From an uncultured bacterium (GTDB lineage Bacteria > Vulcanimicrobiota > CADAWZ01): a stretch of 64,000 nt of DNA. Every line of letters begins with the position of its first letter. The first letter of the stretch is position 1. The stretch covers positions 52,977-116,976 of the forward strand of contig CASEKF010000042.1 of NCBI GenBank assembly GCA_949288455.1, read 5' to 3'. The notes under the pieces were generated by a model that was not told the DNA's origin, made no database searches, and was given only the letters and a program-made list of their open reading frames with translations. This document shows positions 1 through 64,000 of this stretch, piece after piece. The position numbers were made by a program, and so were the translations under genes.

Positions 1-1586
1 TTCTGTACATGCAAACGGTACTCCGAGCTCTTGCGATTAATATGGCGCAGAGCCTCCGCAACCACCTCGTCAATCAGTTCCGTGGATATATGCAGATTCA
101 TTCGTCCTTTTTCCAACCGACTGACAGACAGCAGATTTTCCACCAGGTTAATGAGCCACATGGCATCGTCATAGATATCTGTATACATCTGTTTCTTGGT
201 TTGTGCGTCAAATAAATCTCCATTGGAGAGCAGGTTGCTGGCATTTCCCGAAATAGATGTAAGAGGAGTACGCAGATCATGAGAAATGGAGCGAAGCAGA
301 TCGGCTCGAAGCTGTTCATTTTTAGCCAAAACCGCAGCGGCTTCTTTTTCTTCCAAATTTTTTTGGTTTTCCAGAGCAAGTGCAGATTCGCCTAAAACAG
401 AAAGAAGAATACTTGTTTCAAAGGAATCCAGCGGCTTATCGGATGAGGCAATGCCCACGACTCCATAAATCTGCTTTCCCGTCCGTATCGACAGATAGGT
501 ACAGCAGGAATCTGAAAGGTTTTCCGTTCCGGCTCCCGCCCGTTCGTTGTTTGTGATCACCCACTGGACTACTTCGCGCTCCTTCTCTGAGATATAACGC
601 TCCGGAGAAGCCGTACTGTTAGCAAGAAAGATTTCCGGCATCACAGGTTTTTCCTCCTGTATACGGTAGGCAATAATATCCCGTTGGAATATTTTTAATA
701 ACTGCTTTGCTGTTACTGAAATGATTTCTTCCTGTGTCCGAGCCTTTTGAAGATTCTGATTAGTTTCAAGAAGAAGCTTCGTACGCCAGGCCACCTGGGC
801 TGAGCGTTTGGCATGGGACTTAAGTTTGGATGCTAACGAACCCGTAAGCAGTGAAGCCAGGAACATGACAAAAAATGTAACCGGATAGCCGCTGTCATAG
901 GCGTGCAGAGAAAATCTGGGTTCCGTAAAAAATAAATTGAACGTAAGCACGCTGGCTAATGAAGCGATAAAACTGCAAACGGAACTCTTTGTGGATATGG
1001 AAACCAGCATAACGCCCAAAATATAAAGCGTAATAATGTTGGCTTCCGTAAAGCCTAAATGATAAAACAAAAATCCGATAACCGTAGCTAAAACAAGGAG
1101 CAACGCGATTTTTAACAAATCAAGAATTGACAAGGTCGGAAGACGTATGATTTCTCGATGCTTTGCGGCAAATCGATCGTTTGTTCCATTATCTGGAATG
1201 ATGTGAATGTCAAGTTCCGGGATCAGCTTAATAAGCCGATCGGTTAAGTATGGCTTCCGGAACGGCATGCGATGCGATATCCCGCTCTGCCCAAGCACAA
1301 TTTTCGTGACCCCAGACAGGCGCGAGAATTCTGCGATTTGATACGCAATATCATCGCCATAAATGGTTTCGAAGGATGCCCCCAGTTGCTGCGCCAGATG
1401 AATATTGTTCTGGAGTCGTTCTTTATCCGTCTGGGATATCCGCTGAAATTCTTTCGTTTCCACAAAGAGAGCAGTCAATCCGCAGCGGAAAGCGCTTGCC
1501 ATCCGTACTGCTGTGCGTATAATTTTCTCATTGGAAGGAGCGGAAGAAAGGCATACCAGAATATGCTCGTGCGTACGGTATCCCAT
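1..1586 (-). CDS. KdpD-like sensor histidine kinase paralog (Usp-like/TM/GAF/HisKA-HATPase part); 3' end runs off window edge
   Basis: Minus-strand frame 2 hand-translates to ...MGYRTHEHILVCLSSAPSNEKIIRTAVRMASAFRCGLTALFVETKE... (~1500-1586), ...YDSGYPVTFFVMFLASLLTG... (~841-899) and ...LRADLLRSISHDLRTPLTSISGNASNL... (~270-330). These are collinear with KdpD at 7675-10353 (GEHILICLSSAPSNAKVIRTAARMAEAF / NDPGYPVTFLIMLF / LQADLLRAVSHDLQTPLTNI). No stop was seen before position 1. The ORF track omits it because it lacks an in-window stop. A Met at 1584-1586 is a possible restart. Confidence 0.55.
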   Translation of the reverse strand, partial: MGYRTHEHILVCLSSAPSNEKIIRTAVRMASAFRCGLTALFVETKEFQRISQTDKERLQNNIHLAQQLGASFETIYGDDIAYQIAEFSRLSGVTKIVLGQSGISHRMPFRKPYLTDRLIKLIPELDIHIIPDNGTNDRFAAKHREIIRLPTLSILDLLKIALLLVLATVIGFLFYHLGFTEANIITLYILGVMLVSISTKSSVCSFIASLASVLTFNLFFTEPRFSLHAYDSGYPVTFFVMFLASLLTGSLASKLKSHAKRSAQVAWRTKLLLETNQNLQKARTQEEIISVTAKQLLKIFQRDIIAYRIQEEKPVMPEIFLANSTASPERYISEKEREVVQWVITNNERAGAGTENLSDSCCTYLSIRTGKQIYGVVGIASSDKPLDSFETSILLSVLGESALALENQKNLEEKEAAAVLAKNEQLRADLLRSISHDLRTPLTSISGNASNLLSNGDLFDAQTKKQMYTDIYDDAMWLINLVENLLSVSRLEKGRMNLHISTELIDEVVAEALRHINRKSSEYRLHVQ

Positions 1587-1959
1587 CCTGTTCTGGGAAC
1601 TGTGGGCATATAAATCCGCTCTGTCTGTACAACGCCGCAACGCGACCTCCTGCAGTGCGCTTAATTAGTGTATAGTCGGAAAGCAACCCGCTCTTATTCC
1701 GATCAAGCATACGCTGACGCAATCTTTCCGACGCAATATAAATAAACTCTATTTTCAGCCGACAATTTAGTTTTGATGCCGCCATTCGCAGAAAAGCAAG
1801 CAAATGATTACATCTATTACCGCCTGTTTGGACGTTTCGGTTATCTTCGACATTGAATGGTTTGTGTCGCTCTGGAAAACAATTGGCAAAAATGGTGAGT
1901 CTACTTGCAGGCTGCTTAGAACGTGCGCCTCTACTTACTATATCTTCCTTTTCAAGCAA
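1528..1959 (-). pseudogene. Degraded remnant of the KdpD N-terminal (KdpD/Usp-OKCHK) domain, frameshifted relative to the downstream kinase ORF
   Basis: The ORF product ...FIYIASERLRQRMLDRNKS...RTAGGRVAAL resembles KdpD ...LAALREIAMRRTADQLNRTALQEG. Homology switches to the +1 frame near 1590-1600 and to other frames upstream (~1800-1960, NVQTGG vs TVNVQHL). The in-frame upstream stop is TAA near 1660. Confidence 0.4.
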
Positions 1960-2635
1960 ATGTATTATAGCATGATTTTACGCTCTCTGTCCACGGAAGT
2001 GACGAATAAATGACAGTAGCAAATTTTGGTTATCGCTGTTTTTCCATATTTGCCTGAGTCGTTGTTTCGTTTGCGCACTCCGATTGAAAAAGCTCGTTTT
2101 TCCCCCGCGCCGAAAAATCGCGAAAGCGCCCGACTATTGTAATCGGAACGCAGCGAATGACGGCTCCGCAAAGTGTGTTTTTACGACCAAGACCAAAATA
2201 TTTTTTCATCATATACAGCTAAATAAAAAGGCTAGTGAAAATGCGATAATTGCCGTACAGATACGGAGTTTGCAAAATCCCATAAAACTCGTGACGCAAC
2301 GTAAATTTTTCAATTGAGGTGTCCATAATGGTTTTAAACGAGAGACGCTTTTTAAACGTAATCGACATATTTGTGTTATCTTTATGGCCCGATGATAACA
2401 TACGGAATTAAAACCTGGAAAAAGATTGAATATATGACATCAGTGTTTTCTGCATTGCATATAAGCGCAAACCGGCTGAACAGAAAAACAACCGAAAGAT
2501 CAATTCTTTTAAGAACCGCTAAACTGACAAATGCCACTTGCTCCGGTTTGGAGACCATTTGCAGACGCCTATTAATTATTCGTTCAGATTCAGACAGGGG
2601 CAGATGTTTTTTAACGATTGAGGGAACAGCGCCCC

Positions 2636-3310
2636 TTATTTGTCCTTATTCTCCAGAAGGCCCATTGCCTCGGCAATATCTAAATTTACGCCGATAACAT
2701 TGACGGTTTCTTCGCCGAAAACACCTAAAAATTTACCTTTTGTGTTATCCTGAACGATCTGTTCCAGTTTTTCCACTCTCAGACCGGAAGAAGCCGCCAA
2801 CGCAGGAATTTGAATACGGGCAGACGCAGGGGTAATGTGCGGATCCAGTCCGGAACCGGAAGCGGTCATCAAATCAGCGGGAATATTTTCCCGCTTTACG
2901 TCTGGATTAGCTTCCAAAAACGATTGGATGTCAGCTTCGACCCGTTCGGCCAATTCCGGATTGGAAGGCGCATAGTTGTTGGAACCTGAGCTGAGTCCGG
3001 CAAACCTGCTGCCGTCATTGTAGTATTTATTGCCCTGTTCATCCTCATAATAGGTGTTATAGTTGTAAGCCGAGGGGCGACCTTTCATGAAATAGGGCTC
3101 GGTGAAATCCTGCCCTATATATGCTGACCCCACTGCCTGTCCGTTTATATAGATCAGGCTGCCATTGGCTTGACTGGGGAAAAGCACCATGGAAATGCCG
3201 CTGAGCAATACGGGAAATACAAAACCGCAGAGCAGCAACAGTATCAATGTTACTACCAAAGACTGACGCAAACCGTGCAGAAATGCGTTTTTGTTTGTTG
3301 GTTCGTTCAT
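2636..3310 (-). CDS. kdpC: K+-transporting ATPase subunit C
   Basis: 224 aa with an N-terminal TM helix, directly downstream of kdpB. The length and position are typical of KdpC. Confidence 0.85.
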   Translation of the reverse strand: MNEPTNKNAFLHGLRQSLVVTLILLLLCGFVFPVLLSGISMVLFPSQANGSLIYINGQAVGSAYIGQDFTEPYFMKGRPSAYNYNTYYEDEQGNKYYNDGSRFAGLSSGSNNYAPSNPELAERVEADIQSFLEANPDVKRENIPADLMTASGSGLDPHITPASARIQIPALAASSGLRVEKLEQIVQDNTKGKFLGVFGEETVNVIGVNLDIAEAMGLLENKDK

Positions 3311-3324
3311 AATAAGAGACCTCC

Positions 3325-5376
3325 TTAGATACCGATTGCTGTCAGTATGGGAGCAATGATAGTATCAATGATTTTGATTCCGATAAAGGGAGTGATGACT
3401 CCGCCAAGGCCATAGATCATCATATTTCGAGCCAATATTTTTTCAGAAGACATAGGACGGTATTTAACGCCTTTCATCGCCAGAGGGATCAAGCAGGGAA
3501 TGATTATCGCGTTAAAGATCAATGCGGACAGGATCGCGCTGTTTTGTGTGCTCAGCTGCATGATATTCAAAACCCCCACTTGAGGAATAATTGCCATAAA
3601 CATAGCAGGAATAATCGCAAAATACTTTGCAATATCATTTGCTATGGAGAAGGTGGTAAGAGAGCCGCGGGTGATGAGCAGCTGTTTGCCGATTTCCACT
3701 ACCTCCAGGATCTTGGTGGGGTCAGAGTCCAGATCCACCATATTGGCGGCTTCCTTAGCCGCGGTAGTGCCGGAATTCATGGCAAGGCCTACGTTTGCCT
3801 GGGCAAGAGCGGGAGCGTCGTTGGTGCCATCTCCGGTCATGGCAACGATTTTCCCTTCTGCTTGCTCCTTTTTGATGACGCTGATCTTATCTTCCGGCTT
3901 ACACTCGGCAATAAAGCCGTCCACGCCGGCCTCTTTGGCGATGGTGGCTGCGGTCAGGGGATTATCGCCTGTACACATAATGGTCTTGATGCCGATCGCG
4001 CGCAGACGTTCAAAACGTTCTACCATGCCGGGCTTTACGGTGTCTTTCAAATAAATAACGCCAAGAGCCTGATTGTTTTGGCATACAACCAGAGGGGTTC
4101 CCCCAAGCGAAGAAACCGTCTCTACATGGGCATGCAGATCAGCGGGTACTTTTCCGCCCTGAGACGTAACATATTGCTCAATAGCGTCCGAGGCTCCTTT
4201 ACGAACCTTGGTGCCATCAGGTAGATCCACGCCGCTCATGCGAGTTTGGGCTGTAAATTCCATAAAGGAAGAGCCCGGAATCTCCTCGCTGTTGTCGCCC
4301 AGACTGCGTGCCAGTTCCAGAGTGGATTTACCCTCGGGAGTTTCATCATGAAGACTGGTCAGAGCCGCACAGCGGATAAGGTCGCTGCGGTTTACCCCTT
4401 TTACGGGGAAAAAATCAGCGGCCAGACGGTTCCCGAAGGTAATGGTGCCGGTCTTATCCAAAATCATAGTGTCCACATCGCCGCAGGCTTCAACCGCTTT
4501 ACCGGACATAGCGAATACATTAAAACGGTTTACTCGGTCAATGCCGGCAATGCCGATGGCGGAAAGAAGACCGCCGATGGTGGTAGGGATCAGACAAACC
4601 ATCAGAGCGATCAAGGTGGACACTGGCAGCTGAATTCCGCAATACATTCCAATAGGGTACAAGGTGACAATAACAATCAGGAAAATAATTGTCAGGGAAA
4701 TGAGAAGCGTATTTAAAGCGATTTCGTTGGGAGTTTTTTTTCGAGATGCCCCTTCCACCAGAGCAATCATCCGATTTAAAAAGCTGTTGCCGGGATCAGA
4801 GGTGATGCGGATTTTCAGCCAGTCAGACACCACCGTAGTGCCGCCCGTAACTGAGCTGAAGTCTCCGCCGCTTTCACGAACTACGGGAGCAGACTCTCCG
4901 GTGATCGCCGATTCGTCCACTGACGCGATACCTTCGATAACCTCTCCGTCTCCGGGAATGATCTCGCCTGCCATTACTATAACGATGTCGTCCTTTTTCA
5001 GGTCTCCGGAAGAAACTAGAGTTTTGTTGCCGTCTCGATCCAACAGATGGGCTTCGGTATTTTTCTGGGTCTTCTTAAGGCTGGCGGCCTGAGCCTTACC
5101 ACGCCCCTCTGCCACTGATTCTGCAAAATTAGCAAACAGCACTGTCGCCAGCAGAATGATGGAAACAATCAAATTATACGTTCGCAGGCCGGTATCGCTT
5201 TCTCCAAATAGCCCTGGCACAATTGTCAACGTCAACGTAATAATGAAGCCAATTTCCACTACGAACATGACCGGGTTCTTGAACATATATCGGGGATCCA
5301 GTTTTTTTACCGAACCGACGATAGCCTGTTTTAGGATCTCTGGAGTCAGCAGCTTTTTATTTTTTCTTTTAGTCAT
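3325..5376 (-). CDS. kdpB: K+-transporting P-type ATPase subunit B
   Basis: 683 aa. P-type ATPase motifs [16 protein letters not shown] and [10 protein letters not shown] are present, and the length is typical of KdpB. Confidence 0.95.
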
Positions 5377-5392
5377 AGTACGAAAATCCTCC

Positions 5393-7150
5393 TTAGCCCA
5401 AAAGGGTCAGATGTTCAGCAATGGGGCCCAGTACCAGCGCAGGGAAGAAGGTCAGAGCGGCAAAGATGTACACCACGAACACAAGAATTACGGCAAAACC
5501 GACAGATCCGGTACTCAGCGTGCCGGTAGACTCGTTTACATAATTTTTTTTCATTAGCGAGCCTGCGATAGCCAATTGAATCACGATAGGCAGATACCGT
5601 CCCAGGAACATGACAATGCCGGTTGTAATATTCCAGAAATAGGTATTATCTGCCAATCCTTCAAATCCGGATCCGTTATTTGCTGCGGAAGAGGCGTATT
5701 CATACAACACTTGGCTCAAGCCATGAAAGCCGGGATTGGTAATGCCGGCTTGTCCCGCGGCCGTAGCCACTGCCAGTGCGGAGAAAGCCAGAATCAACAG
5801 AGGATGAATCATGATGGCCAATGCGGTAAGCTTCATCTCTCGGCCTTCGATTTTCTTGCCAAGATATTCGGGTGTACGTCCTACCATTAACCCGCAAATG
5901 AATACCGCCAGGATAGCGTACAAAATCATATTCATCAGGCCTACGCCTTTGCCGCCAAAGACACAGTTGAGCATCATGTGCAGCATCGGAACCATACCTC
6001 CCAGTGGCGTCAGCGTGTCATGCATATTGTTGACCGTACCTGTTGTGAAAGATGTAGTTACCGTGGTAAAGAGGGCGGATTGGGCGATGCCGAAGCGCAC
6101 CTCCTTGCCTTCCATATTGCCTTCAGACTGGTTGAGGCCAAGCTCAGCCAGAACCGGATTACCCTGCTGTTCTGCTCGGAAGCAAAGACTCAGGCCTGCC
6201 AGGAACAAAATTCCCATGCCCAAAAAGATGCTCCGTCCTTCTTTGCCGAATATTCTGGCAGTGATTCCTTCCCGACGAACAGGCGCGTTTCCCGGGGAGT
6301 TGCTCTCCTGATACCGGAGACGTCCGTCACTTAGCATCTTCCCAAAGGTAATGACGCAGGCGCCAGGCAACAGCATCATGGAATACAACTCGATCAGATT
6401 GGACAGGATTGTAGGATTCTCCATAGGGGTAGCGGAATTGCCGCCAAAAAAGCCGCCGCCATTGGTACCCAGATGCTTAATAATTTCAAGCGCCGCTACG
6501 GGACCCATCGCCAGGACTTGGAAGGTCCCCTCCATTGTTTGCACCACCACATTTTTCGAAAAGTTTTGAGGCACGCCCTGCCATACCAGCAACAATCCTC
6601 CTATCAGAGAGAAAGGCAGCAGTACTCGGGTAGTAATACGAACCAGATCGGCAAAAAAGTTTCCCACATTGTCCTTTGTCTTTCCGGCCAGCCCGCGGAT
6701 AAAAGCCATGCAGGCGGAGTAACCGCTGGCCGCAGAAACAAACATCATAAAGATAATGACCAGCATCTGAGACAGATAGCTCAAACCGCTTTCACCAGAG
6801 TAGTGCTGCAGATTGGTATTGGTCATAAAACTTATAATGGTATTGAAAGCCAGCGTGGGTTCCATTCCCTCAATACTATTGGGATTAAAGAGCGGGATGC
6901 TCTGGATACGGAGAAGAATGTAACCAATGGCGGTCATTACCGCATTTGTGCCAATAAGGGCCATGGCGTACTGTTTCCAGTTCATGCCCTTGTGGGGTTC
7001 TATTCCGCTTAACTTATAAATCGCCCCATCTACCCGATCAAATAAGGGATCGGCAAAGGTGCGTTTTTCTGCGGCGATATGATAAAGATACCGCCCTACC
7101 GGAATGACAAGGATCAGATAAATGATTAATGTCAGAACCAGCTGTATCAT
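5393..7150 (-). CDS. kdpA: K+-transporting ATPase subunit A
   Basis: Polytopic membrane protein of about 585 aa. Start reassigned to ATG 7148-7150 ([23 protein letters not shown]...), preceded by acaGGAGGactttcat. The 31-aa N-terminal extension in the ORF track overlaps kdpF. Confidence 0.9.
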
Positions 7151-7184
7151 ATGAAAGTCCTCCTGTACTGTTGTGTCCTCGACA

Positions 7185-7262
7185 TTAAAATCGCTCCGGA
7201 TGTACCAAGGCGTATAGCAGATATCCGCCCACCAGCAAAACAATAATTCCGAGCAAAATCAT
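7185..7262 (-). CDS. kdpF: K+-transporting ATPase subunit F (25 aa, MILLGIIVLLVGGYLLYALVHPERF)
   Basis: Hand translation of the minus strand immediately upstream of kdpA. GYLLYALVHPERF matches the KdpF consensus (E. coli GYLVYALINAEAF). An AGGAG is about 8 nt upstream. Confidence 0.6.
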   Translation of the reverse strand: MILLGIIVLLVGGYLLYALVHPERF

Positions 7263-7284
7263 ACTTTTCAACTCCTACTTTTTA

Positions 7285-7383
7285 TTATTCTTGTGAATTT
7301 ACCTGCCGCTGGCACCAATTCGCAAACGTCCAGACAAGGCCAAAAGCAACCGACAGGATTCCCGCCGTCAAACAATCCATCAT
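7285..7383 (-). CDS. Small hydrophobic peptide ORF (32 aa, MMDCLTAGILSVAFGLVWTFANWCQRQVNSQE) upstream of kdpF
   Basis: GAAAGGAG RBS lies 6 nt before the ATGATG. One predicted TM helix. Sits between the kdpD stop and kdpF. Below the size cut-off of the ORF track. Confidence 0.3.
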   Translation of the reverse strand: MMDCLTAGILSVAFGLVWTFANWCQRQVNSQE

Positions 7384-7674
7384 ATTCGGGCTCCTTTCAT
7401 TGATATAATTGATATAAATGATACCATTGCCGCATATGTAATGTGCTCAACGATAATCGTCAACGTATATTCCCCGATGATAACGTTGATTATAACTATG
7501 CGAAACGACATATACTTGCCGCAAGATCTTTATTCTTTCGCAGTTGACAGGCAAGTGATATATGCAATCTCTCTTTTGAGCTTATAGCATACCACAATCT
7601 GTAATAAGCGGGGATTAAGGAAGATAACGGGATATTAACAGGAGATTAATATTTTCCCATTTTATTTCAGCAAA

Positions 7675-10353
7675 CTATTTTACTTTGTCCGGAAAAACCA
7701 GCGGAAGCGTAAACTGGAATGTAGTTCCAGTCGGCAGATGATCCAAAACGGCAATTTCTCCTCCATGTATCGCGACAATAGATTGACAGAGGCTGAGTCC
7801 GAGTCCCAGGCCTCTTTGACAATCCGTCTTTTCTTGCCCCGCAGTGTAAAATAAATTGAACAAATGCTTTTTTGCATTATCTGGAATGCCCGGACCGTCA
7901 TCCGTGACGCTGATTTGCACAACTTGTCCTTTTTGTACGGCGCGTAGTTCAATATTTGATCCTTTAGGCGTGTATTGAATTGCGTTGTTCATTATATTGA
8001 TCAAAACTCGCTGGATAAGTGTCGCATTCATCATAGCCATGCGTGCGTTATCATCCAGATGTACCGATATGCGGTGTTCTTCCGCTCTGTGATCCAGATG
8101 TGAGACTGTATTCCGAAAAAGAGCTTCTATCGGTTCTGCGCTCATTTTGAACGATTCCTTATCTGTTTCCAGCCGAGTGGCTGCCAACAAATTTTCTGCC
8201 ATGTTAATCAGCCAGTTTGTATCGTCATAAATGGCCATGTAGAGTTTTTTCCTGATTGCGGGATCCGGCGTCGACTCTTCTTGCATAAGCGCATCGGTAC
8301 TGTTTTTGATATTTGTAAGCGGCGTTTGTAAATCATGGGAAACTGCGCGAAGCAAATCCGCTTGCAGTCTCTCTTTTTGTATTTGCAGCGCTGCTTTATT
8401 ACGCTCTTCCTGTAGTCGGATGCGTTCCTGGCTGAGACCACATGCACTTAAAATAGCAGTCATCAGGTTTTTTTCAAAGGCATCTGGGATGGAGTAACCT
8501 GCAATTGGAATGCCTACAATCCCCATAACGCCTTGCGTGCCTCTGACCGAGAGAAAGAGCAATTTAGCGTCCGGCAGAGTATTTGTGGTCGCGCCGGCAT
8601 GTTTATTGTTTCTTTGTACCCACTTGGCCACCCCGATTTCTTCGGAACTCAACTCGGCTAAAATCTTCTCTTCATCGGATGGCTCTACTCGAAATGCCAA
8701 CTCTTTTTCCGATTCACTTAAGGTATAGAGAATGGGACGATCAAAAAGTCGATTTAATTGTTCCGCAGTCAACCTAAGGCAATCCCATTCGGTTCGCCCT
8801 TGTTGCAGTTTTTGACTACTTCCAAAAAGCAATTCCGTATAATAGCTCTTTTGCGCCGCTAAGCTGGCCTGTGCCTTTACACGGCTGGCCAGCGAGCTCG
8901 CAATAACGCTGGAAAAAAGCATAATCAGAAATGTTACGGGATAACCGGGGTCATTGGCTTGAAAGGAAAAGCGAGGTTCTGTAAAAAGAAAATTGAAAGC
9001 GGCGACGCCAAGGAGAGACTCAATTGCGCCATAAAAATGGCCGTTTGTCCAAACTGCGGTAATCAGAACGCCCAAAATGTAAACGGTTATAATGTTTGAT
9101 TCGCTGAATCCGGCATAATAAAACCCATATCCGGCAATTGAAGAAAATATTAAAGAGGCCAGCATAATGCCTGTATCTTTCCATGTAAAACGCGCTTTTG
9201 GAACACGAAGCTTTCCAAGAGGCTGTTTATATAGCGGCTGGTGATCTGGAATAATGTATATATCCAGATCTGTTCGTTCAATCAGACGATCAGCCAGACT
9301 TTTTTGCCCCATAATCGGGTTTTGTTTATGATTGATGCGGCCCATAACAATTTTCGTTACGCCACTGACTCGAGCATATTCCGCAATCTGTACTGCCGGG
9401 TCAGTCCCGTATACCGTAGAAATTTGTGCTCCCAACTGTTCCGCAAGGCGCAGGTTGCTGCGCAGGCGCTTCAAATTTTCGCCGGATAATTCCTTTGTTT
9501 CCGGCGTCTGCACAAACAATGCTGTAAAACCGCTGTGAAAGGCTTCTGCCATTCGTGCGGCGGTTCGGATCACTTTTGCATTGGAAGGTGCAGACGAAAG
9601 GCAAATCAAGATATGTTCTCCGGCTTTTGCGCTCTTTTTCTTTCCCTCCTGCAATGCAGTTCGGTTTAGTTGATCTGCCGTACGTCGCATAGCGATTTCA
9701 CGCAAAGCGGCCAGATTTTCTGTGGTAAAAAAGTTCTGAAGCGCCTGAGCAGCCTGGAGCTCCCTGTAGACTTTTCCCATCTGAAGGCGTTTTACCAGCT
9801 CGTTCGGCTCAATATCAACCAGTTCGACTTGATTTGCTCGGTCAAAAATATGATCCGGGATTCGCTCGTTGACTGTAATACCTGTGATGGAGGATACCAA
9901 ATCGTTTAGCGACTCTAAATGCTGCACATTAACCGTGGTATAGACGTTGATTCCAGCTTGAAGCAGTTCTTCTATATCCTGATACCGTTTGGTATGCCGG
10001 CACCCTTGGGCATTATTATGGGCCAATTCGTCTACCAGAATGATTTCTGGTCTTCTTTGCAACGCTCGATCCAGATCAAATTCTTTCAGCTTAATTCCGC
10101 GATAGTCAATCTCTTTGCAAGGCAAAATCTCCAGCCCATCCAAGAGAGCCAATGTATCTGCTCTGGCATGCGGTTCCACATAGCCCGCCACAATATCTGC
10201 GCCCTCTTTTTTAGCCTGATGGGCCGCCTCCAGCATGGCGTAAGTTTTACCTACGCCCGCTGCATAGCCAAAAAAGATTTTTAGCTTTCCGGCAAGGATC
10301 GTACCGTCCGCATCTATCTTGACGCCTGACCTTGTCTGCTGCGTTCTATCCAT
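7675..10353 (-). CDS. kdpD: Full-length osmosensitive K+ channel sensor histidine kinase KdpD
   Basis: 892 aa. N-terminal P-loop (GYAAGVGKTYAM), Usp-like region, 4 TM helices, GAF domain, H-box SHDLQTPL and HATPase (DDGPGIP). Confidence 0.9.
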   Translation of the reverse strand: MDRTQQTRSGVKIDADGTILAGKLKIFFGYAAGVGKTYAMLEAAHQAKKEGADIVAGYVEPHARADTLALLDGLEILPCKEIDYRGIKLKEFDLDRALQRRPEIILVDELAHNNAQGCRHTKRYQDIEELLQAGINVYTTVNVQHLESLNDLVSSITGITVNERIPDHIFDRANQVELVDIEPNELVKRLQMGKVYRELQAAQALQNFFTTENLAALREIAMRRTADQLNRTALQEGKKKSAKAGEHILICLSSAPSNAKVIRTAARMAEAFHSGFTALFVQTPETKELSGENLKRLRSNLRLAEQLGAQISTVYGTDPAVQIAEYARVSGVTKIVMGRINHKQNPIMGQKSLADRLIERTDLDIYIIPDHQPLYKQPLGKLRVPKARFTWKDTGIMLASLIFSSIAGYGFYYAGFSESNIITVYILGVLITAVWTNGHFYGAIESLLGVAAFNFLFTEPRFSFQANDPGYPVTFLIMLFSSVIASSLASRVKAQASLAAQKSYYTELLFGSSQKLQQGRTEWDCLRLTAEQLNRLFDRPILYTLSESEKELAFRVEPSDEEKILAELSSEEIGVAKWVQRNNKHAGATTNTLPDAKLLFLSVRGTQGVMGIVGIPIAGYSIPDAFEKNLMTAILSACGLSQERIRLQEERNKAALQIQKERLQADLLRAVSHDLQTPLTNIKNSTDALMQEESTPDPAIRKKLYMAIYDDTNWLINMAENLLAATRLETDKESFKMSAEPIEALFRNTVSHLDHRAEEHRISVHLDDNARMAMMNATLIQRVLINIMNNAIQYTPKGSNIELRAVQKGQVVQISVTDDGPGIPDNAKKHLFNLFYTAGQEKTDCQRGLGLGLSLCQSIVAIHGGEIAVLDHLPTGTTFQFTLPLVFPDKVK

Positions 10354-10764
10354 GGTTTTTTTCTCCTATAATAACGGTCTGCGGTATACATGAGTGTTTA
10401 TATCATACCATGCGGAATACTATAAAATAATAAAAAATTGCCTGAGCGTATTAAGAACAAATAAAGATATATACAACTAAAACAGGCCGAATCTCTCTGT
10501 TTTCAAACGGTATCCGGCTTGTAAAAAATAATATTGGATTGAACTATCAATCAAGCGTTTCCTGTGAATTTATTTAGAAGTCTGTCATGACAGAAAAAGA
10601 GATTTTCATCTTGAAAAAAATATTATAAGGCTGGATTTATAGTATTACATCTTTCTATAACTCATTTTTCCCGATTATACTCATTATTATTCCCCTTTCG
10701 TTAATATAATATTGTTTATTTTATGTTAATATTAAATACGGAAATATATTATTTTTTGATTTTA

Positions 10765-10793
10765 TTGACACGTAGTGAAGTCGATTTTATTAT
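10765..10793 (+). promoter_or_regulatory. Sigma70-like promoter candidate (TTGACA-17-TATTAT) in the AT-rich spacer upstream of the Gly/Ala-rich gene pair
   Basis: TTGACA at 10765-10770, a 17-nt spacer, then TATTAT at 10788-10793. The first downstream ATG with an RBS is at 10960. Confidence 0.3.
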
Positions 10794-10959
10794 TCGTATC
10801 ATTTGACTGCGTTTATTTAAGCGCTATATTAACTATTGCGAAATTTGTTCATATTTTTTTAACAGCCTATATCTCCCGATATTTTTTACAATTTGTTATA
10901 ATAATATCAAGTTATTTAAGCGTGCTTATTTGGCGGTTTTTATAAGAGGTAATATAATA

Positions 10960-12699
10960 ATGAATAATCTGTCTTCTTCGGTAGCGATATCCGGTCAGTC
11001 TTATTCTCAGCGGGATAAAAACTTGAATTTAGAGCATGCGCTTCAAGACGAAAAGCCTGCGCTTAAAAAGATTGCCGATTATTTTGAGCCCAGAGAAACT
11101 ACAAGCGGGGATTTAGAGTACTCTTCTCCTAAAAAAGCAGCTTTTGCCGGAGGCGTGAAAGGTCTTTTTTCCGGCGGTATTACCGGAGCCGCCGCAGGCG
11201 TTTGCGGCGGATATGTCGGCGTTAGGGTTGGAGAAGAAACGGGGTCCATGACTAAAGCTCTTGCTGCCGGCGGCGCAGTAGGAGCCGGAACTCTTATAGC
11301 CGGAAGTTCGCTTCTTGCTTCCGCCGCAGGCGGAGCTTCAGTCGCAGCGTCGGTCGGGGGCTTGGCGTTGGCAGGAGCAGTCGGAGGAGGATTGGGAGCC
11401 GCGATTAAGCAAGTACAAAATAATAGCGAAACTGAATTAAATCCTAGTGTTAAAACTTTAGCTCCGATAGCCGTGGGAGTTGCGGCCGGAGCTGCCGCCG
11501 GAGCGATATCAGGGCCGGTAGGAGCCGTTGCCGGAGCCGTTGTGGGCGGATTGTCAGCCGCTTTAAGTAAGCCGGTAAGCGACGAAAAGTCTGCGGGGAA
11601 AGCTTCTCTTCTTTCCGCCGCGGTTTCTGCGGGAGCCGGAGCCGTGACCGGAGGAGTCCTTGCAGCGGCTTCTTCTTCAAACCCTATTAATGGGGCTAAA
11701 GCACTTTCGGCCGTCGGATTATTGGGTGGTTTAACGGGAGCTTCAGCCGTTATTTCCGGAAGCCGAGAATCTGATATTAGGGACGCTTCTGCGGGAGGAT
11801 TTACAGCCGCCGCTTTAACCGAAGCTTTTACGGGTTTGGGCGGAGGAACTGTGAGCATGGCCGCTTCTATAGGCGGCGCAGTAGGAGCTCGTTTTGAAAA
11901 TAAGGCCGGAAAGGTTATTGCGGCAGGTTTAACCGGAGGAGCTTTAGGCGCCGCAGGAGGGGCTTTCGCAGGTCCGGTAGGCGCGGCTTCGGGAGCGACT
12001 TTAGGCGCGGCTACGTCTATTGTCGGAGCCGTGGGCGGTCCTAAAGTTCAGCAAGGAATAAGGAATTTTACCGAAGATCTTCAAAAAAAGATACAGCCTT
12101 TTTCTGAAAAAGTCAGTTCTTTTATTATAGATAAATTGGGAGAAGAAAAAGGTTTGACGGCCGTTGGAGCTATTACCGGAGCTCTAGGTTCCATTCCGGT
12201 AGGATTGCTGGCCGGAGCCGTTTTGGGGCCTATAGGCGCGGCTGCGGCTTTAGCCGTATCCGCCATTGCCGGAGGATTTAAATTCTCCAATATAGCTAAA
12301 GAACTTTCCGATTTAAAAACGGTTAGAAGCGAAATGGCGGCTAAAGGTCCTTCGCTTGAAGATATTAATTCTTATATGTGTCAGGCCGCTTTTAAAAAAA
12401 TAGAGCCTCAATTGGCAAATTTATCTCCTGAAGAGAAAAAAGAGTTTTATGAAGAGCTTTATAAACAAAGTTTTGTAGAGTTAAAAACTAAAGAAAAAGA
12501 AATTAAAGAAGCTGCAAAACAGCTTGCCGACGCCGTTTACGCCGAGTTGAAACCTATGCTTGGCGAAATAGACGATAAGGAAGATAAACAGAAATTTATC
12601 AGCGGGCAGATTTCTTCTTCAAAACCTGTTTTAACTAATCTTATGGCCGAGTATACCGTATCTATGCTTCAATCTTCAGCTTCTTCGGCCTCTGAGTAA
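10960..12699 (+). CDS. Gly/Ala-rich glycine-zipper protein, paralog 1 (function unknown)
   Basis: Start moved to ATG 10960 (AAGAGG 10 nt upstream; the track start at 10930 is TTG). About 580 aa. N-terminal motif E(Y)SSP..GVKG..GG..G and VGEETGSxxKAL, a long run of GxxxG/AxxxA repeats, and a charged helical C-terminus. No signal peptide. The antisense ORFs 11079-11858 and 12081-12290 are compositional artefacts. Confidence 0.6.
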   Translation: MNNLSSSVAISGQSYSQRDKNLNLEHALQDEKPALKKIADYFEPRETTSGDLEYSSPKKAAFAGGVKGLFSGGITGAAAGVCGGYVGVRVGEETGSMTKALAAGGAVGAGTLIAGSSLLASAAGGASVAASVGGLALAGAVGGGLGAAIKQVQNNSETELNPSVKTLAPIAVGVAAGAAAGAISGPVGAVAGAVVGGLSAALSKPVSDEKSAGKASLLSAAVSAGAGAVTGGVLAAASSSNPINGAKALSAVGLLGGLTGASAVISGSRESDIRDASAGGFTAAALTEAFTGLGGGTVSMAASIGGAVGARFENKAGKVIAAGLTGGALGAAGGAFAGPVGAASGATLGAATSIVGAVGGPKVQQGIRNFTEDLQKKIQPFSEKVSSFIIDKLGEEKGLTAVGAITGALGSIPVGLLAGAVLGPIGAAAALAVSAIAGGFKFSNIAKELSDLKTVRSEMAAKGPSLEDINSYMCQAAFKKIEPQLANLSPEEKKEFYEELYKQSFVELKTKEKEIKEAAKQLADAVYAELKPMLGEIDDKEDKQKFISGQISSSKPVLTNLMAEYTVSMLQSSASSASE

Positions 12700-12712
12700 G
12701 GAGTCGTTAGTT

Positions 12713-14044
12713 ATGAATTCCGTGAACATATCCGGATCTAGTCAGCCTGAGACGCGCGTTTGTAACGACGTAAAGAGGGACGGAAATTTAAAAAATAAAA
12801 TAACTGAAAAAATAGAAGATATTTTTGAACCGAAGCCGGACACTTCCGGTAATAAGATTTATTCTTCGCCTTTAGACGCCGCTTGGAGCGGAGTAAAAAA
12901 AGGATTTACCGCCGGAGGATTGGCATGCGTTCCTTCCGGAGTCTTAGGAGGCATAGCCGGAACGAGAGTTGGAGAGGAAACCGGCTCCCTTGCTAAAGCG
13001 TTGATCGCCGGATCGACGGTAGGAGCCGGAAGCGTTTTTTTAGGCTCCGGCTTATTAGAGGCTGCAGCCGGCAATTCTGTTATGGTTTTAAACGTTGGAG
13101 CTATGGCCGGAGCCGGAGCCGTTGCCGGAGGAGTTGGCGCGGCAATTAAGCATTTATCTGCTTCAAAAGGCATAGAATCTGCCTTTATAAAGAAAGTTCT
13201 GCCGGTTTGTGCCGGCGTTGCTTCAGGAGCTGCTCTTGGAGCTATAGGAGGGCCTATTGCGACGGCTGCAGGAGCCGTTATAGGAGGCGTTTCAGCCGCT
13301 TTGAGCCGTCCAAGCGAGGGTTTTGAAGGGGATGTTAAGGGAACTGTTAAAGCTTCTCTTCTTTCTTCCGCCGTAGCCGGCGGGACAGCCGCCGTAGCCG
13401 GAGGACTTTTGGCGTCGGTTTCGGCAGATCCTTCGGTCGTTTCCGATACCGTTAGGAATCTGGCGATAGCCGGAGGCCTGGCGGGAGGAGCCGCTTCCGT
13501 TTCGGGAGCCAGGCTTTCGGAAATGAAAGACGGAGCTTCCGCCGCTTCAAAGGCCGTGTCTATAGCTTCTGCGTTGTCTTCCGGGAAAGTAGGCGGCTTA
13601 ACGTCTTTATCTTCGTCGATTGGAGGAGCTATAGGCTTGCGCGCCGATACTGTTCATGGAAAGGCGTTGCTTTCCGGTTGCGTAGGCGGAGCCGTAGGAG
13701 CTGTTTCCGGCATAGCCGCAGGCCCCGCAGGCATGGTTGCCGGAGCGATTTTAGGAGCGGTCGCTTCTTCTATAGGAGCCTCGGCAGGCCCTAAATTAAA
13801 ACAAGCCGTTAGGAATGTTAAAGAAGCCGTTTTAGATAAATGCGAACCCGTCTTAATTAAAATTGACGGTAAGCTGGAACAATTCATTGATAAATTTGAA
13901 GGACCGGCGTCTAAGGTTTTGGGCGAAAAAACTGGAGAAAAGTTGACGGAATTTGTAAAGGAAAAAATAGACGATGCCATAGATCCAAAACCTATAGATT
14001 TGGAACAGTATGATTTAGATAAACCTTATAATAAAAAAGAATAG
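12713..14044 (+). CDS. Gly/Ala-rich glycine-zipper protein, paralog 2 (function unknown)
   Basis: 443 aa. RBS TAAGGAG lies 13 nt after the paralog-1 stop. Shares the N-terminal YSSP / VGEETGSLAKAL motifs and the Gly-zipper core with paralog 1. Confidence 0.6.
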   Translation: MNSVNISGSSQPETRVCNDVKRDGNLKNKITEKIEDIFEPKPDTSGNKIYSSPLDAAWSGVKKGFTAGGLACVPSGVLGGIAGTRVGEETGSLAKALIAGSTVGAGSVFLGSGLLEAAAGNSVMVLNVGAMAGAGAVAGGVGAAIKHLSASKGIESAFIKKVLPVCAGVASGAALGAIGGPIATAAGAVIGGVSAALSRPSEGFEGDVKGTVKASLLSSAVAGGTAAVAGGLLASVSADPSVVSDTVRNLAIAGGLAGGAASVSGARLSEMKDGASAASKAVSIASALSSGKVGGLTSLSSSIGGAIGLRADTVHGKALLSGCVGGAVGAVSGIAAGPAGMVAGAILGAVASSIGASAGPKLKQAVRNVKEAVLDKCEPVLIKIDGKLEQFIDKFEGPASKVLGEKTGEKLTEFVKEKIDDAIDPKPIDLEQYDLDKPYNKKE

Positions 14045-14071
14045 TCGTTGAATACTTAATTAACGATATGG

Positions 14072-14404
14072 TTAATGACTAAAGTCAAGAATTTGTATTC
14101 GGTTAGTCGTATTTTTTGAAATAAGTTCTTTTATTTTCGCGGCGAATGGACATGGGTAACCTATTGGCGTTCCCTTTTTTACGCAAGAGGCTAATGCTAT
14201 TGTTTCCGCTCCGCGTTCAATCAGAGTTTTTGCGCGTAAAACGGCTTTTTTGCCCGGGCATCCTCCGCAATTAATAAATCCGATTATATCTATCTCTTCT
14301 TTTATTTCGCCGAACGCTCCGGTTTTTTCCCTTATCGCTTGAAAGCATCCTGTCCCGGGACAATAATCTTCGGTTTGTAAACATCTGATAATTCCTATTT
14401 TCAT
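14072..14404 (-). CDS. CGGC-domain small Cys-rich protein
   Basis: 110 aa containing CPGTGC, GFINCGGCPGKK and other Cys, consistent with the CGGC domain family. AGGAG RBS present. Confidence 0.5.
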   Translation of the reverse strand: MKIGIIRCLQTEDYCPGTGCFQAIREKTGAFGEIKEEIDIIGFINCGGCPGKKAVLRAKTLIERGAETIALASCVKKGTPIGYPCPFAAKIKELISKNTTNRIQILDFSH

Positions 14405-14416
14405 TTTATCTCCTTA

Positions 14417-14450
14417 TAAAAAAGGCGGCTATCGCTCGGCCGCCTTTTTT
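14417..14450 (-). terminator. Rho-independent terminator after the GAF-protein gene
   Basis: GGCGGC-tatcgctcg-GCCGCC stem-loop flanked by A-run and T-run (aaaaaaGGCGGC...GCCGCCtttttt). Confidence 0.55.
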
Positions 14451-14457
14451 ATTTTGT

Positions 14458-16002
14458 TTATTCCATGCCTCTTGAGAAACTGTCGTAATATATGAATACG
14501 TCGTCTACAAGCGCGTTATATTTTTTAGTTAAAGCTTCGTATAATCTCATGTTTTCGAGCGCCGTAGCCGCGGAATTAGCTAAGATTCTGAAGAATTCGA
14601 TTTCGCTTTCCGAAATCGAGGAACCGTGACGGCGTCCGGATACGAAGCAGATCAGTAATCCGAGGTTCCTTTCTTTCGATATTATCGGAATTCTAATGAT
14701 CGAGCCTATATCTAATTCTTTGCATTTATCTGCTATATGCATGGTGTTAGTAATATTTTTGAAAGAGACCTGTTCTTCATATAATTCTTTCTCGGAGCGT
14801 TCGACATAATATTCTTGTATAAGATGCAGGAGTTCTTCCGAAATATTGCCATGGAATGATTTTAAGGATAATTGAGTTTTTCGAGGATTCCAGGTAAGCA
14901 ATGCGCAGCCGATTGAGTCCGTAGCTTCCGCCGCGCCTATTACTATTTTTTTGAAGACTTCCTCTTTATTTAGACTTTTATTCATAGCCGACGTTACCGT
15001 CGATAATTTTTGCAGCCTTTTTAATTGATAAGCGTTTTGAATAGCCGTAGCCGTTTGATTGGCAAGCGTTTTTAGATAGTTGATTTCATCTTCTGAGAAA
15101 AAATATTTATGAGCCGTATACACTCTGAAAGTACCGAAGATTTTTTCCGAAGACGAAAGAGGCAAACATAAAACCGATACTACGCCTTCTTGCTGAGCCA
15201 TTTCCGCTCTTTTAAATCTGGGATCTTTCGAAATCTCCGGAATGTATATTTCTTTTCCATTCATGACTTCTTTTTCAATAGGCATTTCGTCTATTGAATG
15301 ATAACCCGTAGCAAGAAATACTTCGCCTAATCCCCAAGACGCCATAAGTTCCATCTGATGATTATTCGCATTATACAACCTTATGGATGATCCTTTTAAA
15401 TTGAGAATATCGGAAGCGTATACTACTGTAGTTTGCAGAATATCGTCTAAATTTGTAGACGATATTATCTTTTGCGAAAATTCTACTAACGTTTTGCTTC
15501 TTTTTAAGGATTTGAAAGTTTCTATGGCTATGGCGGCTTGAAGCGCAAGTCTTTTAAATGTTTCTATTTCTTCTTCGGAAAACGAAGTTTGTTTGAACGA
15601 ATAGCCTCTTAAGACGCCTAGAGAATAAGTGGTGGTTTTGAGAGGAGCGGTTATTATAGCTTGGATATTTTCTCTTGTAACGTAGTCGAAATATTTAAAT
15701 TTATCCTCTTCCGCTATAGTCGCTACAATAGTTTCTCCGTCTATGAAAACTTTTCTTCCCACTTCGCTTTCAGAAAGGAGAATATCTCCTTTCTTTATAT
15801 AAGCGTCGCTTAGACCGCAGTGAGCCGCTACTTCAAGTCTTTCGCATTTTTTGTCGATTATTCTGATCATAGCGGCGTCTATGCAAGGAAGTTCCGCGGT
15901 TATTTTATTTACGATGCCATCTATAACGCTTTGGTATGAGTCAAGAGAATTAATCTTATGGCATATTTCGCATAAGCCAAAATGGTTGCTTGTGCAGGTC
16001 AT
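14458..16002 (-). CDS. Multi-GAF-domain protein without a recognisable output domain
   Basis: 514 aa with three tandem GAF-like segments and an N-terminal Cys cluster (CEICHK). Confidence 0.6.
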   Translation of the reverse strand: MTCTSNHFGLCEICHKINSLDSYQSVIDGIVNKITAELPCIDAAMIRIIDKKCERLEVAAHCGLSDAYIKKGDILLSESEVGRKVFIDGETIVATIAEEDKFKYFDYVTRENIQAIITAPLKTTTYSLGVLRGYSFKQTSFSEEEIETFKRLALQAAIAIETFKSLKRSKTLVEFSQKIISSTNLDDILQTTVVYASDILNLKGSSIRLYNANNHQMELMASWGLGEVFLATGYHSIDEMPIEKEVMNGKEIYIPEISKDPRFKRAEMAQQEGVVSVLCLPLSSSEKIFGTFRVYTAHKYFFSEDEINYLKTLANQTATAIQNAYQLKRLQKLSTVTSAMNKSLNKEEVFKKIVIGAAEATDSIGCALLTWNPRKTQLSLKSFHGNISEELLHLIQEYYVERSEKELYEEQVSFKNITNTMHIADKCKELDIGSIIRIPIISKERNLGLLICFVSGRRHGSSISESEIEFFRILANSAATALENMRLYEALTKKYNALVDDVFIYYDSFSRGME

Positions 16003-16041
16003 TTAAATCACCTCTTCTCTCTTTTATATTGTTAAAAAGAT

Positions 16042-16473
16042 TTATTTTTCTTTTTTGTCGGAGCTTCTTTTTAATAAATTAATATAAAGAGGCATGGTCG
16101 CGTCTAGTTCTTCGTCAATCCAAATCCTAATGGAATATTCGCCTTCGTCTTCAAATACGGGACCGTATAACGGGAAAATTTCGTCATGTCTAAGTTCTTT
16201 TATATCTACATTTTCCGGAACTTTTGGAACGTCAAAAAAACCTTCGAGTTTCATAAGCTCTTTTTCCGAATCGTCTATCATATCAAGTTTGAACGAATGT
16301 TTTTTCCCGGATTCGATCGGATCTATTAATACCCTTAAAACTATATATGCATGAGGAATTCTGACCGGCAGTTCGTTTACTATAAGCCTGTCGTATATGC
16401 CCATTATGTTTAATTTGCCTCCTACCGCTCTAGAAGCGTAGTCGCATAAAAGCAGAAAACCTGTTGTAGCCAT
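16042..16473 (-). CDS. Hypothetical protein (143 aa)
   Basis: ORF with no recognised motifs. Likely co-transcribed with the GAF gene. Confidence 0.4.
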   Translation of the reverse strand: MATTGFLLLCDYASRAVGGKLNIMGIYDRLIVNELPVRIPHAYIVLRVLIDPIESGKKHSFKLDMIDDSEKELMKLEGFFDVPKVPENVDIKELRHDEIFPLYGPVFEDEGEYSIRIWIDEELDATMPLYINLLKRSSDKKEK

Positions 16474-16493
16474 TGTTTAATCTCCTTAGATGA

Positions 16494-18302
16494 TTATTTT
16501 TCTTTTGTTTTTAAGACGGCAAGAAAAGCTTCCTGTGGAATTTCGACGCTGCCGATAGTTTTCATGCGTTTTTTGCCTTCTTTTTGTTTTTCTAATAATT
16601 TGCGCTTTCTTGATATATCCCCTCCGTAACATTTAGCTAAAACGTTTTTTCTAAGAGCGGATATCGTTTCTCTGGCTATGATTCTTCCGTTTGCCGCAGC
16701 TTGGATAGGTATTTGAAACATATGTCTCGGTATCGTGTCTTTTAAGTTTTCCGTAAGACGCTTCGCTGCTTCGTACGCGTTATCTTTATGTACTATCAAA
16801 CTTAAAGCGTCGACTTTTTCCGAATTCACAAGTATCTCAAGTTTGATAAGAGGAGCTTCTTGATATCCTATAATTTCATAATCTAAAGAGGCGTATCCTT
16901 TCGTGACGGATTTAAGTTTATCAAAAAAATCTGTAATTATTTCTCCAAAGGGAATTTCATAAGTTATAATAAATCGGTTGTCCATGTAACAGGTCATATC
17001 TTTGTAAATTCCGCGTTTTGATTGGCATAATTCCATCACCGGGCCGACAAAGTTTTCGGGTACTATTATCACCGCTTTAACCAAAGGCTCTTCTATATAT
17101 TTAATTTTAGTAGGATCGGGAAGTTCCGATGGGTTTTCTATATCTAAGATTTCTCCGTTTGTAAGATATACTTTGTACACTACGGAAGGAGCTGTCGCTA
17201 TAATATTCAGTCCGTATTCTCGTTCTAGTCTTTCCTCGATGATTTCCATATGAAGAAGTCCTAAAAAACCGCATCTGAAACCAAAACCAAGAGCTATAGA
17301 TTTTTCCTGTTCAAAGACAAGCGCCGCGTCGTTAAGCTGAAGTTTTTCCAGAGCGTCTCTTAAAGTTTCGTAGTGGACGTTTTCGACAGGATAAATTCCG
17401 CAATAGACCATCGGCAAAACTTCTCTGTAACCCGGCAAAGGCTCGTTAGATCCGTTTTCAGCCAACGTAACGGTATCGCCGACTCTCGTATCTCTAATAT
17501 CTTTGATTTGAGCGATTAAATATCCTACGTCTCCGGCTTTTAATTCTTCGGTTTTTTTCATGTCAGGAGTAAATATTCCAACTTCGTCTGTTTCATAACA
17601 TTTATCCGTTGACATGAGCTTGATCATGCTTCCTTTTGATATGCTCCCGTCTATAATTCGTATGAAGAGGACGACTCCTCTGTAAGGATCGTACTGAGAA
17701 TCAAAAATTAAAGCCCTGAGCGGAGCGTCTTCGCGTCCGTCGGGAGAAGGAAGTTTCTCTACCAGAGCCTTTAGAACTTCGTCTGTTCCTATTCCTTCTT
17801 TTGCGGATATTAAAATAGCGTCGTCCGCAGGCAGAGCTAAAACGTCTTCTATTTCTGTTTTTACTCTTTCCGGATCGGCTATGGGAAGATCTATTTTATT
17901 GATGACGGGAATAACTTCCAGCTTATTTTCTACGGCTAGAAAGTAATTCGCCATCGTTTGAGCTTCTACTCCTTGGGACGCGTCTATTATTAATACCGCT
18001 CCTTCGCATGCCGCCAGACTCCTGGAAACTTCGTAGGTAAAATCGACATGTCCCGGAGTGTCTATAAGATTAAGCTGGTAAGTCTCGCCGTCTGAAGATT
18101 GGTAATAAATAGTTACGGGATGAGCTTTTATCGTAATGCCTCGTTCTTTTTCCAGCGCCATTTTATCAAGTACTTGGGCTTCCATATCTCTTTCCTTTAT
18201 CGTGCCCGTCGCTTCTAAAAGCCTATCGGCAAGCGTGGATTTGCCATGATCTATATGCGCTATAATGCAGAAATTTCTGATTCTGCTCATTCTTTCGTTC
18301 AT
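16494..18302 (-). CDS. lepA: Elongation factor 4 (LepA)
   Basis: N-terminus [28 protein letters not shown], and the LepA-specific C-terminal domain. 602 aa. Confidence 0.9.
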
Positions 18303-18428
18303 AAAAACCTCGGGAGATTTGCCGGTAATACTTCTCTAAACGGCGGCTGCCGAGCTATAACATAGTAGCTGCAGCCGTCGTTTTTAGGAAAAGTATAATT
18401 TCATTTATGAAGCTATTTTTTCCTTTTT

Positions 18429-21400
18429 TTATTTAATTTCAATTTCTGAAGAATTAGTGTTTCCGAATACGTCCGGAGAGTACATCATAGAGGCTTTAGC
18501 CGGGTACATAGTATATTTCCCTTTATATGAGGCTTTTATAAGATACGTAAACAGATGTTCTCCTTTGGTAAGCTTTGAAGCGAACGCTACGGCTCTATCG
18601 GAATAATATTGACGGTGATCAAAAGCGCCGTATCCGCTTTTAAGTTGAGTCATCCGTATTGAATTAAGCATATGTCTATAGAACTCGCTTTCCGTTTCGA
18701 GGGACACGTCTATAATTTCGAATCCTGCGGGAACGCTGTCCGTAAGAACTACGTTGTTTCTGTTATGCATAGCGTTGACAGATATCGTTACTTTATAAAT
18801 TTCTCCTTCTTTAAAACTTTCGCTGAATGTTTTTTGTCGTTTTAACGGCTCTATAGACTTCATGACGGTAAAGCCTCTGTCTAAAGCTTGAATTTCTCCT
18901 TGCCGTTCCCAACTAATCTCTCCGGAATAGTACATTGTCCCTTTATTCTCTTTTTCAAATACTATTTTCGAGGGATTCTCCGTTAATTTAGTCTCGGCAA
19001 AAATGCAATTGTTGTCGTATCCCAGCGGCTGCCAAGCGGCGATAGCTTTACCGTTTAATTTTACCGAGGCTTTGAACGTTTCCGAAGACATTCCCCGGAG
19101 TTCCATAGATTTAGCCGCAGCCGTTAGAGCTAGCGCATTTTCATGCGTGTTTTGCCATCTGTCTTTGTCATTTTTCTGTTCGTTCAGCCAAATAAGTATT
19201 TTGTCTGAATTTGGGAAAAATCCAAAAGTTTCGAGCAATGATATATATATTAGAGAATTTGCGGAGACGTCGGATTGATAAAATTCCGGTATGACGTCGT
19301 CAGCCGCGAACCAGGCCGCTTTGTTTTCTATGACCAGTTTATTGAAAATTTGTCGTTTTAAGTCCTGCTTAATATTTTCGTATTGCGGTTGTTCGCCAAG
19401 CGTTCTCATGAGCAGAGCTTTTCCTTGAATACCCAATTTATCGGAATTTTGTATAAGTTTATTTCTAGCCGAGTCGTTGTTTACTCCTAATAGCCCCAAA
19501 ACATAAATAGCATAGGCTTTTAGGAAGTATTTGCCTTTTTCGTTTTCAACTTCCCATTTTTCGTCTAATTTTCTGCGGACTATAGATTGGAGATAGTATA
19601 TTCCGGCATTTTTCAGTTCGTTTGGCGCCTTATATTTATTTGTGTCTAACTTTCCTATTACATGCATAACGTAGCAAGAAAGGAAGTCAGACGATTTGCC
19701 TTCCGACGGCCACATTCTGAAACCTCCGTCGTAATTTTGTCTGTTGGCCGTTTGATTTAACCATGTATTTATGTTGTCATTGACCCTTTCTTCGCAATTA
19801 AGATATTGAGCTAATTTTGCCGTCATAACATGTGGAACTGCCATTGACGTAATTTGTTCCAGACAATCGTATGGGTAGCCGACGAGATACTCGTAAGATT
19901 TTCTTAGACTTTCATATGCGCAGGAAGACGCATATACTTTAAGTTGCGCGTCTCTTGCTTTAGGTTCGTCTATCGATATTGTTTCTTCCAGGCAAGTTTT
20001 TGACGTCATGCCCGCAAACGCAAGGGTAAAGTAAGCGTTTTGCGCCGGTCTGATTGAAATTTGCGTCTTTAAAATATCCGGTTGAAAGTCCGAATCCATA
20101 TTTTGAGGTTCGGTTTTGAAGATTAAGTCCGCGCTTCCGTTTCGTATTGCTTTTAGGCTGAATAGAGCGACTTCTTCTTTGTTTGGCTTGATATTTAAAA
20201 TTTTACTGTTAGACGAATCTAAAAGTTTCATGTCTTTTTGATCTAAAGTCACTTTTAACGACGCGCTTTTTGCAGTATTGTTGATTAACGTCACTCCGCA
20301 CAGAATTTCGTCTCCTATATGAGCGAAAGAAGGAGCCGCAGCTTTTACGACTATAGGCGAGCTTACCGTCGCTTCCGCTTCGGCTAATTCGGAGAATTTG
20401 TTTTCAGAATAACCTATGGCCATAATGTCGAAGGAGGTTAGACTGTCTGGCATGTTAAACGATACGTCAGCTTTGCCTTCTGAACTTATGGTAACGGCCG
20501 GATTCCAGTAAGCTACGTCGGCGAAGTTGTCCCTTATAAGCTCCGAGTTGTCTCCTCCTCCGCCGTAGTCGCCTTTTTCCTTATACGAAGCCGAAGAAAT
20601 TAGATTTGTTTTTGAACAGAATATATTGGAATTAAGAGATAGGGAACCGTAGAATTTTTTGAAGAGATTCGGAAGTTCGTAGCCCGTAAGAGCAAGAGTT
20701 CCCTTGTCTATTACCGCTATCGAGACTTCTCCTTTGGCGGGATTTCCTTTTTCATCTTTAAGCTCTATTTTTACCGTGGCTTTTTCTCCCGGTTTATACG
20801 TTTGTTTATTCGGAGAGACGGAAATATATAATTTGTTTGAATTTGACGCTACGTTTACTTGCGCGTATCCTACTTTAAACTCGCCGCTGGAGCTTCCGTC
20901 TGTAATGTCAGGAAGTATTAAAGCCGATACGAAGAATCCGGGGATCTCCCGCGGCGTTATCGGGATCTCTATTATCGTAGAGTTTCCTTGTATTTTAACA
21001 AAGTCTTTGTATAATACGGAATCTCCTTCGACAGTTATTATCGCTTTGGCCGATTTATAAGGAGACGGTATAAAAATTTGAGCTTTTTCTCCCGGTTTAT
21101 ATGTTTTTTTCGAGCAGGTTAACTTAATTACCGGAGAATCTTCCTGTTCCCAGCTTGATATCCCGTAGCCGCTCGCATAGAATCCGGCTTCCGAGATCGT
21201 TTCGACTCCTTTTTTATCTTTGCCGGAAACTTTTACTATATAGTATCCCGGCTTTTCCGGAGTAAAATCAAAATTATATTCCGCTTCCGTAGCGTTTAAC
21301 GTTTTTACAACCGTATCTTTCTTTTCGTTAATCCATGAACTTCCGTTTTCTATAACTTCTTTTTTTACGCTTAACCATTCTCTTTTTAATATTTGTATAG

Positions 21401-24053
21401 TAAGAGGAATTTTGGAATATTTATTGCCGTCCGCTTTAAAACAGGCTATTTTTATATTGTGAGGCTTTTTTGTCTCGGCTATGCTTGAATTTGGCCTAAT
21501 TCCTATAAAAGCTTCCGATCTGTGCCATTCCGCAGAAGCTTGGGAAGATCTTTCATATTTTGCCGATTTAGCCGTAGTTTCAAAAGTAATATTTGCGTTT
21601 GGCGGTAGGAGTTTTGCGTCGAAGGGTATATTGAATTCAGCTTTGCCGTCTTTGTCAAAGTTGGATTCTCCTGAAGCCAGAGTAATTAAACCGCCTTCTC
21701 TATGATCTTCGGTTCCAAATATATATTCATTTTGCCCTTTAGGAATAAAATTGTATGGATACGCCGTGAGATTCCAGCTTATTTTGCCGTCTGCAAGCGG
21801 AGAACCGAAGAACCATTTGGCAGAGGCAGATCCAAATATATTAGAGTCGCCGAAATATTCTTTTTTTGAAAGAACCGTTTCCGTGTCCAGTTCTGAAGGC
21901 GCATATTCTTTAATCTTAAAAGTTCCGGCTTCTATAATATGAGATCCTTCGCCTTCGTCAGTAAGCAATAGAACGCTGTAGTCCCCGGTAGGAGCGTTTT
22001 TGTCTATTGCCGCGTTTAAGTTAAAGGCTCCCATTTCCGATAACAGTATTGATTCTTCTTTGATTTTTTCTCCTCTGGAATCGTATATTTGCAATAAAAA
22101 ATTAATTTTTTTTGGATTTTTTTCGCCTCCGGCGACTTTTCGGGGAATTTTTAAGCCGTTAACAGTTTTTTCTCTTACAATACCTTTTATGTTTACCGAG
22201 TTTCCCGGACGATATATATTTTTTTCCGTAAAAATTGACGCTTTATATGGCGAGGCATATTTAAAATCGCTTATTTTATATCCGAGATCCCATAATGGAA
22301 TATTCCAGTCCCAGTTGGCTGCTATGAAGGCGGAATCGTTGTCCTTTGAGGCAAATATGCAGAAATTTTCAATTTTCTTATCTCGCATTGCGTAATATAT
22401 TTCCGTTATGGCGAAACACCCGTTTTTATCCGTAGTTCCTTCCCAGATAAGTTTGTTATTTTTGTCTAATATTCGTATACAAGCTCCTTCTACCGGATTG
22501 TTCGCTTTATCGGTAACGATTATTAAGCCGGAATCGGGAGATAGCTTAGCGTTTATCGTTAAATCAGTTATTTGCGCTAAAGAGTAATCGGTCGTTTCTT
22601 CGGCATTTTTATTTTTTGAACGCGTTTTAACGTATACTAGAGCCGTTCCTTTTCCGTTAGTTAAATATTTGTTTATAGGAATTTTCAACAGTTTTTTCTC
22701 ATTGAGTCTGCATCCCGTATTGATCGTAAAGTAACTCGGATTATGCGATTTAACGTAGGAATCTATATTTTTGTTGTTAAGCGTTATTGAAAGTATGTCT
22801 TCTATAGTCATTTCTTTAACGAAGACATTTAAATACGGAATATTTGTCACGTATATCGGAAGAGAAGCGTCGGACGCCTGGAGAACTACGGCGTTTCCGT
22901 TTTTCATGTAATGAGTCGGAGGATAATCCCCCGTAGTGAAGCGGAATTTTTCATTTTGTCCCAGTTTGATAGGATTTCCGTTGATATCTTTTAAGGCAGG
23001 ATCTAAAATTATAAAATATTCGGAGCGAGGTTTTAAGTTCAATCCGTATATTCGAGGGCTGATGGTGTCGTAGTTTCCTGAAGACATATCTTCCGAGAAG
23101 TTCGTTTCCGGTTCAAATTTTATGTTCTTGACTAAGTCGTTTAATCTTACCGGATTTGAAAATTGTAGTTGAATACTCTCTCCGGGCGGAGGCTCTTTTA
23201 ATAATGTTCCTTGAAATTTAAATTCTTTTTCCGTGCGGAATTTTACGTCAGTCGTATTCTCCATAGACAGCTCTCCTGATTTGAGTCCCGATTCTATGCA
23301 TAGAGAATATGGCGAGTCTAATTCCAGATTTTTTGAAGGATAAAGAAGCAGGCAATGTTCAAAGTTCCAGTCGGAATCTTTGACTAAATCATTTTTGGCG
23401 GCGCGTTTTAAAGTATAGTCTACGGCTTTTTCTCGTTCGCCTTTATCGTTTAACTGATATAAAAAGATATTTTTTTTCGCTTCGTCGATATTTATTTTTT
23501 GATTAAAACATATTTGAAGAGGTTTAGAGGACGATACGAATTGTCCGCCGTTCTTAGGAATTGTTCCTGCTATTGCCGGAGGCAAGGAGTTGAAACTCCA
23601 GGAGTAATCGTTTCCTAAAGTTTCTCCCGATATCGATTTAATATTTTTAGATATCGATACGGCATATTTCGTTCCAGGAGCAAACGGCTTGTTAGGCTTG
23701 AACGCTAAAGACGCTGTGCCAATCCAATAATATTTCCCTTTAACAGGAGGGGAAAACGAAAAATAGCCGGAACCGTCAAATTCAACGGAAGAAGGCGATA
23801 AAGCCGTCATAGGTTTATTAAACGTAACGGAGACTGATTGAAGATCTTCCGAAGATAGGACGTTCCCGTTTGGTATCGCCGCTATAACTTGAAGTTTTTC
23901 ATCTTTTTCGGAAAAAACCGGCGCGACGCTAGAGTAAACTATTTCCGGCTTGCTTTGACTTGTTTTGGACAATCGCTCCGATTTGTTAACGCATGAGTTT
24001 GAAAATAGAGCTAATATACAGATTAAAGCAAAAGTCGTTATATATCTTTGCAT
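18429..24053 (-). CDS. Bacterial alpha-2-macroglobulin family protein (large lipoprotein-like, thioester-containing)
   Basis: 1874 aa. Signal/lipoprotein-like N-terminus, many MG-like beta domains, and the thioester motif ...YPYDCLEQITS... (CLEQ). Confidence 0.8.
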   Translation of the reverse strand: MQRYITTFALICILALFSNSCVNKSERLSKTSQSKPEIVYSSVAPVFSEKDEKLQVIAAIPNGNVLSSEDLQSVSVTFNKPMTALSPSSVEFDGSGYFSFSPPVKGKYYWIGTASLAFKPNKPFAPGTKYAVSISKNIKSISGETLGNDYSWSFNSLPPAIAGTIPKNGGQFVSSSKPLQICFNQKINIDEAKKNIFLYQLNDKGEREKAVDYTLKRAAKNDLVKDSDWNFEHCLLLYPSKNLELDSPYSLCIESGLKSGELSMENTTDVKFRTEKEFKFQGTLLKEPPPGESIQLQFSNPVRLNDLVKNIKFEPETNFSEDMSSGNYDTISPRIYGLNLKPRSEYFIILDPALKDINGNPIKLGQNEKFRFTTGDYPPTHYMKNGNAVVLQASDASLPIYVTNIPYLNVFVKEMTIEDILSITLNNKNIDSYVKSHNPSYFTINTGCRLNEKKLLKIPINKYLTNGKGTALVYVKTRSKNKNAEETTDYSLAQITDLTINAKLSPDSGLIIVTDKANNPVEGACIRILDKNNKLIWEGTTDKNGCFAITEIYYAMRDKKIENFCIFASKDNDSAFIAANWDWNIPLWDLGYKISDFKYASPYKASIFTEKNIYRPGNSVNIKGIVREKTVNGLKIPRKVAGGEKNPKKINFLLQIYDSRGEKIKEESILLSEMGAFNLNAAIDKNAPTGDYSVLLLTDEGEGSHIIEAGTFKIKEYAPSELDTETVLSKKEYFGDSNIFGSASAKWFFGSPLADGKISWNLTAYPYNFIPKGQNEYIFGTEDHREGGLITLASGESNFDKDGKAEFNIPFDAKLLPPNANITFETTAKSAKYERSSQASAEWHRSEAFIGIRPNSSIAETKKPHNIKIACFKADGNKYSKIPLTIQILKREWLSVKKEVIENGSSWINEKKDTVVKTLNATEAEYNFDFTPEKPGYYIVKVSGKDKKGVETISEAGFYASGYGISSWEQEDSPVIKLTCSKKTYKPGEKAQIFIPSPYKSAKAIITVEGDSVLYKDFVKIQGNSTIIEIPITPREIPGFFVSALILPDITDGSSSGEFKVGYAQVNVASNSNKLYISVSPNKQTYKPGEKATVKIELKDEKGNPAKGEVSIAVIDKGTLALTGYELPNLFKKFYGSLSLNSNIFCSKTNLISSASYKEKGDYGGGGDNSELIRDNFADVAYWNPAVTISSEGKADVSFNMPDSLTSFDIMAIGYSENKFSELAEAEATVSSPIVVKAAAPSFAHIGDEILCGVTLINNTAKSASLKVTLDQKDMKLLDSSNSKILNIKPNKEEVALFSLKAIRNGSADLIFKTEPQNMDSDFQPDILKTQISIRPAQNAYFTLAFAGMTSKTCLEETISIDEPKARDAQLKVYASSCAYESLRKSYEYLVGYPYDCLEQITSMAVPHVMTAKLAQYLNCEERVNDNINTWLNQTANRQNYDGGFRMWPSEGKSSDFLSCYVMHVIGKLDTNKYKAPNELKNAGIYYLQSIVRRKLDEKWEVENEKGKYFLKAYAIYVLGLLGVNNDSARNKLIQNSDKLGIQGKALLMRTLGEQPQYENIKQDLKRQIFNKLVIENKAAWFAADDVIPEFYQSDVSANSLIYISLLETFGFFPNSDKILIWLNEQKNDKDRWQNTHENALALTAAAKSMELRGMSSETFKASVKLNGKAIAAWQPLGYDNNCIFAETKLTENPSKIVFEKENKGTMYYSGEISWERQGEIQALDRGFTVMKSIEPLKRQKTFSESFKEGEIYKVTISVNAMHNRNNVVLTDSVPAGFEIIDVSLETESEFYRHMLNSIRMTQLKSGYGAFDHRQYYSDRAVAFASKLTKGEHLFTYLIKASYKGKYTMYPAKASMMYSPDVFGNTNSSEIEIK

Positions 24054-24216
24054 TTAAACCTCCACTAAAAATCTTGCAACTCTATTTTAACATATGCCTG
24101 TTGCAAACACAAATTAATATGTGTCTTACCGGGATTAAAGGATTGCTTTAACGCTTCGAAGAAAAGATAAAATTAAACGACCAATTGGCGGTATTTAAGT
24201 TAGGTTTGATTAAATT

Positions 24217-25173
24217 ATGAAAATTAAATGCGTAGCGGTTGTAGGGCCGACTGCTTGCGGAAAGTCAGATTTGGCTGTTAAGTTGGCCGAGAAGTTTGGC
24301 GGCGAAGTCATTTCTGCCGATTCCAGGCAGATCTTTAAAGGTATGGATTTAGGAACCGGCAAAGTTTCCGGATTTTTAGACTCAAGTTTCTCAATAGATT
24401 GTCCTCCTGTCATTTTCCCGTTTGTTTCTTCCGGCATAAGGCATTGGATGATTGACATACTAGATCCGATTGAAAAATTTTCGGCCGCCGATTTTCAGCG
24501 CTGCGCTTTGGCGCTTATAAAAAACATTTCAGAAAGGAATCGCAGCGTTTTCGTAGCCGGAGGAACCGGTTTTTTCGTTCGCTCGCTTACGGACGGTTTA
24601 GATTTTGCTAAAGTTCAAATTTCTGAGGAAGTTAGGCGGTATGTCTTATCTTTATCGTTAAGCGAAGCGTCTGAACGTTTGATATCCCTTCAGAGCGACG
24701 CGGAATCGTTCGTTGATTTAAAGAATCCCAGGAGAGTAGCCAGAGCTCTTGAACTTATGCTTTCAGGGCTTGGAAATTTATCCGCGATGAAAAATAAAAG
24801 GGAATTAGGTTTGGAATTTCTCGTTTTGGGTCTTTCTCTCCCGAGAGAGACTTTAAAGCTTAGAATTTTCAACAGATTGGAAGAACGCTTACAAAAAGGA
24901 ATGGTCGCCGAGATCGAGGGACTTATCGAGAGAGGCGTTCCTATTTCGCGTCTCGAATCTTTCGGACTTGAATATAGAATGATAGCGAGATACGTTTCGG
25001 GAAGTATTTCATACGACGAAATGAAAACTTCGTTGTATTCCGAAATATGCAAGTTCGCCAAGCGGCAGATGACTTGGTTTAAGAAATATTCTAACGTAGT
25101 TTGGCTCGACGGCGAACGGGAGGCTTTTGAGCTTGTAGAACATTTTTTAACTTCTATGGGTGAGACGATGTGA
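24217..25173 (+). CDS. miaA: tRNA dimethylallyltransferase
   Basis: VGPTACGKS P-loop and ISADSRQIFKGMDLGT(G)KV, typical of MiaA. 318 aa. Confidence 0.85.
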   Translation: MKIKCVAVVGPTACGKSDLAVKLAEKFGGEVISADSRQIFKGMDLGTGKVSGFLDSSFSIDCPPVIFPFVSSGIRHWMIDILDPIEKFSAADFQRCALALIKNISERNRSVFVAGGTGFFVRSLTDGLDFAKVQISEEVRRYVLSLSLSEASERLISLQSDAESFVDLKNPRRVARALELMLSGLGNLSAMKNKRELGLEFLVLGLSLPRETLKLRIFNRLEERLQKGMVAEIEGLIERGVPISRLESFGLEYRMIARYVSGSISYDEMKTSLYSEICKFAKRQMTWFKKYSNVVWLDGEREAFELVEHFLTSMGETM

Positions 25174-26255
25174 TAGAAAATTTTTGGAAACGTTTTGATA
25201 TATGGATTATCGTTCCTGTTTTTCTTTTATTTTCGCTCGGTTTGCTTGTTCTTCAAAGCTCGGCGGCCGATTCGTTTTTTCCGTTATCCGATATTGTTTT
25301 AAAACATTGCGTTTTCTTTGCGATTGGGTGCGCCGTTCTTGTTCTTTTCGCAGCGTGCGATTACGACGCTTTAGGCCGTTTGGCGACCCCTATAGCGCTC
25401 GTGAATATATTTCTTTTGATTTTTGTTTTTTTCGCGGGACATTCCGCTAAGGGCGCGCAGAGATGGATCGCTATGGGCGGTTTTACTTTTCAACCTTCCG
25501 AGCCCGCTAAACTTATTGTCGTTCTTGCTTTGGCTAAAATTTTGGCGTCTGTCGATAAAATTGACAGACCTACCATTGTTTCAGTAGTTTTTACGGTATT
25601 TATTCCTTGGTTTTTGATTTTTATTCAGCCTGATTTGGGGACTTCTCTGGTCATAGTTTTCGCCGCTTTCGTTATGCTGTATTTTGTGGGAATAAAGCCT
25701 TGGATACTTTTATCTGTCTTGCTTACGGCATCTTCTTTGTCTCCGTTTCTTCTTCGCGATTATCAAAAAGACAGGCTGCTTGTTTTTATAAATCCGGAAC
25801 TTGACGTATCCGGAGCCGGATGGAATATCGCTCAGTCTAAAATCGCCGTCGGAAGCGGAGGACTTTTTGGAAAGGGACTTTTTCAAGGAACTCAGACTCA
25901 ACTTGATTTTGTGCCTGAACATAGCACCGATTTTATTTTTTCGGTTATAGGAGAGGAATTAGGATTTATAGGCTGCGTCTTAGTTTTACTTTTATATGTT
26001 TTTTTGCTTTATAGATGCGCTTTTATTATAAAATCATCTAAAGATAAATTTGGTTTTTTAACCGGAGTAGGCGTTTTTTGTTTACTAGGGTTTCATGTTT
26101 TTGTAAATATAGGTATGGTTTTGGGAGTTATGCCTGTGGTAGGAGTGCCTTTAACTTTTATTTCTTCCGGAGGAAGCGCTTTAATTTCTAATATGGCGGC
26201 TATTGGAATTTTAGAAAGTATTTATAGTAGACGCGAAAGACTTTTCATTAAGTGA
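25170..26255 (+). CDS. SEDS-family peptidoglycan glycosyltransferase (RodA/FtsW)
   Basis: 10-TM protein with the RodA/FtsW-like motif GFTFQPSEPAKL. Overlaps the miaA stop by 4 bp. Confidence 0.8.
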   Translation: MIENFWKRFDIWIIVPVFLLFSLGLLVLQSSAADSFFPLSDIVLKHCVFFAIGCAVLVLFAACDYDALGRLATPIALVNIFLLIFVFFAGHSAKGAQRWIAMGGFTFQPSEPAKLIVVLALAKILASVDKIDRPTIVSVVFTVFIPWFLIFIQPDLGTSLVIVFAAFVMLYFVGIKPWILLSVLLTASSLSPFLLRDYQKDRLLVFINPELDVSGAGWNIAQSKIAVGSGGLFGKGLFQGTQTQLDFVPEHSTDFIFSVIGEELGFIGCVLVLLLYVFLLYRCAFIIKSSKDKFGFLTGVGVFCLLGFHVFVNIGMVLGVMPVVGVPLTFISSGGSALISNMAAIGILESIYSRRERLFIK

Positions 26256-26303
26256 TTTTTATGGTAAAATAATAAATTAGAATAACCTTGGGGGTAACTA
26301 AGA

Positions 26304-26657
26304 GTGAATTCTTTCGTTTTTTTATTTAAGAATAGGCCCGGAGCAGAATCAAGGTTTAATACTCTTTGCGGTCTTGTTTTATCCGCTTTGGCTAAAGGTT
26401 TTAAAGTGTCTTTGATATTAGAGCTTGACGCCGTATTGTCTTCAGTTACGTTTCAACATTCTTATGAAGCTTTAATTTTATCGAAAGACAGGGTTTCAGA
26501 AATGATTGAAATGGGAGCCGAAGTTTTTATTTGCTCTGTTTGCGCCGCTTCGAAAGGCGTTTCTAAAAATTCGGATCATGTATCCGGAGTTAAGTTCGTG
26601 TCTCCTGAAATGATGGCCGGTATTATTGGAGAGCGGGACACTTGTATTTCTTTGTAA
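26304..26657 (+). CDS. DsrE/TusD-like sulfur-relay family protein
   Basis: 117 aa. DsrE/DsrF-like fold signature (FLFKNRPG.., Cys-containing). GTG start. Confidence 0.45.
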   Translation: MNSFVFLFKNRPGAESRFNTLCGLVLSALAKGFKVSLILELDAVLSSVTFQHSYEALILSKDRVSEMIEMGAEVFICSVCAASKGVSKNSDHVSGVKFVSPEMMAGIIGERDTCISL

Positions 26658-26677
26658 AAAAAATCGAGGTGCGTTAA

Positions 26678-27031
26678 ATGGCAAACGGCAAAAAAATACT
26701 TATTTTTATTTCTCACACTCCGTTTTCAGGGTCCTTCTGCGAAGAAGGTCTGCGTTTTGCCTTGGGCGTTGGAAACGCTTTGGTGAAGCATGATGTTGCT
26801 ATCGTTTTAATTGGAGACGGGGTTTGGTTTTCCCTTAAATCTCTTAATCAAAGAGATTTTGAAAAGTATGTTAAAGCGTTTTCTGTTATGAATATGGGTT
26901 TAATTATCGAGAAAGAGTCTTTGGAAAAAACGGGCTTATCTCAAGATATAATAAAATCTGAGTTTAAAATAATGGCTAGACAGGAGATTTTCGAGCTTAT
27001 AAAAGGTTCTGATTTTACAATTTCTTTTTGA
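26678..27031 (+). CDS. DsrE/DsrF (TusC)-like family protein
   Basis: 117 aa. KILIFISHTPFSGSF..GLRFALGVGNALVKHDVAIVLIGDGVW matches the DsrE/DsrF family consensus. Confidence 0.55.
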   Translation: MANGKKILIFISHTPFSGSFCEEGLRFALGVGNALVKHDVAIVLIGDGVWFSLKSLNQRDFEKYVKAFSVMNMGLIIEKESLEKTGLSQDIIKSEFKIMARQEIFELIKGSDFTISF

Positions 27032-27081
27032 GGCGTTAAATTTGATTAGGCGTTTATCGTGCGCCTGGAAAGGTTGAGTTT

Positions 27082-27342
27082 GTGGCTATTTATATCGTAG
27101 ATAAAAACGGCTTAGATATCGCGGTTTCTTATGCGGCTATGGATTCGAACGCGAAAGTTTTTCTTATACAAGACGGATTATACGCGCCTAGCGAACTGCT
27201 GAAGGATTTGAAAGTCTTCGTTTTTTCCGAAGAGGTCGAAGAAAGAGGTCTTGGCGACGTTCTTCCCGCTTCTTTCGAAAGAATCGGGTATGACGAAGGC
27301 ATAGATATAATGGTTGACGAACGGATCGTGTCGTTTTGCTGA
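27082..27342 (+). CDS. DsrH/TusB-like protein
   Basis: 86 aa. ..KVFLIQDGLYAP.. resembles the DsrH/TusB signature (LLQDGVYA). Confidence 0.5.
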   Translation: MAIYIVDKNGLDIAVSYAAMDSNAKVFLIQDGLYAPSELLKDLKVFVFSEEVEERGLGDVLPASFERIGYDEGIDIMVDERIVSFC

Positions 27343-28307
27343 TTTTTAATATTACTGCCGACGCTTTATTGTTTTCGTCGGATTGGTCGGCGGAGATTAA
27401 GACCGTACATCGTAAGGCGGTTAATCTTATTGACAATTCCGGCAGCTTGATCACGCTTTGCGACAGATCTGTTATGCCCGGTTTCGGTCGTATAACTCTT
27501 CCGCATTCCGATTTGTTCGATATTTTTTCAGAAGGTTCTTCGGTCTATTTTTCCAGACGTTCAAATAAGTTGACATATGCCGAATTTAATCTTGATAAAT
27601 CCTGTTTCCGCTTGTGGAAACAGGATTTGTTTTCTGATTTAAAGACTATATCTATCGATTCTTTAATCTCTAACTCTGTACTGTTTGCGGAAAAATTTAT
27701 GCGTTTTTGCCGTCCCAGGGAAAAAATATTGTTTTCTTCTTTAATAAATTTTGCGTTAAACTCTGACGGAAAGGTTATCGAGAAAAATTGCGAAGGAATT
27801 CAAGATTCAGTTTATGCCAGGTTGTCGGATATATGGAGAGATTTTTTCTATTGTTCGTTTATGAAGGTTGAATATGATGTTTTGAAGAATTTCATATATG
27901 CGAGCATAGGTTTAGGATATGGATTTACGCCTTCGGGAGACGATTTGCTATCCGGTTTTTTATGCGCGCTTCACGTCTTGAAAAAACAATCTCCGGAACT
28001 TTATCCGGACTGTATTCCGAATAATTTTTTTAATCTTATTGAACTAGGAGCCGGAAACGCTCCTTTAATTAGCTCGAAGTTGCTTTTAAGAGCGGCTGCG
28101 GGAGAATATCCTTCGGAAATTTCAGAATTATTCCGCTTGTTGGTCGGCGAAGCGTTCTCTTCAGGACTTAGTCCTTACGTTTTGACTGAGGATGAAATTA
28201 TAACTTATTTTCTAAATCATGGTTATTCTTCCGGTAGGGAAATTGTTATGGGTTTTACGGCCGGTATTCTGTTCGGCTGTTCTTATTATAAAAAAATCAC
28301 ACGTTAA
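27336..28307 (+). CDS. DUF2877 (YlbF-like) protein
   Basis: 323 aa. GYGFTPSGDDLLSGFLCAL and HGYSSGRE motifs. Overlaps the DsrH-like stop. Directly precedes fdrA. Confidence 0.55.
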   Translation: MLIFNITADALLFSSDWSAEIKTVHRKAVNLIDNSGSLITLCDRSVMPGFGRITLPHSDLFDIFSEGSSVYFSRRSNKLTYAEFNLDKSCFRLWKQDLFSDLKTISIDSLISNSVLFAEKFMRFCRPREKILFSSLINFALNSDGKVIEKNCEGIQDSVYARLSDIWRDFFYCSFMKVEYDVLKNFIYASIGLGYGFTPSGDDLLSGFLCALHVLKKQSPELYPDCIPNNFFNLIELGAGNAPLISSKLLLRAAAGEYPSEISELFRLLVGEAFSSGLSPYVLTEDEIITYFLNHGYSSGREIVMGFTAGILFGCSYYKKITR

Positions 28308-28312
28308 GAGGT

Positions 28313-29887
28313 TTGTATATGCTTGTCAATTATATTATTAAAAATCGATTTTATGATTCGGTTCTTTTAATGCAGATTGCCAACGACATAAAATCAAAGT
28401 TCGGCTTTGAAAAAGTATCCGTTATGATGGGTACTCTTCCCAATAAAGATTTGATGAGGGAAACCTGCGTTTTAGCCGACGAGGGCGAAGCGGCCGGAGC
28501 GAACGACGTTATAGTGGCGTTTGGCACAGATAAAGAAGAAGATTTTAAAAAGGCTTTCGAATATTTGAACGATTTGCTTGAGAAGAAAAAAGTGAAATTG
28601 GATGCCGGAGGCGTTAACGTTTCGTATTCCACTATCGAATCGGCTTTTCAAAATCATGACGACGCAAATACCGTATTTATATCGCTTCCGGGTCCTTTTG
28701 TGCGATATGAGGCTCAAAAAGCCGTAAATCTTGGAATGAACGTAATGATTTTTAGCGATAACGTGTCTTTGGAAGATGAGATCGCATTAAAGAAGGCGGC
28801 GGAGAAAAAAGGCGTTATAGTAATGGGGCCAGATTGCGGAACCGCTATTATAAAAGGTTCCGCTTTGGGGTTTGCCAACGTTATACCTCAAGGACCCGTA
28901 GGTATAGCAGGAGCTTCCGGAACCGGAATTCAAGAATTAACGGTTCTTCTCGCCGATAGAGGCATTGGAGTTTCGCACGCTTTAGGCACAGGAGGCAGAG
29001 ACGTTTCCGAGGCCGTTGGCGGAATCGCTTTGCTGCAAGCGTTGAGAGCGTTGGGAGAAGACGAATCGACAAAAATTATAGCCGTTATTTCAAAGCCTCC
29101 ATGCGATAAAGTCGTTAATAAAATGCTTAAGGAGCTTGAAAGGATATCTAAACCCGCAGTAGTCTGTTTTATGAAAGACGGAGAACTCATGAAAGATTAC
29201 GCTAACATTCGTTTCGCCGCGACTATTGAAGACGAAGTTGGCATTTTAGAAGAACTTATATATGGCGCGCCGTATAAAAAATCGCTCTTCTCTTACGATA
29301 AAGAGGTAATAGACGAGCTTGTATGCCGTTCCGTCGCCGCGCTTAACGAAGAGCAGAAATATATAAGAGGTCTTTATTCAGGAGGAACGCTCTGCGACGA
29401 GGCTTTGATGATTTTGAATCGGGCTTTTGGGAACGTGTGGTCTAACGCTTCTCTTTATCCCGATAGAAAACTTAAAGACGCTAAAGAGTCTAAAGAACAT
29501 TCGCTTGTAGATATGGGAGACGATGAATTTACCAGAGGAATGCCTCATCCTATGATCGATTTTACCTTAAGAAAGGAGAGGCTGATTAAGGAAGTTCGTC
29601 AAAAAGACGTGGCCGTAATATTGTTAGACGTCGTTTTGGGATACGGTTCTCATATGAATCCCGCCGGCGAATTGGCGGAAGTTATTAGATCGGAAAGAGC
29701 TTTAGCTTTAAAGGAAGGGCGCGATTTTGTCGTTTGCGCTTATGTGTGCGGAAGCGAAGGAGATCCTCAAAAGCTGGCTGAGCAGAAGAAAATTTTGGAA
29801 GACGCTGGCGTAATTCTTATGCCTAGCAACGCTCAAGCGGCTCGCTTCTGCGTCTTAGTAGCCGGAAGAGGCAAAATAACTTTATAA
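28313..29887 (+). CDS. fdrA: FdrA-family acyl-CoA-synthetase-like protein
   Basis: 524 aa. The N-terminus (MxxNxIIKNRFYDSVLLMQI..KVSVMMGT..NK) closely resembles the E. coli FdrA N-terminus. CoA-ligase/succinyl-CoA-synthetase-like domains. Confidence 0.8.
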   Translation: MYMLVNYIIKNRFYDSVLLMQIANDIKSKFGFEKVSVMMGTLPNKDLMRETCVLADEGEAAGANDVIVAFGTDKEEDFKKAFEYLNDLLEKKKVKLDAGGVNVSYSTIESAFQNHDDANTVFISLPGPFVRYEAQKAVNLGMNVMIFSDNVSLEDEIALKKAAEKKGVIVMGPDCGTAIIKGSALGFANVIPQGPVGIAGASGTGIQELTVLLADRGIGVSHALGTGGRDVSEAVGGIALLQALRALGEDESTKIIAVISKPPCDKVVNKMLKELERISKPAVVCFMKDGELMKDYANIRFAATIEDEVGILEELIYGAPYKKSLFSYDKEVIDELVCRSVAALNEEQKYIRGLYSGGTLCDEALMILNRAFGNVWSNASLYPDRKLKDAKESKEHSLVDMGDDEFTRGMPHPMIDFTLRKERLIKEVRQKDVAVILLDVVLGYGSHMNPAGELAEVIRSERALALKEGRDFVVCAYVCGSEGDPQKLAEQKKILEDAGVILMPSNAQAARFCVLVAGRGKITL

Positions 29888-29918
29888 ACTGGAAAATTTT
29901 TGAAAGGATATATATTGC

Positions 29919-31325
29919 ATGTCAGTTCATATAAATAATCTGCTTAAAAACGGTCCGAGCGTTATTTCAATGGGTTTGCCTTTATTCGGCGAAGCTCTTA
30001 AAGAACAAGGCGTAAAAACTGATCATATAGATTGGAAACCTCCTTGCGAAGGAGATCCGGAACTTATATCGATTTTATCGTCTCTTCAGTCGGAAGAAGT
30101 AGAGAAAGCTAACTCGTTAGCTCTCGACAGACTTATAAATTCCACGCCCGTATTGGTCGATCTTGCTCCCGCCGCGGAAGTCCTGCCGGATATGGATAAA
30201 CATACTATATTACATGCAGGACCTCCTATTTCTTGGGAAAGAATGTGCGGTCCTATGAAAGGCGCCGTTTTGGGTGCCGTAGTATACGAAGGTCTTGCAG
30301 ATAACTTAAATGAAGCGGAAAAATTGGTCGAGTCAGGAAAAATACGTCTTGATTCTTGCCATCATCATAACGCGGTCGGACCTATGGCCGGAGTTACTTC
30401 GGCCTCTATGTATATGTTTGTCGTAGAAAACGTCTCATTTAATAATAGAGGATTTTGTAATTTAAACGAGGGGCTAGGCAAAGTTTTGAGGTTTGGAGCC
30501 AACGACGCCGAAGTTTTAAAAAGGTTAAAGTGGATGGAGTCGACGCTTGGCCCGGCTTTGAAAAAAGCCGTAAAATTGTCGGGAGGAATCGATATAAAGA
30601 ACATTACTTCCCAGGCTCTGTTAATGGGAGACGAGTGCCATAATAGAAATGTAGGAGGCACTTTACAGTTTTTAAAAGTTATAACTCCTTATCTTTTAAA
30701 AACTGATACTCCTTATTCCGATATAAGAGATATTTTTGATTTTATCGCCGGCAACGCGCATTTTTATTTGAATTTGTCGATGGCCTCTTGTAAAGCTACC
30801 GCAGATTCGATAAAAGGCATTGAAAAATCTACTATTTTGTACTGTATGGCCCGTAATGGAGTAGAAATCGGAATTAGAGTCGCCGGTTTAGGAGACGAAT
30901 GGTTCACGGCTCCTTCAGGTATGCCTGACGGCCTTTATTTTTCCGGTTTTTCAAAAGCAGATTCTAATCCTGACTTAGGAGATAGCACTATTTCCGAAGT
31001 TGCCGGCATAGGTGCGGTCGCTATGGCCGCGGCTCCCGCGATAGTAAAGTTTGTAGGGGGAAGCGCGTCTATGGCTTTAGAATCTACTATGAAAATGTAT
31101 CAAATTACATATGGAAGCCATAGAGATTTTACTATTCCTTCTTTAGACTTTATGGGAACGCCTCTTGGCTTTGATTTAAGAAAGATTATGGAAACCGGAA
31201 TCACTCCTATTATCAATACCGGCATAGCGCATAAAAAAGCCGGCATAGGTCAGATTGGAGCGGGTATTTTAGATGCCCCTAAAGGCGGATTTAAAAAGGC
31301 TTTATTGGCTTTTGGCAGAAAATAA
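29919..31325 (+). CDS. DUF1116 (YlbE-like) protein
   Basis: 468 aa. The position after fdrA matches the conserved E. coli fdrA-ylbE arrangement. Confidence 0.65.
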   Translation: MSVHINNLLKNGPSVISMGLPLFGEALKEQGVKTDHIDWKPPCEGDPELISILSSLQSEEVEKANSLALDRLINSTPVLVDLAPAAEVLPDMDKHTILHAGPPISWERMCGPMKGAVLGAVVYEGLADNLNEAEKLVESGKIRLDSCHHHNAVGPMAGVTSASMYMFVVENVSFNNRGFCNLNEGLGKVLRFGANDAEVLKRLKWMESTLGPALKKAVKLSGGIDIKNITSQALLMGDECHNRNVGGTLQFLKVITPYLLKTDTPYSDIRDIFDFIAGNAHFYLNLSMASCKATADSIKGIEKSTILYCMARNGVEIGIRVAGLGDEWFTAPSGMPDGLYFSGFSKADSNPDLGDSTISEVAGIGAVAMAAAPAIVKFVGGSASMALESTMKMYQITYGSHRDFTIPSLDFMGTPLGFDLRKIMETGITPIINTGIAHKKAGIGQIGAGILDAPKGGFKKALLAFGRK

Positions 31326-31371
31326 GCTGTCATTAAGTCGTTGACAATAAAATAAGGAGAGATGTTTGTAA

Positions 31372-32112
31372 ATGGCTAAACAGTATCATATAGGACTTGA
31401 TAAAGGCGACGTCGGGCGCTATGTTATTCTTCCCGGAGATCCTGGAAGAGTTCCGGTTATAGCAAGTTTTTTGGACAAGGCGGAGAAAGTCGCTCAAAAT
31501 AGGGAATATACTACTTATACAGGCTACGTGGGAGATATTAAGGTCTCGGTAACTTCTACCGGTATCGGCTGCCCAAGCGCGGCTATAGCTCTGGAAGAAC
31601 TGGTAAAAATAGGGGCGGATACTTTTATAAGAGTCGGTACTGCCGGAGGTCTTCAGCCTTCTATTGATTTGGGAGATCTTGTTATTCCTACAGGAGCTAT
31701 AAGAGAAGAAGGAACTACCAGACAATATATTCCTCTAAGCTTTCCTGCGGTGCCTGATTTAGACGTTACCGTAGCTTTGCGCGAAGCCGCTAGAAAACTT
31801 GGATTTAAATCTCATACCGGAGTTTGTCACTGTAAAGACGCGTTCTTTATAGAAGGAGACGAGGCCCTTCCTATAGCGGAAGAAAATAAGAATTTGTGGA
31901 AAGCTTGGGAGAGAGCAAACGTTTTGGCTACTTCTATGGAGGACGCCGCTTTATTCGTTATTTCGCAGATAAGACGGGTAAGAGTAGGGGAAGTTTTGGC
32001 GATTATAGGTTTGACATATAAGGACGCTCCTATAGTAGATAAGAGATTAGGCGTAGAAGACGCTATAAAAACTGCCGTAGAAGCAATAAAAATTCTTGAC
32101 GCCGCTAAGTAA
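31372..32112 (+). CDS. udp: Uridine phosphorylase (PNP/UDP family)
   Basis: 246 aa. HIGL..GDV..YVILPGDPGRV...STGIGCPSAAIALEEL...IRVGTAGG parallels E. coli Udp throughout. Confidence 0.85.
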   Translation: MAKQYHIGLDKGDVGRYVILPGDPGRVPVIASFLDKAEKVAQNREYTTYTGYVGDIKVSVTSTGIGCPSAAIALEELVKIGADTFIRVGTAGGLQPSIDLGDLVIPTGAIREEGTTRQYIPLSFPAVPDLDVTVALREAARKLGFKSHTGVCHCKDAFFIEGDEALPIAEENKNLWKAWERANVLATSMEDAALFVISQIRRVRVGEVLAIIGLTYKDAPIVDKRLGVEDAIKTAVEAIKILDAAK

Positions 32113-32149
32113 ATAGGCTGAATGCGTCGAGATTAGTAAAGCGGGGTTA

Positions 32150-32210
32150 ATCGATATAAATCAGGGGTTGGCTTAATCACGCCAACCCCTGATTTATATC
32201 GATTTTTATA
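32150..32210. terminator. Bidirectional rho-independent terminator between udp (+) and the FHA gene (-)
   Basis: Perfect 23-bp inverted repeat ATCGATATAAATCAGGGGTTGGC-ttaatcac-GCCAACCCCTGATTTATATCGAT, followed by TTTTTAT. Confidence 0.6.
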
Positions 32211-32228
32211 TTTTATTGTAATTAATTT

Positions 32229-32534
32229 TTACATAGTGACTTTTATATAGGTTTCTCCTATTTTTATTAAATCTCCGTCGTTAAGGCTTCTTTTGCCTAT
32301 GGAACCGCCTATTTTGGTTCCGTTTACAAACGTTGAGTTCATGCTTCTCAAATCGTCTATATATACTCTGCCGGCATCGTATGTTAATTCGGCATGATCC
32401 CTTGACGCCGTATCGTCATAGGGAATAGCGATTTCGTTATCTTCAGGAGATCTGCCTATCTTAATAGGAAAAGAATCGCAGTCGAAGATCAATCCGTCGT
32501 ATATGCCGCTTACTATTTCAAGAGTACACTTCAT
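32229..32534 (-). CDS. FHA-domain protein
   Basis: 101 aa. Contains the FHA hallmarks GR....D..I......SR.HA.L and ...STFVNG. Confidence 0.75.
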   Translation of the reverse strand: MKCTLEIVSGIYDGLIFDCDSFPIKIGRSPEDNEIAIPYDDTASRDHAELTYDAGRVYIDDLRSMNSTFVNGTKIGGSIGKRSLNDGDLIKIGETYIKVTM

Positions 32535-32546
32535 CGTTTTCTCCTA

Positions 32547-34448
32547 TTATGCTTTTTTACTCATTACGCCGATTTTAATCATTTCGGCTTCAGGTTTAAG
32601 CGTTTTTGAATTTTGAGCCGCCGATCCTCCCGGCATTGTTTCATACATTTCGCTCCAGTGAAAACCTTCTTGCAATGTGTCTATAGTTTTTGCAAGATAC
32701 TGGTTTGAATTTTGAATAATCGCGTTAATATCCGTATGTTCTCTGAATTTTCTGTATAAGGCTACCGATGAAGTTCCGGGTATGAATTTAATTTTATTGA
32801 CCGCTTCTCTTAGCTTGCTGTGTTCGTTTGAAGCTTTGATGCCTTTTTCGAATTGACGTTCCTTTCTTAATATAGTAGTTTCTGAACTACGAATATCTTT
32901 AGGAAGTATCTTTGTAGAAGAATCATACTCTTCTTGCTCTGTCTGCCTCTCTTGCTCCTCCTGCCGATTCGTCTCTGTCTGCCGCGCTTGCTCCTCCTGC
33001 CGATTCGTCTCTGTCTGTTGCGCTTGCTCCTCCTGCCGATTGAACTCTGTCTGTTGCGCTTGTTCCTCCTGCCGATTCGTCTCTGTCTGTTGCGCTTGCT
33101 CCTCCTGCCGATTCGTCTCTGTCTGGTGCGCTTGCTCCTCCTGCCGATTGAGCTCTGTCTGTTGCGCTTGCTCTTCCTGCCGATTGAGCTCTGTCTGCTG
33201 CGCTTGCTCCTCCTGCCGATTCGGCTCTGTTTGCCGCGCTTGCTCTTCCTGCCGATTCGGCTCTGTCTGCAGCTCTTGCTCTTCCTGCCGATTCGGCTCT
33301 GTCTGCAACTCTTGCTCCTCCTGCCGACTTAGCTCTGTCTGCTGCGCTTGCTCCTCCTGATGTTGGCTTTTCGCTTTAAATAGAGAGCGCTGAGGAGGCG
33401 CGTCTGACGAACTTCTAAAAGGAGATCTGGCTAAAGCCGCTTTTATAGAAGAAGATAAATCTTCCAGAACAGTCTCGTATTCTTCCTGAGTTAAAGAAGA
33501 ATATATTAATTCTTCAAAGTATATTTTTTTCTTTTTATATACAAGTCGTTCCGGCAGCGGCCCATATTGCTCGAAAAGCTTTAAGAACCCTTCGAAGATA
33601 TGCTGAGGCATGCCTCTGTTTATTAATTCTTTTTCTGAATAAGTGTATTGGTCTCCTATATTTAGAGTTCTGTTTTGTTCTTCCTCATGAGGCTCCGGAT
33701 TACTTTCGGTATGAAGATCCGTAGACGCAGGTTCGGTTGTTTCTTCTTGCGGCGGCTTAGTCGGCTCTATTTCGACCGCAGCGGCTTCGTATGATTCTTG
33801 TTCGTTAAGTTCGACGCTGTTTGCTTGATTTAATTCTGCGTTAGCAGTCGCATTCTCTAAATTTTTATCTTTTTTACTGAATAGGTTATTCAAAATATTA
33901 AAAGGATTGACATGCAGAGTTTTTTCTTCTTTATCCGGCGTAACGTTTGCGTCCCCTTGTTTGAAAAGTTCGGTTTCCTTCGTTAAAAAAATATTTATAG
34001 ATTTTGAGTTATATAGAGATTCAGATTCCATCCAGTTTTTGATGGGAAGATTAATGCTTTTAAACAGAGCGTTTAATATATGAATTTCATAAACTTCTAT
34101 AGGAGTATTAAATTGAGTAGAGGTTATCGCTTCGTTCCAGGTATTCTGCATCCTTGGAGTTACAAAATATCCGTATTCTTTCCACCATCTGGGTTCGCTT
34201 TTGAATTGAGGATAAGCTTGCTGCATTAAAACGGAAACTTTTTTCTTTGCGTTCCATTTAGGTTGGTTAATATATTTTCTGATTATAGAATTTTTATTTA
34301 AAAGGAAAGCTCCTAGAAAGTGTTCTTGTCCTATAAAATAATGTTTGTGCTTTTTTGAAAGATTTTTAGCTTCTATATAATAGTCGCTCATAGAAGCGTT
34401 AAATTCGGAAAAAAAATTATCTGCTATTAACGGTTCGCTTGCGTTCAT
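32547..34448 (-). CDS. Repeat-containing protein (633 aa) with ~11 tandem 12-aa repeats (QTE.NRQEEQAQ)
   Basis: N-terminal globular part, then a central array of 12-aa acidic/Gln repeats, then a C-terminal domain. The gene ends 12 bp before the FHA gene. Confidence 0.6.
   Translation of the reverse strand: MNASEPLIADNFFSEFNASMSDYYIEAKNLSKKHKHYFIGQEHFLGAFLLNKNSIIRKYINQPKWNAKKKVSVLMQQAYPQFKSEPRWWKEYGYFVTPRMQNTWNEAITSTQFNTPIEVYEIHILNALFKSINLPIKNWMESESLYNSKSINIFLTKETELFKQGDANVTPDKEEKTLHVNPFNILNNLFSKKDKNLENATANAELNQANSVELNEQESYEAAAVEIEPTKPPQEETTEPASTDLHTESNPEPHEEEQNRTLNIGDQYTYSEKELINRGMPQHIFEGFLKLFEQYGPLPERLVYKKKKIYFEELIYSSLTQEEYETVLEDLSSSIKAALARSPFRSSSDAPPQRSLFKAKSQHQEEQAQQTELSRQEEQELQTEPNRQEEQELQTEPNRQEEQARQTEPNRQEEQAQQTELNRQEEQAQQTELNRQEEQAHQTETNRQEEQAQQTETNRQEEQAQQTEFNRQEEQAQQTETNRQEEQARQTETNRQEEQERQTEQEEYDSSTKILPKDIRSSETTILRKERQFEKGIKASNEHSKLREAVNKIKFIPGTSSVALYRKFREHTDINAIIQNSNQYLAKTIDTLQEGFHWSEMYETMPGGSAAQNSKTLKPEAEMIKIGVMSKKA
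32925..33365. repeat. 36-nt tandem repeat array (about 11-12 copies, slightly degenerate), in-frame within the 633-aa gene
   Basis: Visible periodicity ctcttgctcctcctgccgattcgtctctgtctgYYgcg repeating head-to-tail. It also generates the spurious + ORFs 32934-33332 and 33040-33360. Confidence 0.8.
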
Positions 34449-34812
34449 ATATTTCTCCGTAACGTAAAAATTTCCGATTGACTTGACAAAAACGTCAAAG
34501 AACTATCCTAAAACAATTTCTTCTTTATAAAAATAAAATCCTTCATACTTTTACTTTGGAATTGCTTGAACGGCGGCTTTGTTGACTAATATGAGCAATT
34601 TTCTTTGATATTTTAAGCGCGTAAGCGCTATCGCGATTTGTGATTTGTAAAAAAACAAGGAAATAAATTGGCAGAACGTCGTTTTGCGCTTCGAATTAAG
34701 TTTGAAATAATTTTGCAAACAGGCGGGATTTGCGGATTGGAGATTGACGAAGAAAAATAGGAAAAAGCTTTCGAAGCTTCGTTGTGGCAGCTAAAAAAAT
34801 TCTTGATAATTT

Positions 34813-35544
34813 TTATTCTTTAGAAAATTTACCGTAATTAGTATATGCGCAGTCGTCGCAGTTTTTGCAAATACTTTCGGGATCTTTGACGCATGAAAAA
34901 ATGTCTGACGCCGCTCCCGGACTGCCCGGAATAAGCTGCAGAAACGTCACGAAACTTGCCACTAGGTCATGATTCCATACCAAAACGTTTCTAGGATGCG
35001 ATATATTAACGGGAGCGAAATTCCAAACGGCCTCGATCCCGTATGAGAAAAGTTTATTCGCTACGTTTTGCGCCGCTTTTGCCGGAACTGTAAGTATTAC
35101 TATTTTTATATCGTTATCCTTAATATAAGATTCCAATTCGTCCATTGATAAAATATCTTTGCCTGCGATATGAGCTCCGACCATATTAGGATTTACGTCG
35201 AACAACGCTTTAATTTTCATGCCCTGATTGGCAAAGCCTTCGTATTTGGCAAGCGCGATGCCTAAGTTGCCTGCCCCGACGATTATAATATTGCGTTGTT
35301 TATCAAATCCTAAAAACGTTCTTAGATATTCGGCGAGTTCCTTTGTATTGAATCCTATTTTTGGCTTTCCTCCGTATCCTATGGCGGCTATATCTTTACG
35401 AACTTGCGTCGGATCTATATTAAGGACGTCGGCTATATTGGAGCTTGATATATATTGTTCGCCCATATCTACGGCATGCCGAACAATGTTGTAATATAGA
35501 GGAAGTCTTCTTAAAGTTGGTATTGACAGACGTTTTTTTGCCAT
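34813..35544 (-). CDS. rex: Redox-sensing transcriptional repressor Rex with a C-terminal Cys-rich extension
   Basis: The Rex N-terminus (IPTLRRLPLYY..) and Rossmann motif (IIIVGAGNLG) are present. 243 aa, about 30 aa longer than typical Rex. The tail is ...CVKDPESICKNCDDCAYTNYG. Confidence 0.8.
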   Translation of the reverse strand: MAKKRLSIPTLRRLPLYYNIVRHAVDMGEQYISSSNIADVLNIDPTQVRKDIAAIGYGGKPKIGFNTKELAEYLRTFLGFDKQRNIIIVGAGNLGIALAKYEGFANQGMKIKALFDVNPNMVGAHIAGKDILSMDELESYIKDNDIKIVILTVPAKAAQNVANKLFSYGIEAVWNFAPVNISHPRNVLVWNHDLVASFVTFLQLIPGSPGAASDIFSCVKDPESICKNCDDCAYTNYGKFSKE

Positions 35545-35626
35545 TTTTCAGACGGTATTCCTTTATTGAAAATATCAGGCTGCCGCAACGTATAAAATAT
35601 AACTAGCGGCAGCCTTTGTAAGTATT

Positions 35627-37378
35627 TTATTTGAGATTTTTATAACAATTTTCGAATCTGTCGATATATACGGTATGCAGAAGTTTATGAGCTTTTTCGC
35701 TTCCCGGCTTTTCCAGCCACTCTTTATATATAGCTTTTATTTCCGGATTTTCGTGCGATTTTCGTATTGGTAGCGACGAGTCTTCGTCGTAAAGTCCTTT
35801 GGCTCGTTTCTCGACTTTTCCGGGTTCGTTGCAGCTTATAGGCTGTCCGCCGCCGCTTATGCATCCTCCCGGACAGGCCATTACTTCCAGAATTTGGAAG
35901 TCGGCCGTTTTATCGATAACTTTACGAAGCATTTTTTCAGCTTCTTTGAGAGTGTTGACTACGACTACTTTAACTTTTGTCCCGTTTAGATCTACCGTCA
36001 GTTCTTTTGACGTACTTAATCCCCTGGTTTCTTTGATATCAACGTTTTCAAGCGTTTTTCCCGTCGTAAATTCATAAACGGTTCTTAACGCCGCTTCGGC
36101 TACTCCTCCTGAAGCTCCGAATATAGTTCCTGCGCCGCTGTACGATCCGAAAGGCAGATCCGGAGTTTCCGGCTCAAGATCTTTTAAGTTAATGCCGGAG
36201 CCTTTTAACATTTTGATAAGTTCTTGAGTAGTAAGAACGACGTCCACGTCTCTTTCTCCGTCTACGGAAAATTCTTCGCGCTGACATTCCGCTTTTTTTG
36301 CTGTGCATGGCATGAAAGATATTATTTTGAAGTTTTCTCGTTTTATTCCGTCTCTATTTACGGCTATGTCTTTTACAAGAGATCCGAACATAGCTTGTGG
36401 CGACCTTGCGGTAGAAAGATGCTCTATCAATTCTGGATGTTGAGTTTCCACATATTTTACCCAGGCAGGACAGCAGCTTGTGAAAAGCGGAAGACGTTCG
36501 TTCTTTTCAAGTCTCCTTATTATTTCCGTTCCTTCTTCCATAATAGTCAAATCCGCGGAAAAATTAGTGTCGTAGACTTTGTCGAATCCCATTATTCTCA
36601 GAGCGGCGACAAGTTTTCCTATGACGTTTTCTCCCGGAGCCAGACCGAATTCTTCGCCTGCGGCGACTCTTACTGCGGGAGCTATCTGACATACTACCGT
36701 TTTTGTCTTGTCGTTGAGAAGCGCGCGAGCCTTCTCTATATCAGACTTGATAGTAAGAGCTCCTACGGGGCATACCGCGACGCATTGACCGCAGTTTACG
36801 CAGTCTACTTCAGCCAGATGCTTTTTAAGAGCCGGGGTAACTATAGTTTTAGAGCCTCTGCCGGCGAAGGAAAGTATGCTCAGCCCTTGACGTTCCGCGC
36901 AGGCTCTTACGCATGCTCCGCAAAGTATGCATTTGTTGGGATCCCTAACAATAGAAGGATTAGTGTCGTCGAGCTCTTCAAGACGTTTTTTGCCCGGGAA
37001 TCTTATTTCGTTTACTTCATATAAATTCGCAAGCTTTTGGAGTTCGCAATTGTGCGAACGAGAACAGGTAGAGCATTCTCTATTGTGGTTAGCCAATAAA
37101 AGCTCTAGAACCATTTTCCTTATTCTTCTGACGGTATCCGTGTTGATCCGAATTTTAAGCCCCGGTTCAGGAGGCATAGTGCAGCTTGATTGTATCCCTC
37201 TGCCTTCGATTTCGACGATACACATGCGGCAAGCTCCGAAAGATGTTAAGTCTGGTCTGTAACATAACGTCGGAACTTGAAATCCGGCTTTGCGTATAAC
37301 TTCAAGAAGGTTTTTTTCGTCGGTAAATTCTACTTCTTTTCCTTCTACGAATAACGTTTTTTTATTATTGTCGCTCAT
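35627..37378 (-). CDS. hydA: [FeFe]-hydrogenase catalytic subunit (HydA/HndD-like) with N-terminal 2Fe-2S and Fe-S cluster domains
   Basis: 583 aa. H-cluster motifs TSCCPAWVKY, MPCTAKK and MACPGGCISGGGQP, two CxxCxxCxxxCP motifs and an N-terminal plant-type ferredoxin domain. Confidence 0.9.
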   Translation of the reverse strand: MSDNNKKTLFVEGKEVEFTDEKNLLEVIRKAGFQVPTLCYRPDLTSFGACRMCIVEIEGRGIQSSCTMPPEPGLKIRINTDTVRRIRKMVLELLLANHNRECSTCSRSHNCELQKLANLYEVNEIRFPGKKRLEELDDTNPSIVRDPNKCILCGACVRACAERQGLSILSFAGRGSKTIVTPALKKHLAEVDCVNCGQCVAVCPVGALTIKSDIEKARALLNDKTKTVVCQIAPAVRVAAGEEFGLAPGENVIGKLVAALRIMGFDKVYDTNFSADLTIMEEGTEIIRRLEKNERLPLFTSCCPAWVKYVETQHPELIEHLSTARSPQAMFGSLVKDIAVNRDGIKRENFKIISFMPCTAKKAECQREEFSVDGERDVDVVLTTQELIKMLKGSGINLKDLEPETPDLPFGSYSGAGTIFGASGGVAEAALRTVYEFTTGKTLENVDIKETRGLSTSKELTVDLNGTKVKVVVVNTLKEAEKMLRKVIDKTADFQILEVMACPGGCISGGGQPISCNEPGKVEKRAKGLYDEDSSLPIRKSHENPEIKAIYKEWLEKPGSEKAHKLLHTVYIDRFENCYKNLK

Positions 37379-37382
37379 TAGA

Positions 37383-39233
37383 TTAAACCTCCTTTATTGC
37401 TTTAAAAGGACAGGATTTCAGGCAGGCTCCGCATTTTATACATTTTGACTGATCTATTTCATGCGGTTTTTTTACTTCTCCTGAAATAGCTCCGGCAGGA
37501 CAGTTTCTGGAACACTTCGTACAGCCTCTGCACAGTTCTTTGTCTATTACTATGGTTCTTAAAGCTGAACATACGCCCGCGGGACATTTTTTGTCTTTTA
37601 TATGCGCCACATATTCGTCATAGAAATATTTAAGAGTAGAGAGAACAGGATTTGGAGCTGTTTTTCCCAAACCGCACAAGGATCCGGCTTTTACGTCGGC
37701 GGCAAGTTCCTGAAGAAGATCAAGATCCTTCATCGTCGCCTTGCCTCTAGTGATATCGTTGAGAATTTTCAACATGTTTTTAGTGCCTTCTCTGCATGGA
37801 ACGCATTTTCCGCAGCTTTCGCTTTGCGTAAAATTCATAAAAAATTTGGCGACGTCGACTATACAAGTATCTTCGTTCATGACTACAAGACCTCCTGAAC
37901 CTATCATGGCTCCGGCTTGTATAAGCGAATCGTAGTCTAGAGGCAGATCCAGATGTTTTTCTGTGAGGCATCCTCCGGAAGGGCCTCCTATTTGGGCCGC
38001 CTTAAATTTTTTGCCGTTTCTTATGCCTCCGCCTATATCGAAAATTACTTCTCTCAACGTCGTTCCCATAGGAACCTCTATGAGGCCTGTATTGTTCACT
38101 TCTCCCGTTAGAGCGAATGTTTTAGTTCCCTTAGATGTTTTAGTTCCCATAGAGCTAAACCATTCGGCTCCGTTAAGAATAATCAGAGGGACGTTTGCGA
38201 GAGTTTCTACGTTATTTATAAGGGTCGGTTTCCCGAATAAACCCTTATTTGCGGGGAACGGCGGCTTTGGCCTTGGCATTCCGCGTTCTCCTTCTATCGA
38301 CGCTATAAGGGCCGTTTCCTCGCCGCATACGAACGCGCCGGCTCCTTCTTTTATATGAACTGTGAAACTGAAGTTCGTTCCCAGTATATTTTTGCCTAAA
38401 AGATTATGTTCTTCGGCTTGTTTTATCGCTATTCTAAGTCTTTTAATAGCTAAGGGATACTCTGCTCTTACGTATATATACGCTTCGTCCGCTCCTATGG
38501 CGTATCCGGCTATAGCCATTCCTTCCAGAAGCCTGTGGGGATCGCCTTCCATAACACTCCTATCCATGAACGCTCCGGGATCTCCTTCGTCACCGTTGCA
38601 TACTACATATTTTTTGTCTGATTGAGCTGTTTGGGTGAACATCCATTTGCGGCCCGTTGGGAATCCTCCCCCTCCTCTGCCTCTTAAGCCGGAATCAGTA
38701 ATGATTTTTACCGTTTCTTCCGGCGTTTTATTTTTAACGACGTCTTCCAGAGCTTCGTATCCTCTTAGCGCTATAGCGTCCGTTATATCTTCCGGGTTAA
38801 TATGTCCGCAGTTTGAGAGTGACGTTCTGTGCTGTTTAGCGTAAAAATGTATGTCGTCGCTTCTTTTTATTTTTTCATGCGTCTCCGGATCCGTGTAAAG
38901 AAGTCTTTCTACCGGAACGCCGGATCGTATGCTTTCTATAATTTCGTCTACGTCGCTTGTCTTGACTTTAACGTAAGTTATATGCAAGTCGGGTATAATC
39001 ATCAAAGCTCCCTGCTCGCAGAAGCCATGGCAACCCGTAGGAACGACCGTAGTTTTCCGGGATTGAATTGAAGACGCTTCGATCCCCGCTTCTCTGAGTT
39101 TTTTTATTATTTCGAGAGAGCCGTTGGCGACGCAACCTGTTCCGGCGCATACGAAGACTCTTAACCCCTGAGCGGCTATTTTTTGTTTCGCCTCATCTTG
39201 CATTTTTTTTATTTTCAATTCGTTTGATTGCAT
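37383..39233 (-). CDS. hydB: NADH-binding flavoprotein subunit of bifurcating hydrogenase (NuoF/HndC-like)
   Basis: 616 aa. N-terminal thioredoxin-like 2Fe-2S domain, GRGGGGFPTGRKW FMN/NADH motif, SCGKCVPCREG, and two C-terminal 4Fe-4S motifs. Confidence 0.9.
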   Translation of the reverse strand: MQSNELKIKKMQDEAKQKIAAQGLRVFVCAGTGCVANGSLEIIKKLREAGIEASSIQSRKTTVVPTGCHGFCEQGALMIIPDLHITYVKVKTSDVDEIIESIRSGVPVERLLYTDPETHEKIKRSDDIHFYAKQHRTSLSNCGHINPEDITDAIALRGYEALEDVVKNKTPEETVKIITDSGLRGRGGGGFPTGRKWMFTQTAQSDKKYVVCNGDEGDPGAFMDRSVMEGDPHRLLEGMAIAGYAIGADEAYIYVRAEYPLAIKRLRIAIKQAEEHNLLGKNILGTNFSFTVHIKEGAGAFVCGEETALIASIEGERGMPRPKPPFPANKGLFGKPTLINNVETLANVPLIILNGAEWFSSMGTKTSKGTKTFALTGEVNNTGLIEVPMGTTLREVIFDIGGGIRNGKKFKAAQIGGPSGGCLTEKHLDLPLDYDSLIQAGAMIGSGGLVVMNEDTCIVDVAKFFMNFTQSESCGKCVPCREGTKNMLKILNDITRGKATMKDLDLLQELAADVKAGSLCGLGKTAPNPVLSTLKYFYDEYVAHIKDKKCPAGVCSALRTIVIDKELCRGCTKCSRNCPAGAISGEVKKPHEIDQSKCIKCGACLKSCPFKAIKEV

Positions 39234-39237
39234 TATT

Positions 39238-39726
39238 TTACTCTCCTCTATCTTCTTTTATAAGAGTATCTATGATAATTTTAACAGCCTCCGGAGTTAT
39301 TTTCGGATAAACCTTATCGTTGATTACGATTACCGGAGCAAGTCCGCAAGCGCCAAGGCAACTGACGGTTTCTACGGAGAATAGTCCGTCTTCAGTCGTG
39401 AATTTCCCGTCTTTGAGTTCCAGTTTGGCTTTCAGAGCGTTCAGCGTTGGCATTGAACCGCGAACATGACAAGCGGTTCCGTCGCAACATTTTATTTGAT
39501 ATTTTCCTTTAGGATCAAGGCTGAACTGACTATAAAACGTAGCGACGCCGTAAACGGTTGCCGGAGATATTCCCATCTTTACTCCTATCCGTATGATCGC
39601 GTCTTCCGGAAGGTAGTTATATTCCGCTTGAATATGCTGAAGGATTGCAATCAGATTAGACTGAGCGTTTCCAACGCTGTCTACAATAGCGTCGACTTTC
39701 TCAAGAAAAATCGTTTTTGAACTCAT
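39238..39726 (-). CDS. hydC: NuoE-like 2Fe-2S subunit of bifurcating hydrogenase
   Basis: 162 aa. CxxxxC...CLGACGLAPV pattern of the NuoE/HndA family. Confidence 0.85.
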   Translation of the reverse strand: MSSKTIFLEKVDAIVDSVGNAQSNLIAILQHIQAEYNYLPEDAIIRIGVKMGISPATVYGVATFYSQFSLDPKGKYQIKCCDGTACHVRGSMPTLNALKAKLELKDGKFTTEDGLFSVETVSCLGACGLAPVIVINDKVYPKITPEAVKIIIDTLIKEDRGE

Positions 39727-39767
39727 CGAACTTACTCCTTAATAATTAAAATATTTTAAACTAGAAA

Positions 39768-39785
39768 TTGTGCATTTTTTCACTA
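39768..39785. promoter_or_regulatory. Candidate Rex operator (TTGTGCATTTTTTCACTA) in the hydCBA promoter region
   Basis: Matches the Rex consensus TTGTGAA-N4-TTCACAA with one mismatch per half-site. Lies about 40 nt upstream of the hydC start. Confidence 0.45.
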
Positions 39786-40173
39786 AATTTGTAATTTAGA
39801 AGTTTCAATAACGGAAATATAAATCCTTTTAATTTTAGAACTTTTTTAGCTAATTCAAAAGTTTATGAAAAATACAATTAGGAAGCTTTCACATTATAAA
39901 TATGCTTTTAAACGTAAAGCTTCCTAAATACAGGCGAAATTCTCTTTAGTTTAAATAGGCGGGACTTTTCTTGCGCTCTTGGCTAAAAAGTCGATTTTCA
40001 TGCGATATCGCCAATGTTCTAATGTAAGCGAGAGATATTCCGTATGTCCCAAGGTTTTTATTGCAAAACGGGCGCAATTCTCGTCCGCGCTTTATAGACG
40101 AAGAGGTCATTTATCGCTCAAAGAGGCTAAAAACTAAATCATATTCGGTAGTTTAAGTTTTTATATATCTTTA

Positions 40174-42099
40174 TTAATAGTTTGTTTCTCTTTGCTGAGT
40201 AAAACTGCCTCCCGACGGTTCCGGTAAATCGGCTGAGTCTTGGATGGGCGGAGGCGGAGCCGGCTCTCGCCGACTGTATTGCGGAGCTTCTCTATACGGA
40301 GGCTCCGCAATACTTTGGTCGTATTTCGGACTGGTTTCTTGCTGAGGCGGAGGCGTTGACACCGGGGCCTCTTTCAAGATTTCCAGCGTTATTATTTCAA
40401 ACGGAGGATTAGGCTTTTTATTTGGCACTTTATAAGACGCGCTTACTTCTGCGCCCGCTTTTAAGTTTTCAGGAGCTTGTTTTTTATCGATCGTTAACGC
40501 TAAGAAACCGTTGTCAGTTTGAATTCTTAGTTTGAAAATTCCTTGCTGAATTTCTATAGAAGTTATTTCTCCTTCCGTAGTTTTTTCAATATAAGGTTTA
40601 GGCGGAAGGGCAGGGGCTGCGGGGGAAGCCGTTTCGGTTGCCGCTATCTCGTCGACAGCTTTTACCGGCTTTGGATCCACTAGCCAAAAATCTTTTGTTA
40701 TATATGCCAGAATTCCTAAGATCAAAAAAATAATTGTACTTAGAATAATAATAGCGGTTAGACCCGGAGTAGGTTCCTGTCTGGCTTCTTCCGCAGTTTT
40801 GATAAGAGCTTGTTTTGCCGGGGATTCTTCTTGAACGGGCAAAGAAGGAGCGGGGAAAGTTTCTGGTTTTTGATAATCTGTCAGAAACTTATCCAGCGTC
40901 GCTTTATTTAGTTTCCTTGTAGGTTCAAGAACAGCCGAAAAAAGGACCGGATCGGACTCTTGTTTTTTTCTCGCTTGTTTTAGCGCGTCAGCGATGCCTC
41001 CTGAACCTCCGGATTCCTCCGATGATTTTATGGGTTGTCTCGCTGAATTTTGATAAGATGAAGAGCTTTCCGGATCGCGTTGTTCGTCGGTTTGAAAGGT
41101 TGAAGCCGAAGTCTTTTTCTTGTAAATTTGTTTCGGCAAATATATTCCCGAGTCTTTTTCTTCTTCGAGGTCTTCCGATGAATTTTCCGCGTAAATAGGA
41201 TTGGAGATAGCCGTTTCCTCATTATGCGCCGGAGGTTTAAGTTTTGGATATTCTCCTTTCATTCCGTTGTTTACTAGATATTCTTTGACTTGTTCGATAC
41301 TCTGAAAGCGATCTCCGGGTTTCAGCTGAACCATTTTTTCTATCATTTTCTGCATCGCTTCAGTAGCGGTAGGGTTATAATTTTTAACAGGGTCTATTTT
41401 TCCGCCGGTTAATATTCTGTCTACCGAATCGGGAAGTATTATGCCGGTGAGCATATAGTATATCGTCGCTCCGAAAGCGTAGATATCGGTTCTTTTGTCA
41501 GTTCCGGCCGCTCCGTATTGTTCCGGGGGAGCGAAACCGCTGCTGCCGGAGCCTTTGATTTTTGCCATTGTTCTGCTTGCTCTTCCCTGATCAAAAATCT
41601 TCGCGATGCCAAAATCTATTATTTGAACTTTTCCTTCCGGAGTGACCATAATATTAGAAGGTTTTAAATCTCTTAAAATGACCGGTTCCGGAAGGTTGTG
41701 CAGATACGTAAGAATATCTGCGATCTGCCATATTACTCCTAAAACTTGTTCTTGAGTCGGCAGCTCGGGCGATTCTACTATGACGTCTTCTAAAGAGCAT
41801 CCCGCCACATATTCCATTGCTATATAGTATTTTCCGTTGTCTTCAAACGTTTCCAAAACGTAAGGAATTCCAGGATGATTTAGCTTTCTAAGCGTGACTA
41901 CTTCGTTCATAAATTGAACTATTATTTTATCTCTGGATTCCGGATCTAAATATTGGTCCTGCATTTCTTTTAAAGCGCACTCTTTGTTTCGAGCTATAGA
42001 AAACGCTTTAAAAACGAACGACATTCCGCCTTTGCCTATTTTTTGTAAAATTTTGTATTTTCCCTGAAGAGTCATGCCGGGTTGTAAAGAACTTTGCAT
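40174..42099 (-). CDS. Membrane-anchored Ser/Thr protein kinase with C-terminal extracytoplasmic region
   Basis: 641 aa. GKGGMSFVFKA...ALKE ATP-binding region, HRDLKPSNI catalytic loop, DFG, one TM segment (IIILSTIIFLILGILAYI) and a Pro-rich tail. Confidence 0.85.
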   Translation of the reverse strand: MQSSLQPGMTLQGKYKILQKIGKGGMSFVFKAFSIARNKECALKEMQDQYLDPESRDKIIVQFMNEVVTLRKLNHPGIPYVLETFEDNGKYYIAMEYVAGCSLEDVIVESPELPTQEQVLGVIWQIADILTYLHNLPEPVILRDLKPSNIMVTPEGKVQIIDFGIAKIFDQGRASRTMAKIKGSGSSGFAPPEQYGAAGTDKRTDIYAFGATIYYMLTGIILPDSVDRILTGGKIDPVKNYNPTATEAMQKMIEKMVQLKPGDRFQSIEQVKEYLVNNGMKGEYPKLKPPAHNEETAISNPIYAENSSEDLEEEKDSGIYLPKQIYKKKTSASTFQTDEQRDPESSSSYQNSARQPIKSSEESGGSGGIADALKQARKKQESDPVLFSAVLEPTRKLNKATLDKFLTDYQKPETFPAPSLPVQEESPAKQALIKTAEEARQEPTPGLTAIIILSTIIFLILGILAYITKDFWLVDPKPVKAVDEIAATETASPAAPALPPKPYIEKTTEGEITSIEIQQGIFKLRIQTDNGFLALTIDKKQAPENLKAGAEVSASYKVPNKKPNPPFEIITLEILKEAPVSTPPPQQETSPKYDQSIAEPPYREAPQYSRREPAPPPPIQDSADLPEPSGGSFTQQRETNY

Positions 42100-42111
42100 T
42101 TTACACCTGCC

Positions 42112-42609
42112 TTAATTCTTTTTCTGTTCAAAAGTTGCATTTACATGTTGAGAGCAGTCGATATTGCATACTCCGCATTTTTTTGTGGAAGATTCTATAG
42201 CTTCGGCGCATTTTGGGCATTTCCATCTTTCCTGCATTAATTCAAGCCATTTGTCAGGTCCCAGCTCTTTGTATTCGTCGAGTTGTTTTATTAAAAGCCC
42301 TTCGTATATGCCGTCCATGGAAAGGAGTTTTTCGCAAGGATAATCGGAACATTCCGCGCAACTTTTCAGCGATTTATCCGAAGCGCATTTTCTGATTTTA
42401 CATCTGAAAGCCCAAGAGTGCCTATCTTTTGCGGCATCGCGGCACCCTTTGCATTGAACGTCGTTTACGCTGAAATTTTTGTTCATTTGCGAAGATAAGG
42501 ATTTAGAGAGTTTTCTTTGGTATTCTATGCCTTTGTCATACGCTATCGCAATAGGGCATGAACCGCAATAAGAACCGCATGTTCCTATCGCAGATTTATT
42601 ATCGTTCAT
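42112..42609 (-). CDS. Cys-rich DUF3795-like protein
   Basis: 165 aa with multiple CxxC / CxGC motifs (CGSYCGSCP, CKGC, CAECSDYPC, CPKC, CGVC). Confidence 0.4.
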   Translation of the reverse strand: MNDNKSAIGTCGSYCGSCPIAIAYDKGIEYQRKLSKSLSSQMNKNFSVNDVQCKGCRDAAKDRHSWAFRCKIRKCASDKSLKSCAECSDYPCEKLLSMDGIYEGLLIKQLDEYKELGPDKWLELMQERWKCPKCAEAIESSTKKCGVCNIDCSQHVNATFEQKKN

Positions 42610-42771
42610 ATCTTAAACCTTTCGTTCTTTAACTTTGTTTAAAAATTCTTGCGCTAAGGCTTTTATTCCTTTAAAGGGAAAATCCTATATATAATAGAAA
42701 TTTAACTTTCAAAAAATACGGGAATTTTTTGTGTTTTTTGTAGATATTTGTTCTAAAATGGGAGGCTTTAA

Positions 42772-44307
42772 ATGAATTTAGTTACAACTGTTAGCCCTTT
42801 GGAAGATTTAAGGGCTGAAATGCTTCTTGTAACTGTTTTTGAAGGGGAGAAGGAACTGTCAGGCCGGCTTGCATGGCTCGATAGAATTTTAGGCGGCCAA
42901 ATAGGAAGACTCCTTTCTACCGGGGAAGTTAGAGGACAATTTAAAGAGTTTGCGACTCTTCATGTTACCGGAATAGGAGCTCAAAGAGTACTTCTAGTCG
43001 GTCTGGGAAAAAGAGACGATCTTACTCTTAACAGAATCAGGAGCGTCGTAGCTATAGCCGCTAGGAATTGCCGCAGAATACATGCTAAATCTTTGGCGGT
43101 AGATAGTTTTACCACCTATGGAATTACTCCTAAGGAAAGCGCTCGGGCTATCGCGGAAGGAGTCATTCTAGGCCTTTATAAATTTACGAAATATATGAGT
43201 GAAAGCACGGCGGCTAAATATAAAAGCAAAATAGAAGAACTGATAATCGCCGATAGCGAAGGAGACAATATTCCCGAGTTAAAATTAGGTTTTGCCGAGG
43301 GATATACGGTCGCTTCGAACGCTAATTTTATAAGGGATATCGTTAACGAGCCCGCCAGCTTTATGACGCCTGAAAAATTTGCCGAGACAGCTATTGAAAA
43401 GACTAAAGATCTTAACGTTAGAGTTACCGTTCTAGACGAAAAACAAATTTTACAGGAGGGAATGGAAGCTTTTTACGCAGTCGGAAGATCCGCTTCTTGT
43501 TCTCCTCCGAGACTGGTTGAAATATCGTATGAGGGTAAACCTGGAGCTCCTTGGATAGGCCTCGTTGGAAAAGGCGTTACTTTTGATTCGGGAGGCTATA
43601 ATATTAAACCCGGAGAGTCTATGAAGCGTATGCATTGCGATATGGGAGGCGCAGGAGCCGTTTTAGGAGCCGTCAAAAGCGCCGCCGAATTAGCTCTGCC
43701 CGTTAATTGCGTCGCCGTTATGCCTATGGCGGAAAATATGATTTCCGGAAATTCTTATAAGCCGGGAGATATTATTGGATCTCTAGAAGGTAAAACGATA
43801 GAAATCGTAAGCACGGACGCCGAAGGACGCCTTCTTCTCGCGGACGCTCTTACATGGACTAGAAGAAAAGGCGTTGAGTATATGATAGACATCGCCACTT
43901 TGACGGGAGGAGTCGTAGTAGCTTTAGGCCATCATTTGTCAGGCATAATGGGCACGGATCCGGCTCTTATTAAAGCCATTGAAGAAGCCGGCGAAAAATG
44001 CGGCGAAAGAGTCTGGGAACTGCCTCTTTATAAAGGGTACGCTATGCAGCTTAAAAGCGACGTCGCGGATCTTGAGAACAGCGGAGGTAGAGGCGCTTCT
44101 ACTATTACTGCCGGAATGTTCTTGAAAGAATTTACGGGACAGACTAAATGGGCTCATATAGACATAGCTGGAACGGCTACTATCGACGCTTCTATTCATC
44201 TTTACGTTCGTAATCCTTATGTGCCTAAGGAGGGAGCGACTGCCGTGGGAGTAAGACTTCTTTATCAATTTTTAAGCGATTTTGCCAATAATGGCAATAA
44301 ATTGTGA
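42772..44307 (+). CDS. pepA: Leucyl aminopeptidase (M17)
   Basis: 511 aa. NTDAEGRL-type motif (VSTDAEGRLLLADAL) and the M17 catalytic domain. Confidence 0.85.
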   Translation: MNLVTTVSPLEDLRAEMLLVTVFEGEKELSGRLAWLDRILGGQIGRLLSTGEVRGQFKEFATLHVTGIGAQRVLLVGLGKRDDLTLNRIRSVVAIAARNCRRIHAKSLAVDSFTTYGITPKESARAIAEGVILGLYKFTKYMSESTAAKYKSKIEELIIADSEGDNIPELKLGFAEGYTVASNANFIRDIVNEPASFMTPEKFAETAIEKTKDLNVRVTVLDEKQILQEGMEAFYAVGRSASCSPPRLVEISYEGKPGAPWIGLVGKGVTFDSGGYNIKPGESMKRMHCDMGGAGAVLGAVKSAAELALPVNCVAVMPMAENMISGNSYKPGDIIGSLEGKTIEIVSTDAEGRLLLADALTWTRRKGVEYMIDIATLTGGVVVALGHHLSGIMGTDPALIKAIEEAGEKCGERVWELPLYKGYAMQLKSDVADLENSGGRGASTITAGMFLKEFTGQTKWAHIDIAGTATIDASIHLYVRNPYVPKEGATAVGVRLLYQFLSDFANNGNKL

Positions 44308-46646
44308 TTGGAGGATTTATGCTTAAGCGCTTTGCCGTAATATTGACGACAGTGTTCTTTTGCTCTTTTGCGTTCGTTTTCGCAGAAGAAGTTAAAATAT
44401 CTAGAGATAGTTATGGCGTTCCTCATATTTACGCTTCTTCTGAAGAAGGGTTGACGTTTGGCCAGGGGTACGCTCAGGCATGCGACAGACTTTTTCAGCT
44501 GGAGATGATTCGTCTTTCCTCGTCGGGGAAAATGAGCGAATCTTTGGGAGCCGATTATATAGACGCCGATAAAATGTATTTGAGATATTTTCCTTCCGGA
44601 GACGAATTGAGGCTATTCGTAAAAAGTTTTAATCCTGAGCAAAAGAATTTATTCAGAGCTTTTGCCGAAGGCATTAACGCTCGCATAGCCGAAGTCGAAG
44701 CTGAGGGTACTTTGCCTGAAGACTTCGCCGAATACGGCGTGCAACCCGTAAAGTGGACGGAAACGGACGTTTTCAGAGTATACTTTGCGCGTCATAAATA
44801 TATTTACGACTCAAAACAGGAACTTGTAAACGCTATGCTTTTGAAAAAACTTATTCAAAATCATGGCCAGATAGATGGAACTCTTATTTTTAACAGTATA
44901 GTTTTTACCGGCGATTCACTTGCCGGCACAGTAGCCGGAAACTTTTCGAAGTTTGATTTTAGAGGAGCCGAAGAAGCTTATGCCAACGTCGATAGGGAAG
45001 TAAGATTTTCTCAAAAACTGACGTCGGAATTTGGTATTCCTTATGGAATAGGGAGTTATGCCGTGGCTTTAGCCGCTTCAAAAAGTAAAAGCGGAAATTC
45101 TATGCTGCTGGCCGGACCTTCGTTCGGCTTTGGAGATCCGTCTTTTCTTTATGAATGTTCGCTTCATTCTAAGGAAATACACGCCGCCGGTATTCAGTCG
45201 GTTGGTATTCCCGGGCTTTTGATCGCTCAGAATGAATTCGGAGCTTGGACGTTAACGGGAGGAAACGATAATCAGACGGATTATTATATTGAAATGTTGA
45301 ATCCTGAAAATTTGTCTCAGTATAGATATAACGACGAATGGAAGGATATATCGAAGAAAACGTATACCATAAACGTTAAAGACTCCGATCCGGTATCTTT
45401 CGAAGTTTTAGAAACGCTTAACGGAATAATAGTATCGACGGACCTTTCAGACCCTAAAAATCCTGTGGCTTATTCTAAGAGAACTTCCGTTTCCTATTCC
45501 GATTTGGCTTCTTCTTGGATGAATTCGTTCGACGCCTTGAAAAGTTATACTACCGACGCCTTTATCGAAGCTTTTAGAAATTACCCTATTTCGGCTAATA
45601 TTTTTTATATAAATCAAAAGAATCAGCCGGCATATTTTCATTCGGGCAAATATCCAGTTAGAGCGGATGGCGTCGATTTAAGGATTCCTTCTTATGGGAC
45701 CGGACAAACCGAATGGCAGGGTTTTCTCCCGTTTAACGAACTCCCTGAGAGCAGACTTCCATCCAGAGGATTTTATGCCGATTGGAATTCAAAGCCTTCT
45801 CATGATTGGAATAACGGCGAAAAAAGTTATTTATGGGGCAGTCAGAATAGGGTGGACGCGATACGCCGGTATATTGATATAAACGATAAATTTACTTTTG
45901 GCGATTTAGACGTTATTGATAGAGTTATATCATATACGGATATATACGCTGTGAATATTAAATCTCTCTTAGTTGAGAAATTGTCTTCTTCTGAGGATGC
46001 GGACGTTATCGAAGCTTCCGGGCTTATCGGCGATTGGGATAACCGCCCGGTTATTTCTGAAGACGGCGTCTTTTTGCCTCCGGGAGGCGTTATTTTCCAT
46101 GAATGGATGAAAGAGTTCGCAAAACGCGTTTGTCCCGAGCTTGACGGGGACTTTGCTCATTACGCGATAAACGAATACGGAGCCCCGTTTATTTATAACG
46201 TGCTCAGCGACGTGATTCTTCCTTATAATTTTTTAAAAGACAGTTCGTCTTCAGAAGCTGCCGTAGCCGCATTGCTTAATGCCGTTTCTAATTTAAAAGC
46301 TGAATACGGCGACGATATGGATGCATGGAAAACTGCTTTGCCAATGCAAAATTATGAAGGTCCTTATCCGAAAAGCGAACTTAGCCAGGAAATGAAACGG
46401 TTTTACGCCGGAAATAGGGCTAGCGCCATATTGATGTGGGAAGTCAGCAGATTTTGGATTAAAGGAGTAGGAGTCGTTCCTCCGGGTTCAGGCGAATTTA
46501 TAGGCGATCCTTCTAAACCGGGACATAAAGACGATCAGCTTGATCTTTATGAAAATAGAAAATATAAAAATCTGCTCTTTTACGACGAAGATATACGCCA
46601 TCAAGAAGAAAGCGTACAAATTATCCAATTTAACGAAGAACAGTAG
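44304..46646 (+). CDS. Penicillin acylase family (S45, Ntn-hydrolase) secreted protein
   Basis: 780 aa. Signal peptide, then RDSYGVPHIYA...GQGYAQACDRLFQLEM, characteristic of penicillin/AHL acylases. Confidence 0.8.
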   Translation: MIGGFMLKRFAVILTTVFFCSFAFVFAEEVKISRDSYGVPHIYASSEEGLTFGQGYAQACDRLFQLEMIRLSSSGKMSESLGADYIDADKMYLRYFPSGDELRLFVKSFNPEQKNLFRAFAEGINARIAEVEAEGTLPEDFAEYGVQPVKWTETDVFRVYFARHKYIYDSKQELVNAMLLKKLIQNHGQIDGTLIFNSIVFTGDSLAGTVAGNFSKFDFRGAEEAYANVDREVRFSQKLTSEFGIPYGIGSYAVALAASKSKSGNSMLLAGPSFGFGDPSFLYECSLHSKEIHAAGIQSVGIPGLLIAQNEFGAWTLTGGNDNQTDYYIEMLNPENLSQYRYNDEWKDISKKTYTINVKDSDPVSFEVLETLNGIIVSTDLSDPKNPVAYSKRTSVSYSDLASSWMNSFDALKSYTTDAFIEAFRNYPISANIFYINQKNQPAYFHSGKYPVRADGVDLRIPSYGTGQTEWQGFLPFNELPESRLPSRGFYADWNSKPSHDWNNGEKSYLWGSQNRVDAIRRYIDINDKFTFGDLDVIDRVISYTDIYAVNIKSLLVEKLSSSEDADVIEASGLIGDWDNRPVISEDGVFLPPGGVIFHEWMKEFAKRVCPELDGDFAHYAINEYGAPFIYNVLSDVILPYNFLKDSSSSEAAVAALLNAVSNLKAEYGDDMDAWKTALPMQNYEGPYPKSELSQEMKRFYAGNRASAILMWEVSRFWIKGVGVVPPGSGEFIGDPSKPGHKDDQLDLYENRKYKNLLFYDEDIRHQEESVQIIQFNEEQ

Positions 46647-46659
46647 AAAGTAAAACGAT

Positions 46660-46752
46660 AATATTACTGGCAAGTTTTCCGAAAAACTTGCCAGTAATAT
46701 TTATAAAAAATGAAAATCCCGACGTTTCGATTTTGCGGGATTTTCATTTTTT
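46660..46752. terminator. Tandem hairpins between convergent genes: a perfect 19-bp inverted repeat (loop ccga), then a 10-bp stem terminator with T-run
   Basis: AATATTACTGGCAAGTTTT-ccga-AAAACTTGCCAGTAATATT (46660-46701), then GAAAATCCCG-N14-CGGGATTTTC followed by ATTTTTTATT (46712-46752). Confidence 0.5.
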
Positions 46753-46794
46753 ATTGTCTAATTTTTACGTTTTTACGCGCAGCATTCTTCAAGA

Positions 46795-47997
46795 TTATAA
46801 TTTTTCTTTAAGTAAATCCGCAAGCCTTTTTATTCCTATTCTGATTTCTTCTTCCGTAGGATATGAGAAATTTAGCCTCATATGATTGCCTCCGCTTCCG
46901 TCGAAGTGGAAAGCCGAACCGGTAACGTAGGCGACTTTTCTGTTGATTGCTTCATAGAAGAATTTTTCCGCATCCATATGTTCAGGAAGATTGACCCAGA
47001 GGAACAGGCCGCCTTCGGGATGAGTCCAAGTTATTTCGTCCGGCATGAATTCGCTTAGGGAGTTAAGCATGACGTCTCTTTTTGCTTTATAAACCGGAAG
47101 TATTTCGTCTATATGTTCCTGTAAAAGATCTCTTCTCAGATACTCCGCCGCTATAGCCTGATTAAAATATGGAGTGCATAAATCTATCGATTGTTTGAAT
47201 ACCGCCAATTTCTTTATTATACTTGGATGAGCGCATATCCATCCGAGACGGAATCCGGGCACAAGAACTTTTGAGAACGAGTGAAGGGATATTACGTTGC
47301 TGGGTTCAGTAAGCTGGAATAACGACGGCATAGCCTCTCCTTCATACCTCAAGTCTCTGTAAGGCGTATCTTCAATTACTAAAAAGTTATAAATATGAGA
47401 TAATTCTACGAGTCTTTCTCTTCTTTTTAACGACATTGTGACTCCGGAAGGATTTTGGAAATCCGGAATAACGTATATCAGTTTATAATGTTCCCCGTCT
47501 TTTGACATCGTTTTTAGTTTTTCTTCAAGGAAGTCGGTTCGTATTCCTTCGTCGTCTATTGGGATCCCGACGAAATGCGCTCCGCAGGAAGCTAGGGAAC
47601 CTATGCCTCCGGGATAGCTTGGAAGCTCTATGAAAACCGGGTCGCTCAGATCTACGAATAATTTAGCGGTCATGTCTATCCCTTGCTGAGACGCCGAAGT
47701 TATGAGGATATTCTCAATCGTAATATCGTAACCTTTGTTTTGCATAAGTCTGACGATTTCTTCTCGCAAAGGCATGTATCCTTCCGTAGCTCCGTACTGA
47801 AGAATAACTTCAGGTTTATCTTTAAAAAGCTGATTGGTAATATCTTGCAACTGGTCTACGGGAAAAAGCTCTCCGGACGGCAGACCTCCCGCAAAAGAAA
47901 TTAGACCGGGCTTGCTTGTAAGAGACAGCAGCTCTCTTATGACGCTTTTTTTAATTCTTCTTCCCATAGTAGAGTAATTTTTAATAAGATCTATCAT
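46795..47997 (-). CDS. PLP-dependent class I/II aminotransferase
   Basis: 400 aa. Fold-type I aminotransferase features, including SFSK(V) with the Lys. Confidence 0.7.
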   Translation of the reverse strand: MIDLIKNYSTMGRRIKKSVIRELLSLTSKPGLISFAGGLPSGELFPVDQLQDITNQLFKDKPEVILQYGATEGYMPLREEIVRLMQNKGYDITIENILITSASQQGIDMTAKLFVDLSDPVFIELPSYPGGIGSLASCGAHFVGIPIDDEGIRTDFLEEKLKTMSKDGEHYKLIYVIPDFQNPSGVTMSLKRRERLVELSHIYNFLVIEDTPYRDLRYEGEAMPSLFQLTEPSNVISLHSFSKVLVPGFRLGWICAHPSIIKKLAVFKQSIDLCTPYFNQAIAAEYLRRDLLQEHIDEILPVYKAKRDVMLNSLSEFMPDEITWTHPEGGLFLWVNLPEHMDAEKFFYEAINRKVAYVTGSAFHFDGSGGNHMRLNFSYPTEEEIRIGIKRLADLLKEKL

Positions 47998-48019
47998 AGC
48001 TCGTTTATCTCCTTTGATT

Positions 48020-49366
48020 TTATAGATTTTCGGCGTCCCAGTCTTTAATAGCTTGGGCTATTAGTTTTAGTTCGTCTTGCGAAACCGTTCTCATGTCAAA
48101 ACAGACTTTTCCCTGCTTTATTCTTGCAAATATCGGCGTTTCCCTGTCTCTTAAAAAAGCGACGAATTTGTCTGCTTTATTCTTAAAAAGCGATTTTACC
48201 GCTATTGAAGGAATTCGTTTTTCCGGAGCGCTTCCGCAGCCGGCATAAGCCCAATCTGGTTCATAGTAAAAAGTTTTGCCTGTTTTGGCGTCCGAGATCA
48301 TATCTATCAGAAGTTCGGCTTTTTTTCTCAGAGCGTCTTCGCTTTCGCTCAGCATTTTGTACAAAGGCAGTTTATTTTGGATACTTTCAGGTTCCATAAA
48401 TATTTCGAGAATATTTTCCAGATAGGTTATCGTTAGTTTACATACTCTTAAAGCCCTGTAAAGAGGGTTTTGCTTCATTTGAGCGATTAAATTTTTTTTG
48501 CCGAGTATAATACCCGCCTGAACTCCGCCTAAAAGTTTATCTCCGCTAAAAAAGACTAAATCGGCTCCTTGTTTAAGAGCTGTTCCCGGCAAGTTTGAGC
48601 CTTTGATTCCAAAGTTAGATAAATCTATAAGAGAAGCCGACCCCATGTCATACGCGGTGATGATTCCTCTTTTTTTCGCTTCCGCAGAGAGACTTTTAAT
48701 AGACGCCGAAGATACGAATCCCGATATAGAATAGTTGGACGGAGCAGCTTTTAGGTAGAGAGCGGTCTGAGTTCCCGAGACTTTGATAAAATCTTCTATA
48801 GACGTTTTGTTAGTACACCCGGTCTCCTTTAGGATTGCTCCGCTTGCCTCCATAATTTCCGGAATTTTGAAATTTCCGCCGATCTCAATCAGTTCTCCTC
48901 TTGATACTACGGTCTCTTTATCCTTAGAAAATGTATGCAAGACAAGAAGAGCCGCGGCTGCGTTGTTATTTACTACGATTGCGTCTTCCGCTCCGGTAAG
49001 GCATTTTAGAAGTTTGGCCGAATAACCGTCTCTTTCTTTCCTTCTTCCTGAAAGTTTATTAACCGCAATCGTTTGATAACTTTCAGATAATCGCGTCGGC
49101 AGCTGCGGGAGAGGAGCTCGCCCTAAGCCTGAGTGCAGCAAAATTCCGGAGGCGTTTACGGCTCGTTCGGATCTGTCTGCGAAAAATTCTTTTTTCCCCC
49201 GTAAAAAATATTTGGCGATTAATTCGTCCGCATATGCGGAATCGTTTGACTTAGGCGCGCGCGCTTGTATTTCGGCCGCCGTTTCGCGCGCTAAGAATAC
49301 CGCTAATTTATGAGGTAGATCGCCTCCGTATTTTTCGATTATTTTTGATATCGAAGGAGGGCGCAT
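48020..49366 (-). CDS. selA: L-seryl-tRNA(Sec) selenium transferase
   Basis: ...VNASGILLHSGLGRAPL... and FSGDKLLGG.QAG (PLP-Lys) are characteristic of SelA. Start reassigned to the ATG overlapping the upstream gene's stop (TAATG), with AAGGAGG upstream. Confidence 0.85.
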   Translation of the reverse strand: MRPPSISKIIEKYGGDLPHKLAVFLARETAAEIQARAPKSNDSAYADELIAKYFLRGKKEFFADRSERAVNASGILLHSGLGRAPLPQLPTRLSESYQTIAVNKLSGRRKERDGYSAKLLKCLTGAEDAIVVNNNAAAALLVLHTFSKDKETVVSRGELIEIGGNFKIPEIMEASGAILKETGCTNKTSIEDFIKVSGTQTALYLKAAPSNYSISGFVSSASIKSLSAEAKKRGIITAYDMGSASLIDLSNFGIKGSNLPGTALKQGADLVFFSGDKLLGGVQAGIILGKKNLIAQMKQNPLYRALRVCKLTITYLENILEIFMEPESIQNKLPLYKMLSESEDALRKKAELLIDMISDAKTGKTFYYEPDWAYAGCGSAPEKRIPSIAVKSLFKNKADKFVAFLRDRETPIFARIKQGKVCFDMRTVSQDELKLIAQAIKDWDAENL

Positions 49367-49671
49367 TAATCTTCCTCCTTGTCGTCGCCGTCTTCCGTTC
49401 CATGCTCTTCTATCCATTTAGCTATATCTCTTACAGGCGCGTCTACTTCCATAAGACATTTCCTTGACGCGCTTATAGAGGAATAGAACGCGTAGAGAGC
49501 TGAGTTCAGCTCGTCGTATTGAGGATTATCTCTAGTGTCTTCCACAAGACATCTTAAATGCTGGAGCAAAAGATATATATCGGCGCTTAGATTTTCATAT
49601 GCCGTTAGGCAGACTACCAGACCGTCTTCAATAACAGTTTTTAAAGTGTCGTCAAAATCCGATCTTTCCAT
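49366..49671 (-). CDS. Hypothetical acidic protein (101 aa), translationally coupled to selA
   Basis: Its stop overlaps the selA start codon. No recognisable domain. Confidence 0.4.
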   Translation of the reverse strand: MERSDFDDTLKTVIEDGLVVCLTAYENLSADIYLLLQHLRCLVEDTRDNPQYDELNSALYAFYSSISASRKCLMEVDAPVRDIAKWIEEHGTEDGDDKEED

Positions 49672-49691
49672 TTTTACACCCGCTTTCTTTC

Positions 49692-50417
49692 TTAGTATCC
49701 AAGTTTAATACATTCGTCTTCTATATCCTTTATTCTTTCCTCAGTTAAAGGATGCGAGCCTATAAGAGCGTTAAGAAATCCCGGCATTTGTTTATTGGTA
49801 TTTTTCAGCTTTTGCATTAGGGATATGCCCGCTCTGGGATTTTTGCCTAATCCTTTGGATATGTAGCGACAAGCGGCTTTATCGGCCTCCGTTTCGTCTG
49901 CTCTTGAATATCCCGAAGCTAAAACCGTAGAAGCCAGGCTTATTGCCGTTTCGGAACCTTTCGAACTTTTTCCCTTGTTGATGATATTAGCCAGACTGGC
50001 AAGCCCAATCTTTGTATACGCGTTTTGCCGGGCTTGTTTCAGACCGTGAGACAAGGCTACATGAGCTATTTCATGACCTAATACGAACGATAATTCGTCC
50101 TCCGTTAAAATGGATATTATTCCTTTGGTGACGTAAACGAAACCGCCCGGACATGATACTGCGTTGACTTCGTCAGTGTCGAGAATTTTAAACGTATATT
50201 GTAGTTGAGGGCGTTCCGATACCGCTACTATTTTATTTCCCATGTCCGTTATTTTGCTTAGCTCAGGATGCGCCGTTAATACGCCGTACTGCTTTTCCAG
50301 CGATGTGGCTGCCTGAAGTCCCGCTTCCCGTTCTTCTGTTTCTGAAATTGCGAACGCGGAGTTGGCAATTAAAAGTACGAGAAATATTGCCGCGAAGATG
50401 TTATATATTTTTTTCAT
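49692..50417 (-). CDS. Secreted M48-family Zn metallopeptidase
   Basis: Signal peptide, then HEIAH (HExxH) within VLGHEIAHVALSHG. Confidence 0.65.
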   Translation of the reverse strand: MKKIYNIFAAIFLVLLIANSAFAISETEEREAGLQAATSLEKQYGVLTAHPELSKITDMGNKIVAVSERPQLQYTFKILDTDEVNAVSCPGGFVYVTKGIISILTEDELSFVLGHEIAHVALSHGLKQARQNAYTKIGLASLANIINKGKSSKGSETAISLASTVLASGYSRADETEADKAACRYISKGLGKNPRAGISLMQKLKNTNKQMPGFLNALIGSHPLTEERIKDIEDECIKLGY

Positions 50418-50938
50418 TTTATTTTCTTTAGACTTCCTAATATGATTTGAGAATATTGGGAATATTTGTCTTTAAGTTTCTCCGGATATAATAAGTTTAA
50501 TATAAAACCATGCTTTTTATCGGGCGAGACGCATACGGACATTTCAAAAATATATGATTCCTGTTCCTCTTCTTCTTCTTCGTTTTTTACGGAAGCTTTC
50601 AATAAAACTCCTTTCGTCGAATTAACGGTAATATTTTCTTTGCTTATAATATTAAAAAACGGTATGTCGTCTTTCAGTTCTTCGGTCAGCTCTCGCAGTA
50701 ATTCTTCTTCGCTTATATCTTCCTCTTCCATATCTATAACGCTGAAAGTTATGTTGACGTTTTCGTCTTGATTAGTAAAAGTTTTTTCGCTTTCGTCTTC
50801 CGCTTCTTTATCTTCGACGGTTCCGGCAGGCATCGTGATCTCATAGCCTTCTTTCTCAAACGTCGCCTTTGTCTGCGCAAAGATTGCAGTCGTCAGCAAA
50901 ATTAATATAATTCCTAATAAACCGGTTTTTTTTATCAT
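50414..50938 (-). CDS. Secreted highly acidic hypothetical protein
   Basis: 174 aa. Signal peptide and E-rich tracts. Its stop overlaps the M48 gene start (ATGA). Confidence 0.4.
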   Translation of the reverse strand: MIKKTGLLGIILILLTTAIFAQTKATFEKEGYEITMPAGTVEDKEAEDESEKTFTNQDENVNITFSVIDMEEEDISEEELLRELTEELKDDIPFFNIISKENITVNSTKGVLLKASVKNEEEEEEQESYIFEMSVCVSPDKKHGFILNLLYPEKLKDKYSQYSQIILGSLKKIK

Positions 50939-50971
50939 TATTTTCCTCCTTTTCGCGTATTATTCGCGCGT

Positions 50972-51469
50972 TTATTTTTTCTTTTGTAGACTGGAAGCTA
51001 TTTTATTAAAAATTTCGGCGTTTTCTTCTTCGTTCTCGGTTGGACAAGAGCAAATTAAGGCGTAAGAATATTTTTCGGTAGAGAATATATATATGAACGC
51101 TGAATAACTTTCGTCTCCCTCCGTTTTTATTCCATATAAAACGAGAGCTTCTCCGTTGAAGTTTTCGTTCGCTTCATAGGATATTTTCAGGTTTTCCCCG
51201 GAATTTTTAATCGAGTCTGCTATACTTTTTTGTATTTCGTCTTGCGTAGCCTCGATAGGATTTTTTATAGACATAACGCTTACTACGGCCGAAGAATTTT
51301 TATCGGAGAACAATAGTTTATTAACCGTGTTTTTAGGCTGCAGTTCAAAAGAATCGGGAAGCGTTACGGCATAACCTCCTTGAAGATAAATTGGCATATC
51401 CGCGTATGACGGCTTTATCGCAATTATTATAAGCAGGTATAATATGAAAAAACCGAGGATCCTTTTCAT
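50972..51469 (-). CDS. Secreted hypothetical protein
   Basis: 165 aa with a signal peptide. Confidence 0.4.
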   Translation of the reverse strand: MKRILGFFILYLLIIIAIKPSYADMPIYLQGGYAVTLPDSFELQPKNTVNKLLFSDKNSSAVVSVMSIKNPIEATQDEIQKSIADSIKNSGENLKISYEANENFNGEALVLYGIKTEGDESYSAFIYIFSTEKYSYALICSCPTENEEENAEIFNKIASSLQKKK

Positions 51470-51775
51470 AATTTATCCTTTCTTATTTTAGTATTTTCTC
51501 AGAATCTAAAGAAATCTTTTATGAAGAATTTCTTCTCATATCTTGAAAGTACCTTCATGTTATTATATTGGCGATATGTTTTGCAAATAAACGGAACTAT
51601 GCGCAATTTTACGAGTGCATGTATGTTAGTCTTTTAGGTCGTCTCAAGTTTTTGTTATTTTGCTTTATCTTGTCAGACAGGATTTTTTTTTTACTCGGGG
51701 GAATTAATGTAAAGTTATATTTATACGATTATATTTCCATAATCGTATCGTTTAAAAGTGATTTTGGAGATTTTT

Positions 51776-53059
51776 ATGATTGTCAAGAACGCAAATGTTT
51801 TCGGCGTTATTTCAGATATATTTATAAAAGACGGCGTTATTTCAGATATCAAACCGTCTTCTTCTCTCTCTTCTTCCGTGTTGGACGCGGACGATATATT
51901 TGACGCTAAGGGCAAAACCGCTTTGCCTTCGTTTTTTAATACTCACTCTCATGCAGCTATGACGTTGCTGCGCGGTTACGCCGACGATATGCCTTTAGAC
52001 GATTGGCTGAAGTGTAAAATATGGCCTGCGGAAGCTAAATTGACTCCTGAAGATATTTATTGGGGTTCTAAATTGGCCTGTGTCGAGATGATTCGCAACG
52101 GCGTTACTTTTTTTAACGATATGTACTGGGAAGAGGACTCTATCGCCGAGGCCGTTACGGAAATGGGTATAAGATGCGCTTTGAGCGCCACTTTTATAGA
52201 TATTTCCGGCAATACTGACAAACTAATCAAAAAATTAAATAAAGCTTATGAAAAACATCTTTCGAGAAATAATGATAAGATCATTTTTACCGTCGCTCCT
52301 CATGCGATTTATACCGTGTCCGAAAGATTGCTGAAATACTCCGCAGATTTTGCCAGAGAGCGAAATCTTGTCATTCATATGCATTTGTCCGAAACCAAGA
52401 AAGAATATGAAGACTGTATAAAAGACCGAGGTTTAAAGCCTGCTTTTTATCTAGATAAATTGGGTTTGCTTTCAGAACGCGCCGTTCTTGCTCATGCCGT
52501 ATGGCTTGACGACGACGAGATTAGTCTGATAGCCGACAGGAACGCAAGCGTATCTTATAATCCTGTGTCAAATATGAAACTTGCCGTAGGCAAGGCTTTT
52601 AATTATGAAAAGATGAAGAAAGCCGGAATTAACGTTTCGATAGGAACTGACGGATGTTCTTCCAACAATAGTCTAAATATGGCGGAAAGCCTTAAATTCG
52701 CTTCTTTGCTTCAGAAGTTTTATTACGATGATCCTTCTATTATGAGCGCCGAAGAAGCTTTTAGGTTGGGCACTGAAAATGGAGCTAGGGCTTTTGGCCT
52801 TAATGCCGGACGGCTAGAAGCCGGCTCTTGCGCCGATTTTTTCCTTTTGCGTCCCGATCTTTCTAATATGACTCCGGGGTATAATATATTTTCGGATATA
52901 GTTTATTCTTCAGGGAATAATTTTGCCGACACTGTCGTCTCCGGCGGTAAAATCGTCATGGCAAACGGCGTTATTAACGGCGAGGACGAGATCGTTTCCG
53001 CCGTATGCCGATTGACGGAAAAATTTAGAGAGCGTCGAAGCCGCGGAGGCAGTTTATGA
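51776..53059 (+). CDS. Amidohydrolase of the SsnA/MtaD/cytosine-guanine deaminase subfamily
   Basis: HSHAAMTLLRG metal-binding motif and a deaminase-like fold. Start moved to the ATG with a GGAGA RBS at 51776. Confidence 0.7.
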   Translation: MIVKNANVFGVISDIFIKDGVISDIKPSSSLSSSVLDADDIFDAKGKTALPSFFNTHSHAAMTLLRGYADDMPLDDWLKCKIWPAEAKLTPEDIYWGSKLACVEMIRNGVTFFNDMYWEEDSIAEAVTEMGIRCALSATFIDISGNTDKLIKKLNKAYEKHLSRNNDKIIFTVAPHAIYTVSERLLKYSADFARERNLVIHMHLSETKKEYEDCIKDRGLKPAFYLDKLGLLSERAVLAHAVWLDDDEISLIADRNASVSYNPVSNMKLAVGKAFNYEKMKKAGINVSIGTDGCSSNNSLNMAESLKFASLLQKFYYDDPSIMSAEEAFRLGTENGARAFGLNAGRLEAGSCADFFLLRPDLSNMTPGYNIFSDIVYSSGNNFADTVVSGGKIVMANGVINGEDEIVSAVCRLTEKFRERRSRGGSL

Positions 53060-54393
53060 ATAAGACAAAATGGATTATAATCGTCGTATTGGCTTTAGTT
53101 TTGGTAATTATTTCCATTTTAGCCGTTTTTAAGACGGATACGGATAGAACTACAAGCTGCTTTAATCCCGTTCTTTCAAACGACGGAAAGATATTGGCTT
53201 ATTGGAAATATGAAAATTTGCCTCGGAAAGATTCAGTATATAAAGAAGGCGATAATGCCTCCTCAGACGATGGCGCGGTCATAAATCTTAGAACTTTGGA
53301 TTTTAATAAGCGCGAGAGAAAAACTTTTTTTTCTATTCCTTTAAAACTTAAAGAAGACGCAAAAATCGACGGCGTTTCAGAATTGGAAATAGCGTATTCT
53401 ATAACGGATTATTCTTCGGGATCTTCAAATATATGGTTATTTTCTCCGTCTTTAGGCGTTTCTGAATTTATTCGGACGGACAAAGACGCCGTTTTTAAAA
53501 ACGAGGTGATTCCTTCTCCTTTAGACGCAAACTTAAAACTAAATTTGAGCTATATTTCCGAAGACAAGTCATCGCTGACGTTATCTTCGGAATCCGGCTC
53601 TTATATTAAAATTTTGGAAGTTCCGGCATATCAGGGTTATATTTACGAACCTAAGTGGGTAGGTGAAAATATAGTCTTTCAGGCTCATGTTAAGCAGAAT
53701 TCCGTTTTTTGCAATCAGCTTTGGTTTTATCAGACCGGCTCCGGAGTTTTAAGCTTAGTATCTAAAAATTGCAGCTCTTATATGATTTCTGACGACGGTA
53801 AGAACGTGGCTTTGCTTATTCCGTCTAAAGCGAAGGGAAAAGAATTATGGGAAATGTCCGTTAAATCTTTTTCTAATCGCGAAAAGATTAAGGATTTAGA
53901 TACCGTATGTTATGAAGAAGAAGTTTTTTTATATGAATGGTCTCCTTCTAACGACGGCTTTCTTATGCAGAGAGGAAATTCTTTATGTTTTTATGATATC
54001 AAGACCATGAAGTTAAAAGAACTTCAAAACGCCGAAAAAGACGGATGGTGGGGATATCCTTTATCCATGTATTACGTAGCTTTTAACGGCGACGGAACTA
54101 AAGTCGCCGCGTTGAATTATAGAGAAGCCTCGGAGAACTCAGGATTTCTCGAATCGATTACTTTAATCGACATAAAATTTGAAACTAAAAAAAGAATATA
54201 TGAAAATTTATTGCCTGAGTTTGGAAAAAAGCAGCCTTTTAAACCTGAATTTTATAAACATATTTTATGGAGTAAATTTAACGGTCACATTATTTTTGAG
54301 AGCAAAAAACCGGATAATCCCGAATTGAAGCGTATTATGTCAATTTCTGAGGATGGAAGTAAAAAGAAAAATTTGAGTTCTTCTATTTTTTAA
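53056..54393 (+). CDS. Membrane-anchored hypothetical protein with PD40/TolB-like beta-propeller repeats
   Basis: N-terminal TM helix and recurring ..S.DGK/SPSNDG/NGDGTK motifs. Confidence 0.4.
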   Translation: MNKTKWIIIVVLALVLVIISILAVFKTDTDRTTSCFNPVLSNDGKILAYWKYENLPRKDSVYKEGDNASSDDGAVINLRTLDFNKRERKTFFSIPLKLKEDAKIDGVSELEIAYSITDYSSGSSNIWLFSPSLGVSEFIRTDKDAVFKNEVIPSPLDANLKLNLSYISEDKSSLTLSSESGSYIKILEVPAYQGYIYEPKWVGENIVFQAHVKQNSVFCNQLWFYQTGSGVLSLVSKNCSSYMISDDGKNVALLIPSKAKGKELWEMSVKSFSNREKIKDLDTVCYEEEVFLYEWSPSNDGFLMQRGNSLCFYDIKTMKLKELQNAEKDGWWGYPLSMYYVAFNGDGTKVAALNYREASENSGFLESITLIDIKFETKKRIYENLLPEFGKKQPFKPEFYKHILWSKFNGHIIFESKKPDNPELKRIMSISEDGSKKKNLSSSIF

Positions 54394-54402
54394 GCCGGCA
54401 AA

Positions 54403-54915
54403 TTGAAAAGATTGGAGACGACGATGCTTAACGGCTCTGAACGTCATATAAGAATACGGATAGGCGTTATTTTAGTTGCGGACAATAAAATTCTTTTGGT
54501 AGAACATTTTAAAAATGGACGCTCTTATTGGCTTATTCCCGGGGGAGGACTCGAATATGGGGAAACTATAGTCGAATGCGCCGTTAGGGAATTAAAGGAA
54601 GAGACTAATCTTGATATATCCGTTTCCAGGTTTTTATTTAGTTCTGAAAGCATAGCTCCCGATGGATCGAAGCATATTTTACATATGTTTTTTCTTGGAA
54701 AAATTATCGGCGATTCTATCAAACGCTTGCGGGTTGGCGAAGATCCCATTCTTAAAAGCGCGGCTTTCGTCGATATAGATCGTCTTGACAAATTGGAATT
54801 TTATCCGCCTATAGGTCATATCGTTAAGTCTTTGCTCTTGGAAGGCATAGCCGAACAAAATCCTTCTTCAAGAATGCATTTAGGGAATTTTTGGAAAAAT
54901 TATCCTACATTGTAG
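54403..54915 (+). CDS. Nudix hydrolase
   Basis: Nudix box G(G)GLEYGETIVECAVRELKEETNL. Confidence 0.7.
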   Translation: MKRLETTMLNGSERHIRIRIGVILVADNKILLVEHFKNGRSYWLIPGGGLEYGETIVECAVRELKEETNLDISVSRFLFSSESIAPDGSKHILHMFFLGKIIGDSIKRLRVGEDPILKSAAFVDIDRLDKLEFYPPIGHIVKSLLLEGIAEQNPSSRMHLGNFWKNYPTL

Positions 54916-55138
54916 TAATATTCGTAATAGGTTAAGCAACGGCGCAAAATTGTTTGCTTATTTCTTGAATACGCGTCGTAGGCGGAGGAGACAGGAGACG
55001 GAGGATTTTGACGAATTTTAGCCTTTGCCCCGAAAAAAATAGGATCCCGCGTGAGGATCTTATTTGAACGCTTATCGTTTTTGGTTTTAAATTATTAGAG
55101 AGAGCCGATTATTTTTATATATTGCCGGTTTTAGTTTT

Positions 55139-55723
55139 TTAGATCATTCCTATAGCTAATTTTCTTGTTTTACCGCATATCAAACATTTAAATTCGGCTA
55201 CGGCCCATCTGGATACTTTTTCAGTTTCTTGCTGAGGGAGCGGAGCGTAAGCATGTTTATGATCCGAGTCTCCTTCTTTTATATAAATTACTTTCTGTCC
55301 TTTCGTTCTGAAAACGATTATGCTTTCCATATCGAGCATTTTAGAGTATTCTATGCTCATGGAATACGATTTGCCGTCCGGAAGGGGAGTAAACTTACAT
55401 TGGCTTCTTATTTCCGATATGGGCATTATTCTGCCGTCTACGGGTTTGCCGTCCGCGCTCATTTCTACAATACAAAGATGTGACGAAGAAGCCAGGCTTT
55501 TCTCGGTAAGAGTGAATCTTACCGTTTTAGAAGTTTTTCTCTCTCTTGGGAACGCTGAGCAGACTCTTATTTTATATCCTTCGGGAGTCTCAAGATTGTA
55601 GCCGGTTTCTTGTCCGACCTTTACGCACCCTGAACCAAAAAGGGACATTACATAATCTACCGCAATTTTATTGCGGCTGAAAGATTGCTGTGAGGATGGC
55701 ATTTTCGTTAATCCTGTTCTCAA
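55139..55723 (-). CDS. Hypothetical protein (194 aa)
   Basis: ORF with an RBS. No recognised domain. Confidence 0.4.
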   Translation of the reverse strand: MRTGLTKMPSSQQSFSRNKIAVDYVMSLFGSGCVKVGQETGYNLETPEGYKIRVCSAFPRERKTSKTVRFTLTEKSLASSSHLCIVEMSADGKPVDGRIMPISEIRSQCKFTPLPDGKSYSMSIEYSKMLDMESIIVFRTKGQKVIYIKEGDSDHKHAYAPLPQQETEKVSRWAVAEFKCLICGKTRKLAIGMI

Positions 55724-55775
55724 ATATGAAAATTTTCATAGGGAATTCTATACGGCGAAGGTTTTTCCCTTTTTT

Positions 55776-55818
55776 AAAAAAAGATACCGTTTTAAGCTTT
55801 CTCAAAACGGTATCTTTT
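55776..55818 (-). terminator. Rho-independent terminator after the 435-aa Gly-zipper gene
   Basis: AAAGATACCGTTTT-aagctttctc-AAAACGGTATCTTT with flanking A/T runs. Confidence 0.55.
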
Positions 55819-55851
55819 AATTGTGTGTTTATTAATTAGGCAAGTCGACGC

Positions 55852-57159
55852 TTAAACCAGCCCTTCCATTAATTTACCTCCCAATTCGGCTCCTTTATCT
55901 CCGCATAATATTGAGCCCGCTATACTTCCTATAAATCCTCCTATTACCGTTCCTATTCCGGGACATATTGCCGTTCCTATCGCCGCTCCTACTGCCGTGC
56001 CGGCCATGTCTCCTACTTTATCTCCGATTATTCCGCCTACTGCTCCGCCTAATCCTACTAATATTTTTTCTCCGGTACTTAGTTCTTTGCCGTTTTCTTC
56101 AGCGTTTTGAATGGCGTCATGAGCTCCCGAGATTCCGCTGACGGCTATGTCAAGTCCCGGAATCGCCTTCCCAATAGTTGTTAATACTTTCTCTCCCGTT
56201 TCCGAGCCTACTTTTGAGCCCACTTTAGCGGTTAAGTCGGCAGCCGCTTTCCCCAAGTCGTCAGCTTTAGTTATGTTTATTGCCCCGGCTAAGTCGGTAA
56301 CTTTTTTGCCTATGTCGCTCGGATTAGCGTTTTTCAGCGTTTCTCCCGCGCCTTGGGTTATTTCTAAAATATCCTTTGTGACGGAGAGGCCGTCGGTAGC
56401 TGCGCTTTGAACGTCTCCCTCTTTTATGGAATTTACCAAGCTGGCTCCGTCGGCCGCTAATCCAAGTCCGGAGCTAATTTTATCAAAAGCTTTGGAATCG
56501 CTCTTTATATCGGGAAGAATTTCGGATATTGCGGCCTTGGTTTGCGGATCTACGTCAGGAAGCATGTCCGAGATTCCGTTTGAGAGTTTGTCTGTTATTT
56601 CGTCTTTTTTCGTTTGCATATTTTGCGGCAGAAGGCTTGTTATTTTGTCTCCTATACCGGGGCCTTTATCTGGAAACTTTTTATCGTTTTCTAAAAATTC
56701 CAGACCTTTGACGGTTCCTTCTAAATATTTTGAATGTTCGTCAGCTATATCCGCGGCGTATCCTAACGGATCGCCCGAGGCCGCATCTTCGGATTCTTCC
56801 GAATTTTCGGTAGAAGTTGAAGGTTGAGCGGTTTTATTCTCGGTATTCGTCTTAGCTTCGCTGTTTGTCGGCCGGCTTTGAGACTTGTTTCCGGATATCT
56901 CGGCATTTTCCTCTTGCGATTCGTCCGTAAAATTTTTGAGGAGCGGACTCACGTCGTTATCGTCGTCTTCTTCAGGTTCGGATATAGATACGTTATCTTG
57001 AGTCGGTTCGGTTTTTGAGGCCGCTTTAGTTTCCGAGGTCTTGGAAGTCGCTTTAGTTTCCGTAGTCTTGGAAGTCGATTCGGTTTTAGACACGCTTTGA
57101 GATTTAGCTGTAGTAGAGCTTTTATTTACGCCGGAAATAGGTTCGATAGGATCTGACAT
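55852..57159 (-). CDS. Glycine-zipper protein with S/T/K/E-rich N-terminal half (function unknown)
   Basis: 435 aa. The C-terminus GGAVGGIIGDKVGDMAGTAVGAAIGTAICPGIGTVIGGFIGSIAGSILCG is a classic GxxxG zipper. The N-terminus is low-complexity. No signal peptide. Confidence 0.55.
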   Translation of the reverse strand: MSDPIEPISGVNKSSTTAKSQSVSKTESTSKTTETKATSKTSETKAASKTEPTQDNVSISEPEEDDDNDVSPLLKNFTDESQEENAEISGNKSQSRPTNSEAKTNTENKTAQPSTSTENSEESEDAASGDPLGYAADIADEHSKYLEGTVKGLEFLENDKKFPDKGPGIGDKITSLLPQNMQTKKDEITDKLSNGISDMLPDVDPQTKAAISEILPDIKSDSKAFDKISSGLGLAADGASLVNSIKEGDVQSAATDGLSVTKDILEITQGAGETLKNANPSDIGKKVTDLAGAINITKADDLGKAAADLTAKVGSKVGSETGEKVLTTIGKAIPGLDIAVSGISGAHDAIQNAEENGKELSTGEKILVGLGGAVGGIIGDKVGDMAGTAVGAAIGTAICPGIGTVIGGFIGSIAGSILCGDKGAELGGKLMEGLV

Positions 57160-57340
57160 CGTTAGAGTCTCCTTTTTTGTAAAGTAAAAATTAAAAAATA
57201 TTTATATTTCCTCTAACTTTATTATAAAGACTGATATGTAGTTAATTATAGAGCTATTTTGTAAACTTTATTGCCAAAATGTTACTTTTATTAAACAAAA
57301 ATAGTTTATTATCGTTTCTTTTGTAGATATAACGCTAACG

Positions 57341-58021
57341 TTAATTTTTATTCTCTTCTATACCTAACACTTGATTGAATAGAGGTTGTTGACACGGTTT
57401 GAGTTGAAGTTCTTTTTTTATCGCGTCTCTGTCGATCGCTCCTAAAAAGACTGAAGTTAATCCTTCTGAAGCGCATGTAAGGTATACGTTTTGCCCTATG
57501 AATCCTGCGTCTACGTTGGCGTATCTGTTTTTTTCCTCCGCGTTGTTCCCTGCCGCTTTATCCATATCTGCGACGTATACGAAGGCTACGGGAGCTTTTT
57601 GAGCGAACGCCTGTTTCCCCGCTATATGTCTTATATCTTTTGAAATCAGTTTTATTAGACTGTGCGTTTTGGGTTCATATATGTGAGCTCCATGTTTTGT
57701 TAATACGACTATAGATATTTCCTGTTTATTCATTGCGGTAGGAGACGTCTTCCTTCCGTCCGGACGGTTGATTCCTGCGGCGGCCCAAAGTATGTTTGAA
57801 AGTTTACGGTCTGATATGTCTTTTGAAGATATGTTTCTAGATGTTTTTCTTAAATTTAAGGCCTTCATTAGAGAAATGCCTCCGCTTTTATCCGGTTTTG
57901 GCAAAAATACTTGATTGTCTTGCCAAGAAGTTTGGTCTTCGCGTTCTTGCGCGTATAAGGCGAAAGACGCAAACATTATGATAGTTACGGCCAACAGCGG
58001 CGTTATATAGAATTTGCTCAT
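57341..58021 (-). CDS. Secreted nitroreductase-family protein
   Basis: Signal peptide. Nitroreductase-like segments (ILWAAAG..P, VDAGFIGQNVYL). Confidence 0.5.
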   Translation of the reverse strand: MSKFYITPLLAVTIIMFASFALYAQEREDQTSWQDNQVFLPKPDKSGGISLMKALNLRKTSRNISSKDISDRKLSNILWAAAGINRPDGRKTSPTAMNKQEISIVVLTKHGAHIYEPKTHSLIKLISKDIRHIAGKQAFAQKAPVAFVYVADMDKAAGNNAEEKNRYANVDAGFIGQNVYLTCASEGLTSVFLGAIDRDAIKKELQLKPCQQPLFNQVLGIEENKN

Positions 58022-58035
58022 GATTTTGCTCTCCT

Positions 58036-59427
58036 TTAAGCATGTTTTATATTCGTAAAATCCGATATTTCTCTATTTATCGTACAGAGATCGTCTACTG
58101 ATAAGTCTTTTAAATTTTTGTGTCCGCACATTCTTAAAAACGTTTCTAATTCGCTTTTTACTACGTTGAGATAATTTGCCAGACGTTGCGCCGCCGCTTC
58201 GATATTCAGCCGTTTCCTTAGTTCCGGATCCTGAGCGGCCGCTCCTACCGGACAAGTTCCCAGATTGCAGACCCTATATTGCTGACATGCCGCAGCCATA
58301 AGAGCCGACGAAGATATGGCTATTCCGTCTGCTCCCATTGCTATAGCTTTGAAAAAGTCCCCGGAAACTCTTAAGCCTCCGGTTATTATTAATTCCTGAG
58401 TCATTCTATGTTCTCTTAAATACTTTTTAGCTCTGTAAAGAGCGTATATCGTCGGTAGAGAACAAGAGTCTCTTACTATTTTTGGACTGGCTCCGGTGGC
58501 TCCGCCTCTTCCGTCTATCGTTATAAAATCAGGATTTGCTGTTCTTATCCATTCAAGGTCTCTCTCTATATGTCCGGCTGCTATTTTTATTCCTATAGGC
58601 CTGCCTTTACTTATTTCTCTAAGCGCGTCGACCAGACGTTTAAGTTCGTTTGCGGATGAGATCCCTTCAAACTTGGACGGGCTTATTATATCCGTTCCAA
58701 CAGGTCTGTTCCTTATTGCGGCGATTTCTTGAGTAACTTTTTCGGCCGGCAGGTGTCCGCCCATCCCGGGTTTTGTTCCCTGGCCTATTTTTATTTCTAC
58801 TGCGTCTGACGTCAGTAAATTTTCTTCCGTTACGCTGTATAAATTAGGCACATACTCAAAAATATATTTATACGCTTCTCTCTTTTCCTCCGGCAGAATT
58901 CCGCCTTCGCCGCTGCAGACTGCGGTTTTAGCCATTGCGGCGCCTTTCGAAAGAGCTATTTTCATTTCTTTGGAAAGGGCTCCGAAAGACATGTGAGAAA
59001 TATAAACGGGATTTTCAAGTTCCATAGGTCGTTTTGCTTTGCTTCCTACGATTATTTTTACGTTCACTTCTTCATGTTCGTCTAGAGGCATAGGGTTAAG
59101 CTGAGCTCCCAAAATTAGAATATCGTCCCAGGATATTAAAGCTTTTTGAGTCCCCATTGGAGATATGATAGTTTTGCCTGAAACGGCCATAGCGTGGATG
59201 TCCGCCATGTATTTTTCTTCGTCTGAGAAGTTTTTTGCAAAAGATGCGGGGTATTCGAGATCTGATTTTACTTCTTGAGTTTTGGTTTCAGTTTCTACGG
59301 GCTTATTTTCGATTCTAAAGGATTTTTTTGGAGTTCCGCAAACCGGACATACCCAAGACTCCGGCAAAGAGTTGAAATCTTCATTTTTATAAACGAAGCC
59401 GCAGACTTCGCATGTCGCTTCAATCAT
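58036..59427 (-). CDS. Rubredoxin-like Zn-ribbon fused to glutamate-synthase FMN-binding domain (GltB domain 2-like) protein
   Basis: N-terminal CEVCGFVY...WVCPVCG (rubredoxin), then a glutamate synthase alpha-subunit FMN domain (GEGG, GxGxGG region). Confidence 0.65.
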   Translation of the reverse strand: MIEATCEVCGFVYKNEDFNSLPESWVCPVCGTPKKSFRIENKPVETETKTQEVKSDLEYPASFAKNFSDEEKYMADIHAMAVSGKTIISPMGTQKALISWDDILILGAQLNPMPLDEHEEVNVKIIVGSKAKRPMELENPVYISHMSFGALSKEMKIALSKGAAMAKTAVCSGEGGILPEEKREAYKYIFEYVPNLYSVTEENLLTSDAVEIKIGQGTKPGMGGHLPAEKVTQEIAAIRNRPVGTDIISPSKFEGISSANELKRLVDALREISKGRPIGIKIAAGHIERDLEWIRTANPDFITIDGRGGATGASPKIVRDSCSLPTIYALYRAKKYLREHRMTQELIITGGLRVSGDFFKAIAMGADGIAISSSALMAAACQQYRVCNLGTCPVGAAAQDPELRKRLNIEAAAQRLANYLNVVKSELETFLRMCGHKNLKDLSVDDLCTINREISDFTNIKHA

Positions 59428-59447
59428 GTTTTAATCTCCTTTATAAG

Positions 59448-60722
59448 TTAGTCTGTAAACGGTATTAAAGAATATATTTGAAAAGCGTTGTAAAATGAAT
59501 TTTCCCGGACATACTCGTCTGTTTTATGGCACATTTTTTCTTCTCCCGGACCTAACCCTATAGTCGGAATATTATATTTTGAGGCTGTGGTTACTCCGTC
59601 CGTCGAAAACGGCCAGGCTTTATATTCTGTTTCCTTATTTAATACTTTTTCGGCCGCTTCGCTCGCTATTTTTACGAAGAAATTATTTTTATCCGTTTTC
59701 CAAGCTTTGTGGCATATTCTCCATTCTTTGACTAATCCGGTATATGACGGCCTAGCGTAAGTTTCAAGATTGACTTCCAAGTCGCTCCAGTCTTTATCTC
59801 GCTGGAGTTTGTTCAACAGAGACGAAAGGTTTTCGTTTTCGGCAAGTCTGGCTATTATATTAGCTTTCGCTTTTACGGGAACAAAACTGGCGTCGTTCGG
59901 CTCTGTCTCAACGCCCGTGACGGTTATTGTATTTCTGGTTAGAATCTCCTCCTTATATTTTTCATATTCGTATCTGTTTAGTCGGTCGATCGCTAGAATA
60001 CAGCCCGCTAACGGATACGTCGCGTTTTTTCCGGTTTCCGGTTCGGCGGTATGCGCTCTAATTCCGTAAGAAGTTAATGAAAATTGCGCTTTTCCCCGCT
60101 GCGCTATAGCTATGGCATTATCCGTAGGCTCTCCTAATAAAACGGCGTCGGGAACTAACTCTAGATCTCCGATAATTTCATCCATTGCGAGACCTTCCGC
60201 TCGTTCTTCTTCCGTAACGAAACATCCTAGAACTGCGCGTCGTAAACGCTGCGAAAAATCCGCCGCAGTTTTTAGACTAAGAGCCATGGCGGCAAGAGAG
60301 CTTTTCATGTCGCATGTTCCTCTGCCGTATATTTTCCCGTCTCTAATTGTCATAGAGAATGGATCCGAGGACCACAGGGAAGATTCGCCTTCATGCGCTA
60401 TATCCATATGAGCGTTATAAGATATCGTTTTTATGCCGTTCTCTTTTAATAGATATATATGTCTTTTAAACGCTTCGTTTGGAGACGCGCTTCTTAAGGC
60501 CCGGCGCAGATCTTCGATTTTTGGCGATATTATGGCCGCTACGCTCCCTCTAGGAGTACGAAAAGCCGGTATTCCGCAGCAGTCGAAGAAGCCTAGTAGA
60601 AGATCCGCCTGCCCTTTTTCGGATCCCGTATAAGATTTTATGGCTATGCATCGTTCAAGTAAAGCCACGGCTTCTTTTTTTGCCGAGTTTGTTTTTTGCA
60701 GTATTTTTTCGTAATTTTTCAT
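59448..60722 (-). CDS. M20-family metallopeptidase (ArgE/DapE/YgeY-like)
   Basis: HMD..H....W..DPF....DG.IYGRG..DMK pattern of M20 peptidases. Confidence 0.7.
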   Translation of the reverse strand: MKNYEKILQKTNSAKKEAVALLERCIAIKSYTGSEKGQADLLLGFFDCCGIPAFRTPRGSVAAIISPKIEDLRRALRSASPNEAFKRHIYLLKENGIKTISYNAHMDIAHEGESSLWSSDPFSMTIRDGKIYGRGTCDMKSSLAAMALSLKTAADFSQRLRRAVLGCFVTEEERAEGLAMDEIIGDLELVPDAVLLGEPTDNAIAIAQRGKAQFSLTSYGIRAHTAEPETGKNATYPLAGCILAIDRLNRYEYEKYKEEILTRNTITVTGVETEPNDASFVPVKAKANIIARLAENENLSSLLNKLQRDKDWSDLEVNLETYARPSYTGLVKEWRICHKAWKTDKNNFFVKIASEAAEKVLNKETEYKAWPFSTDGVTTASKYNIPTIGLGPGEEKMCHKTDEYVRENSFYNAFQIYSLIPFTD

Positions 60723-60845
60723 GTTTTTTCACCTGGAGTTAAATCGTTTTCATGAGCGTTTAATTCTATGCGTTCAAGAGGTTTTTATTTTTTTATATTG
60801 AATTTGTCATTTTGAGCGGCTGTTTTAAGCCGCTTTTCTATCTAA

Positions 60846-61439
60846 TTGTTTAGGGAAGTCCGTATGGCTTTAGAAGTTTTTTGCGAACCTAACGACGAAA
60901 AAGGTTATGTGACTATATGCAAGTATTATTCCGGCACGATTGACGGGCATAGTAATTTTTATTTGGAATCTTCCGTTATGCCGGTTTACTGCGACATATG
61001 CGGCTGTTTTCAAAGCAAGCTTTATAAAAATTTGGGTTCGAGATATGGATTCGTTGGAAGCTTTTTATGCGAGTATTGCGGAAGCTCGGTTGCGGTAAGA
61101 GATAACGACGGTATTTTAGACTCGGTTGTATGCGGTTCGATAGAGCTTAACTTTTCAGCGCTGTACGGTTTTTCTCCTTCCATACTTAATTTATTGGGGA
61201 AAAAGATTCGCTTAAATCTTTTTGCTTTTCTTGAAGATAAGCCCAATTTCCCCTTATATTGTCTTGCGGATGAACTTATAAGTATTTCAGGCATAGGCTA
61301 TAATACGGATTTAGATTTTATTGCCGAGGCCGGTTTTCCCGTATTTCCAGGAGAAGCTCTTAAATGGCTGACAATTTTAGAGGCCGCAGGTATGAAAGGA
61401 TTTTTTTTAGACGGTATCAAATATTTAATGAAGCTATGA
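60846..61439 (+). CDS. Cys-rich hypothetical protein (197 aa)
   Basis: CDICGC and CEYCG pairs. Its stop overlaps the next gene's start (ATGA). Confidence 0.4.
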   Translation: MFREVRMALEVFCEPNDEKGYVTICKYYSGTIDGHSNFYLESSVMPVYCDICGCFQSKLYKNLGSRYGFVGSFLCEYCGSSVAVRDNDGILDSVVCGSIELNFSALYGFSPSILNLLGKKIRLNLFAFLEDKPNFPLYCLADELISISGIGYNTDLDFIAEAGFPVFPGEALKWLTILEAAGMKGFFLDGIKYLMKL

Positions 61440-62233
61440 GTATAAAATATATGAACGTAATTATAAGAGGAGGGGGCGATATCGCTTCAGGAATTGCTCA
61501 CAGATTATTTGTCTGCGGATTTAGGCCCGTGATTACGGAACTTCCCATTCCTAAGACGGTTAGGCGTCTTGTTTCTTTTTCGTCGGCCGTTTTAAACGGA
61601 AAAATTACTGTGGAAGGAGTAACGGCTATAAAAGAATCTTTTCCTTTTCTATCCGGCAGAGACTATATTCCCGTTATTGAAGATTCTTCAGATAATCCTT
61701 TTTGTTTTAACGATCCGGACGTTTTGATAGACGCCAGAATGCTTAAAAATGCCAGAAAAGATCGTTTTCCGGACGCAAAATTGAAGATCGGAATAGGTCC
61801 AGGCTTCGAAGCTGGAATAGACGTTGATATAGTCGTCGAAACGAATAGAGGATTGTCTCTGGGCAAGGTTATAAGATTTGGGAAGGCCGAACGGGATACT
61901 AAAATTCCCGGAGTCGTATGCGGCAAAGGCGCGGAGAGAGTTTTGAGAGCTCCTTGTGAAGGAAAGATAAAAAATTATATAGATATCGGTTCCTTAGCAG
62001 AAAAAGACGCCGTTATAGCAGAAGTCGGAGGAGTCCCCATAGCCGCGCCTTTTAGAGGGCGAGTTAGAGGTTTGATAGTCGAGGGCTCTTTTGTTTTCGC
62101 AGGAGATAAAGTGGGGGATATCGATCCTAGAGAAAATGTAGATTGCTTTGCCATATCGGATAAGGCAAGAGCGGTTGGAGGGGGTGTTTTAGAGGCTATT
62201 TTATCTTATTTTGACTTTATGGTCAAAGCGTAA
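61436..62233 (+). CDS. XdhC/CoxI-like Rossmann protein, possibly YqeB/EF2563-family selenium-dependent molybdenum hydroxylase accessory protein
   Basis: Start set at the ATG overlapping the upstream stop (MSIKYMNVIIRGGGDIASGIAHRL...), with a Rossmann-like GGGDIASG motif. The family assignment is from memory of the motif only. Confidence 0.4.
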   Translation: MSIKYMNVIIRGGGDIASGIAHRLFVCGFRPVITELPIPKTVRRLVSFSSAVLNGKITVEGVTAIKESFPFLSGRDYIPVIEDSSDNPFCFNDPDVLIDARMLKNARKDRFPDAKLKIGIGPGFEAGIDVDIVVETNRGLSLGKVIRFGKAERDTKIPGVVCGKGAERVLRAPCEGKIKNYIDIGSLAEKDAVIAEVGGVPIAAPFRGRVRGLIVEGSFVFAGDKVGDIDPRENVDCFAISDKARAVGGGVLEAILSYFDFMVKA

Positions 62234-62265
62234 TTTGCGTATATTTGAAGAAAGGACATTAAAAA

Positions 62266-63801
62266 GTGCTGAGAAAAACTTTAAATTCTCTAATTGCGGT
62301 AGCTTTGTTTATTTCGCTGCTGTCCGGATATGCCTTTGCTCTTAATAAGAAAGAGATTGTCATACTCCATACGAACGATATTCATGGAAGAGTATTTCCC
62401 TTCTATGACAAAAAATCCCAATCATATATTGGCGGAACGACTAATTTGGCGACTAAAATAGCCGAGATGAGACTTATTTACGGTAAAGATAACGTTTTGC
62501 TTTTAGACGCAGGGGATATGTCTCAGGGAACTCCGGTCTCTAACATTTTTTACGGAGATCCTATCACTGATTATATGAATTATGTGCAGTATGATTGCTC
62601 CACTTTCGGAAACCATGAATTCGATTGGGATAAGGAGCAGCTAGTTCGTCAAGTAGAAAGACGAAAATTCCCTATGGTTTGCGCAAATTTAGTCGATAAA
62701 AATACGGGTAAAACTCCCGATTTTGCAAAACCTTATATTATTGTTGAAAAAGCTGGAATGAAGATAGGAATTATCGGTCTTGCCACTCCGTCTACTCCCA
62801 AGATGTGTTTCCCTAAAAACGTTGAAGATTTCAAATTCTTGGATCCCGTAGAGGCTGTCAATAAATATAAAGCTGAACTGCAGAAGCAAGGCGTAAAGGT
62901 TATAGGCATAGTTTCTCATAACGGTTACGAAGAAGAGAAAGAGATGGCTCAAAAACTTAGCGGAATAGATTTTATAGTAGGCGGCCATAGTCATACGGTA
63001 GTTCCCAATCCTGAGCTTGTCAATGGAATCCCGGTGCTTCAGGCCGGAGATTGGGGCAGATATCTCGGGTTTGCCCAGCTTGAAATTGACGCCGATACAG
63101 GCAAACTTCTTTCTTTTAAAGGAAGACTGATTCCTATAACCAGTTACGACGTAAAGCTTCATGAAGATCTTATGACTTATGAAAATAAGGTCAAAGAGAT
63201 TATGAGCGAAGTTATCGGGGAGATTTCTGCGGACGCGTCCAATCAGAGAACGAGGAAGGATTCCGCGACTACTTCGGTAGGCGACATAATGACCGATATA
63301 ATTAAAGAGATCACCGGATCTGACATAGCTATCTGCAATACTCACGGTTTAAGAGCCAGTTTAACTAAGGGACCTATAACTAGAGAAGCTTTATTCTATG
63401 TGCTTCCTTTTGACAATACTTTAATGACATTCGACGTTAAAGGTTCCGATTTAAAGAAAATTATCGAGTATTATATCGATCGTCCTTCGTATTCTCAGAT
63501 ATCAGGAGTCACGGCCGAATATGATTCTTCCAGACCTTTTGGCGACAGAGTCGTTAATATCAAAGTCAACGGTCAGCCTTTAGTTCCCGATAAAACCTAT
63601 AAAATAGGAACTATAGACTTTTTGTACAGCGTCTCGCAAGATTGTCCTGAAATTCAAAAAGCCGTTAATGTACAGTATGGCAAATTTCTCCGCGACGAGG
63701 TAGACGCTTATATTACAAAGAATAAGAAAGTAATAGTGCCGGAAGAAATTAGAATTAAAGTGCTTAAAGGCGATTCTCCCGGAGAAAGAAAAAGACAGTA
63801 A
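62266..63801 (+). CDS. Secreted 5'-nucleotidase/2',3'-cyclic phosphodiesterase family (UshA-like)
   Basis: Signal peptide. Metallophosphoesterase motifs HTNDIHGR, LDAGD and GNHEFD, and the C-terminal 5'-nucleotidase domain. Confidence 0.75.
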   Translation: MLRKTLNSLIAVALFISLLSGYAFALNKKEIVILHTNDIHGRVFPFYDKKSQSYIGGTTNLATKIAEMRLIYGKDNVLLLDAGDMSQGTPVSNIFYGDPITDYMNYVQYDCSTFGNHEFDWDKEQLVRQVERRKFPMVCANLVDKNTGKTPDFAKPYIIVEKAGMKIGIIGLATPSTPKMCFPKNVEDFKFLDPVEAVNKYKAELQKQGVKVIGIVSHNGYEEEKEMAQKLSGIDFIVGGHSHTVVPNPELVNGIPVLQAGDWGRYLGFAQLEIDADTGKLLSFKGRLIPITSYDVKLHEDLMTYENKVKEIMSEVIGEISADASNQRTRKDSATTSVGDIMTDIIKEITGSDIAICNTHGLRASLTKGPITREALFYVLPFDNTLMTFDVKGSDLKKIIEYYIDRPSYSQISGVTAEYDSSRPFGDRVVNIKVNGQPLVPDKTYKIGTIDFLYSVSQDCPEIQKAVNVQYGKFLRDEVDAYITKNKKVIVPEEIRIKVLKGDSPGERKRQ

Positions 63802-63879
63802 TTCTGTTTGAAAGATTTGTTTCAGCCGTTTTTTCCGGTTTCGCTAAATAGATTCCTGATTCAAGCGGCGTAAATATGG

Positions 63880-63934
63880 CTATGAAGCAATGGCCGCAAG
63901 TCATTAAGATGATCTTGCGGCCATTGCTTCATAG
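63880..63934. repeat. Perfect 21-bp inverted repeat (CTATGAAGCAATGGCCGCAAG-N13-CTTGCGGCCATTGCTTCATAG)
   Basis: Read directly from the sequence. Lies about 80 nt after the 5'-nucleotidase stop. No T-run follows. Confidence 0.5.
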
Positions 63935-64000
63935 CAGACGCTGTTGGTTCTCGGCTCCGTGTAGAGGATTGTCCGGCGTTTTGACGTCTAGGCGAAAAAT

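Follow-up and report, generated by a model that had tools for sequence, protein, structure and literature searches.

The window analysed here, a stretch of 64,000 nucleotides, carries at its left end two kdpD-type sensor-kinase genes flanking a single set of kdp pump genes, with the second sensor gene damaged at its 5' end, which raises the question of where this arrangement originated and whether the damaged gene still serves a purpose. The locus is a kdpFABC-kdpDE system with an additional kdpD upstream, i.e., an ordinary and known system in an unusual variant and state of repair. On the minus strand the order is kdpD1, two small ORFs, kdpF, kdpA, kdpB, kdpC, a gap of about 1 kb and a 5'-truncated kdpD2', and the ORFs together with their Pfam and NCBIfam identities bear out the gene order given in a preliminary description of this DNA. 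The features from the upstream sensor to the last pump gene are the following:

10353-7675, minus strand: kdpD1, 892 aa, with KdpD, Usp, DUF4118, HisKA and HATPase_c domains (Pfam)
7581-7649, minus strand: candidate kdp promoter/operator, a block nearly base-for-base constant over 16 related loci
7511-7380, minus strand: 43-aa ORF, by intergenic comparison a homologue of a variable 44-aa leader ORF in some relatives
7383-7285, minus strand: 32-aa hydrophobic ORF (MMDCLTAGILSVAFGLVWTFANWCQRQVNSQE), ribosome-binding site AAAGGAG, upstream of kdpF in all relatives examined
7262-7185, minus strand: kdpF, 25 aa, NCBIfam TIGR02115 with 27.9 bits against a cut-off of 26.85
7150-5393, minus strand: kdpA, 585 aa, ATG at 7150, Pfam KdpA 1.5e-232, TIGR00680 above cut-off
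5376-3325, minus strand: kdpB, 683 aa, TIGR01497 with 1134 bits, above cut-off
3310-2636, minus strand: kdpC, 224 aa, Pfam KdpC 2.1e-65, NCBIfam TIGR00681/NF001454 above cut-offs

All four subunits of the KdpFABC P-type K+ ATPase (KdpA, KdpB, KdpC and KdpF) thus pass the curated NCBIfam cut-offs. KdpA and KdpB share 83-91% and 84-93% identity, respectively, with their Oscillospiraceae counterparts, and in KdpB the catalytic DKTGT is found at residue 307 and the A-domain TGES at residues 159-162, the numbering being that of E. coli, so that the regulatory Ser162 is kept. The candidate operator contains TTAAT-type direct repeats 11 bp apart, TTAATCTCCTG TTAATATCCCG ... TTAATCCCCGC TTATTACAG, with the -10-like GGTATGCTA next after them, and this repeat block is likely to be the binding region of a KdpE-type regulator. 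The leader hairpin of this promoter is degraded in the lineage, as are the ribosome-binding site and the original start of the 43-aa ORF, which also contains a 9-nt tandem-unit polymorphism between strains. A profile search gave no family match for either small ORF, and an Rfam scan of the whole 64-kb window gave no c-di-AMP riboswitch, tRNA, rRNA or other family.

KdpD1 qualifies for the full KdpD architecture (N-terminal KdpD domain, Usp, four transmembrane segments, GAF and transmitter), with Pfam matches to PF02702 (318.9 bits, 1.6e-95), Usp (24.2 bits against a cut-off of 24), DUF4118, HisKA and HATPase_c; its H-box reads SHDLQTPLT, N and G boxes are readable, and its best NCBIfam model is the KdpD equivalog at 637 bits, under the cut-off of 1123. 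KdpB S162 is known to be phosphorylated by the N-terminal domain of KdpD, a serine kinase that needs Walker A and the Walker B residues D109/E110, the full motif set further comprising an aromatic residue at 39 and R190 (PMC11018627). In an alignment with E. coli KdpD, the N-terminal domain of KdpD1 shows Walker A GYAAGVGKT, Walker B VDEL, KRL..GKVY and the aromatic Y, and by these motifs it qualifies as a putative atypical serine kinase of this kind (PMC11018627). In the Usp domains of both KdpD1 and KdpD2' the residues C-L-S-S-A-P-S-N ... TALF fit four of the five positions of the c-di-AMP-binding motif (A/G/C)-x-S-x-S-x2-N ... (Y/F) (PMC8214093), the second serine being alanine. No response regulator gene adjoins kdpD1. 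Its orthologues (74-87% identity) lie upstream of kdpA in Oscillospiraceae, and in L010, L020, L021, L044, L055, L045 and L031 (loci compared with the window are cited by such numbers) they are about 660 aa long, lack the kinase core and end before HisKA.

Downstream of kdpC the stretch without an intact gene spans 2635-1641, i.e., about 1 kb instead of the 650 bp of noncoding DNA described before, and it is built of gene relics:

2635-1981, minus strand: collinear relics of the genes of the kdpC-kdpD2 interval (local blastn and tblastn)
2551-2459, minus strand: relic of orf295 (blastn/tblastn)
~2365-2212, minus strand: relic of orf66, a small membrane ORF (blastn/tblastn)
2179-2051, minus strand: relic of ktrB/TrkH (blastn/tblastn)
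2064-1981, minus strand: relic of the orf189 C-terminus (blastn/tblastn)
1993-1964, minus strand: predicted kdpD2 promoter, TGGACA, 18 nt, TG-n-TATAAT, extended -10, scan score 11/12
1938-1665, minus strand: dead 5' end of kdpD2, broken KdpD-domain fragments (alignment to relatives)
1938-1936, minus strand: GTG to GTA, loss of the ancestral kdpD2 start codon
~1870, minus strand: 2-nt deletion in the Walker A region of the kdpD2 5' relic
1862-1785, minus strand: residues 31-56 of the kdpD2 5' relic, still readable
1752/1749, minus strand: deletion of ~310 nt, removing kdpD2 codons ~67-170
1755-1668, minus strand: residues ~169-205 of the kdpD2 5' relic, in another frame
~1665-1668, minus strand: 5-nt deletion, creating TAA at 1667-1665
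1640-1 and a further 382 nt past the left edge, minus strand: kdpD2', 673 aa, with Usp, 4 TM (DUF4118), GAF, HisKA and HATPase_c
From ~375 nt left of the window (L001 11396-12100): kdpE, with an 8-nt overlap with the kdpD2' stop

When the whole gap was aligned globally with L005, its central part matched poorly, and the relics were mapped by local searches instead; their counterparts are intact in L038, L004 and L051, and the CBS gene and ktrA/TrkA are gone from the gap of the window. As to the second kdpD, the preliminary description was right that its N-terminal domain has decayed, the same lesions recurring across independent assemblies, and that a KdpD-like frame stays open to the window edge (from 1664 onwards), but the frameshift it placed near 1590-1600 does not exist, an in-frame ATG (1586-1584) being found there. 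It had also seen no kdpE, a gene that the sequence left of the window supplies; the kdpD2'-kdpE pair after kdpC is therefore canonical, and the only element of the supposedly atypical order that departs from the canonical one is the extra kdpD1 upstream.

The start of kdpD2' is most likely TTG 1640-1638, preceded by the ribosome-binding site AGGAGG ending at 1646, with ATG 1586 as the alternative; this site reads AGGAGGT in the lineage of the window and GGGAGAT in the donors. The complete kdpD2' ORF and kdpE are present in L001, L085 and L086. KdpD2' gives no PF02702 match and aligns to positions 224-885 only of the NCBIfam KdpD model, its membrane/GAF/transmitter half (DUF4118, GAF_3, HisKA, HATPase_c) being present next to a response regulator gene, and it shares 86-90% identity with full-length KdpD proteins of 881 aa. 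KdpE consists of Response_reg and Trans_reg_C, has NCBIfam KdpE as its best model (221 bits, under the cut-off of 325) and is 83-98% identical to Oscillospiraceae proteins. The promoter/terminator scan gave totals no higher than chance (20.5 promoter-like sites expected, 23 observed), and of its sites only the conserved one at 1993-1964 was used, the -10 block of which, T-G-x-TATAATAC, is invariant in 12 of 12 aligned sequences.

The divergence between strains bears on whether this remainder is still a working gene. Within the lineage, the 2,022 nt of kdpD2' differ by about 10 SNPs and a single 3-nt deletion that keeps the frame, with 8 synonymous and 1 non-synonymous changes between L001 and L085 and a ratio of 7:2 in another comparison within the lineage; dN/dS amounts to 0.04-0.09 within the lineage, a test based on about 10 substitutions, and to 0.07-0.09 towards the donors. 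Over its 995 nt, the relic region in turn has ~24 SNP columns, with indels measuring 1, 2, 4 and 12 nt, and its pairwise divergence of 0.019 is close to the dS of 0.017 within the lineage. The indels of 1, 2 and 4 nt, together with a high SNP density between strains, fall in the orf295-orf189 stretch, and the 12-nt indel and SNP clusters separate strains in the kdpD2 5' relic. The 673-aa kdpD2' is under purifying selection, and the neighbouring relic DNA evolves at the synonymous rate; the decay ascribed earlier to the second kdpD copy as a whole is thus at variance with its 673-aa remainder.

The kdpD2'-kdpE pair might nevertheless be dead, any regulation then running solely via KdpD1 and some other regulator. 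The kinase gene no longer has its original start, the N-domain or the partners once upstream of it, and dN on the host branch is 0.050 against 0.029 on the donor branches (~1.7x) at similar dS; however, every assembly has both the 673-aa frame and kdpE open, the lone indel is in frame, kdpE is without any amino-acid change, and both the excess of synonymous changes within the lineage and the dN/dS towards the donors argue for constraint, all of this directly beside relics that accumulate frame-breaking indels at the synonymous rate. Likewise, the degraded leader hairpin of the kdp promoter is to be set against a predicted kdpD2 promoter that is intact and a ribosome-binding site that has improved, and kdpD1 is not accompanied by a response regulator gene. 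A dead pair is therefore improbable, and kdpD2'-kdpE is taken in the following as a retained two-component system.

With respect to the origin of the cassette, its proteins are mostly 83-98% identical to Oscillospiraceae proteins (KdpD1 74-87%, KdpD2 62-90%). The kdp genes have a GC content of 0.45-0.50 and a GC3 of 0.45-0.56 compared to 0.416±0.032 and 0.380±0.025, respectively, in the other 36 ORFs, in line with the compositional difference already described; as the GC3 of donor kdpB is 0.65-0.78, the cassette lies between donor and host. The host LepA is 75-77% identical to that of Eremiobacterota/Xenobia/Vulcanimicrobiota MAGs as opposed to 66-68% for Firmicutes, the placement of the host phylum being drawn from this one protein; the second marker, MiaA, was uninformative (best non-self match 58%; named matches at most 44%, to Patescibacteria MAGs). 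The host genes flanking the cassette are absent from all donor loci. Similarity and composition thus support the earlier proposal of horizontal acquisition, in the form that the cassette would have passed from Oscillospiraceae-type Clostridia to a distantly related anaerobe; the nearest sampled donor is at a dS of ~0.65.

The compositionally distinct block ends at ~10,450-10,650, and the left-hand limit of the cassette lies ~1.15 kb left of the window. The right-hand limit can be given as follows:

10354-10650, no strand: right-hand cassette limit, Oscillospiraceae similarity stopping at ~10,447-10,645 (blastn of L001 against relatives), a limit that depends in part on where the fetched L005 locus ends

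The possibility that the GC-rich region at 11-14 kb belongs to the foreign block was dismissed, since the GC3 of this region (0.36-0.39) is host-like and its high GC content is due to Gly/Ala-rich proteins. A clean empty insertion site was not found, as all contigs with the exact 579-aa neighbour protein carry the cassette, and the sister lineages L089 and L090 agree with the host lineage only over LepA-DUF6941(-GAF), beyond which they diverge. At the cassette edge there is no integrase or tRNA, the neighbours being ordinary host genes, and a search for direct and inverted repeats around the cassette returned only matches derived from the two kdpD paralogues; as an integrase or transposase, a tRNA target and flanking repeats are all missing here, the case for a foreign origin is made by similarity and composition.

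The reverse history, in which the cassette would be native to the host lineage, Oscillospiraceae having acquired it from relatives of that lineage, is very unlikely. In its favour, the GC content of the cassette spans 0.42-0.64 among its carriers. In Oscillospiraceae, however, it occurs in dozens of genera with graded identities of 54-90% and in its most complete form, while among host-like genomes it is seen in one narrow lineage only, where it is compositionally foreign; moreover, the sister lineage L090, which has the LepA-DUF6941-GAF synteny in common, shows no kdp genes within the fetched 10 kb to each side of its LepA gene.

The remaining part of the preliminary description, a duplication of kdpD that followed the acquisition and left one of the copies to decay, would account for two KdpD-type genes, one of them damaged, around a single kdpFABC. 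However, KdpD1 and KdpD2' are only 39% identical, and their DNA matches in short stretches of 73-74% only. Both genes are found full length and in the same layout in many Oscillospiraceae loci, where KdpD1 has positional orthologues of 74-87% and KdpD2 of 62-90% identity. Because the two copies are so distant from one another and each has its own orthologues at 74-90% in the same positions, the pair is ancestral to the cassette; these pairwise identities exclude the two proteins of this genome as sisters and leave a recent duplication hardly any room.

The two paralogues also differ in their N-domains: the Walker B of the KdpD2 clade is mostly DD, ED or DN and the GKVY segment is missing, compared to DE and GKVY in KdpD1, and omega of the N-domain is 0.11 in the KdpD2 clade versus 0.044 in KdpD1. 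The KdpD2 N-domain is thus still under purifying selection in the donors and not useless there, and a KdpD2-type Walker B DD may still be active. Independent losses of this domain at the same boundary are found in L083, L084 (a split kdpD2 at a low coverage of ~4x) and L046, and stable N-less Usp-TM-GAF-kinase genes adjoin ktrBA in L064, L067, L070, L071, L073, L079 and L082. That the 673-aa versions P0023 and P0051 go back to an old shared truncation was considered and rejected, as L083 has unrelated DNA at the boundary and L084 a nonsense codon, which points to independent truncation events.

Finally, although the DNA seems to come from a metagenome assembly and the split-kdpD2 relative L084 has only ~4x coverage, it is most improbable that the frameshifts stem from errors of sequencing or assembly or that the contig is a Clostridial/host chimera, because assemblies from different samples carry identical deletions, the same stop and the same gene order, the left junction is seen in L001, L085 and L086 and the right one in the window, L001, L085 and L088, and a ~310-nt deletion with kilobase-scale gene loss is unlike homopolymer slips. 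The window, L001, L085 and L086 all carry this set of lesions, as does L002 over the reach of its short contig (the NCBI contig, SRR31228033, SRR25477721 and SRR31805492, and SRR7685273 over its short contig), with L088 from a further sample having only the right-hand junction in common; being shared by independent assemblies of the lineage, the lesions are not sequencing errors.

Taken together, we consider it probable that the locus is an Oscillospiraceae-type K+-homeostasis island that was acquired horizontally, has been eroded in its middle and has kept KdpD2'-KdpE. The island would comprise window positions 1 to ~10,600 and ~1.15 kb to the left, and its ancestral order would have been kdpD1, (orf44), orf32, kdpF, kdpA, kdpB, kdpC, (orf295), orf66, (CBS), ktrB, ktrA, orf189, kdpD2, kdpE. 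KdpD1 would be an old paralogue that keeps the canonical N-terminal kinase motifs, its histidine-kinase half being absent in many relatives, and KdpD2 a histidine kinase with a faster evolving N-domain of deviant motifs, whose gene overlaps kdpE, which suggests translational coupling. Deletions would then have turned the first ~208 codons of kdpD2, as well as the Ktr genes and the genes next to them, into neutral relics. What was left would be KdpE and the 673-aa KdpD2' (Usp, TM, GAF, kinase), the latter with a conserved predicted promoter of its own and a strong ribosome-binding site. KdpD2' might sense low K+ and phosphorylate KdpE, which in turn might activate the kdpFABC promoter through the conserved TTAAT repeats, or else might have had only the lost ktr genes as its target. 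At high K+, the N-terminal serine kinase of KdpD1 might switch the pump off via KdpB Ser162, and KdpD1 may also feed KdpE. The loss of the KdpD2 N-domain may have been tolerated because its activity was redundant or already weakened.

A bolder proposal, offered tentatively as the less probable one, is that the island divides the two kinase activities of KdpD, KdpD1 providing the serine kinase for pump shut-off and KdpD2 the histidine kinase for KdpE, that the present lineage represents the end state, and that the Kdp-Ktr unit crosses phyla. On this proposal, KdpD1 would often have dropped its histidine-kinase half, and KdpD2, ancestrally tied to ktrAB, would have shed its weakened N-domain repeatedly; after the physical loss of this domain, selection would have retuned translation via the new AGGAGG site. 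If true, a composite Kdp-Ktr regulatory island would cross phylum boundaries in gut communities.

For annotation, it follows that the 673-aa gene should be labelled neither a pseudogene nor a duplicated kdpD, and that the 1-kb gap is best annotated as the remains of ktr and other genes. Together with its relatives, the locus forms a comparative series of kinase-less KdpD1, N-less KdpD2 and islands minus pump or Ktr genes, which could be used for testing the recent proposal that the KdpD N-domain works on the pump as a serine kinase in its own right. It would also represent a clear case of gene transfer from Clostridia to a poorly known gut lineage. The current understanding of how the Kdp system functions is unchanged by it.

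Compared to kdpFABC-kdpDE of E. coli (L087, NC_000913 b0694-b0698, b4513), the order of kdpF, A, B and C is the same, and in both the gene for a KdpD-type kinase follows kdpC and overlaps that for a KdpE-type regulator of the OmpR family. DKTGT, TGES and Ser162 of KdpB are at the same positions, and KdpD1 aligns with E. coli KdpD end to end, keeping Walker A, Walker B and GKVY. In contrast to E. coli, the window has in addition an orphan full-length KdpD upstream of the pump, the 43- and 32-aa ORFs and ~1 kb of relic DNA after kdpC, and its KdpE-paired kinase is without the N-terminal KdpD domain. Extra small ORFs before kdpA and an extra ORF between kdpC and kdpD also occur in kdpZYABCXDE of Clostridium acetobutylicum, and a second kdp locus rides on the staphylococcal SCCmec, so that a kdp cluster can move in acquired DNA; the likeness lies in gene layout and in carriage on acquired DNA. 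Next to the cassette of the window there is no sign of a recombinase or of any other element backbone.

The kdp operon of the Bacillus cereus group is without KdpE and under the control of a c-di-AMP riboswitch (PMC6488665), whereas the present locus has KdpE and gave no such riboswitch in the Rfam scan. The first 370 residues of KdpD1 match NCBIfam NF038185, KdpD-like non-kinase K+ sensors (E = 1.5e-98, under cut-off); the ~660-aa KdpD1 orthologues of the relatives resemble these sensors in being without the kinase core, unlike KdpD1 of the window with its full HisKA/HATPase_c. Natural KdpD variants include halves on separate polypeptides, kinase-less forms and extras beside a full-length KdpD, the commonest split being KdpD/Usp plus TM/GAF/kinase (Silberberg et al. 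2024, PMC11018627). KdpD2' is likewise a histidine-kinase-only form, and KdpD1 of the relatives often ends before HisKA. However, compared to the commonest split, the truncated KdpD2' keeps its Usp domain, its partner KdpD1 is complete and not a half, and the split in the window arose through the visible decay of a full-length gene.

The order of genes given in the preliminary description is borne out by the ORF map and the open KdpD-like reading frame, the full-length sensor gene kdpD1 being followed on the minus strand by small ORFs, kdpFABC, a gap and a KdpD-like frame (the 5′-truncated kdpD2′):

10353-7675, minus strand: kdpD1, coding for an 892-aa KdpD in which the five expected domains are all present
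7511-7380, minus strand: 43-aa ORF
7383-7285, minus strand: conserved hydrophobic 32-aa ORF
7262-7185, minus strand: kdpF
7150-5393, minus strand: kdpA
5376-3325, minus strand: kdpB
3310-2636, minus strand: kdpC

Past kdpC about 1 kb, and not the 650 bp first reported, is without an intact gene; beginning immediately below a TAA (1667-1665), the KdpD-like frame then stays open as far as the window edge. The frameshift placed at 1590-1600 is absent, and there is an in-frame ATG at 1586-1584. Exact-protein look-up of KdpC retrieved L001, a contig of 16 kb from a different sample, which is 99.3% identical to positions 1-11035 and reaches 5 kb further left. Here kdpD2′ codes for 673 aa, and the gene that follows, for a 234-aa response regulator with KdpE as its best family match, overlaps the kdpD2′ stop by 8 nt. 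The locus therefore has a kdpE, at first described as not visible, and retains the canonical kdpFABC-kdpDE order, contrary to the atypical order first proposed; the extra upstream kdpD1 is the sole non-canonical element. L001 also has, at 12201-12297, a 97-nt insertion/deletion polymorphism between strains, which lies 27 nt beyond the left boundary of the cassette.

With respect to the two sensors, KdpD1 and KdpD2′ share just 39% identity across 565 residues, and the closest relatives of KdpD2′ are full-length 881-aa KdpD proteins (86-90% identity) from Oscillospiraceae such as Pseudoflavonifractor, Faecalibacterium, Agathobaculum and Allofournierella. In the same loci a KdpD1 orthologue (74-87%) is encoded ahead of kdpA, and one of KdpD2 comes downstream together with kdpE. 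Given this low mutual identity and the separate positional orthologues, the pair is, judged from the sequences, ancestral to the cassette and not a duplication in this genome, as had been proposed.

Among 80 fetched loci the commonest layout is kdpD1, kdpFABC, (orf295), orf66, (CBS), ktrB, ktrA, orf189, kdpD2, kdpE, where orf295, orf66 and orf189 denote genes between kdpC and kdpD2. In many loci ktrBA-orf189-kdpD2-kdpE is found alone; several lack the Ktr genes and, conversely, several lack the pump genes. In two islands (L023, 6217-6603; L036, 6412-6672) an intact ktrB is preceded by remnants of kdpD1 and kdpC, the pump having been lost and the Ktr genes kept, which is the opposite of the window. 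In Clostridium sp. AT4 (L072, 8013-11938), kdpABC is followed by a kinase-less KdpD (residues 22-647) and then, with nothing in between, by a Usp-TM-GAF-kinase gene lacking the N-domain, so that KdpD is neatly divided between two genes.

Comparison with Agathobaculum desmolans (L038), which has six genes between kdpC and kdpD2, revealed that the gap is not simply noncoding, as had been claimed, but consists of collinear fragments of such intervening genes, followed by a predicted promoter:

2551-2459, minus strand: orf295 relic
about 2365-2212, minus strand: orf66 relic
2179-2051, minus strand: ktrB relic
2064-1981, minus strand: orf189 relic, last 28 codons
1993-1964, minus strand: predicted native kdpD2 promoter (TGGACA, 18 nt, TG-n-TATAAT)

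The −10 block of this promoter is invariant in 12 of 12 aligned sequences. Downstream of it, the 5′ end of kdpD2 has suffered a change of the ancestral start GTG to GTA (1938-1936), a 2-nt deletion within the Walker A codons, a deletion of about 310 nt at 1752/1749 removing codons ~67-170, and a 5-nt deletion creating the TAA at 1667-1665.

All lesions in kdpD2 and the gap are common to the window and three contigs of its lineage from other samples (L001, L085, L086), which confirms the decay of the N-terminal domain suggested earlier; the short contig L002 has the same lesions as far as it reaches, and L088, from a further sample, covers just the right-hand cassette-host junction. Samples containing the lineage include SRR31228033, SRR25477721 and SRR31805492. 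Among strains, the relic stretch (1641-2635, 995 nt) has about 24 SNP columns and indels of 1, 2, 4 and 12 nt, with a pairwise divergence of 0.019, close to the dS of 0.017. In kdpD2′ (2,022 nt) there are about 10 SNPs and one 3-nt, in-frame deletion, the comparison of L001 with L085 yielding 8 synonymous and 1 non-synonymous changes (dN/dS 0.04-0.09, from few substitutions), and kdpE shows no amino-acid change at all. The likely start of kdpD2′ is TTG 1640, preceded by AGGAGGT, where the Oscillospiraceae-type donor loci have GGGAGAT. We conclude from these patterns, in a small sample of substitutions, that the relics appear to be neutral and the truncated kinase to be maintained. When L001, L085 and L086 are compared, the cassette genes show a synonymous divergence of 0.006-0.026, several times that of the adjoining 910-aa host gene (0.002; small counts), which could be due to recombination or rate heterogeneity.

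Upstream of the small ORFs lies a further conserved element:

7649-7581, minus strand: candidate kdp control region, with TTAAT-type direct repeats at 11-bp spacing, then a −10-like element

This block is kept nearly base-for-base across 16 loci and may reasonably be regarded as a candidate KdpE operator. In the Usp domains of KdpD1 and KdpD2′ the c-di-AMP motif is matched partially, at four of its five positions, with alanine in place of the second serine. Directly after the −10, a leader hairpin GCAAAAC-N-GTTTTGC (7545-7575, minus strand) is kept in most Oscillospiraceae loci compared (L003-L069) and destroyed in the lineage of the window. Inside the 43-aa ORF, the 9-nt tandem unit TTATATCAA (7400-7417) occurs twice in the window and L085 and once in L001.

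The proposed horizontal acquisition of the kdp block is supported by its similarity to Oscillospiraceae, the contrast with host markers, and GC3. Similarity to Oscillospiraceae loci extends from L001 382-580 (window ~10,645-10,447) to 74 nt beyond kdpE, with 83-98% identity of the cassette proteins, and none of the donor loci has the flanking host genes. LepA, 6 kb off, is 75-77% identical to proteins of Eremiobacterota, Xenobia and Vulcanimicrobiota MAGs and only 66-68% to those of Firmicutes. Since MiaA, the second host marker, was uninformative, the assignment of the host phylum is tentative, although neither marker points to Oscillospiraceae. GC3 is 0.45-0.56 in the kdp genes, 0.380±0.025 in the other 36 ORFs and 0.65-0.78 in donor kdpB, intermediate values that fit partial amelioration toward host composition. 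The compositional contrast stands for the kdp genes, but the GC-rich 11-14 kb segment has host-like GC3 and was rejected as foreign: two adjacent paralogous Gly/Ala-rich host proteins (10960-12699 and 12713-14044, plus strand; 579 and 443 aa; no Pfam family) lift local GC to 0.49-0.55 by their amino-acid composition. A sister lineage (L090) shares the LepA-DUF6941-GAF synteny, and the 10 kb fetched on each flank of its LepA gene yielded no kdp genes. A search for marks of cassette mobility turned up neither an integrase nor a tRNA nor flanking repeats. The remaining window is an ordinary anaerobe chromosome, including hydrogenase, Rex and SelA:

18429-24053, minus strand: bacterial alpha-2-macroglobulin, 1,874 aa
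27336-31325, plus strand: AllH/CoA-ligase-like/AllG cluster (oxamate carbamoyltransferase-type)
35627-39726, minus strand: HydABC-type [FeFe] hydrogenase adjoining Rex

Taken together, the earlier observation is largely real, and the cassette was taken up by a distant gut lineage and then partly eroded. The same cassette, at 86-90% protein identity, makes up a locus (L010) in a MAG labelled Phascolarctobacterium, again in low-GC surroundings (flank GC 0.40) and with kdpB GC3 lowered to 0.445, which points either to a second transfer from Oscillospiraceae or to a bin with the wrong label.

The N-terminal domain of KdpD is a serine kinase which phosphorylates KdpB Ser162 and thereby inhibits the pump, an activity for which Walker A and D109/E110 of Walker B are essential; KdpD variants whose halves are separated or absent occur commonly in nature (PMC11018627). 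KdpB of the window retains TGES with Ser162. Orthologues of KdpD1 retain GYAAGVGKT, VDEL and GKVY (N-domain omega 0.044), and many end just ahead of HisKA. In the KdpD2 clade, Walker B mostly reads DD, ED or DN, the residues after the Walker A lysine are variable and the GKVY segment is missing (N-domain omega 0.11). The KdpD2 N-domain was independently lost at the same boundary in three further loci, and in seven more distant ones N-less Usp-TM-GAF-kinase genes adjoin ktrBA. The three independent breaks, at or near the N-domain/Usp boundary, consist of a junction with unrelated DNA (L083, 1-316), a CAA-to-TAA nonsense codon giving 199 + 673 aa (L084, 2981-3605) and a partial deletion (L046, 9770-10001). 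These data fit a division of labour in which KdpD1 would control the pump through its serine kinase, and KdpD2 together with KdpE would control transcription; loss of the KdpD2 N-domain might be explained in this way.

In kind the locus is unsurprising: it is the known Kdp system with KdpD/KdpE, in the form of an island variant having two old KdpD paralogues, and it is useful for comparative work on the two-kinase model of KdpD.

Follow-up and report, generated by a model that had tools for sequence, protein, structure and literature searches.

The P1-P2 gene pair

The locus lies in a 64-kb window, which is the whole stretch of DNA analysed here, and consists of two adjacent plus-strand genes, as a first-pass annotation had proposed: P1 (10960..12699, 579 aa), a full-length, long-form member of the family named F2 in this work, and P2 (12713..14044, 443 aa), a lineage-specific truncated and divergent paralogue. 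The start of P1 was placed by the ORF lister at TTG 10930. The likely start is the ATG at 10960, given the ribosome-binding site AAGAGG read from the sequence 10 nt upstream (10944..10949, plus strand), the homologues starting with MNNISS and the exact 579-aa product called in public protein collections. The stop codon of P1 is directly followed by the 13-nt plus-strand spacer GGAGTCGTTAGTT (12700..12712) with GGAG as the ribosome-binding site of P2, confirming the annotated spacing and a separate site for each gene. This spacer is identical in 8 assemblies; it implies a P1-P2 operon, and translation of the two genes is possibly coupled. The Ala/Pro-rich 259 aa open reading frame on the minus strand at 11079..11858 is not a gene, since homologues, dN/dS and public gene calls favour the plus-strand frame; it is an antisense shadow, a by-product of the GCN and GGN codons of the sense strand.

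The N-terminal motif of P1, IADYFEPRETTSGDLEYSSP (aa 38-57, plus strand 11071..11130), lies ahead of the first hairpin and contains the residues D40, Y41, P44, R45, T48, S56 and P57, which are invariant or near-invariant across homologues. It is followed by an array of seven glycine-zipper helix-turn-helix hairpins (aa 57-440, plus strand 11128..12279; helices from AlphaFold), separated by the short conserved loops RVGEETGS, SRESDIRD and GPKVQQGIRNFTED. The N-terminal module and VGEETGS motif described earlier as common to both proteins are present and conserved in homologues. The charged helical C-terminus noted for the first paralogue corresponds to aa 441-579 (plus strand 12280..12696), a domain found in long-form members only, with AlphaFold helices at 466-578 (pLDDT 75-85) and no significant match (Pfam DUF4110 below cutoff, PDB at E 0.4 or worse). 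P2 is composed of six hairpins and has neither the seventh hairpin nor the C-terminal domain. The paralogy of the two proteins is borne out by 43% identity over 396 aa (BLASTP, composition-adjusted, E 4e-62). P1 keeps all family-conserved positions (34/34) and P2 about 24 of the 34, the approximately ten changes including Y37I, R41K, R272K and D372A. As to the co-occurrence of such pairs across genomes, the P1 and P2 pair recurs in seven further assemblies of the same population, and no P2-type gene is present at other Xenobia loci. P2 appears to be a recent, degenerate and truncated duplicate.

Between kdpD on the minus strand and P1 there is a divergent intergenic region of 606 bp with 27% GC (10354..10959), nearly invariant in seven other assemblies of the same population. 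Only AT-rich low-complexity repeats were found in it and no match to Rfam at gathering score or E<=1, and a special leader could not be confirmed. The 575 bp leader of the first-pass annotation measures 606 bp to the ATG and, being common to kdpD, is not simply a leader; neither is it clearly the longest noncoding stretch, because positions 380-2635 are without any ORF longer than 143 aa. The consensus-like promoter is found as a sigma-70-like candidate, TTGACA-17-TATTAT (plus strand 10765..10793), proposed from its consensus match at 11 of 12 positions.

The flanks of the pair in the window carry the kdp, CGGC, GAF, lepA and alpha-2-macroglobulin genes. No phage genes flank P1 and P2, and the scanned window proteins include none for secretion, export or immunity. 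The significance given to a compositional junction with the kdp block was not confirmed, since the GC increase at P1 and P2 (GC1/GC2 of 0.58/0.52) is due to Gly/Ala codons and not to gene transfer. The GC3 of P1 and P2 (0.37 and 0.39) is that of the native neighbours (0.32-0.40), their codon usage is native, and it is kdpABC (GC3 0.51-0.57) which is the compositionally atypical block. The third relative proposed at 55852-57159 (P3) has a best BLASTP E value of 0.27 and is compositionally similar in the C-terminal hairpin region only; it matches tape-measure-like PHROGs instead and was rejected as a homologue.

Composition, predicted structure and membrane topology

Glycine, alanine and serine make up 43% of P1. 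The iteration of small residues exceeds that of shuffled sequences, with 83 [GAS]xxx[GAS]xxx[GAS] patterns versus 45.9 +/- 6.5 and 32 GxxxG motifs versus 12.4 +/- 3.0 (z ~6), which upholds the GxxxG/AxxxA repeats seen earlier. The share of about 60% of the length assigned to them was too high: charge-free Gly/Ala segments cover 270 of 579 residues in P1 (47%; eight segments of 21-50 aa each) and 193 of 443 in P2 (44%), and the hairpin array of P1 reaches approximately 66% of the length when loops are included.

The AlphaFold models, which are of medium confidence, are all-alpha for both P1 (pLDDT 66.7, pTM 0.52) and P2 (pLDDT 73.6, pTM 0.63, core 85-91), and show the repeated hairpins that had been anticipated, with G/P turns and GxxxG on both helices. 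P1 has eleven apolar windows with an apparent insertion energy of 2.5-5.8 kcal/mol and none below 2, so that co-translational insertion is not assured; for comparison, the soluble proteins LepA and GAF have one such window or none, and most of those in KdpA, KdpB and RodA fall under 2 kcal/mol. The Gly/Ala helices are marginally hydrophobic and none reaches canonical transmembrane hydrophobicity. In agreement with the absence of a signal peptide reported earlier, no hydrophobic N-terminal signal-like segment is present, the first apolar window being at aa 68 in P1 and aa 64 in P2.

In an alignment of 35 family sequences charged residues account for at most 2% in six of the seven helix segments scored and 5.6% in the last, versus 20-35% in the loops. 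All seven inter-hairpin loops are net positive (K+R > D+E), and the hairpin turns are of 2-5 residues and essentially uncharged. The conserved polar residues (PR..T.GD, GE.TGS, SR....RD, Q..RN.TED) are all in the short inter-hairpin loops, while the invariant helix positions are the GxxxG glycines G64/G68, G256/G260, G326/G330 and G356/G360. The glycine-zipper helices of P1 and P2 are very likely membrane-embedded, and the conserved loops appear to obey the positive-inside rule, as would be expected of a protein residing in the inner membrane.

The F2 family

On sequence evidence P1 and P2 are real genes on the chromosome of an uncultured gut bacterium of the Xenobia (Eremiobacterota) and belong to an undescribed cellular family, F2, defined by the alignments A1, A2, A3 and A6. 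The F2 core of approximately 330 aa consists of the conserved N-terminal motif followed by the glycine-zipper hairpins. Its signature, complete in P1, comprises (D)Y..PRP.T.GD..SSP, GE(E/K)TGS, SR....RD, GP..Q..RN.TED and the invariant GxxxG glycines; invariant residues include Gly, Asp, Gln, Arg and Asn. The family HMM recovers P1 with E 4.5e-107 and P2 with E 1e-77. Among 1.84 billion proteins the family counts 225 representatives at E<1e-3, of which 66 pass E<1e-10 and 32 pass E<1e-30. Orthologues are present in five Xenobia or uncultured rumen and horse-gut genome assemblies, where they are single-copy and in non-mobile contexts. The family is under purifying selection, with a dN/dS of 0.07-0.17 overall and of 0.10-0.17 for P1 versus the Xenobia orthologues.

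The earlier failure to place these proteins in a characterised family still holds, no curated family being matched. Searches of Pfam and NCBIfam with P1, P2 and core members gave nothing beyond sub-threshold glycine-zipper models, no sequence relatives were found in the PDB, and P1 and P2 have no match in PHROG or in phage and defence libraries and no relatives on viral contigs. No other genes of the window were judged as unusual as P1 and P2, in accordance with their earlier rating as its best candidate for an undescribed system.

Comparison with known glycine-zipper proteins

A close architectural parallel is given by the Pfam glycine-zipper hairpins (PF13488 Gly-zipper_Omp, PF13441 Gly-zipper_YMGG, PF05433 Rick_17kDa_Anti or 'Glycine zipper 2TM'; SlyB- and YfgH-type lipoproteins), which have the same helix-G(G)P-helix unit of approximately 40 aa with GxxxGxxxG on both helices. 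A profile of F2 (P1 aa ~160-215) recovers small proteins of about 100 aa passing the PF13488 threshold, and some core F2 members and proteins of a second undescribed family, F1, have sub-threshold matches to the glycine-zipper 2TM models. P1 and P2 themselves do not match PF13488, PF13441, PF05433 or PF13436 at E<=1 or at the gathering threshold. They differ in having six to seven tandem hairpins instead of one, no Sec or lipoprotein signal, the polar loop motifs proper to F2, the helical C-terminal domain of P1 and a predicted location in the inner and not the outer membrane. The small C19orf12-like (PF20721) and Romo1 (PF10247) proteins of eukaryotes and organelles are likewise glycine-rich membrane hairpins oligomerising via small-residue faces. 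Two core F2 members match C19orf12 (up to 2e-5, below cutoff) and one matches Romo1 weakly; however, these are single hairpins of approximately 80-160 aa with no motifs in common with F2 outside the glycine zipper, and no evidence of homology was found.

Marginally hydrophobic glycine-zipper helices which enter or perturb membranes are also found in T6SS, T7SS and CDI toxins (the N-terminal zipper of Tde1, TelE, EsxX, TspA, ionophoric CdiA-CT). Such toxins are short, polymorphic modules joined to a trafficking domain such as LXG or CdiA and accompanied by immunity genes and secretion systems, whereas P1 and P2 have none of these features, and no trafficking domain, adjacent immunity gene or secretion system was found in them or in the scanned window proteins. 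Of the features of class II bacteriocins, namely a prepeptide below approximately 100 aa, a double-glycine leader, a C39-ABC exporter and an immunity gene, none was found for these proteins of 579 and 443 aa, whose neighbours are kdpD, CGGC, GAF and lepA; neither matches Bacteriocin_IIc. Phage tape-measure proteins are a further source of similarity, since the tape-measure-like P0061 (1401 aa) matches the F2 profile in eight stretches via GGP-centred hairpin repeats, but the match does not extend beyond the generic hairpin, and P1 and P2 show neither homology to a tape-measure family nor a tail gene cluster, PHROG match, phage flanks or relatives on viral contigs.

Partner genes in other lineages

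F1 is a predicted bitopic or tetratopic glycine-zipper protein and is found within 10 kb of F2 in five of fifteen lineages, immediately adjacent in four; in the other ten no F1 gene is present within the available flanks. In lineage L026 it forms a tight F5-F1-F2 operon, with gaps of 4 nt and 2 nt, together with F5, which combines a glycine zipper with a coiled coil. F1 and F5 have clearer hydrophobic glycine-zipper membrane helices, and F1 and F2 share the extreme N-terminus M-[NDQ]-x-[IV]-[STN]. A pair of PilT-like genes is located 0.4-2 kb downstream of F2 in three lineages, and in rumen Xenobia pseudopilin arrays are found upstream. None of these partners (F1, F5, PilT or pilin genes) occurs in the 64-kb window, so that a module with these partners is extrapolated from other lineages.

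Possible roles of P1 and P2

The explanation we prefer, tentatively and at somewhat less than an even chance, is that P1 and P2 are stacked glycine-zipper hairpins in the inner membrane of the producing cell, forming an oligomeric scaffold or channel-like core with P2 as an accessory. The hairpin array would be N-in/C-in, the far side of the membrane being reached only by the 2-5-residue uncharged turns, and the conserved loops and the helical C-terminal domain of P1 would face the cytoplasm. The small-residue faces would allow close helix packing both inside a subunit and from one subunit to the next, which suggests a scaffold or channel-like core docking cytoplasmic partners. Since only 13 nt separate the two genes of the operon, P2 would most likely be an accessory subunit that assembles together with P1. 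Of the two functions suggested in the first-pass annotation, the envelope-associated structural pair is close to this explanation, and the membrane-active effector pair is not borne out.

An effector pair of this type would be secreted or delivered and would disrupt membranes, either as a pore-forming toxin accompanied by a partner or by an immunity-like paralogue or as a two-component bacteriocin; it would be soluble until inserted into a target membrane via its glycine zippers. The marginal hydrophobicity (2.5-5.8 kcal/mol) is as expected of such proteins, one copy of the gene pair is degenerate, and the common N-terminus of F1 and F2 could be an export signal, favouring secretion. Glycine zippers recur in T6SS, T7SS and CDI membrane toxins (for example PMC10240207, PMC12744356). 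We nevertheless consider this improbable: there is no double-glycine leader, no LXG, PAAR, Rhs, MIX or CdiA-type trafficking domain and, in the vicinity, neither an exporter nor a secretion-system or small immunity gene, the single-copy orthologues are vertically conserved under purifying selection with native codon usage, P1 and P2 do not occur in phage and defence libraries or on viral contigs, and the charge pattern of the conserved loops is that of resident membrane proteins (positive-inside rule). With six to seven hairpins P1 and P2 are also, to our knowledge, far larger than glycine-zipper toxin domains. Improbable to the same degree is a specific role for F2 as an accessory or platform part of type IV filament machinery, either pilus or pseudopilus, in which PilT-type ATPases would dock on the cytoplasmic loops of F2. 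The paired PilT-like T2SSE ATPases which F2 precedes belong to lineages (L008/L030-32, L014 and L016/L029) with <70% identity to each other, in rumen Xenobia (L005, L007) F2 follows prepilin-motif arrays and large GspK/PilX-like genes, and the one cultured member of the phylum has type IV pilus motility and no flagella (PMC9758169). However, the window contains no pilus gene, most lineages have no such neighbour, the PilT linkage may be inherited synteny within one high-GC clade, and F2 is unlike known pilus components such as PilC/GspF and PilMNOP.

Still less probable are soluble or extracellular Ala/Gly/Ser-rich helical bundles of a structural kind (silk-like, matrix-like or a cytoplasmic scaffold), to which the hydrophobicity below that of canonical transmembrane helices and the high G+A+S content of P1 would be suited. 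Against them, no export signal peptide is present, glycines and polar loop motifs are kept position by position across phylum-level divergence, beyond what composition would require, the loop/turn asymmetry follows the positive-inside rule, and the partners F1 and F5 have the clearer membrane helices. Charge is kept out of the helices family-wide, although some would be expected at the variable surface positions of a soluble bundle. That P1 and P2 are compositionally biased non-functional frames, as their G/C-rich first and second codon positions and the long antisense ORF (11079-11858) could suggest, is effectively refuted by homologues with conserved motifs across many metagenomes, the dN/dS of 0.07-0.17, a ribosome-binding site for each gene, confident AlphaFold helices and agreeing independent public gene calls.

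Extending the preferred inner-membrane explanation to other lineages, F2 would work there with F1, which would carry the sole sizeable extracytoplasmic domain, and with F5, sometimes next to type IV filament genes. It is conceivable, but rather unlikely, that F2, F1 and F5 constitute an unrecognised multi-protein inner-membrane module of Eremiobacterota and neighbouring uncultured lineages, consisting almost wholly of glycine-zipper helices and cytoplasmic coiled coils and forming a new kind of platform, channel or membrane-shaping complex, possibly PilT-coupled and with the N-terminal signature maybe acting as a targeting signal. Experimental work on the Eremiobacterota, above all on the gut-associated class Xenobia, is almost absent, and the unannotated conserved families of this phylum are a place to look for lineage-specific cell biology. 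F2 is clearly real and has a distinctive, testable architecture of tandem glycine-zipper hairpins in which all conserved polar residues lie on the same face, and its recurrent partners (F1, F5 and sometimes PilT-like ATPases) suggest a multi-component membrane complex. If correct, this would be a new architecture among glycine-zipper membrane proteins, a class so far represented mostly by single hairpins, small stress lipoproteins and toxin modules, and a handle on the envelope or pilus-related biology of an uncultured phylum; should F2 be a plain structural membrane protein, a tempting, unsupported toxin-pair annotation is still removed. Mic10 is an organellar glycine-zipper hairpin protein, and the combination of hairpin proteins with the membrane-anchored coiled-coil protein F5 recalls, as an analogy only, Mic10/Mic60.

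The P1-P2 gene pair

The P1 ORF lies at 10930/10960-12699 and the ORF of its tandem paralogue P2 (443 aa) at 12713-14044, both on the plus strand. The start of P1 is placed at the ATG at 10960, which gives a protein of 579 aa, since an AAGAGG is found 10 nt upstream, the homologues begin with MNNISS or MNSVS, and public collections contain the identical 579-aa protein. Thirteen nucleotides separate the P1 stop from the P2 start, and a GGAG directly follows the stop codon of P1. The first-pass annotation had described a tandem paralogous pair with a 13-nt spacer, and this is borne out by two same-strand ORFs whose products share 43% identity across 396 residues (BLASTP, composition-adjusted, E 4e-62); by this similarity P1 and P2 are true paralogues. 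The iterated small-residue repeats which it reported are also well above the level of shuffled sequences, with 83 [GAS]xxx[GAS]xxx[GAS] sites against 45.9 +/- 6.5 and 32 GxxxG against 12.4 +/- 3.0. A minus-strand ORF (11079-11858) was rejected as a gene, being a shadow of the Gly/Ala codons. At third codon positions P1 (GC3 0.37) and P2 (0.39) are no different from native neighbours; GC is elevated at the first and second positions (GC1 0.58, GC2 0.52), so that amino-acid content accounts for the local rise in GC.

Xenobia orthologues compared with one another give dN/dS values of 0.07-0.14 for pairs with unsaturated synonymous sites, and 0.10-0.17 when compared with P1. Seven more metagenome assemblies from this population show the order P1, P2, CGGC-domain gene and GAF gene; they are nearly identical in DNA and add no information on selection. 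Judged from the sequences compared, P1 and P2 are real genes, and it is hardly conceivable that the ORFs are an artefact.

Of the 34 positions conserved in at least 85% of the other 33 sequences of the family, P1 has the consensus residue at every one, whereas P2 departs from it at about 10 (Y37I, R41K, R272K, G278A, A300S, D372A and the glycines of a missing last hairpin) and is also without the C-terminal domain. P1 and P2 compared with each other give a dN/dS of about 0.33, their synonymous sites being saturated. Given these lost positions and domain, and as the other Xenobia loci have one long-form gene each and no P2-type copy was found there, P2 appears to be a recent, species-level duplicate under looser constraint. 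Co-assembly of P1 and P2 is a guess from their 13-nt coupling.

A family without annotation

Searches with P1 and P2 gave nothing above noise in Pfam and NCBIfam, no meaningful match in PHROGs and PADLOC, and no match in the PDB by sequence or profile, in agreement with the initial statement that they fit no characterised family. Weak hits were to SlyB, to polytopic transporters and to a spidroin bundle rich in Ala and Ser. A word-indexed search with P2 returned only eight proteins. The exhaustive HMM search of cluster representatives returned 225 at E<1e-3, 66 at E<1e-10 and 32 at E<1e-30. The family, here called F2, is real and undescribed; it would be of the same general kind as the known glycine-zipper membrane hairpin proteins, is an odd family, and comes from a phylum (Eremiobacterota) in which unannotated families are common.

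F2 members are mostly 320-450 aa long and share a core in which glycine-zipper helices separate four conserved loop motifs: the N-terminal (D)Y(T)(K)PRP.T.GD..SSP, followed by GE(K/E)TGS, LSGSR....RD..YGG and GP..(R)Q..RN.TED. A long form of 580-680 aa, with extra middle hairpins and a charged helical C-terminal domain, is found in P1 and its Xenobia orthologues and also in the homologues P0005-P0007, P0009, P0012 and P0169. In the species-representative genome set the nearest relatives of P1 (51-62% identity) are from Candidatus Xenobia or uncultured MAGs of rumen and horse faeces. One protein of the family carries the label of an Armatimonadota MAG, the high-GC loci (0.66-0.73) fit Eremiobacteria, and two distant members are on contigs of 1.3 and 7.6 Mb with about 40% GC. 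No F2 relatives were found on IMG/VR viral contigs. Profile matches confined to the generic hairpin included a phage tape-measure-like protein and proteins of about 100 aa which pass the Pfam Gly-zipper_Omp model.

Architecture and predicted topology

P1 contains eight charge-free segments of 21-50 residues, together 270 of its 579 residues. AlphaFold models both proteins as all-helical (P1, 10-sequence alignment, pLDDT 66.7, pTM 0.52; P2, 35-sequence alignment, pLDDT 73.6, pTM 0.63, with residues 31-110 and 250-400 at 85-91). The repeated helical hairpins, for which the first-pass annotation had suggested AlphaFold as a check, were predicted, seven helix-turn-helix units with turns at G/P/N/S in P1 and six in P2. 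The best-scoring 19-residue windows have Hessa-scale values of 2.5-5.8 kcal/mol in P1 (n=11) and 3.0-5.6 in P2 (n=7), while the genuine membrane-spanning helices of KdpA, KdpB and RodA, encoded in the same 64 kb, are mostly below 2, some at 3-4.5, and the soluble LepA and GAF proteins have one window or none below 6. From these intermediate scores the P1 and P2 helices are clearly apolar and only marginally hydrophobic.

Across 35 family members (23-60% identity) charged residues make up 0-2% of six of the seven scored segments and 5.6% of the last one, and 20-35% of the loops between hairpins. K+R exceeds D+E in all seven inter-hairpin loops, and the turns inside the hairpins are 1.4-4.6 residues long and essentially uncharged. 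In the helices the GxxxG glycines are invariant, and in the loops D, Q, R and N residues are. By the positive-inside rule, and with no signal peptide, this charge pattern suggests an N-in/C-in inner-membrane protein, whose hairpins would span or dip into the bilayer and whose conserved surface and C-terminal domain would be cytoplasmic.

Neighbours of F2 in other lineages

The 25 non-redundant F2 genes (24 loci) were grouped at <70% identity into 15 lineages. Members of a second glycine-zipper family, F1, likewise undescribed, lie within 10 kb of F2 in five of them and directly adjacent in four (L004 6911-9787 and 11830-12759, L012 12086-14177, L025 2-1309, and L026/27, in L026 at 7595-8674), the fifth being L008/L030-32 with F1 about 5 kb upstream (L008 1093-2163). 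F1 proteins have two or four glycine-zipper membrane helices flanking a conserved domain, probably extracytoplasmic, with the motifs W.(E/Q)PV....LG.IP..(Y/H)Y and KG(Y/W).H.F(S/T)P.I.Y..(V/L)G. The two-helix form occurs in Xenobia and L012 and a permuted four-helix form in high-GC lineages; Xenobia-type and high-GC forms are homologous by reciprocal profiles (E 1e-12 to 1e-24). Pfam, NCBIfam and the PDB contained no relatives of F1 beyond glycine-zipper noise.

F5, a third family, begins with some 230 aa that contain many glycine-zipper helices, after which there is usually a coiled coil of about 300 aa. It co-occurs with F2 in three lineages, and the regions carrying it include L026 5801-9851, L030 1516-6647 and L008 120-3789. 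In L026 the three families form a tight operon, F5 at 5801-7591, F1 at 7595-8674 and F2 at 8676-9851. Several paralogous copies of F5 are present in the high-GC cluster, which also has two PilT-like ATPases; three high-GC lineages have such a pair 0.4-2 kb downstream of their F2 gene. In rumen Xenobia, arrays of prepilin-motif genes and large GspK/PilX-like genes directly precede the F2 orthologue (L005 375-9686, L007 210-9908). In these arrays the tandem prepilin-motif genes (MNKKGFTILE...) alternate with those for 750-950-aa proteins whose N-terminus is hydrophobic and PilX/GspK-like and whose C-terminus carries a conserved ...TGTFK.FNRI. Within the 64-kb window there is no F1, F5, PilT or prepilin gene. 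The neighbourhood links speak for F2 being one component of a membrane assembly of several proteins.

The start M-[NDQ]-x-[IV]-[STN] recurs in both F1 and F2, two families that are not homologous, and is present in 10 of 656 ORFs (>=150 aa, all loci), nine of the ten being F1 or F2. Starts bearing the motif are at 10960 and 12713 in the window, 3700 in L003, 6911, 8117, 8957, 10001 and 11830 in L004, and 13042 in L012. In the high-GC cluster four of five proteins, all except the F1-like one, begin with MNVT, MNVS, MQVS or MQVV. The likeness is at the peptide level, given that neither the DNA upstream nor the codons used are alike; it could reflect a targeting signal or a translation-initiation preference.

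Possible roles

The reading we favour, tentatively and with slightly less than even confidence, is a resident inner-membrane hairpin array which oligomerises through its glycine-zipper faces and presents conserved cytoplasmic loops. Such a protein would be one component of a larger glycine-zipper membrane module that is evident in other lineages. The possible targeting signal at the common N-terminus keeps alive a secretion-type reading, in which P1 and P2 are a delivered membrane toxin; however, every defining feature tested of the toxin or bacteriocin first proposed was absent, and we consider this unlikely. An improbable role, to a like degree, is that of a dedicated type IV filament accessory, to which the PilT-like pair in three lineages and the pseudopilin-type arrays of rumen Xenobia point, but PilT and prepilin genes are absent from the 64-kb window. 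A soluble silk-like bundle is less probable still. The first-pass observation was largely right in pointing to a real, undescribed family; its toxin or bacteriocin, third relative, leader and longest noncoding stretch were not borne out.

The surrounding region

The supposed third relative, P3 (435 aa, 55852-57159, minus strand), is not homologous to P1 or P2 (best E 0.27). It has a Ser/Thr/Lys-rich repetitive N-terminus and a glycine-zipper C-terminal region, and its residues 265-430 match tape-measure-like PHROGs (phrog_3405, 1.8e-9; phrog_794 'tail length tape measure protein', 3.5e-5), with no match in Pfam or NCBIfam. The adjoining ORF (194 aa, 55139-55723) is likewise unannotated.

The window genes scanned are ordinary chromosomal ones (kdpDABC, the CGGC-domain and GAF genes, lepA, a bacterial alpha-2-macroglobulin, miaA, rodA and an [FeFe]-hydrogenase), with no mobile or phage functions among them. 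LepA (16494-18302) shares 75-77% identity with proteins named as Vulcanimicrobiota, Candidatus Eremiobacteraeota and Candidatus Xenobiia bacterium LiM19; with the closest relatives of P1, this places the window on a chromosome of a Xenobia-class member of the Eremiobacterota. A single member of the phylum is in culture, a diderm that lacks flagella and has type IV pili (PMC9758169). The pair had been placed at a compositional junction with the kdp block, but GC3 is 0.32-0.40 in lepA, GAF, alpha-2-macroglobulin, rodA, P1 and P2 alike, and the outlier is kdpABC (kdpC, kdpB, kdpA; 2636-7243, minus strand) at 0.51-0.57, kdpD being intermediate (0.45). By composition the kdp block appears foreign, and it may be horizontally acquired. 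ARAGORN calls a tRNA-Ile(tat) at 6800-6880 on the plus strand, opposite the coding sequence of kdpA; this call is almost certainly spurious.

What had been taken for an AT-rich leader of P1 is the divergent kdpD/P1 intergenic region, 606 bp between the flanking genes; it is indeed AT-rich (27% GC) and contains a good candidate promoter-like site, with no Rfam match and no notable repeats. A long leader has no counterpart in other Xenobia, the upstream gap being about 90-250 bp at the four other loci where it is readable. Nor is it clearly the longest noncoding region in the window, since 380-2635 has no ORF >143 aa. This larger stretch, about 2.2 kb long, downstream of kdpC and with no Rfam match, could represent decayed genes or unrecognised non-coding sequence. 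No terminator-like site was seen between P2 and the convergent CGGC gene; a strong bidirectional terminator-like hairpin (15 pairs, T-runs on both sides) is present at 14416-14452, between the CGGC and GAF genes.

Follow-up and report, generated by a model that had tools for sequence, protein, structure and literature searches.

The window, i.e. the whole stretch of 64,000 nucleotides analysed here, contains six co-oriented ORFs at positions 26304-31325 of the + strand, encoding in this order E, F, H, AllH, AllF and AllG. The E subunit (26304-26657; 117 aa) is DsrE/YchN-like and matches Pfam DsrE with 31.5 bits (GA 22.7), the DsrF/TusC-like F subunit (26678-27031; 117 aa) matches the same family with 39.8 bits, and the DsrH/TusB-like H subunit (27082-27342; 86 aa) reaches 21.3 bits against Pfam DsrH (GA 24.4). 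They are followed by an allH-like gene (DUF2877; 27336-28307; 323 aa), of which residues 191-310 match Pfam AllH (PF11392; 50.2 bits, cutoff 25; 4.5e-13), by an fdrA-type allF (28313-29887; 524 aa; NCBIfam NF004760, 467 bits, cutoff 433) and by allG (DUF1116; 29919-31325; 468 aa; Pfam AllG, PF06545, 1.8e-91). Pfam now calls the DUF1116 and DUF2877 families AllG and AllH. The spacing between the six genes ranges from -7 to +50 nt; the TTG start of allH lies inside the H gene, and the two share 7 nt. A preliminary description of this DNA had proposed a same-strand operon of DsrE-, DsrF-, DsrH-like, DUF2877, FdrA and DUF1116 genes, and both the operon and the family calls hold in Pfam and NCBIfam searches, with the H protein of the window just below the DsrH GA.

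Directly upstream of the trio lies a rodA/ftsW-family (SEDS) gene (25170-26255, + strand; Pfam FTSW_RODA_SPOVE, 1.2e-94), separated from the E gene by 48 nt and overlapping by 4 nt the 3' end of miaA (tRNA dimethylallyltransferase; 24217-25173, + strand; Pfam IPPT, 1.4e-48). Downstream of allG follows a uridine phosphorylase gene, udp (31372-32112, + strand; TIGR01718, 283.9 bits, cutoff 280.3), and behind it folding revealed an intrinsic-terminator-like hairpin (32153-32200, + strand) with a 20-24 bp stem and a U tract (-41.2 kcal/mol, z = -11.1). No intergenic terminator was found within the block. Since the junctions are short or overlapping and the only terminator lies past udp, the nine genes miaA-rodA-E-F-H-allH-allF-allG-udp probably form one transcription unit, which begins with miaA and is closed by this hairpin.

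All nine analysed members of the E family match Pfam DsrE, and their alignment revealed an invariant C77-x-x-C80 motif. The only PDB sequence matched by the E family profile is YchN (1JX7), with the CxxC aligned onto the CKTC of YchN. In a Foldseek search with the AF2 model of E (pLDDT 77), YchN came first, and all of the 11 best matches are YchN, DsrE-family structures, DsrEFH or TusBCD. In this model C77 ends a strand (residues 73-77) ahead of a helix (78-83), and in the profile alignment it matches the first Cys of the YchN CxxC; by this placement C77 may correspond to Cys78 of TusD/DsrE. The preliminary description had suggested a check for a conserved active-site Cys in the DsrE-like proteins; C77, which is invariant and stands where strand passes into helix in a confident model of the DsrE fold, is the candidate.

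The F subunit carries an invariant Cys in an FC21EE motif. It matches the TusC model TIGR03010 with 44.8 bits (1e-11; cutoff 94.15), and its family profile matches DsrF (2HY5_B, 4e-4). Homologues of F are scarce: of 1.84 billion representative clusters, 153 reach E<=1e-3, and no more than the nearest few of these have the Cys of the FCEE motif. H-family members match DsrH and no other family (10 of 10), and their profile matches the DsrH-family protein TM0979 (6.7e-5) and TusB in 2D1P_C (0.007). H ends invariantly in SFC, with Cys as the final residue. The following stop codon is TGA, TAA or TAG depending on the lineage, so that the Cys end is a true C-terminus and not the result of Sec read-through; no Sec variants occur at the Cys positions of the trio across the family members. 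A single-sequence model of H (pLDDT 43) was too low in confidence for use. At E<=1e-10 the trio subfamily comprises 28 representative clusters. Judged by these profiles and alignments, the trio represents a divergent subfamily of the DsrEFH/TusBCD type that has few members and carries invariant Cys in all three subunits.

Comparison of AllF with E. coli FdrA (3DMY) gave an E-value of 6.9e-78 and included the conserved SHALGTGGRD segment; AllF is related to succinyl-CoA synthetase alpha and has a CoA-binding fold. AllG matches 3CLQ with 3.4e-128 and has 7996 homologues at E<=1e-20, and the N-terminus of AllH is homologous to an ORF of locus L007 that overlaps the H gene. AllF, AllG and AllH are thus all present and encoded contiguously, with strong similarity to their counterparts in E. 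coli and Enterococcus, and by homology the three form an enzyme of the oxamic-transcarbamylase family. The reaction that defines this activity is oxalurate + Pi <-> carbamoyl phosphate + oxamate. The preliminary description had mentioned fdrA-ylbE-ylbF as a proposed oxamate carbamoyltransferase, which is correct, as E. coli AllFGH was defined experimentally as the oxamic transcarbamylase in 2024 (Kim & Kim 2024, PMC11326118).

A search of the 64-kb window, covering ORFs of 150 aa or more, and of the flanks of L103-L109 revealed neither carbamate kinase (AA_kinase, allK) nor allantoin genes (allB/C/D/E), and no ring-opening enzyme or carbamate kinase was seen adjoining allHFG in the clade. The neighbour is udp, whose copies share 88-91% identity within the clade and in each case come after allG or the H gene. 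A link of allHFG with udp is also found at loci without the trio, namely in L108 (allHFG-udp-CN_hydrolase) and in locus L031 of an Elusimicrobia MAG (allH-allF-allG-amidohydrolase-cyclase-udp). AllFG loci of other phyla adjoin cyclase, thiolase/ChsH2 and Mo-hydroxylase genes, which suggests that the substrate range of the AllFGH family extends beyond oxalurate.

Six uncultured and divergent lineages show trio and allHFG in this order, with identities as low as about 48% in MiaA and 73% in AllG. The arrangement is not a chance juxtaposition: L007, L103, L105 and L109 have it too, as does L104 apart from its missing E subunit; AllG of these five loci is 73-85% identical to that of the window, MiaA about 48%. 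In L103, L104, L105 and L109 the H and allH genes adjoin tightly, overlapping by up to 26 nt or lying at most 24 nt apart. The upstream context of L104 has changed and the CxxC-bearing E is missing at the locus, but the F-H-allHFG-udp block is intact. The miaA-rodA-trio synteny is kept in L008-L017, L105 and L109, rodA adjoins the trio in every lineage but L104, and minC joins miaA and rodA as conserved genes alongside both modules. The samples of the clade are mostly ruminant or gut metagenomes.

Each module also occurs without the other. In L008-L014, L018-L022 and L107 the H gene of the trio is followed by udp after only about 80 nt (E-F-H-udp), and in L015-L017 by an FMN reductase gene; allHFG is absent from these trio loci, each viewed over 1-21 kb, and may lie elsewhere in the genomes. 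All invariant Cys of the trio are retained there. Conversely, 21 kb of the outgroup L108 contain allHFG-udp but lack the trio. In a tree of the F and H subunits the lineages lacking allHFG are nested among those bearing it, which implies at least two losses of allHFG, and the adjacency of both modules appears to be ancestral to the clade. The gene order pointed out in the preliminary description is a recurrent feature of the clade, but one from which relatives have kept either module alone. Searches for DsrE/F/H-like ORFs (phmmer, tblastn and four HMMs, E<=1) detected none at 80 AllG loci from many other phyla, these being the best 80 of about 600 pattern matches and not an exhaustive census. 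Compared with the copy of the trio-less L108, no Cys specific to trio-linked AllF, AllG or AllH was found. With these observations and the separability of the modules, the initial idea of a persulfide- or perselenide-handling step attached to AllFGH is not supported.

We favour, at a probability of roughly 55%, the explanation that two separable modules are carried in one vertically inherited operon of a narrow uncultured clade, their adjacency being inherited and not reflecting an obligatory mechanistic link. As either module is kept without the other in relatives, the pairing looks inherited and mechanistically dispensable, and adjacency within the clade is weak evidence of a common function because the same string carries the unrelated miaA and rodA. 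The order kept in six lineages and the intact block of L104 would, however, fit a functional operon as well. Under the two-module explanation, E-F-H would act as a thiol-based persulfide relay, in which C77xxC80 of E may be the loading or redox site and the C-terminal Cys of H a mobile acceptor arm in the role of TusE/DsrC. The trio would serve housekeeping sulfur transfer, most plausibly tRNA thiolation, a proposal based on its fixed position beside miaA; counted against such a role are the TusB and TusC scores below cutoff, the lack of a TusD match, the CxxC in E and the absence of tusE/dsrC, tusA and mnmA from the flanks examined. AllHFG would release carbamoyl phosphate from an N-carbamoyl compound (a ureide) by phosphorolysis. 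Since its partner is uridine phosphorylase and not the allantoin genes, the substrate is more likely to be pyrimidine-derived than oxalurate from allantoin, and gene context would link AllHFG to uridine catabolism.

Alternatively, the trio could be a facultative, clade-specific accessory of AllHFG that delivers or accepts sulfur or selenium, or a protein thiol such as the C-terminal Cys arm of H could carry a carbamoyl or thiocarbamoyl intermediate in the breakdown of uridine- or thiouridine-derived ureides. The ancestral six-gene order with its tight or overlapping H-allH junctions, the survival of the F-H-allHFG-udp block in L104 and the apparent co-transcription are consistent with this coupling, and the CoA-binding fold of AllF makes a thiol co-substrate chemically conceivable. 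Nevertheless we consider it unlikely: trio-only lineages exist and L108 has allHFG alone, the trio Cys are unchanged after allHFG loss, no Cys co-vary in AllF, AllG or AllH, the L104 locus lacks the CxxC-bearing E, none of the 80 AllG loci of other phyla, the best of about 600 pattern matches, has a DsrE-like gene, and the purified three-protein complex of E. coli AllFGH is active without a DsrEFH-like partner (PMC11326118).

A function unrelated to AllHFG is also assumed if the trio is regarded as a CxxC redox or metal/Fe-S module of the YchN/YedF/SaoD type, with the four invariant Cys (two in E, one each in F and H) forming a dithiol-disulfide or metal site in a heteromer. YchN is both the sole PDB sequence match of the E profile, CxxC on CxxC, and the top fold match; the motif of L105, and only of L105, reads exactly CGIC, and DsrE-like proteins with CxxC, CGXC or UxxC have been described as redox-type or selenium-linked (PMC5322559; bioRxiv 10.1101/2022.07.06.499078; PMC13188914). 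We regard this reading as rather improbable, as the E-F-H gene trio and the matches of F and H to DsrF, TusB and TM0979 are a hallmark of heterohexameric relays, whereas YchN is homo-oligomeric. That the trio traffics selenium independently of AllHFG, whether to supply the selenium-dependent molybdenum hydroxylase (SDMH) trait or in some other use of selenium, is very improbable: the window does encode YqeB (TIGR03309, 265 bits, cutoff 220), a YgeY-like hydrolase, an SsnA/TRZ-ATZ-like amidohydrolase and SelA (48020-49417, - strand; selA had already been noticed in the preliminary description), a MocA-like gene and YqeC are found in L012 and L013 at a distance of about 6 kb upstream of the trio, and the DsrE-like CxxC domain of YedF is selenium-linked (PMC5322559), but in the window these markers lie 17-34 kb away on both strands, with unrelated genes between them and the trio, they adjoin the trio in none of the loci, no selD was seen nearby, none of the trio Cys has a Sec variant and NCBIfam gave no YedF match.

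An association of allFGH with DsrEFH/TusBCD-type genes was, as initially supposed, not found in full-text literature searches, and the arrangement of trio and allHFG is new to the literature. Like E. coli AllFGH, the enzyme module comprises the three subunit families encoded by contiguous genes in one operon. It differs in gene order (H-F-G here, F-G-H in E. coli), in its neighbour, which is udp and not the allantoin genes, in the length of AllH (323 aa versus 271 aa in E. coli) and in that the C-terminus of about 50 aa of E. coli FdrA stands at the N-terminus of AllG.

With the heterohexameric sulfur relays TusBCD (E. coli, 2D1P) and DsrEFH (Allochromatium vinosum, 2HY5) the trio shares three small DsrE-fold/DsrH-family genes in the same D-C-B/E-F-H order, a Cys at the strand-helix junction of the first subunit, profile matches to DsrF and TusB, and fold matches to DsrEFH and TusBCD chains. 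In contrast, it remains under the equivalog cutoffs of TusC (44.8 versus 94.15) and TusB (25.2 versus 49.2), and the NCBIfam TusD model does not match the E subunit. E has a YchN/YedF-type CxxC instead of the single Cys of TusD/DsrE, F carries the invariant FCEE Cys, and H has its invariant C-terminal Cys, probably in place of one at the position of DsrH Cys20. No tusE/dsrC, tusA, mnmA or dsr genes occur in the window or in the flanks of up to 21 kb. The closest sequence and fold match of E is YchN (1JX7), with which it shares the CxxC. A CGXC/CxxC motif has been reported for YedF and SaoD (PMC5322559; bioRxiv 10.1101/2022.07.06.499078); the YedF model (TIGR03527), which combines a SirA/TusA-like with a DsrE-like CGXC domain, gave no match at E<=0.1, and E has no SirA domain. 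YchN, the C-terminal domain of YedF, SaoD and the UxxC DsrE-like selenoprotein are encoded by single genes or as domain fusions, whereas E is encoded here together with F-like and H-like partners.

Nine co-oriented ORFs on the + strand span positions 24217-32200 of the window, beginning with miaA (24217-25173) and a rodA/ftsW-family gene (25170-26255). They continue with three small ORFs for the E (ORF 1, 26304-26657), F (ORF 2, 26678-27031) and H (ORF 3, 27082-27342) subunits of a DsrEFH-like trio, with an allH-like gene (DUF2877; 27336-28307), allF/fdrA (28313-29887) and allG (DUF1116; 29919-31325), and with udp, the gene for uridine phosphorylase (31372-32112). Junctions between the six genes from E to allG range from -7 to +50 nt, and a purine-rich stretch precedes the start codon of each small ORF. 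The sole convincing terminator follows udp (32153-32200 (+), folding energy -41.2 kcal/mol, z about -11). Minus-strand ORFs within the block were taken as spurious, since they are short and antisense to strongly conserved genes.

Within the allH coding region, a perfect hairpin of 16-17 bp precedes a U-rich tract (27594-27631 (+), -24 kcal/mol, z = -7.3), and transcription running from the trio into allFG-udp could be attenuated there. A conserved attenuator was rejected, because the related loci L103-L109 do not conserve the hairpin at this position. An Rfam scan of the window revealed no riboswitch and no other RNA family. ARAGORN called a tRNA-Ile(tat) at 6800-6880 (+), antisense within the kdpA coding region; it is probably a false positive, because Rfam detected no tRNA there at gathering score. 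Large ORFs (589, 443, 633 and 435 aa) at 10930-14044 (+), 32547-34448 (-) and 55852-57159 (-) gave only marginal Pfam/NCBIfam matches and otherwise none at E<=0.01.

Pfam DsrE matched ORF 1 with 31.5 bits and ORF 2 with 39.8 bits (gathering score 22.7), and Pfam DsrH matched ORF 3 with 21.3 bits, slightly below its gathering score of 24.4; NCBIfam gave sub-threshold matches to TusC for ORF 2 and to TusB for ORF 3. All nine ORF 1 relatives (9/9) matched DsrE, and DsrH was the only match for 10 of 10 ORF 3 relatives. Family profiles led from E to YchN, from F to DsrF (2HY5_B, 4e-4) and from H to TM0979 (6.7e-5) and TusB (2D1P_C, 0.007), while hhalign comparisons of these shallow profiles with one another gave no significant match. 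E was modelled with AF2 (pLDDT 77), and the top 11 Foldseek matches of the model were YchN, DsrE-family structures and chains of DsrEFH and TusBCD; the H model, built from a single sequence, was unusable at a pLDDT of 43. AllF scored above the FdrA subfamily cutoff and aligned to E. coli FdrA (3DMY) with 6.9e-78, AllG matched PF06545 (1.8e-91) and 3CLQ (3.4e-128), and PF11392 is present in AllH. The family calls of the preliminary description are thus borne out by Pfam, the family-level profiles, the fold search with E and the AllF, AllG and AllH matches. Its statement that fdrA-ylbE-ylbF has been proposed to constitute the oxamate carbamoyltransferase was likewise correct: purified AllF-AllG-AllH is an oxamic transcarbamylase, and allFGHK adjoins allECD (Kim & Kim 2024, PMC11326118).

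AllG residues 1-58 (29919-30092) match the C-terminal tail of FdrA, at positions 505-555 in the model of E. coli type, and the alignment of the Enterococcus AllG structure 3CLQ to the AllG of the window starts only at residue 59. The AllF/AllG boundary therefore lies about 50 codons earlier in the window than in E. coli.

The proposed six-gene arrangement is real and recurs as E-F-H-allHFG in three related loci, L103 (AllG 85% identical to the window), L105 (73%; miaA-minC-rodA upstream and AIM24 between allG and udp) and L109 (74%; followed by udp). Locus L007, for which AllG identity is not available, shows E-F-H and then a partial allH N-terminus. At L104 (AllG 75% identical) a penicillin-amidase gene is followed by F-H-allHFG-udp; because E is missing and PepM17 and penicillin-amidase genes lie directly upstream of F, a rearrangement breakpoint falls inside the trio. 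This F-H-allHFG-udp block extends over L104:6676-12254, and the window counterparts of the two upstream genes are at 42772-46646. The related loci come largely from bovine/ruminant and other host-associated metagenomes. A metagenome scan with the H alignment, which used degenerate patterns of low specificity, added at least one locus (L107) among the matches listed.

Two groups of loci carry the trio without allHFG. L008-L014, L018-L022 and L107 read rodA-E-F-H-udp with about 80 nt from H to udp and no allHFG remnant, and in L015-L017 E-F-H is followed by an FMN reductase gene. Both groups are nested within allHFG-bearing ones in a neighbour-joining tree of concatenated F and H, for which the simplest history would be an ancestral E-F-H-allHFG-udp gene string that lost allHFG at least twice. 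All invariant Cys of the trio are retained where allHFG was lost, which argues that the trio functions independently of allHFG at this locus. Conversely, L108, from a MAG labelled 'Candidatus Eremiobacteraeota bacterium' (AllG 69%, Udp 78%), carries the gene row STAS-allH-allF-allG-udp-CN_hydrolase and lacks a trio within 21 kb. Searches with phmmer, tblastn and four HMMs (E<=1) revealed no DsrE/F/H-like ORF (0) in the best 80 of about 600 AllG pattern matches listed, which come from many phyla and have AllG 48-62% identical, a broad sample outside the window's own clade and not a census. In some of these loci, from Firmicutes and Chloroflexi, AllFG adjoins small genes (about 115 aa) that were rejected as DsrE-like; their products are OB-fold/zinc-ribbon proteins of the ChsH2 type, and thiolase-like genes pair with them.

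The preliminary description took the fusion to suggest either a persulfide- or perselenide-handling step attached to the enzyme or a new role for DsrEFH-like proteins; the trio-only loci, the trio-less L108 and the absence from those 80 loci speak instead for separable modules. We favour two such modules, a putative relay trio and an AllFGH-type enzyme, sharing a single inherited operon (probability roughly 0.55), and the evidence favours inheritance over mechanism as the reason for their adjacency. Facultative coupling in function between the trio and AllHFG would fit the recurrent E-F-H-allHFG order and is an unlikely alternative; no Cys in AllF, AllG or AllH marks trio-linked copies versus the L108 copy, and AllG C43 and C309 are clade-specific, yet also occur in L108. 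If the trio did work with AllHFG, a carbamoyl-transfer enzyme with genes known only since 2024 would prove to have a variant that depends on a thiol or on sulfur, and DsrEFH-like proteins would gain a new job.

In an alignment of ten lineages, E has an invariant C77-x-x-C80 (C[SG][VI]C) together with ESRF and QxS.E motifs, F an invariant F-C21-E-E and H an invariant C-terminal ...SFC, with Cys as the final residue. The codon after this Cys is TGA, TAA or TAG depending on the lineage, which identifies it as the true terminus; Sec read-through was rejected on the same ground. In the E model C77 lies at the end of strand 73-77 and C80 in the next helix, and this is where the active site of the DsrE-type fold usually lies. 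The E motif aligns with CKTC of YchN, and by its position C77 would be a candidate counterpart of TusD/DsrE Cys78. From 1.84 billion proteins the F profile recovered only 153 representative clusters at E<=1e-3, of which 28 reached E<=1e-10, and the FCEE Cys is restricted to the nearest few; judged from these sequences, the trio is a very small subfamily. DsrE-like proteins with CxxC, CGXC or UxxC motifs form a redox-type or selenium-linked class that includes YedF (PMC5322559), SaoD (bioRxiv 10.1101/2022.07.06.499078) and a UxxC selenoprotein (PMC13188914). The trio could accordingly be a module of the YchN/YedF type whose CxxC forms a redox or metal site, which we regard as improbable.

For the first of the two modules, the fold, the protein families, the order of the genes and the invariant Cys are shown; it would be a DsrEFH/TusBCD-like heteromer passing on persulfide. 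The CxxC of E may serve as the loading or redox site, and the terminal Cys of H as a mobile acceptor arm in place of TusE/DsrC. The trio would serve housekeeping sulfur transfer, most plausibly tRNA thiolation because of its fixed position beside miaA.

The second module, an AllFGH-type carbamoyltransferase, has all three subunits, with high similarity to homologues that have been characterised or crystallised; acting downstream of Udp, it would form carbamoyl phosphate from a ureide. Gene udp follows allHFG in the window clade and in L108 (7413-13127, without DsrE-like gene), with the trio or without it, and the Elusimicrobia MAG locus L031 (6730-13256) has allH-allF-allG-amidohydrolase-cyclase(PF04199)-udp, also without DsrE-like gene, so that this pairing occurs in three separate groups. 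The 64-kb window contains no carbamate kinase and no allantoin genes. Since the linkage recurs without the trio, uridine phosphorylase is the better-supported partner of AllHFG. This partner suggests that AllHFG may phosphorolyse a pyrimidine-derived ureide rather than allantoin-derived oxalurate, and the recurrent linkage hints at an undescribed role in pyrimidine-nucleoside catabolism. In other phyla (L023-L102), AllF/AllG neighbours are PF04199 'putative cyclase' genes, thiolase-like/ChsH2 OB-fold/zinc-ribbon pairs and Mo-hydroxylase subunits, not allantoin genes (for example L064:6856-12228, L078:7959-10196 and L024:12593-13537). With the udp pairing, these neighbourhoods indicate that the AllFGH family probably extends beyond oxalurate.

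A bolder reading, which we consider quite improbable, makes the trio a dedicated protein-thiol partner of the AllHFG-type enzyme in (thio)pyrimidine nucleoside catabolism. The base set free by Udp would be opened at its ring to give an N-(thio)carbamoyl compound, which AllHFG would cleave while the invariant Cys carry the sulfur or carbamoyl group; as a swinging arm, the C-terminal Cys of H would recall that of HypE or DsrC. If true, it would give DsrEFH-like proteins a new role outside sulfur oxidation and tRNA thiolation.

Downstream of the trio, at a distance of 17-34 kb, the window carries markers of the selenium-dependent molybdenum hydroxylase trait (61364-62233 (+), 59448-60722 (-), 51758-54915 (+) and 48020-49417 (-)); it has no molybdenum hydroxylase gene. 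The YgeY-like M20 hydrolase scored 257 bits, below its cutoff of 321, and after the TRZ/ATZ/SsnA-like amidohydrolase gene come an overlapping ORF of 445 aa without family match and then a NUDIX gene. Selenium traffic by the trio is the least probable reading: the window does encode YqeB (TIGR03309, 265 bits, cutoff 220), the YgeY-like hydrolase, the SsnA/TRZ-ATZ-like amidohydrolase and, as first noticed, selA, and in L012 and L013 YqeC precedes the trio by about 6 kb, but these markers adjoin the trio in no locus.

Full-text literature searches yielded no paper that connects DsrE-family proteins to FdrA, DUF1116 or DUF2877, in line with the initial statement that no such association was known. 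The trio is a distinct DsrEFH-like subfamily in a clade-restricted, previously undescribed operon with allHFG and udp. On the favoured two-module reading it is a compact, undescribed DsrEFH/TusBCD-like subfamily with Cys in all three subunits and a terminal-Cys arm, a candidate TusE-independent relay, and its case cautions that adjacency conserved in a narrow clade can reflect inheritance and not mechanism. AllHFG belongs to the known AllFGH enzyme family; its gene context is non-canonical and its substrate putative. The trio resembles TusBCD and DsrEFH in architecture, but it falls below their equivalog thresholds and differs in its Cys pattern; its E subunit comes closest to YchN.

Follow-up and report, generated by a model that had tools for sequence, protein, structure and literature searches.

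Does a protein that ends in a glycine zipper and carries no known delivery domain act on the membranes of other cells, or does it serve its own? Among T6SS, T7SS and Rhs toxins, glycine-zipper C-terminal modules increasingly turn out to be a frequent means of depolarising membranes, and in phage tape-measure proteins they emerge as the part that penetrates the membrane. They render TelE, LXG-T2 and EsxX membrane-depolarising (PMC10434224, PMC12955049, PMC12258717). The zipper of Tde1, homologous to those of tape-measure proteins, permeabilises membranes (PMC10240207), and the producer's cytoplasm contains soluble immunity proteins that bind zippers of this kind (PMC12258717). The window considered here, the whole 64-kb stretch of DNA that was analysed, comes from a phylum that is almost uncultured. 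It encodes a protein (called zipper protein below) with a strongly conserved AIGTAICPGxGT module in a stand-alone setting, which a sequence-only reading had taken for the third member of a small family.

A stand-alone gene among housekeeping genes

The minus-strand open reading frame at positions 55852..57159 starts with ATG, encodes 435 aa and has exactly the C-terminal sequence quoted for it before; all features described below lie on the same strand. Its status as a monocistronic protein-coding gene relies on the ORF listing, on metagenome copies and on homologs of like architecture. Direct reading of the sequence places a ribosome-binding site AAGGAG (57169..57174) 9 nt 5′ of the ATG, preceded by ∼170 nt of AT-rich intergenic DNA; a scan with the sigma-70 consensus found no promoter upstream. 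Past the stop codon, RNA folding gives an intrinsic terminator (55772..55818) with an 18-bp stem, a 4-nt loop and U7 (dG −24 kcal/mol, z = −4.95; none of 200 shuffles folds equally well), in agreement with the strong terminator of its own that had been claimed for the gene. The protein is found, identical or with 2 aa differences, on 13 metagenome contigs from several samples, in the same gene neighbourhood. Its alleles there differ by two nonsynonymous and 0–2 synonymous changes, too few for dN/dS. This is a real, stand-alone gene of an uncultured Eremiobacterota/Xenobia-like bacterium.

The window holds ordinary chromosomal housekeeping genes, and the zipper gene is accompanied by a nitroreductase gene, a glutamate-synthase-like gene and a NUDIX gene. 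No secretion-apparatus genes and no phage genes occur within the 64 kb, no membrane-type immunity gene was found near the zipper gene, and Rfam assigns no RNA family to any part of the window. Among GTDB representative genomes, the neighbouring glutamate-synthase-like gene reaches at most 65% identity with no syntenic ortholog, and the zipper protein has no relative.

Relation to the glycine-rich pair at 10.9–14 kb

The proposed family would have joined the zipper protein to the products of 10960-12699 and 12713-14044. The main correction is that the window contains no such three-member family. The members of the pair are 43% identical to each other. With the zipper protein, BLASTP yields E = 0.45 and 0.009 over Gly-rich stretches only, profile–profile comparison (hhalign) a probability of 11.8%, and shuffling z-scores of 1.8–3.2, as against 12–18 for genuine relatives. 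The pair lacks the CPG core described below, and in a cross-BLAST with the module relatives (P0002-P0180 set) it matches none, whereas the zipper protein matches 91. The shared architecture does not hold either. The pair has a Gly/Ala-rich core of ∼300 aa in mid-protein and a hydrophilic C-terminus; in the zipper protein, 125 disordered residues are followed by a helical middle and, at the C-terminal end, a single 36-aa hairpin. As judged by alignment, the zipper protein is not a paralog of the pair, and a family of three is unsupported. A pattern scan of JGI metagenomes for the pair returned nothing.

The idea that the three proteins form a genome-specific family, or in a weaker version are at least united functionally by an N-terminal signal, is very unlikely. 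All three are Gly-rich, GxxxG-periodic and free of signal peptides, and in exactly these 3 of the 41 genes of the window the first 20 aa contain an [IV]SG tripeptide (background 0.028 per protein, for a motif picked post hoc); one homolog, P0041, starts with MAEVSGISS. However, the tripeptide is not conserved in the homologs P0042 and P0043, and BLASTP, hhalign and shuffles refute the proposal as a statement of homology.

Anatomy of the C-terminal module

The tandem GxxxG zipper with two Cys noted earlier is borne out in detail. Glycines keep an i/i+4 register over G371–G395 and G403–G415, interrupted by Cys-Pro-Gly, with the cysteines at 399 and 419; at the DNA level, Tandem Repeats Finder reports a 12-nt periodicity at 55939-55998. 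The zipper is part of a module of ∼110 residues (aa 326-435; 55855..56184), supported by a 40-sequence alignment (A6), phmmer and PHROG matches, a match to phage Mu and AF2. In order, it comprises a lead helix, an acidic loop (NAEENGKELSTGEK), a glycine-zipper helix, a hairpin and a short amphipathic tail. The core of the module in the zipper protein is GAAIGTAICPGIGT (aa 391-404). G391, G395, P400, G401, G403, T404 and G407 (full-length numbering) are invariant in A6, which could seed a proper family model. The protein thus displays the core G-x-x-h-G-[TS]-x-h-x-P-G-x-G-T, in-register glycines in both arms, and the lead helix and acidic loop before them; its shuffle Z against five module members is 12–18.

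Within the module, aa 385-420 (55900..56007), or MAGTAVGAAIGTAIC-PG-IGTVIGGFIGSIAGSILCG, are the sole uncharged hydrophobic stretch of the protein and its hydropathy maximum, with C399-P400-G401 at the centre and D/K on either side. Hydropathy, AF2 and conservation of the core concur in a 36-aa helical hairpin, which is predicted to be the membrane-inserting element. The structure prediction that had been suggested as a check, run by AF2 with A6, gives a helix-turn-helix with the turn at C399-P400-G401 (pLDDT 57.6). The modelled helices cover 334-355, 362-376, 380-398, 402-419 and 423-434. Foldseek finds nothing significant for this model in the PDB (best E = 3.3). The full-length AF2 model, made from the single sequence, has a pLDDT of 39 and is good for secondary structure only.

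An orphan family with a widespread module

Two levels of relationship have to be distinguished. The zipper protein itself belongs to an orphan family with three other clusters among 1.84 billion representatives. The homologs P0041, P0042 and P0043 share its three-part layout, with a conserved C-terminus and a variable N-terminus, and similarity at the family level, over aa 228-435, is confined to these three non-phage proteins. The module spreads much further. An exhaustive phmmer search gives 140 matches at E≤1e-3, of which ∼120 share the 14-residue core G-A-A-I-G-T-A-I-[CLF]-P-G-x-G-T, so the zipper is more than a chance effect of composition. In about half of the 140, as in the zipper protein, the core sits 40–50 aa before the C-terminus. 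Sequence comparison thus reveals a C-terminal module that is widespread, belongs to the Pfam Gly-zipper clan and is named by no curated family, and a literature search with the core motif string returned no paper. Word-indexed homology searches recovered the zipper protein itself, P0042 and zipper-only matches, and nothing else. The zipper protein falls below the Pfam thresholds of PF05433 (16.5 versus 24.2 bits) and PF13488 (10.6 versus 25 bits). Among 122 module relatives, 22 reach E<0.001 with PF13488. At E≤1, its other Pfam and NCBIfam matches are low-complexity noise, and PADLOC gives nothing above threshold.

A search for homologs among bacteriocin-like or contact-dependent toxins, also suggested earlier, was fruitful. 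WXG100 domains occur in three of the matches, LXG in one, PPE in one and DUF4280 in two, and P0006, which ends in the same module, is named an RHS repeat-associated protein in its source. The locus of P0003 is ordered VgrG, adaptor, DUF4280-CT, two PoNi genes, an orphan CT fragment and a second DUF4280-PT-HINT toxin. The same module is found in non-toxin settings, namely dynamin-like GTPases, LysM proteins and tape-measure proteins. By these alignments, it is homologous to the ends of T7SS (WXG100/LXG), T6SS (PAAR-like DUF4280, VgrG-linked) and Rhs polymorphic toxins and recurs in phage tape-measure proteins; conservation likewise shows it to be the functional part of an otherwise lineage-restricted protein.

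The phage matches raise the possibility of a domesticated or decayed fragment of a tail tape-measure, ejection-type protein. Within the C-terminal 150 aa there are matches to PHROG 3405 (aa 281-427, E = 1.8e-9) and to the tape-measure PHROGs 794 (E = 3.5e-5) and 10093, and viral-contig matches to the module fall within ORFs of 1575–1785 aa. The module profile has a single match in the PDB, the phage Mu tape-measure protein 9ki1_g (E = 9e-6, TMP aa 587-639); sequence searches of the PDB with the zipper protein or the family profile gave none. Of all the readings weighed here this is nevertheless the least probable: the gene is intact, with its own ribosome-binding site and terminator, in a window free of phage genes; a PhageMin_Tail/TMP domain is absent; and the similarity over aa 228-435 is restricted to non-phage proteins.

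The N-terminal and middle regions

The low-complexity N-terminus described earlier is real. By composition, hydropathy, charge and AF2, aa 1-125 (56785..57159) form a Ser/Thr/Lys/Glu-rich region (S24/T19/E18/K12) that then becomes strongly acidic, with a net charge of −14 across aa 59-125. It includes a 27-nt tandem repeat (57022..57086; 2.1–2.2 copies, 84–93% match by Tandem Repeats Finder) that encodes SKT[TS]ETKA[TA]. In the low-confidence AF2 model, secondary structure begins only from aa 131, and aa 1-125 are probably disordered. Among family members this region is unalignable except for a motif D-x-V-[SA]-[IL]...acidic...L-x-x-N-[FYI]. The middle region (aa 126-325; 56185..56784) is hydrophilic and acidic and is predicted to be all-helical by AF2 at low confidence. 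The family alignment shows three I-[ST]-x-h-L-P-[QD] repeats and a conserved S-I-x-E-G-D motif in it; Pfam, NCBIfam and the PDB contain no sequence match.

In the hydropathy profile the N-terminus lacks a hydrophobic segment, and so the protein has no classical signal peptide, as had been stated before. A double-glycine bacteriocin leader and a prepilin leader were considered and rejected. The putative leader would measure just 8–12 aa, a GG/GA/GS cleavage context with the usual LSxxELxxI is missing, and the G is not followed by a hydrophobic segment.

Comparison with known glycine-zipper systems

The likeness to TelE, EsxX, Tse4, Tse5-CT and CdzC is one of motif type and position, as described for these proteins (PMC10434224, PMC12258717). 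Similar in layout are the T7SS LXG toxins TelE (S. gallolyticus), EsxX (S. aureus) and LXG-T2 (S. suis), which are, like the zipper protein, all-helical, with an extended GxxxG stretch ∼40–50 aa from the C-terminus; uncharacterised WXG100/LXG proteins share the AIGTAICPGxGT module itself. In TelE and EsxX, the zipper is neutralised in the producer by soluble, non-membrane DUF5085 proteins. In contrast to these toxins, the zipper protein has no LXG or WXG100 domain, no Lap/Esx partners and no T7SS genes nearby, and its lineage is probably not Bacillota. Glycine-zipper modules are also found in T6SS and Rhs effectors (Tse4, Tse5-CT, the N-terminus of Tde1), and P0003, P0050 and P0169 (DUF4280) as well as the Rhs-associated P0006 end in the module of the zipper protein. 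Here, however, PAAR, VgrG and an Rhs cage are all missing, the window holds no T6SS gene, and there is neither a downstream immunity cassette nor an orphan C-terminal fragment.

With phage tape-measure proteins (Mu gp42, PDB 9ki1 chain g; PHROG 794), the zipper segment and a preceding Gly/Ala/Lys-rich helical region are shared. Those proteins measure 700–1800 aa, contain PhageMin_Tail/TMP domains and often several mid-protein zippers, and are encoded in tail gene modules, none of which applies to the zipper protein. The Pfam families PF13488 (Gly-zipper_Omp), PF05433 (Rick_17kDa_Anti/‘Glycine zipper 2TM’) and PF13441 (YMGG) share the two-helix GxxxG hairpin, but their classical members are lipoproteins of the outer membrane, small and equipped with signal peptides. 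Finally, the CdzC/CdzD bacteriocins of Caulobacter (T1SS) are cited as glycine-zipper proteins that mediate contact-dependent killing in the absence of an enzymatic toxin domain (PMC12955049, PMC10434224). They are small and are exported by a dedicated T1SS encoded next to them, with a membrane immunity protein, genes that the zipper locus lacks.

A possible membrane effector or membrane anchor

By analogy with these systems, we tentatively prefer to see in the zipper protein a membrane-permeabilising effector against other cells, while stopping short of calling this probable. The hydrophilic, acidic N-terminal two-thirds would remain in the aqueous phase, and the uncharged 36-residue helix-CPG-helix hairpin would enter a cytoplasmic membrane post-translationally and leave its two ends on one side of it. 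Through their GxxxG faces, the hairpins would then assemble into homo-oligomers that form an ion-conducting, depolarising channel, as demonstrated experimentally for TelE, EsxX, Tse4 and the N-terminus of Tde1. Export would have to follow a non-classical route, because the protein has neither a signal peptide nor a known trafficking domain. In-register glycines in a single charge-free hairpin, its helix-turn-helix model, the toxin and phage contexts of the module and a 187-aa gene kept beside the zipper gene in two genomes argue for the effector. Against it, Pfam and NCBIfam show no trafficking domain of the LXG, WXG100, PAAR/DUF4280, Rhs or CdiA type, and hydropathy points to no signal peptide. 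The conservation pattern, with a constant C-terminus and a variable N-terminus, is the reverse of that of polymorphic toxins. The module occurs in non-toxin proteins too, and the structure models are of low confidence (pLDDT 39 and 58).

The same hairpin could instead tether the protein to the bacterium's own cytoplasmic membrane in a tail-anchored-like manner and without any antagonism, in the way of the C-tail-anchored ElaB/YqjD. The zipper would then hold a long acidic disordered/helical cytoplasmic domain, serving as a scaffold, a stress- or ribosome-associated factor or a membrane organiser. We regard this anchor as the main rival to the effector, though somewhat less likely. It accords with the absence of a signal peptide and with a sole hydrophobic element ≤50 aa from the C-terminus flanked by charges on both sides. 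It also fits the monocistronic gene in a stable housekeeping neighbourhood, near-invariant over 13 contigs from several samples and with neither immunity nor secretion genes nearby, the conserved C-terminus combined with a variable N-terminus, and the presence of the module in dynamin-like and further non-toxin proteins. On the other hand, the arms of the hairpin are short (∼15–19 residues) and rich in glycine, as is typical of zippers that oligomerise or form pores and not of inert anchors. Where the closest relatives of the module have a context that can be recognised, they are secreted toxins or phage proteins that penetrate membranes, and neither DUF883/ElaB nor any other anchor family is matched. 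Should the protein be a mere anchor, it would caution against labelling each C-terminal glycine zipper a toxin.

The effector reading, if correct, would point to a route of export so far unrecognised and to a soluble partner of a new kind that binds the zipper. An extended form of it is unlikely. There, the zipper family, possibly together with the 10.9–14 kb pair, would represent effectors of a new class in uncultured Eremiobacterota/Xenobia, glycine-zipper proteins with no leader and none of the known trafficking domains. Export would depend on recognition of a short signal at the N-terminus, M-x(3-9)-[IV]-S-G, followed by the Ser/Thr-rich disordered stretch and the D-x-V-x-I-acidic motif, and the proteins would be kept inactive by a neighbouring 187-aa protein. 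Membrane-depolarising toxins would then have a delivery route that has so far gone unnoticed.

A candidate partner next to the zipper gene

This 187-aa soluble protein (55139..55702) is encoded on a separate transcript downstream of the terminator. It has no match in Pfam, PADLOC, PHROG or the PDB, and a JGI metagenome pattern scan for it gave nothing. TipE and ExiAB, soluble immunity proteins of the DUF5085 type, offer an analogy: like them, it may shield the zipper inside the producing cell, but it is not itself a DUF5085 protein. Its lack of a family, its place beyond the terminator and on the opposite side in a second genome (L045), its absence from the flanks of P0042 and P0043 as far as these are visible, and the absence of secretion genes from the window and of any membrane-type immunity gene count against the effector. 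The candidacy as a partner stems from adjacency: in L045, a homolog with 63% identity sits immediately upstream of P0041, with different flanks on both sides. The 187-aa gene, downstream of the zipper gene here and upstream of its homolog there, keeps this adjacency while the surroundings are otherwise rearranged between the two genomes.

Organization of the target gene and its product

The target gene (55852-57159, minus strand) encodes a protein of 435 aa with the C-terminus reported by the sequence-only reading. A ribosome-binding site (AAGGAG) lies 9 nt 5' of its ATG and an 18-bp hairpin followed by U7 is found 34 nt past the stop codon, with a folding energy of -24 kcal/mol (z -4.95, no shuffled sequence being as stable). 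This terminator was not picked up by a simple terminator scan, perhaps owing to its AT-rich stem. With its own ribosome-binding site and hairpin/U7 terminator, the target is thus transcribed as an independent unit.

Residues 1-125 are rich in Ser, Thr, Glu and Lys and include a 27-nt tandem repeat coding for SKT[TS]ETKA[TA]; net charge over residues 59-125 is -14, and the hydropathy profile shows no hydrophobic segment at the N-terminus. The only charge-free hydrophobic stretch, MAGTAVGAAIGTAIC-PG-IGTVIGGFIGSIAGSILCG, covers residues 385-420. Glycines in i/i+4 register extend over 371-395 and 403-415, and outside this zipper hairpin the protein is acidic and hydrophilic. Every descriptive detail read earlier is upheld, namely the ORF, the Ser/Thr/Lys-rich N-terminus, the zipper C-terminus, the lack of a signal peptide and the terminator. 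Two further motifs have no known function: D-x-V-[SA]-[IL]-x-x-acidic...L-x-x-N-[FYI] at residues 55-77 (56929-56997), common to the related database proteins P0041 and P0042, and I-[ST]-x-h-L-P-[QD], repeated three times within residues 174-222 (56494-56640).

A small family with a widespread C-terminal module

An exhaustive phmmer search with residues 120-435 against 1.84 billion cluster representatives yielded 140 proteins at E<=1e-3. Non-self matches at E ~1e-10 or better are limited to P0041 (365 aa), P0042 (449 aa) and P0043 (540 aa), which display the full architecture of the target: the N-terminus is disordered and biased in composition, the middle is helical and holds an S-I-x-E-G-D motif, and the zipper is C-terminal. 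As only these three non-self proteins share the whole architecture, the family is a very small orphan one; no member occurs in GTDB species representatives. In the remaining matches, likeness is confined to the last 60-110 residues. The core G-A-A-I-G-T-A-I-[CLF]-P-G-x-G-T is present in ∼120 of the 140 matches and, as in the target, lies 40-50 aa before the C-terminus in about half of them. According to an alignment of 40 sequences, a lead helix and an acidic loop also belong to the module, and G391, G395, P400, G401, G403, T404 and G407 are invariant. The target scores beneath the Pfam Gly-zipper gathering thresholds.

Modelled by AF2 from its single sequence, the full protein is poorly predicted (pLDDT 39), unstructured before residue 131 and helical after. 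For residues 326-435 with the 40-sequence alignment (pLDDT 58), predicted helices span 334-355, 362-376, 380-398, 402-419 and 423-434, with a turn at C399-P400-G401 between the third and fourth; Foldseek found no significant match to it. C399 and C419 do not come close together in the hairpin and the first is often L, F, M or A in homologs, so a structural disulfide is unlikely.

Pfam scans of the matches place the module in toxin-type contexts with WXG100 (3), LXG (1), PPE (1) and DUF4280/PAAR-like domains (2), and one match, P0006, is named in its source as an RHS repeat-associated protein. P0003, which combines DUF4280 with the module, sits inside a textbook T6SS polymorphic-toxin locus (L049, 1492-8762) that comprises, in this order, VgrG, a 287-aa gene (adaptor), P0003, two immunity-type PoNi genes, a 38-aa orphan module fragment and a second DUF4280-PT-HINT toxin. 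PoNi proteins give immunity to PoNe DNases, which makes two of them behind a zipper toxin curious. Phage-type contexts are seen in the long matches, tape-measure or minor-tail proteins in which PhageMin_Tail, TMP_3, SLT or M15 domains occur; PHROG 3405 matches residues 281-427 of the target (E = 1.8e-9), as do tape-measure PHROGs; and the module profile had a single match in the PDB, the phage Mu tape-measure protein (9ki1_g, aa 587-639, E = 9e-6; PMC11915804). The membrane-permeabilizing glycine zipper of Tde1 is reported to have the same toxin-plus-tape-measure distribution (PMC10240207). Viral-contig matches fall within ORFs of 1575-1785 aa and resemble the target at the zipper level only. 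A phage-remnant origin of the target is unlikely.

The conserved part of the target is its C-terminal end, a glycine-zipper hairpin of the toxin/tape-measure type. The module is not confined to toxins, being carried by LysM proteins and dynamin-like GTPases as well. The toxin-like lead of the sequence-only reading holds in part, for the C-terminal module.

Relation to the tandem glycine-rich pair

The two genes at 10960-12699 and 12713-14044 (plus strand, in tandem) encode mutual paralogs (43% identity, E = 6e-62) with a Gly/Ala-rich core of ∼300 aa, hydrophilic ends and no signal peptide. The first most probably starts at ATG 10960, after an AAGAGGT site, and not at TTG 10930. No Pfam, PHROG or PADLOC family covers the pair, and a JGI metagenome pattern scan gave no relatives; its members are orphans in their own right.

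That the target is a third member of their family, as had been claimed, is unlikely. BLASTP gives E = 0.45 and 0.009, confined to Gly-rich stretches, and profile-profile comparison a probability of 11.8%. Local alignments reach z = 1.8-3.2 over composition-preserving shuffles, versus 12-18 for true relatives of the C-terminal module. The CPG core is missing from both pair members, which match none of the module relatives, versus 91 proteins of the same set matched by the target. Judged by these sequence comparisons, which show no homology beyond composition, the target is not a relative of the pair and the three-member family is wrong.

An [IV]SG tripeptide in the first 20 residues, a motif picked after the fact, occurs in 3 of 41 window genes, exactly the target (57130-57138) and the pair (10987-10995 and 12728-12736), against a background of 0.028 per protein. 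It is also found at the N-terminus of P0041 and absent from P0042 and P0043; P0041 and the module relative P0005 start with M-x-x-V-S-G. It could be a common recognition signal or a coincidence.

Genomic context and possible function

The window carries ordinary chromosomal genes (kdpABC/kdpD, lepA, alpha-2-macroglobulin, miaA, rodA, allFGH-like, rex-hydABC, a Ser/Thr kinase, pepA, penicillin amidase and selA). The nearest named relatives of LepA (16494-18302, minus strand), at 75-77% identity, are from Eremiobacterota, Vulcanimicrobiota and Candidatus Xenobia MAGs, and GTDB representative genomes hold no close relative of the target or of the adjacent glutamate-synthase-like gene. Together, this indicates a poorly sampled lineage. 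Across 13 contigs from several sequencing runs, the target occupies the same neighbourhood with only two amino-acid differences.

Downstream lies a gene for a soluble 187-aa protein of no known family (55139-55702, minus strand), which ends in C-x-x-C, has a DHKH stretch and so may bind metal. Its homolog (63% identical; L045, 9289-9852) is directly upstream of P0041, so that adjacency was kept through rearrangement with a change of order; the far flank there is an FHA gene with a homolog in the window at 32.2 kb. Where the flanks of P0042 and P0043 are visible, they hold no such homolog. By analogy with DUF5085 TipE and ExiAB, the 187-aa protein is a possible candidate for a soluble partner shielding the zipper.

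Work on TelE, EsxX, LXG-T2, Tse4 and Tde1 (PMC10434224, PMC12258717, PMC12955049, PMC10240207) suggests that the hairpin would insert into a cytoplasmic membrane and that its glycine faces would drive oligomerization into a depolarizing channel. An antibacterial or otherwise exported effector is the reading we favour, tentatively. The main rival, a protein that its hairpin anchors in the membrane of the producing cell itself, appears rather doubtful. Several facts fit it better: the target is devoid of a trafficking domain, its housekeeping context has no secretion genes and no clear immunity gene (no secretion apparatus is encoded in the 64-kb window), and a conserved C-terminus with a variable N-terminus is the reverse of polymorphic toxins. 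The target is a new architectural variant from a phylum about which little is known, and the membrane-active module that it bears is of a known kind. Unlike that of the target, the neighbourhood of the distant family member P0043 (L048, 1350-3910) is effector-like, with a Peptidase_M91 (NleD-like) protein carrying HemolysinCabind repeats and a DUF6883 gene.

Other genes in the window

The alpha-2-macroglobulin (18429-24053, minus strand; 1874 aa) is of the bacterial type, with Big_5, MG2, a bait region, a thioester-type domain and MG10, and its N-terminus (…LALFSNSC) resembles a lipoprotein signal. At 27336-31325 (plus strand), AllH, a CoA-ligase-like (AllF-type) protein and AllG form the oxamate carbamoyltransferase set for the anaerobic breakdown of purines and allantoin; a PNP/UDP phosphorylase gene comes next. 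At 34813-39726 (minus strand), a Rex-like regulator precedes a trimeric [FeFe] hydrogenase set of the electron-bifurcating type (HydA, HydB/Nuo51-like and the 2Fe-2S thioredoxin-like HydC).
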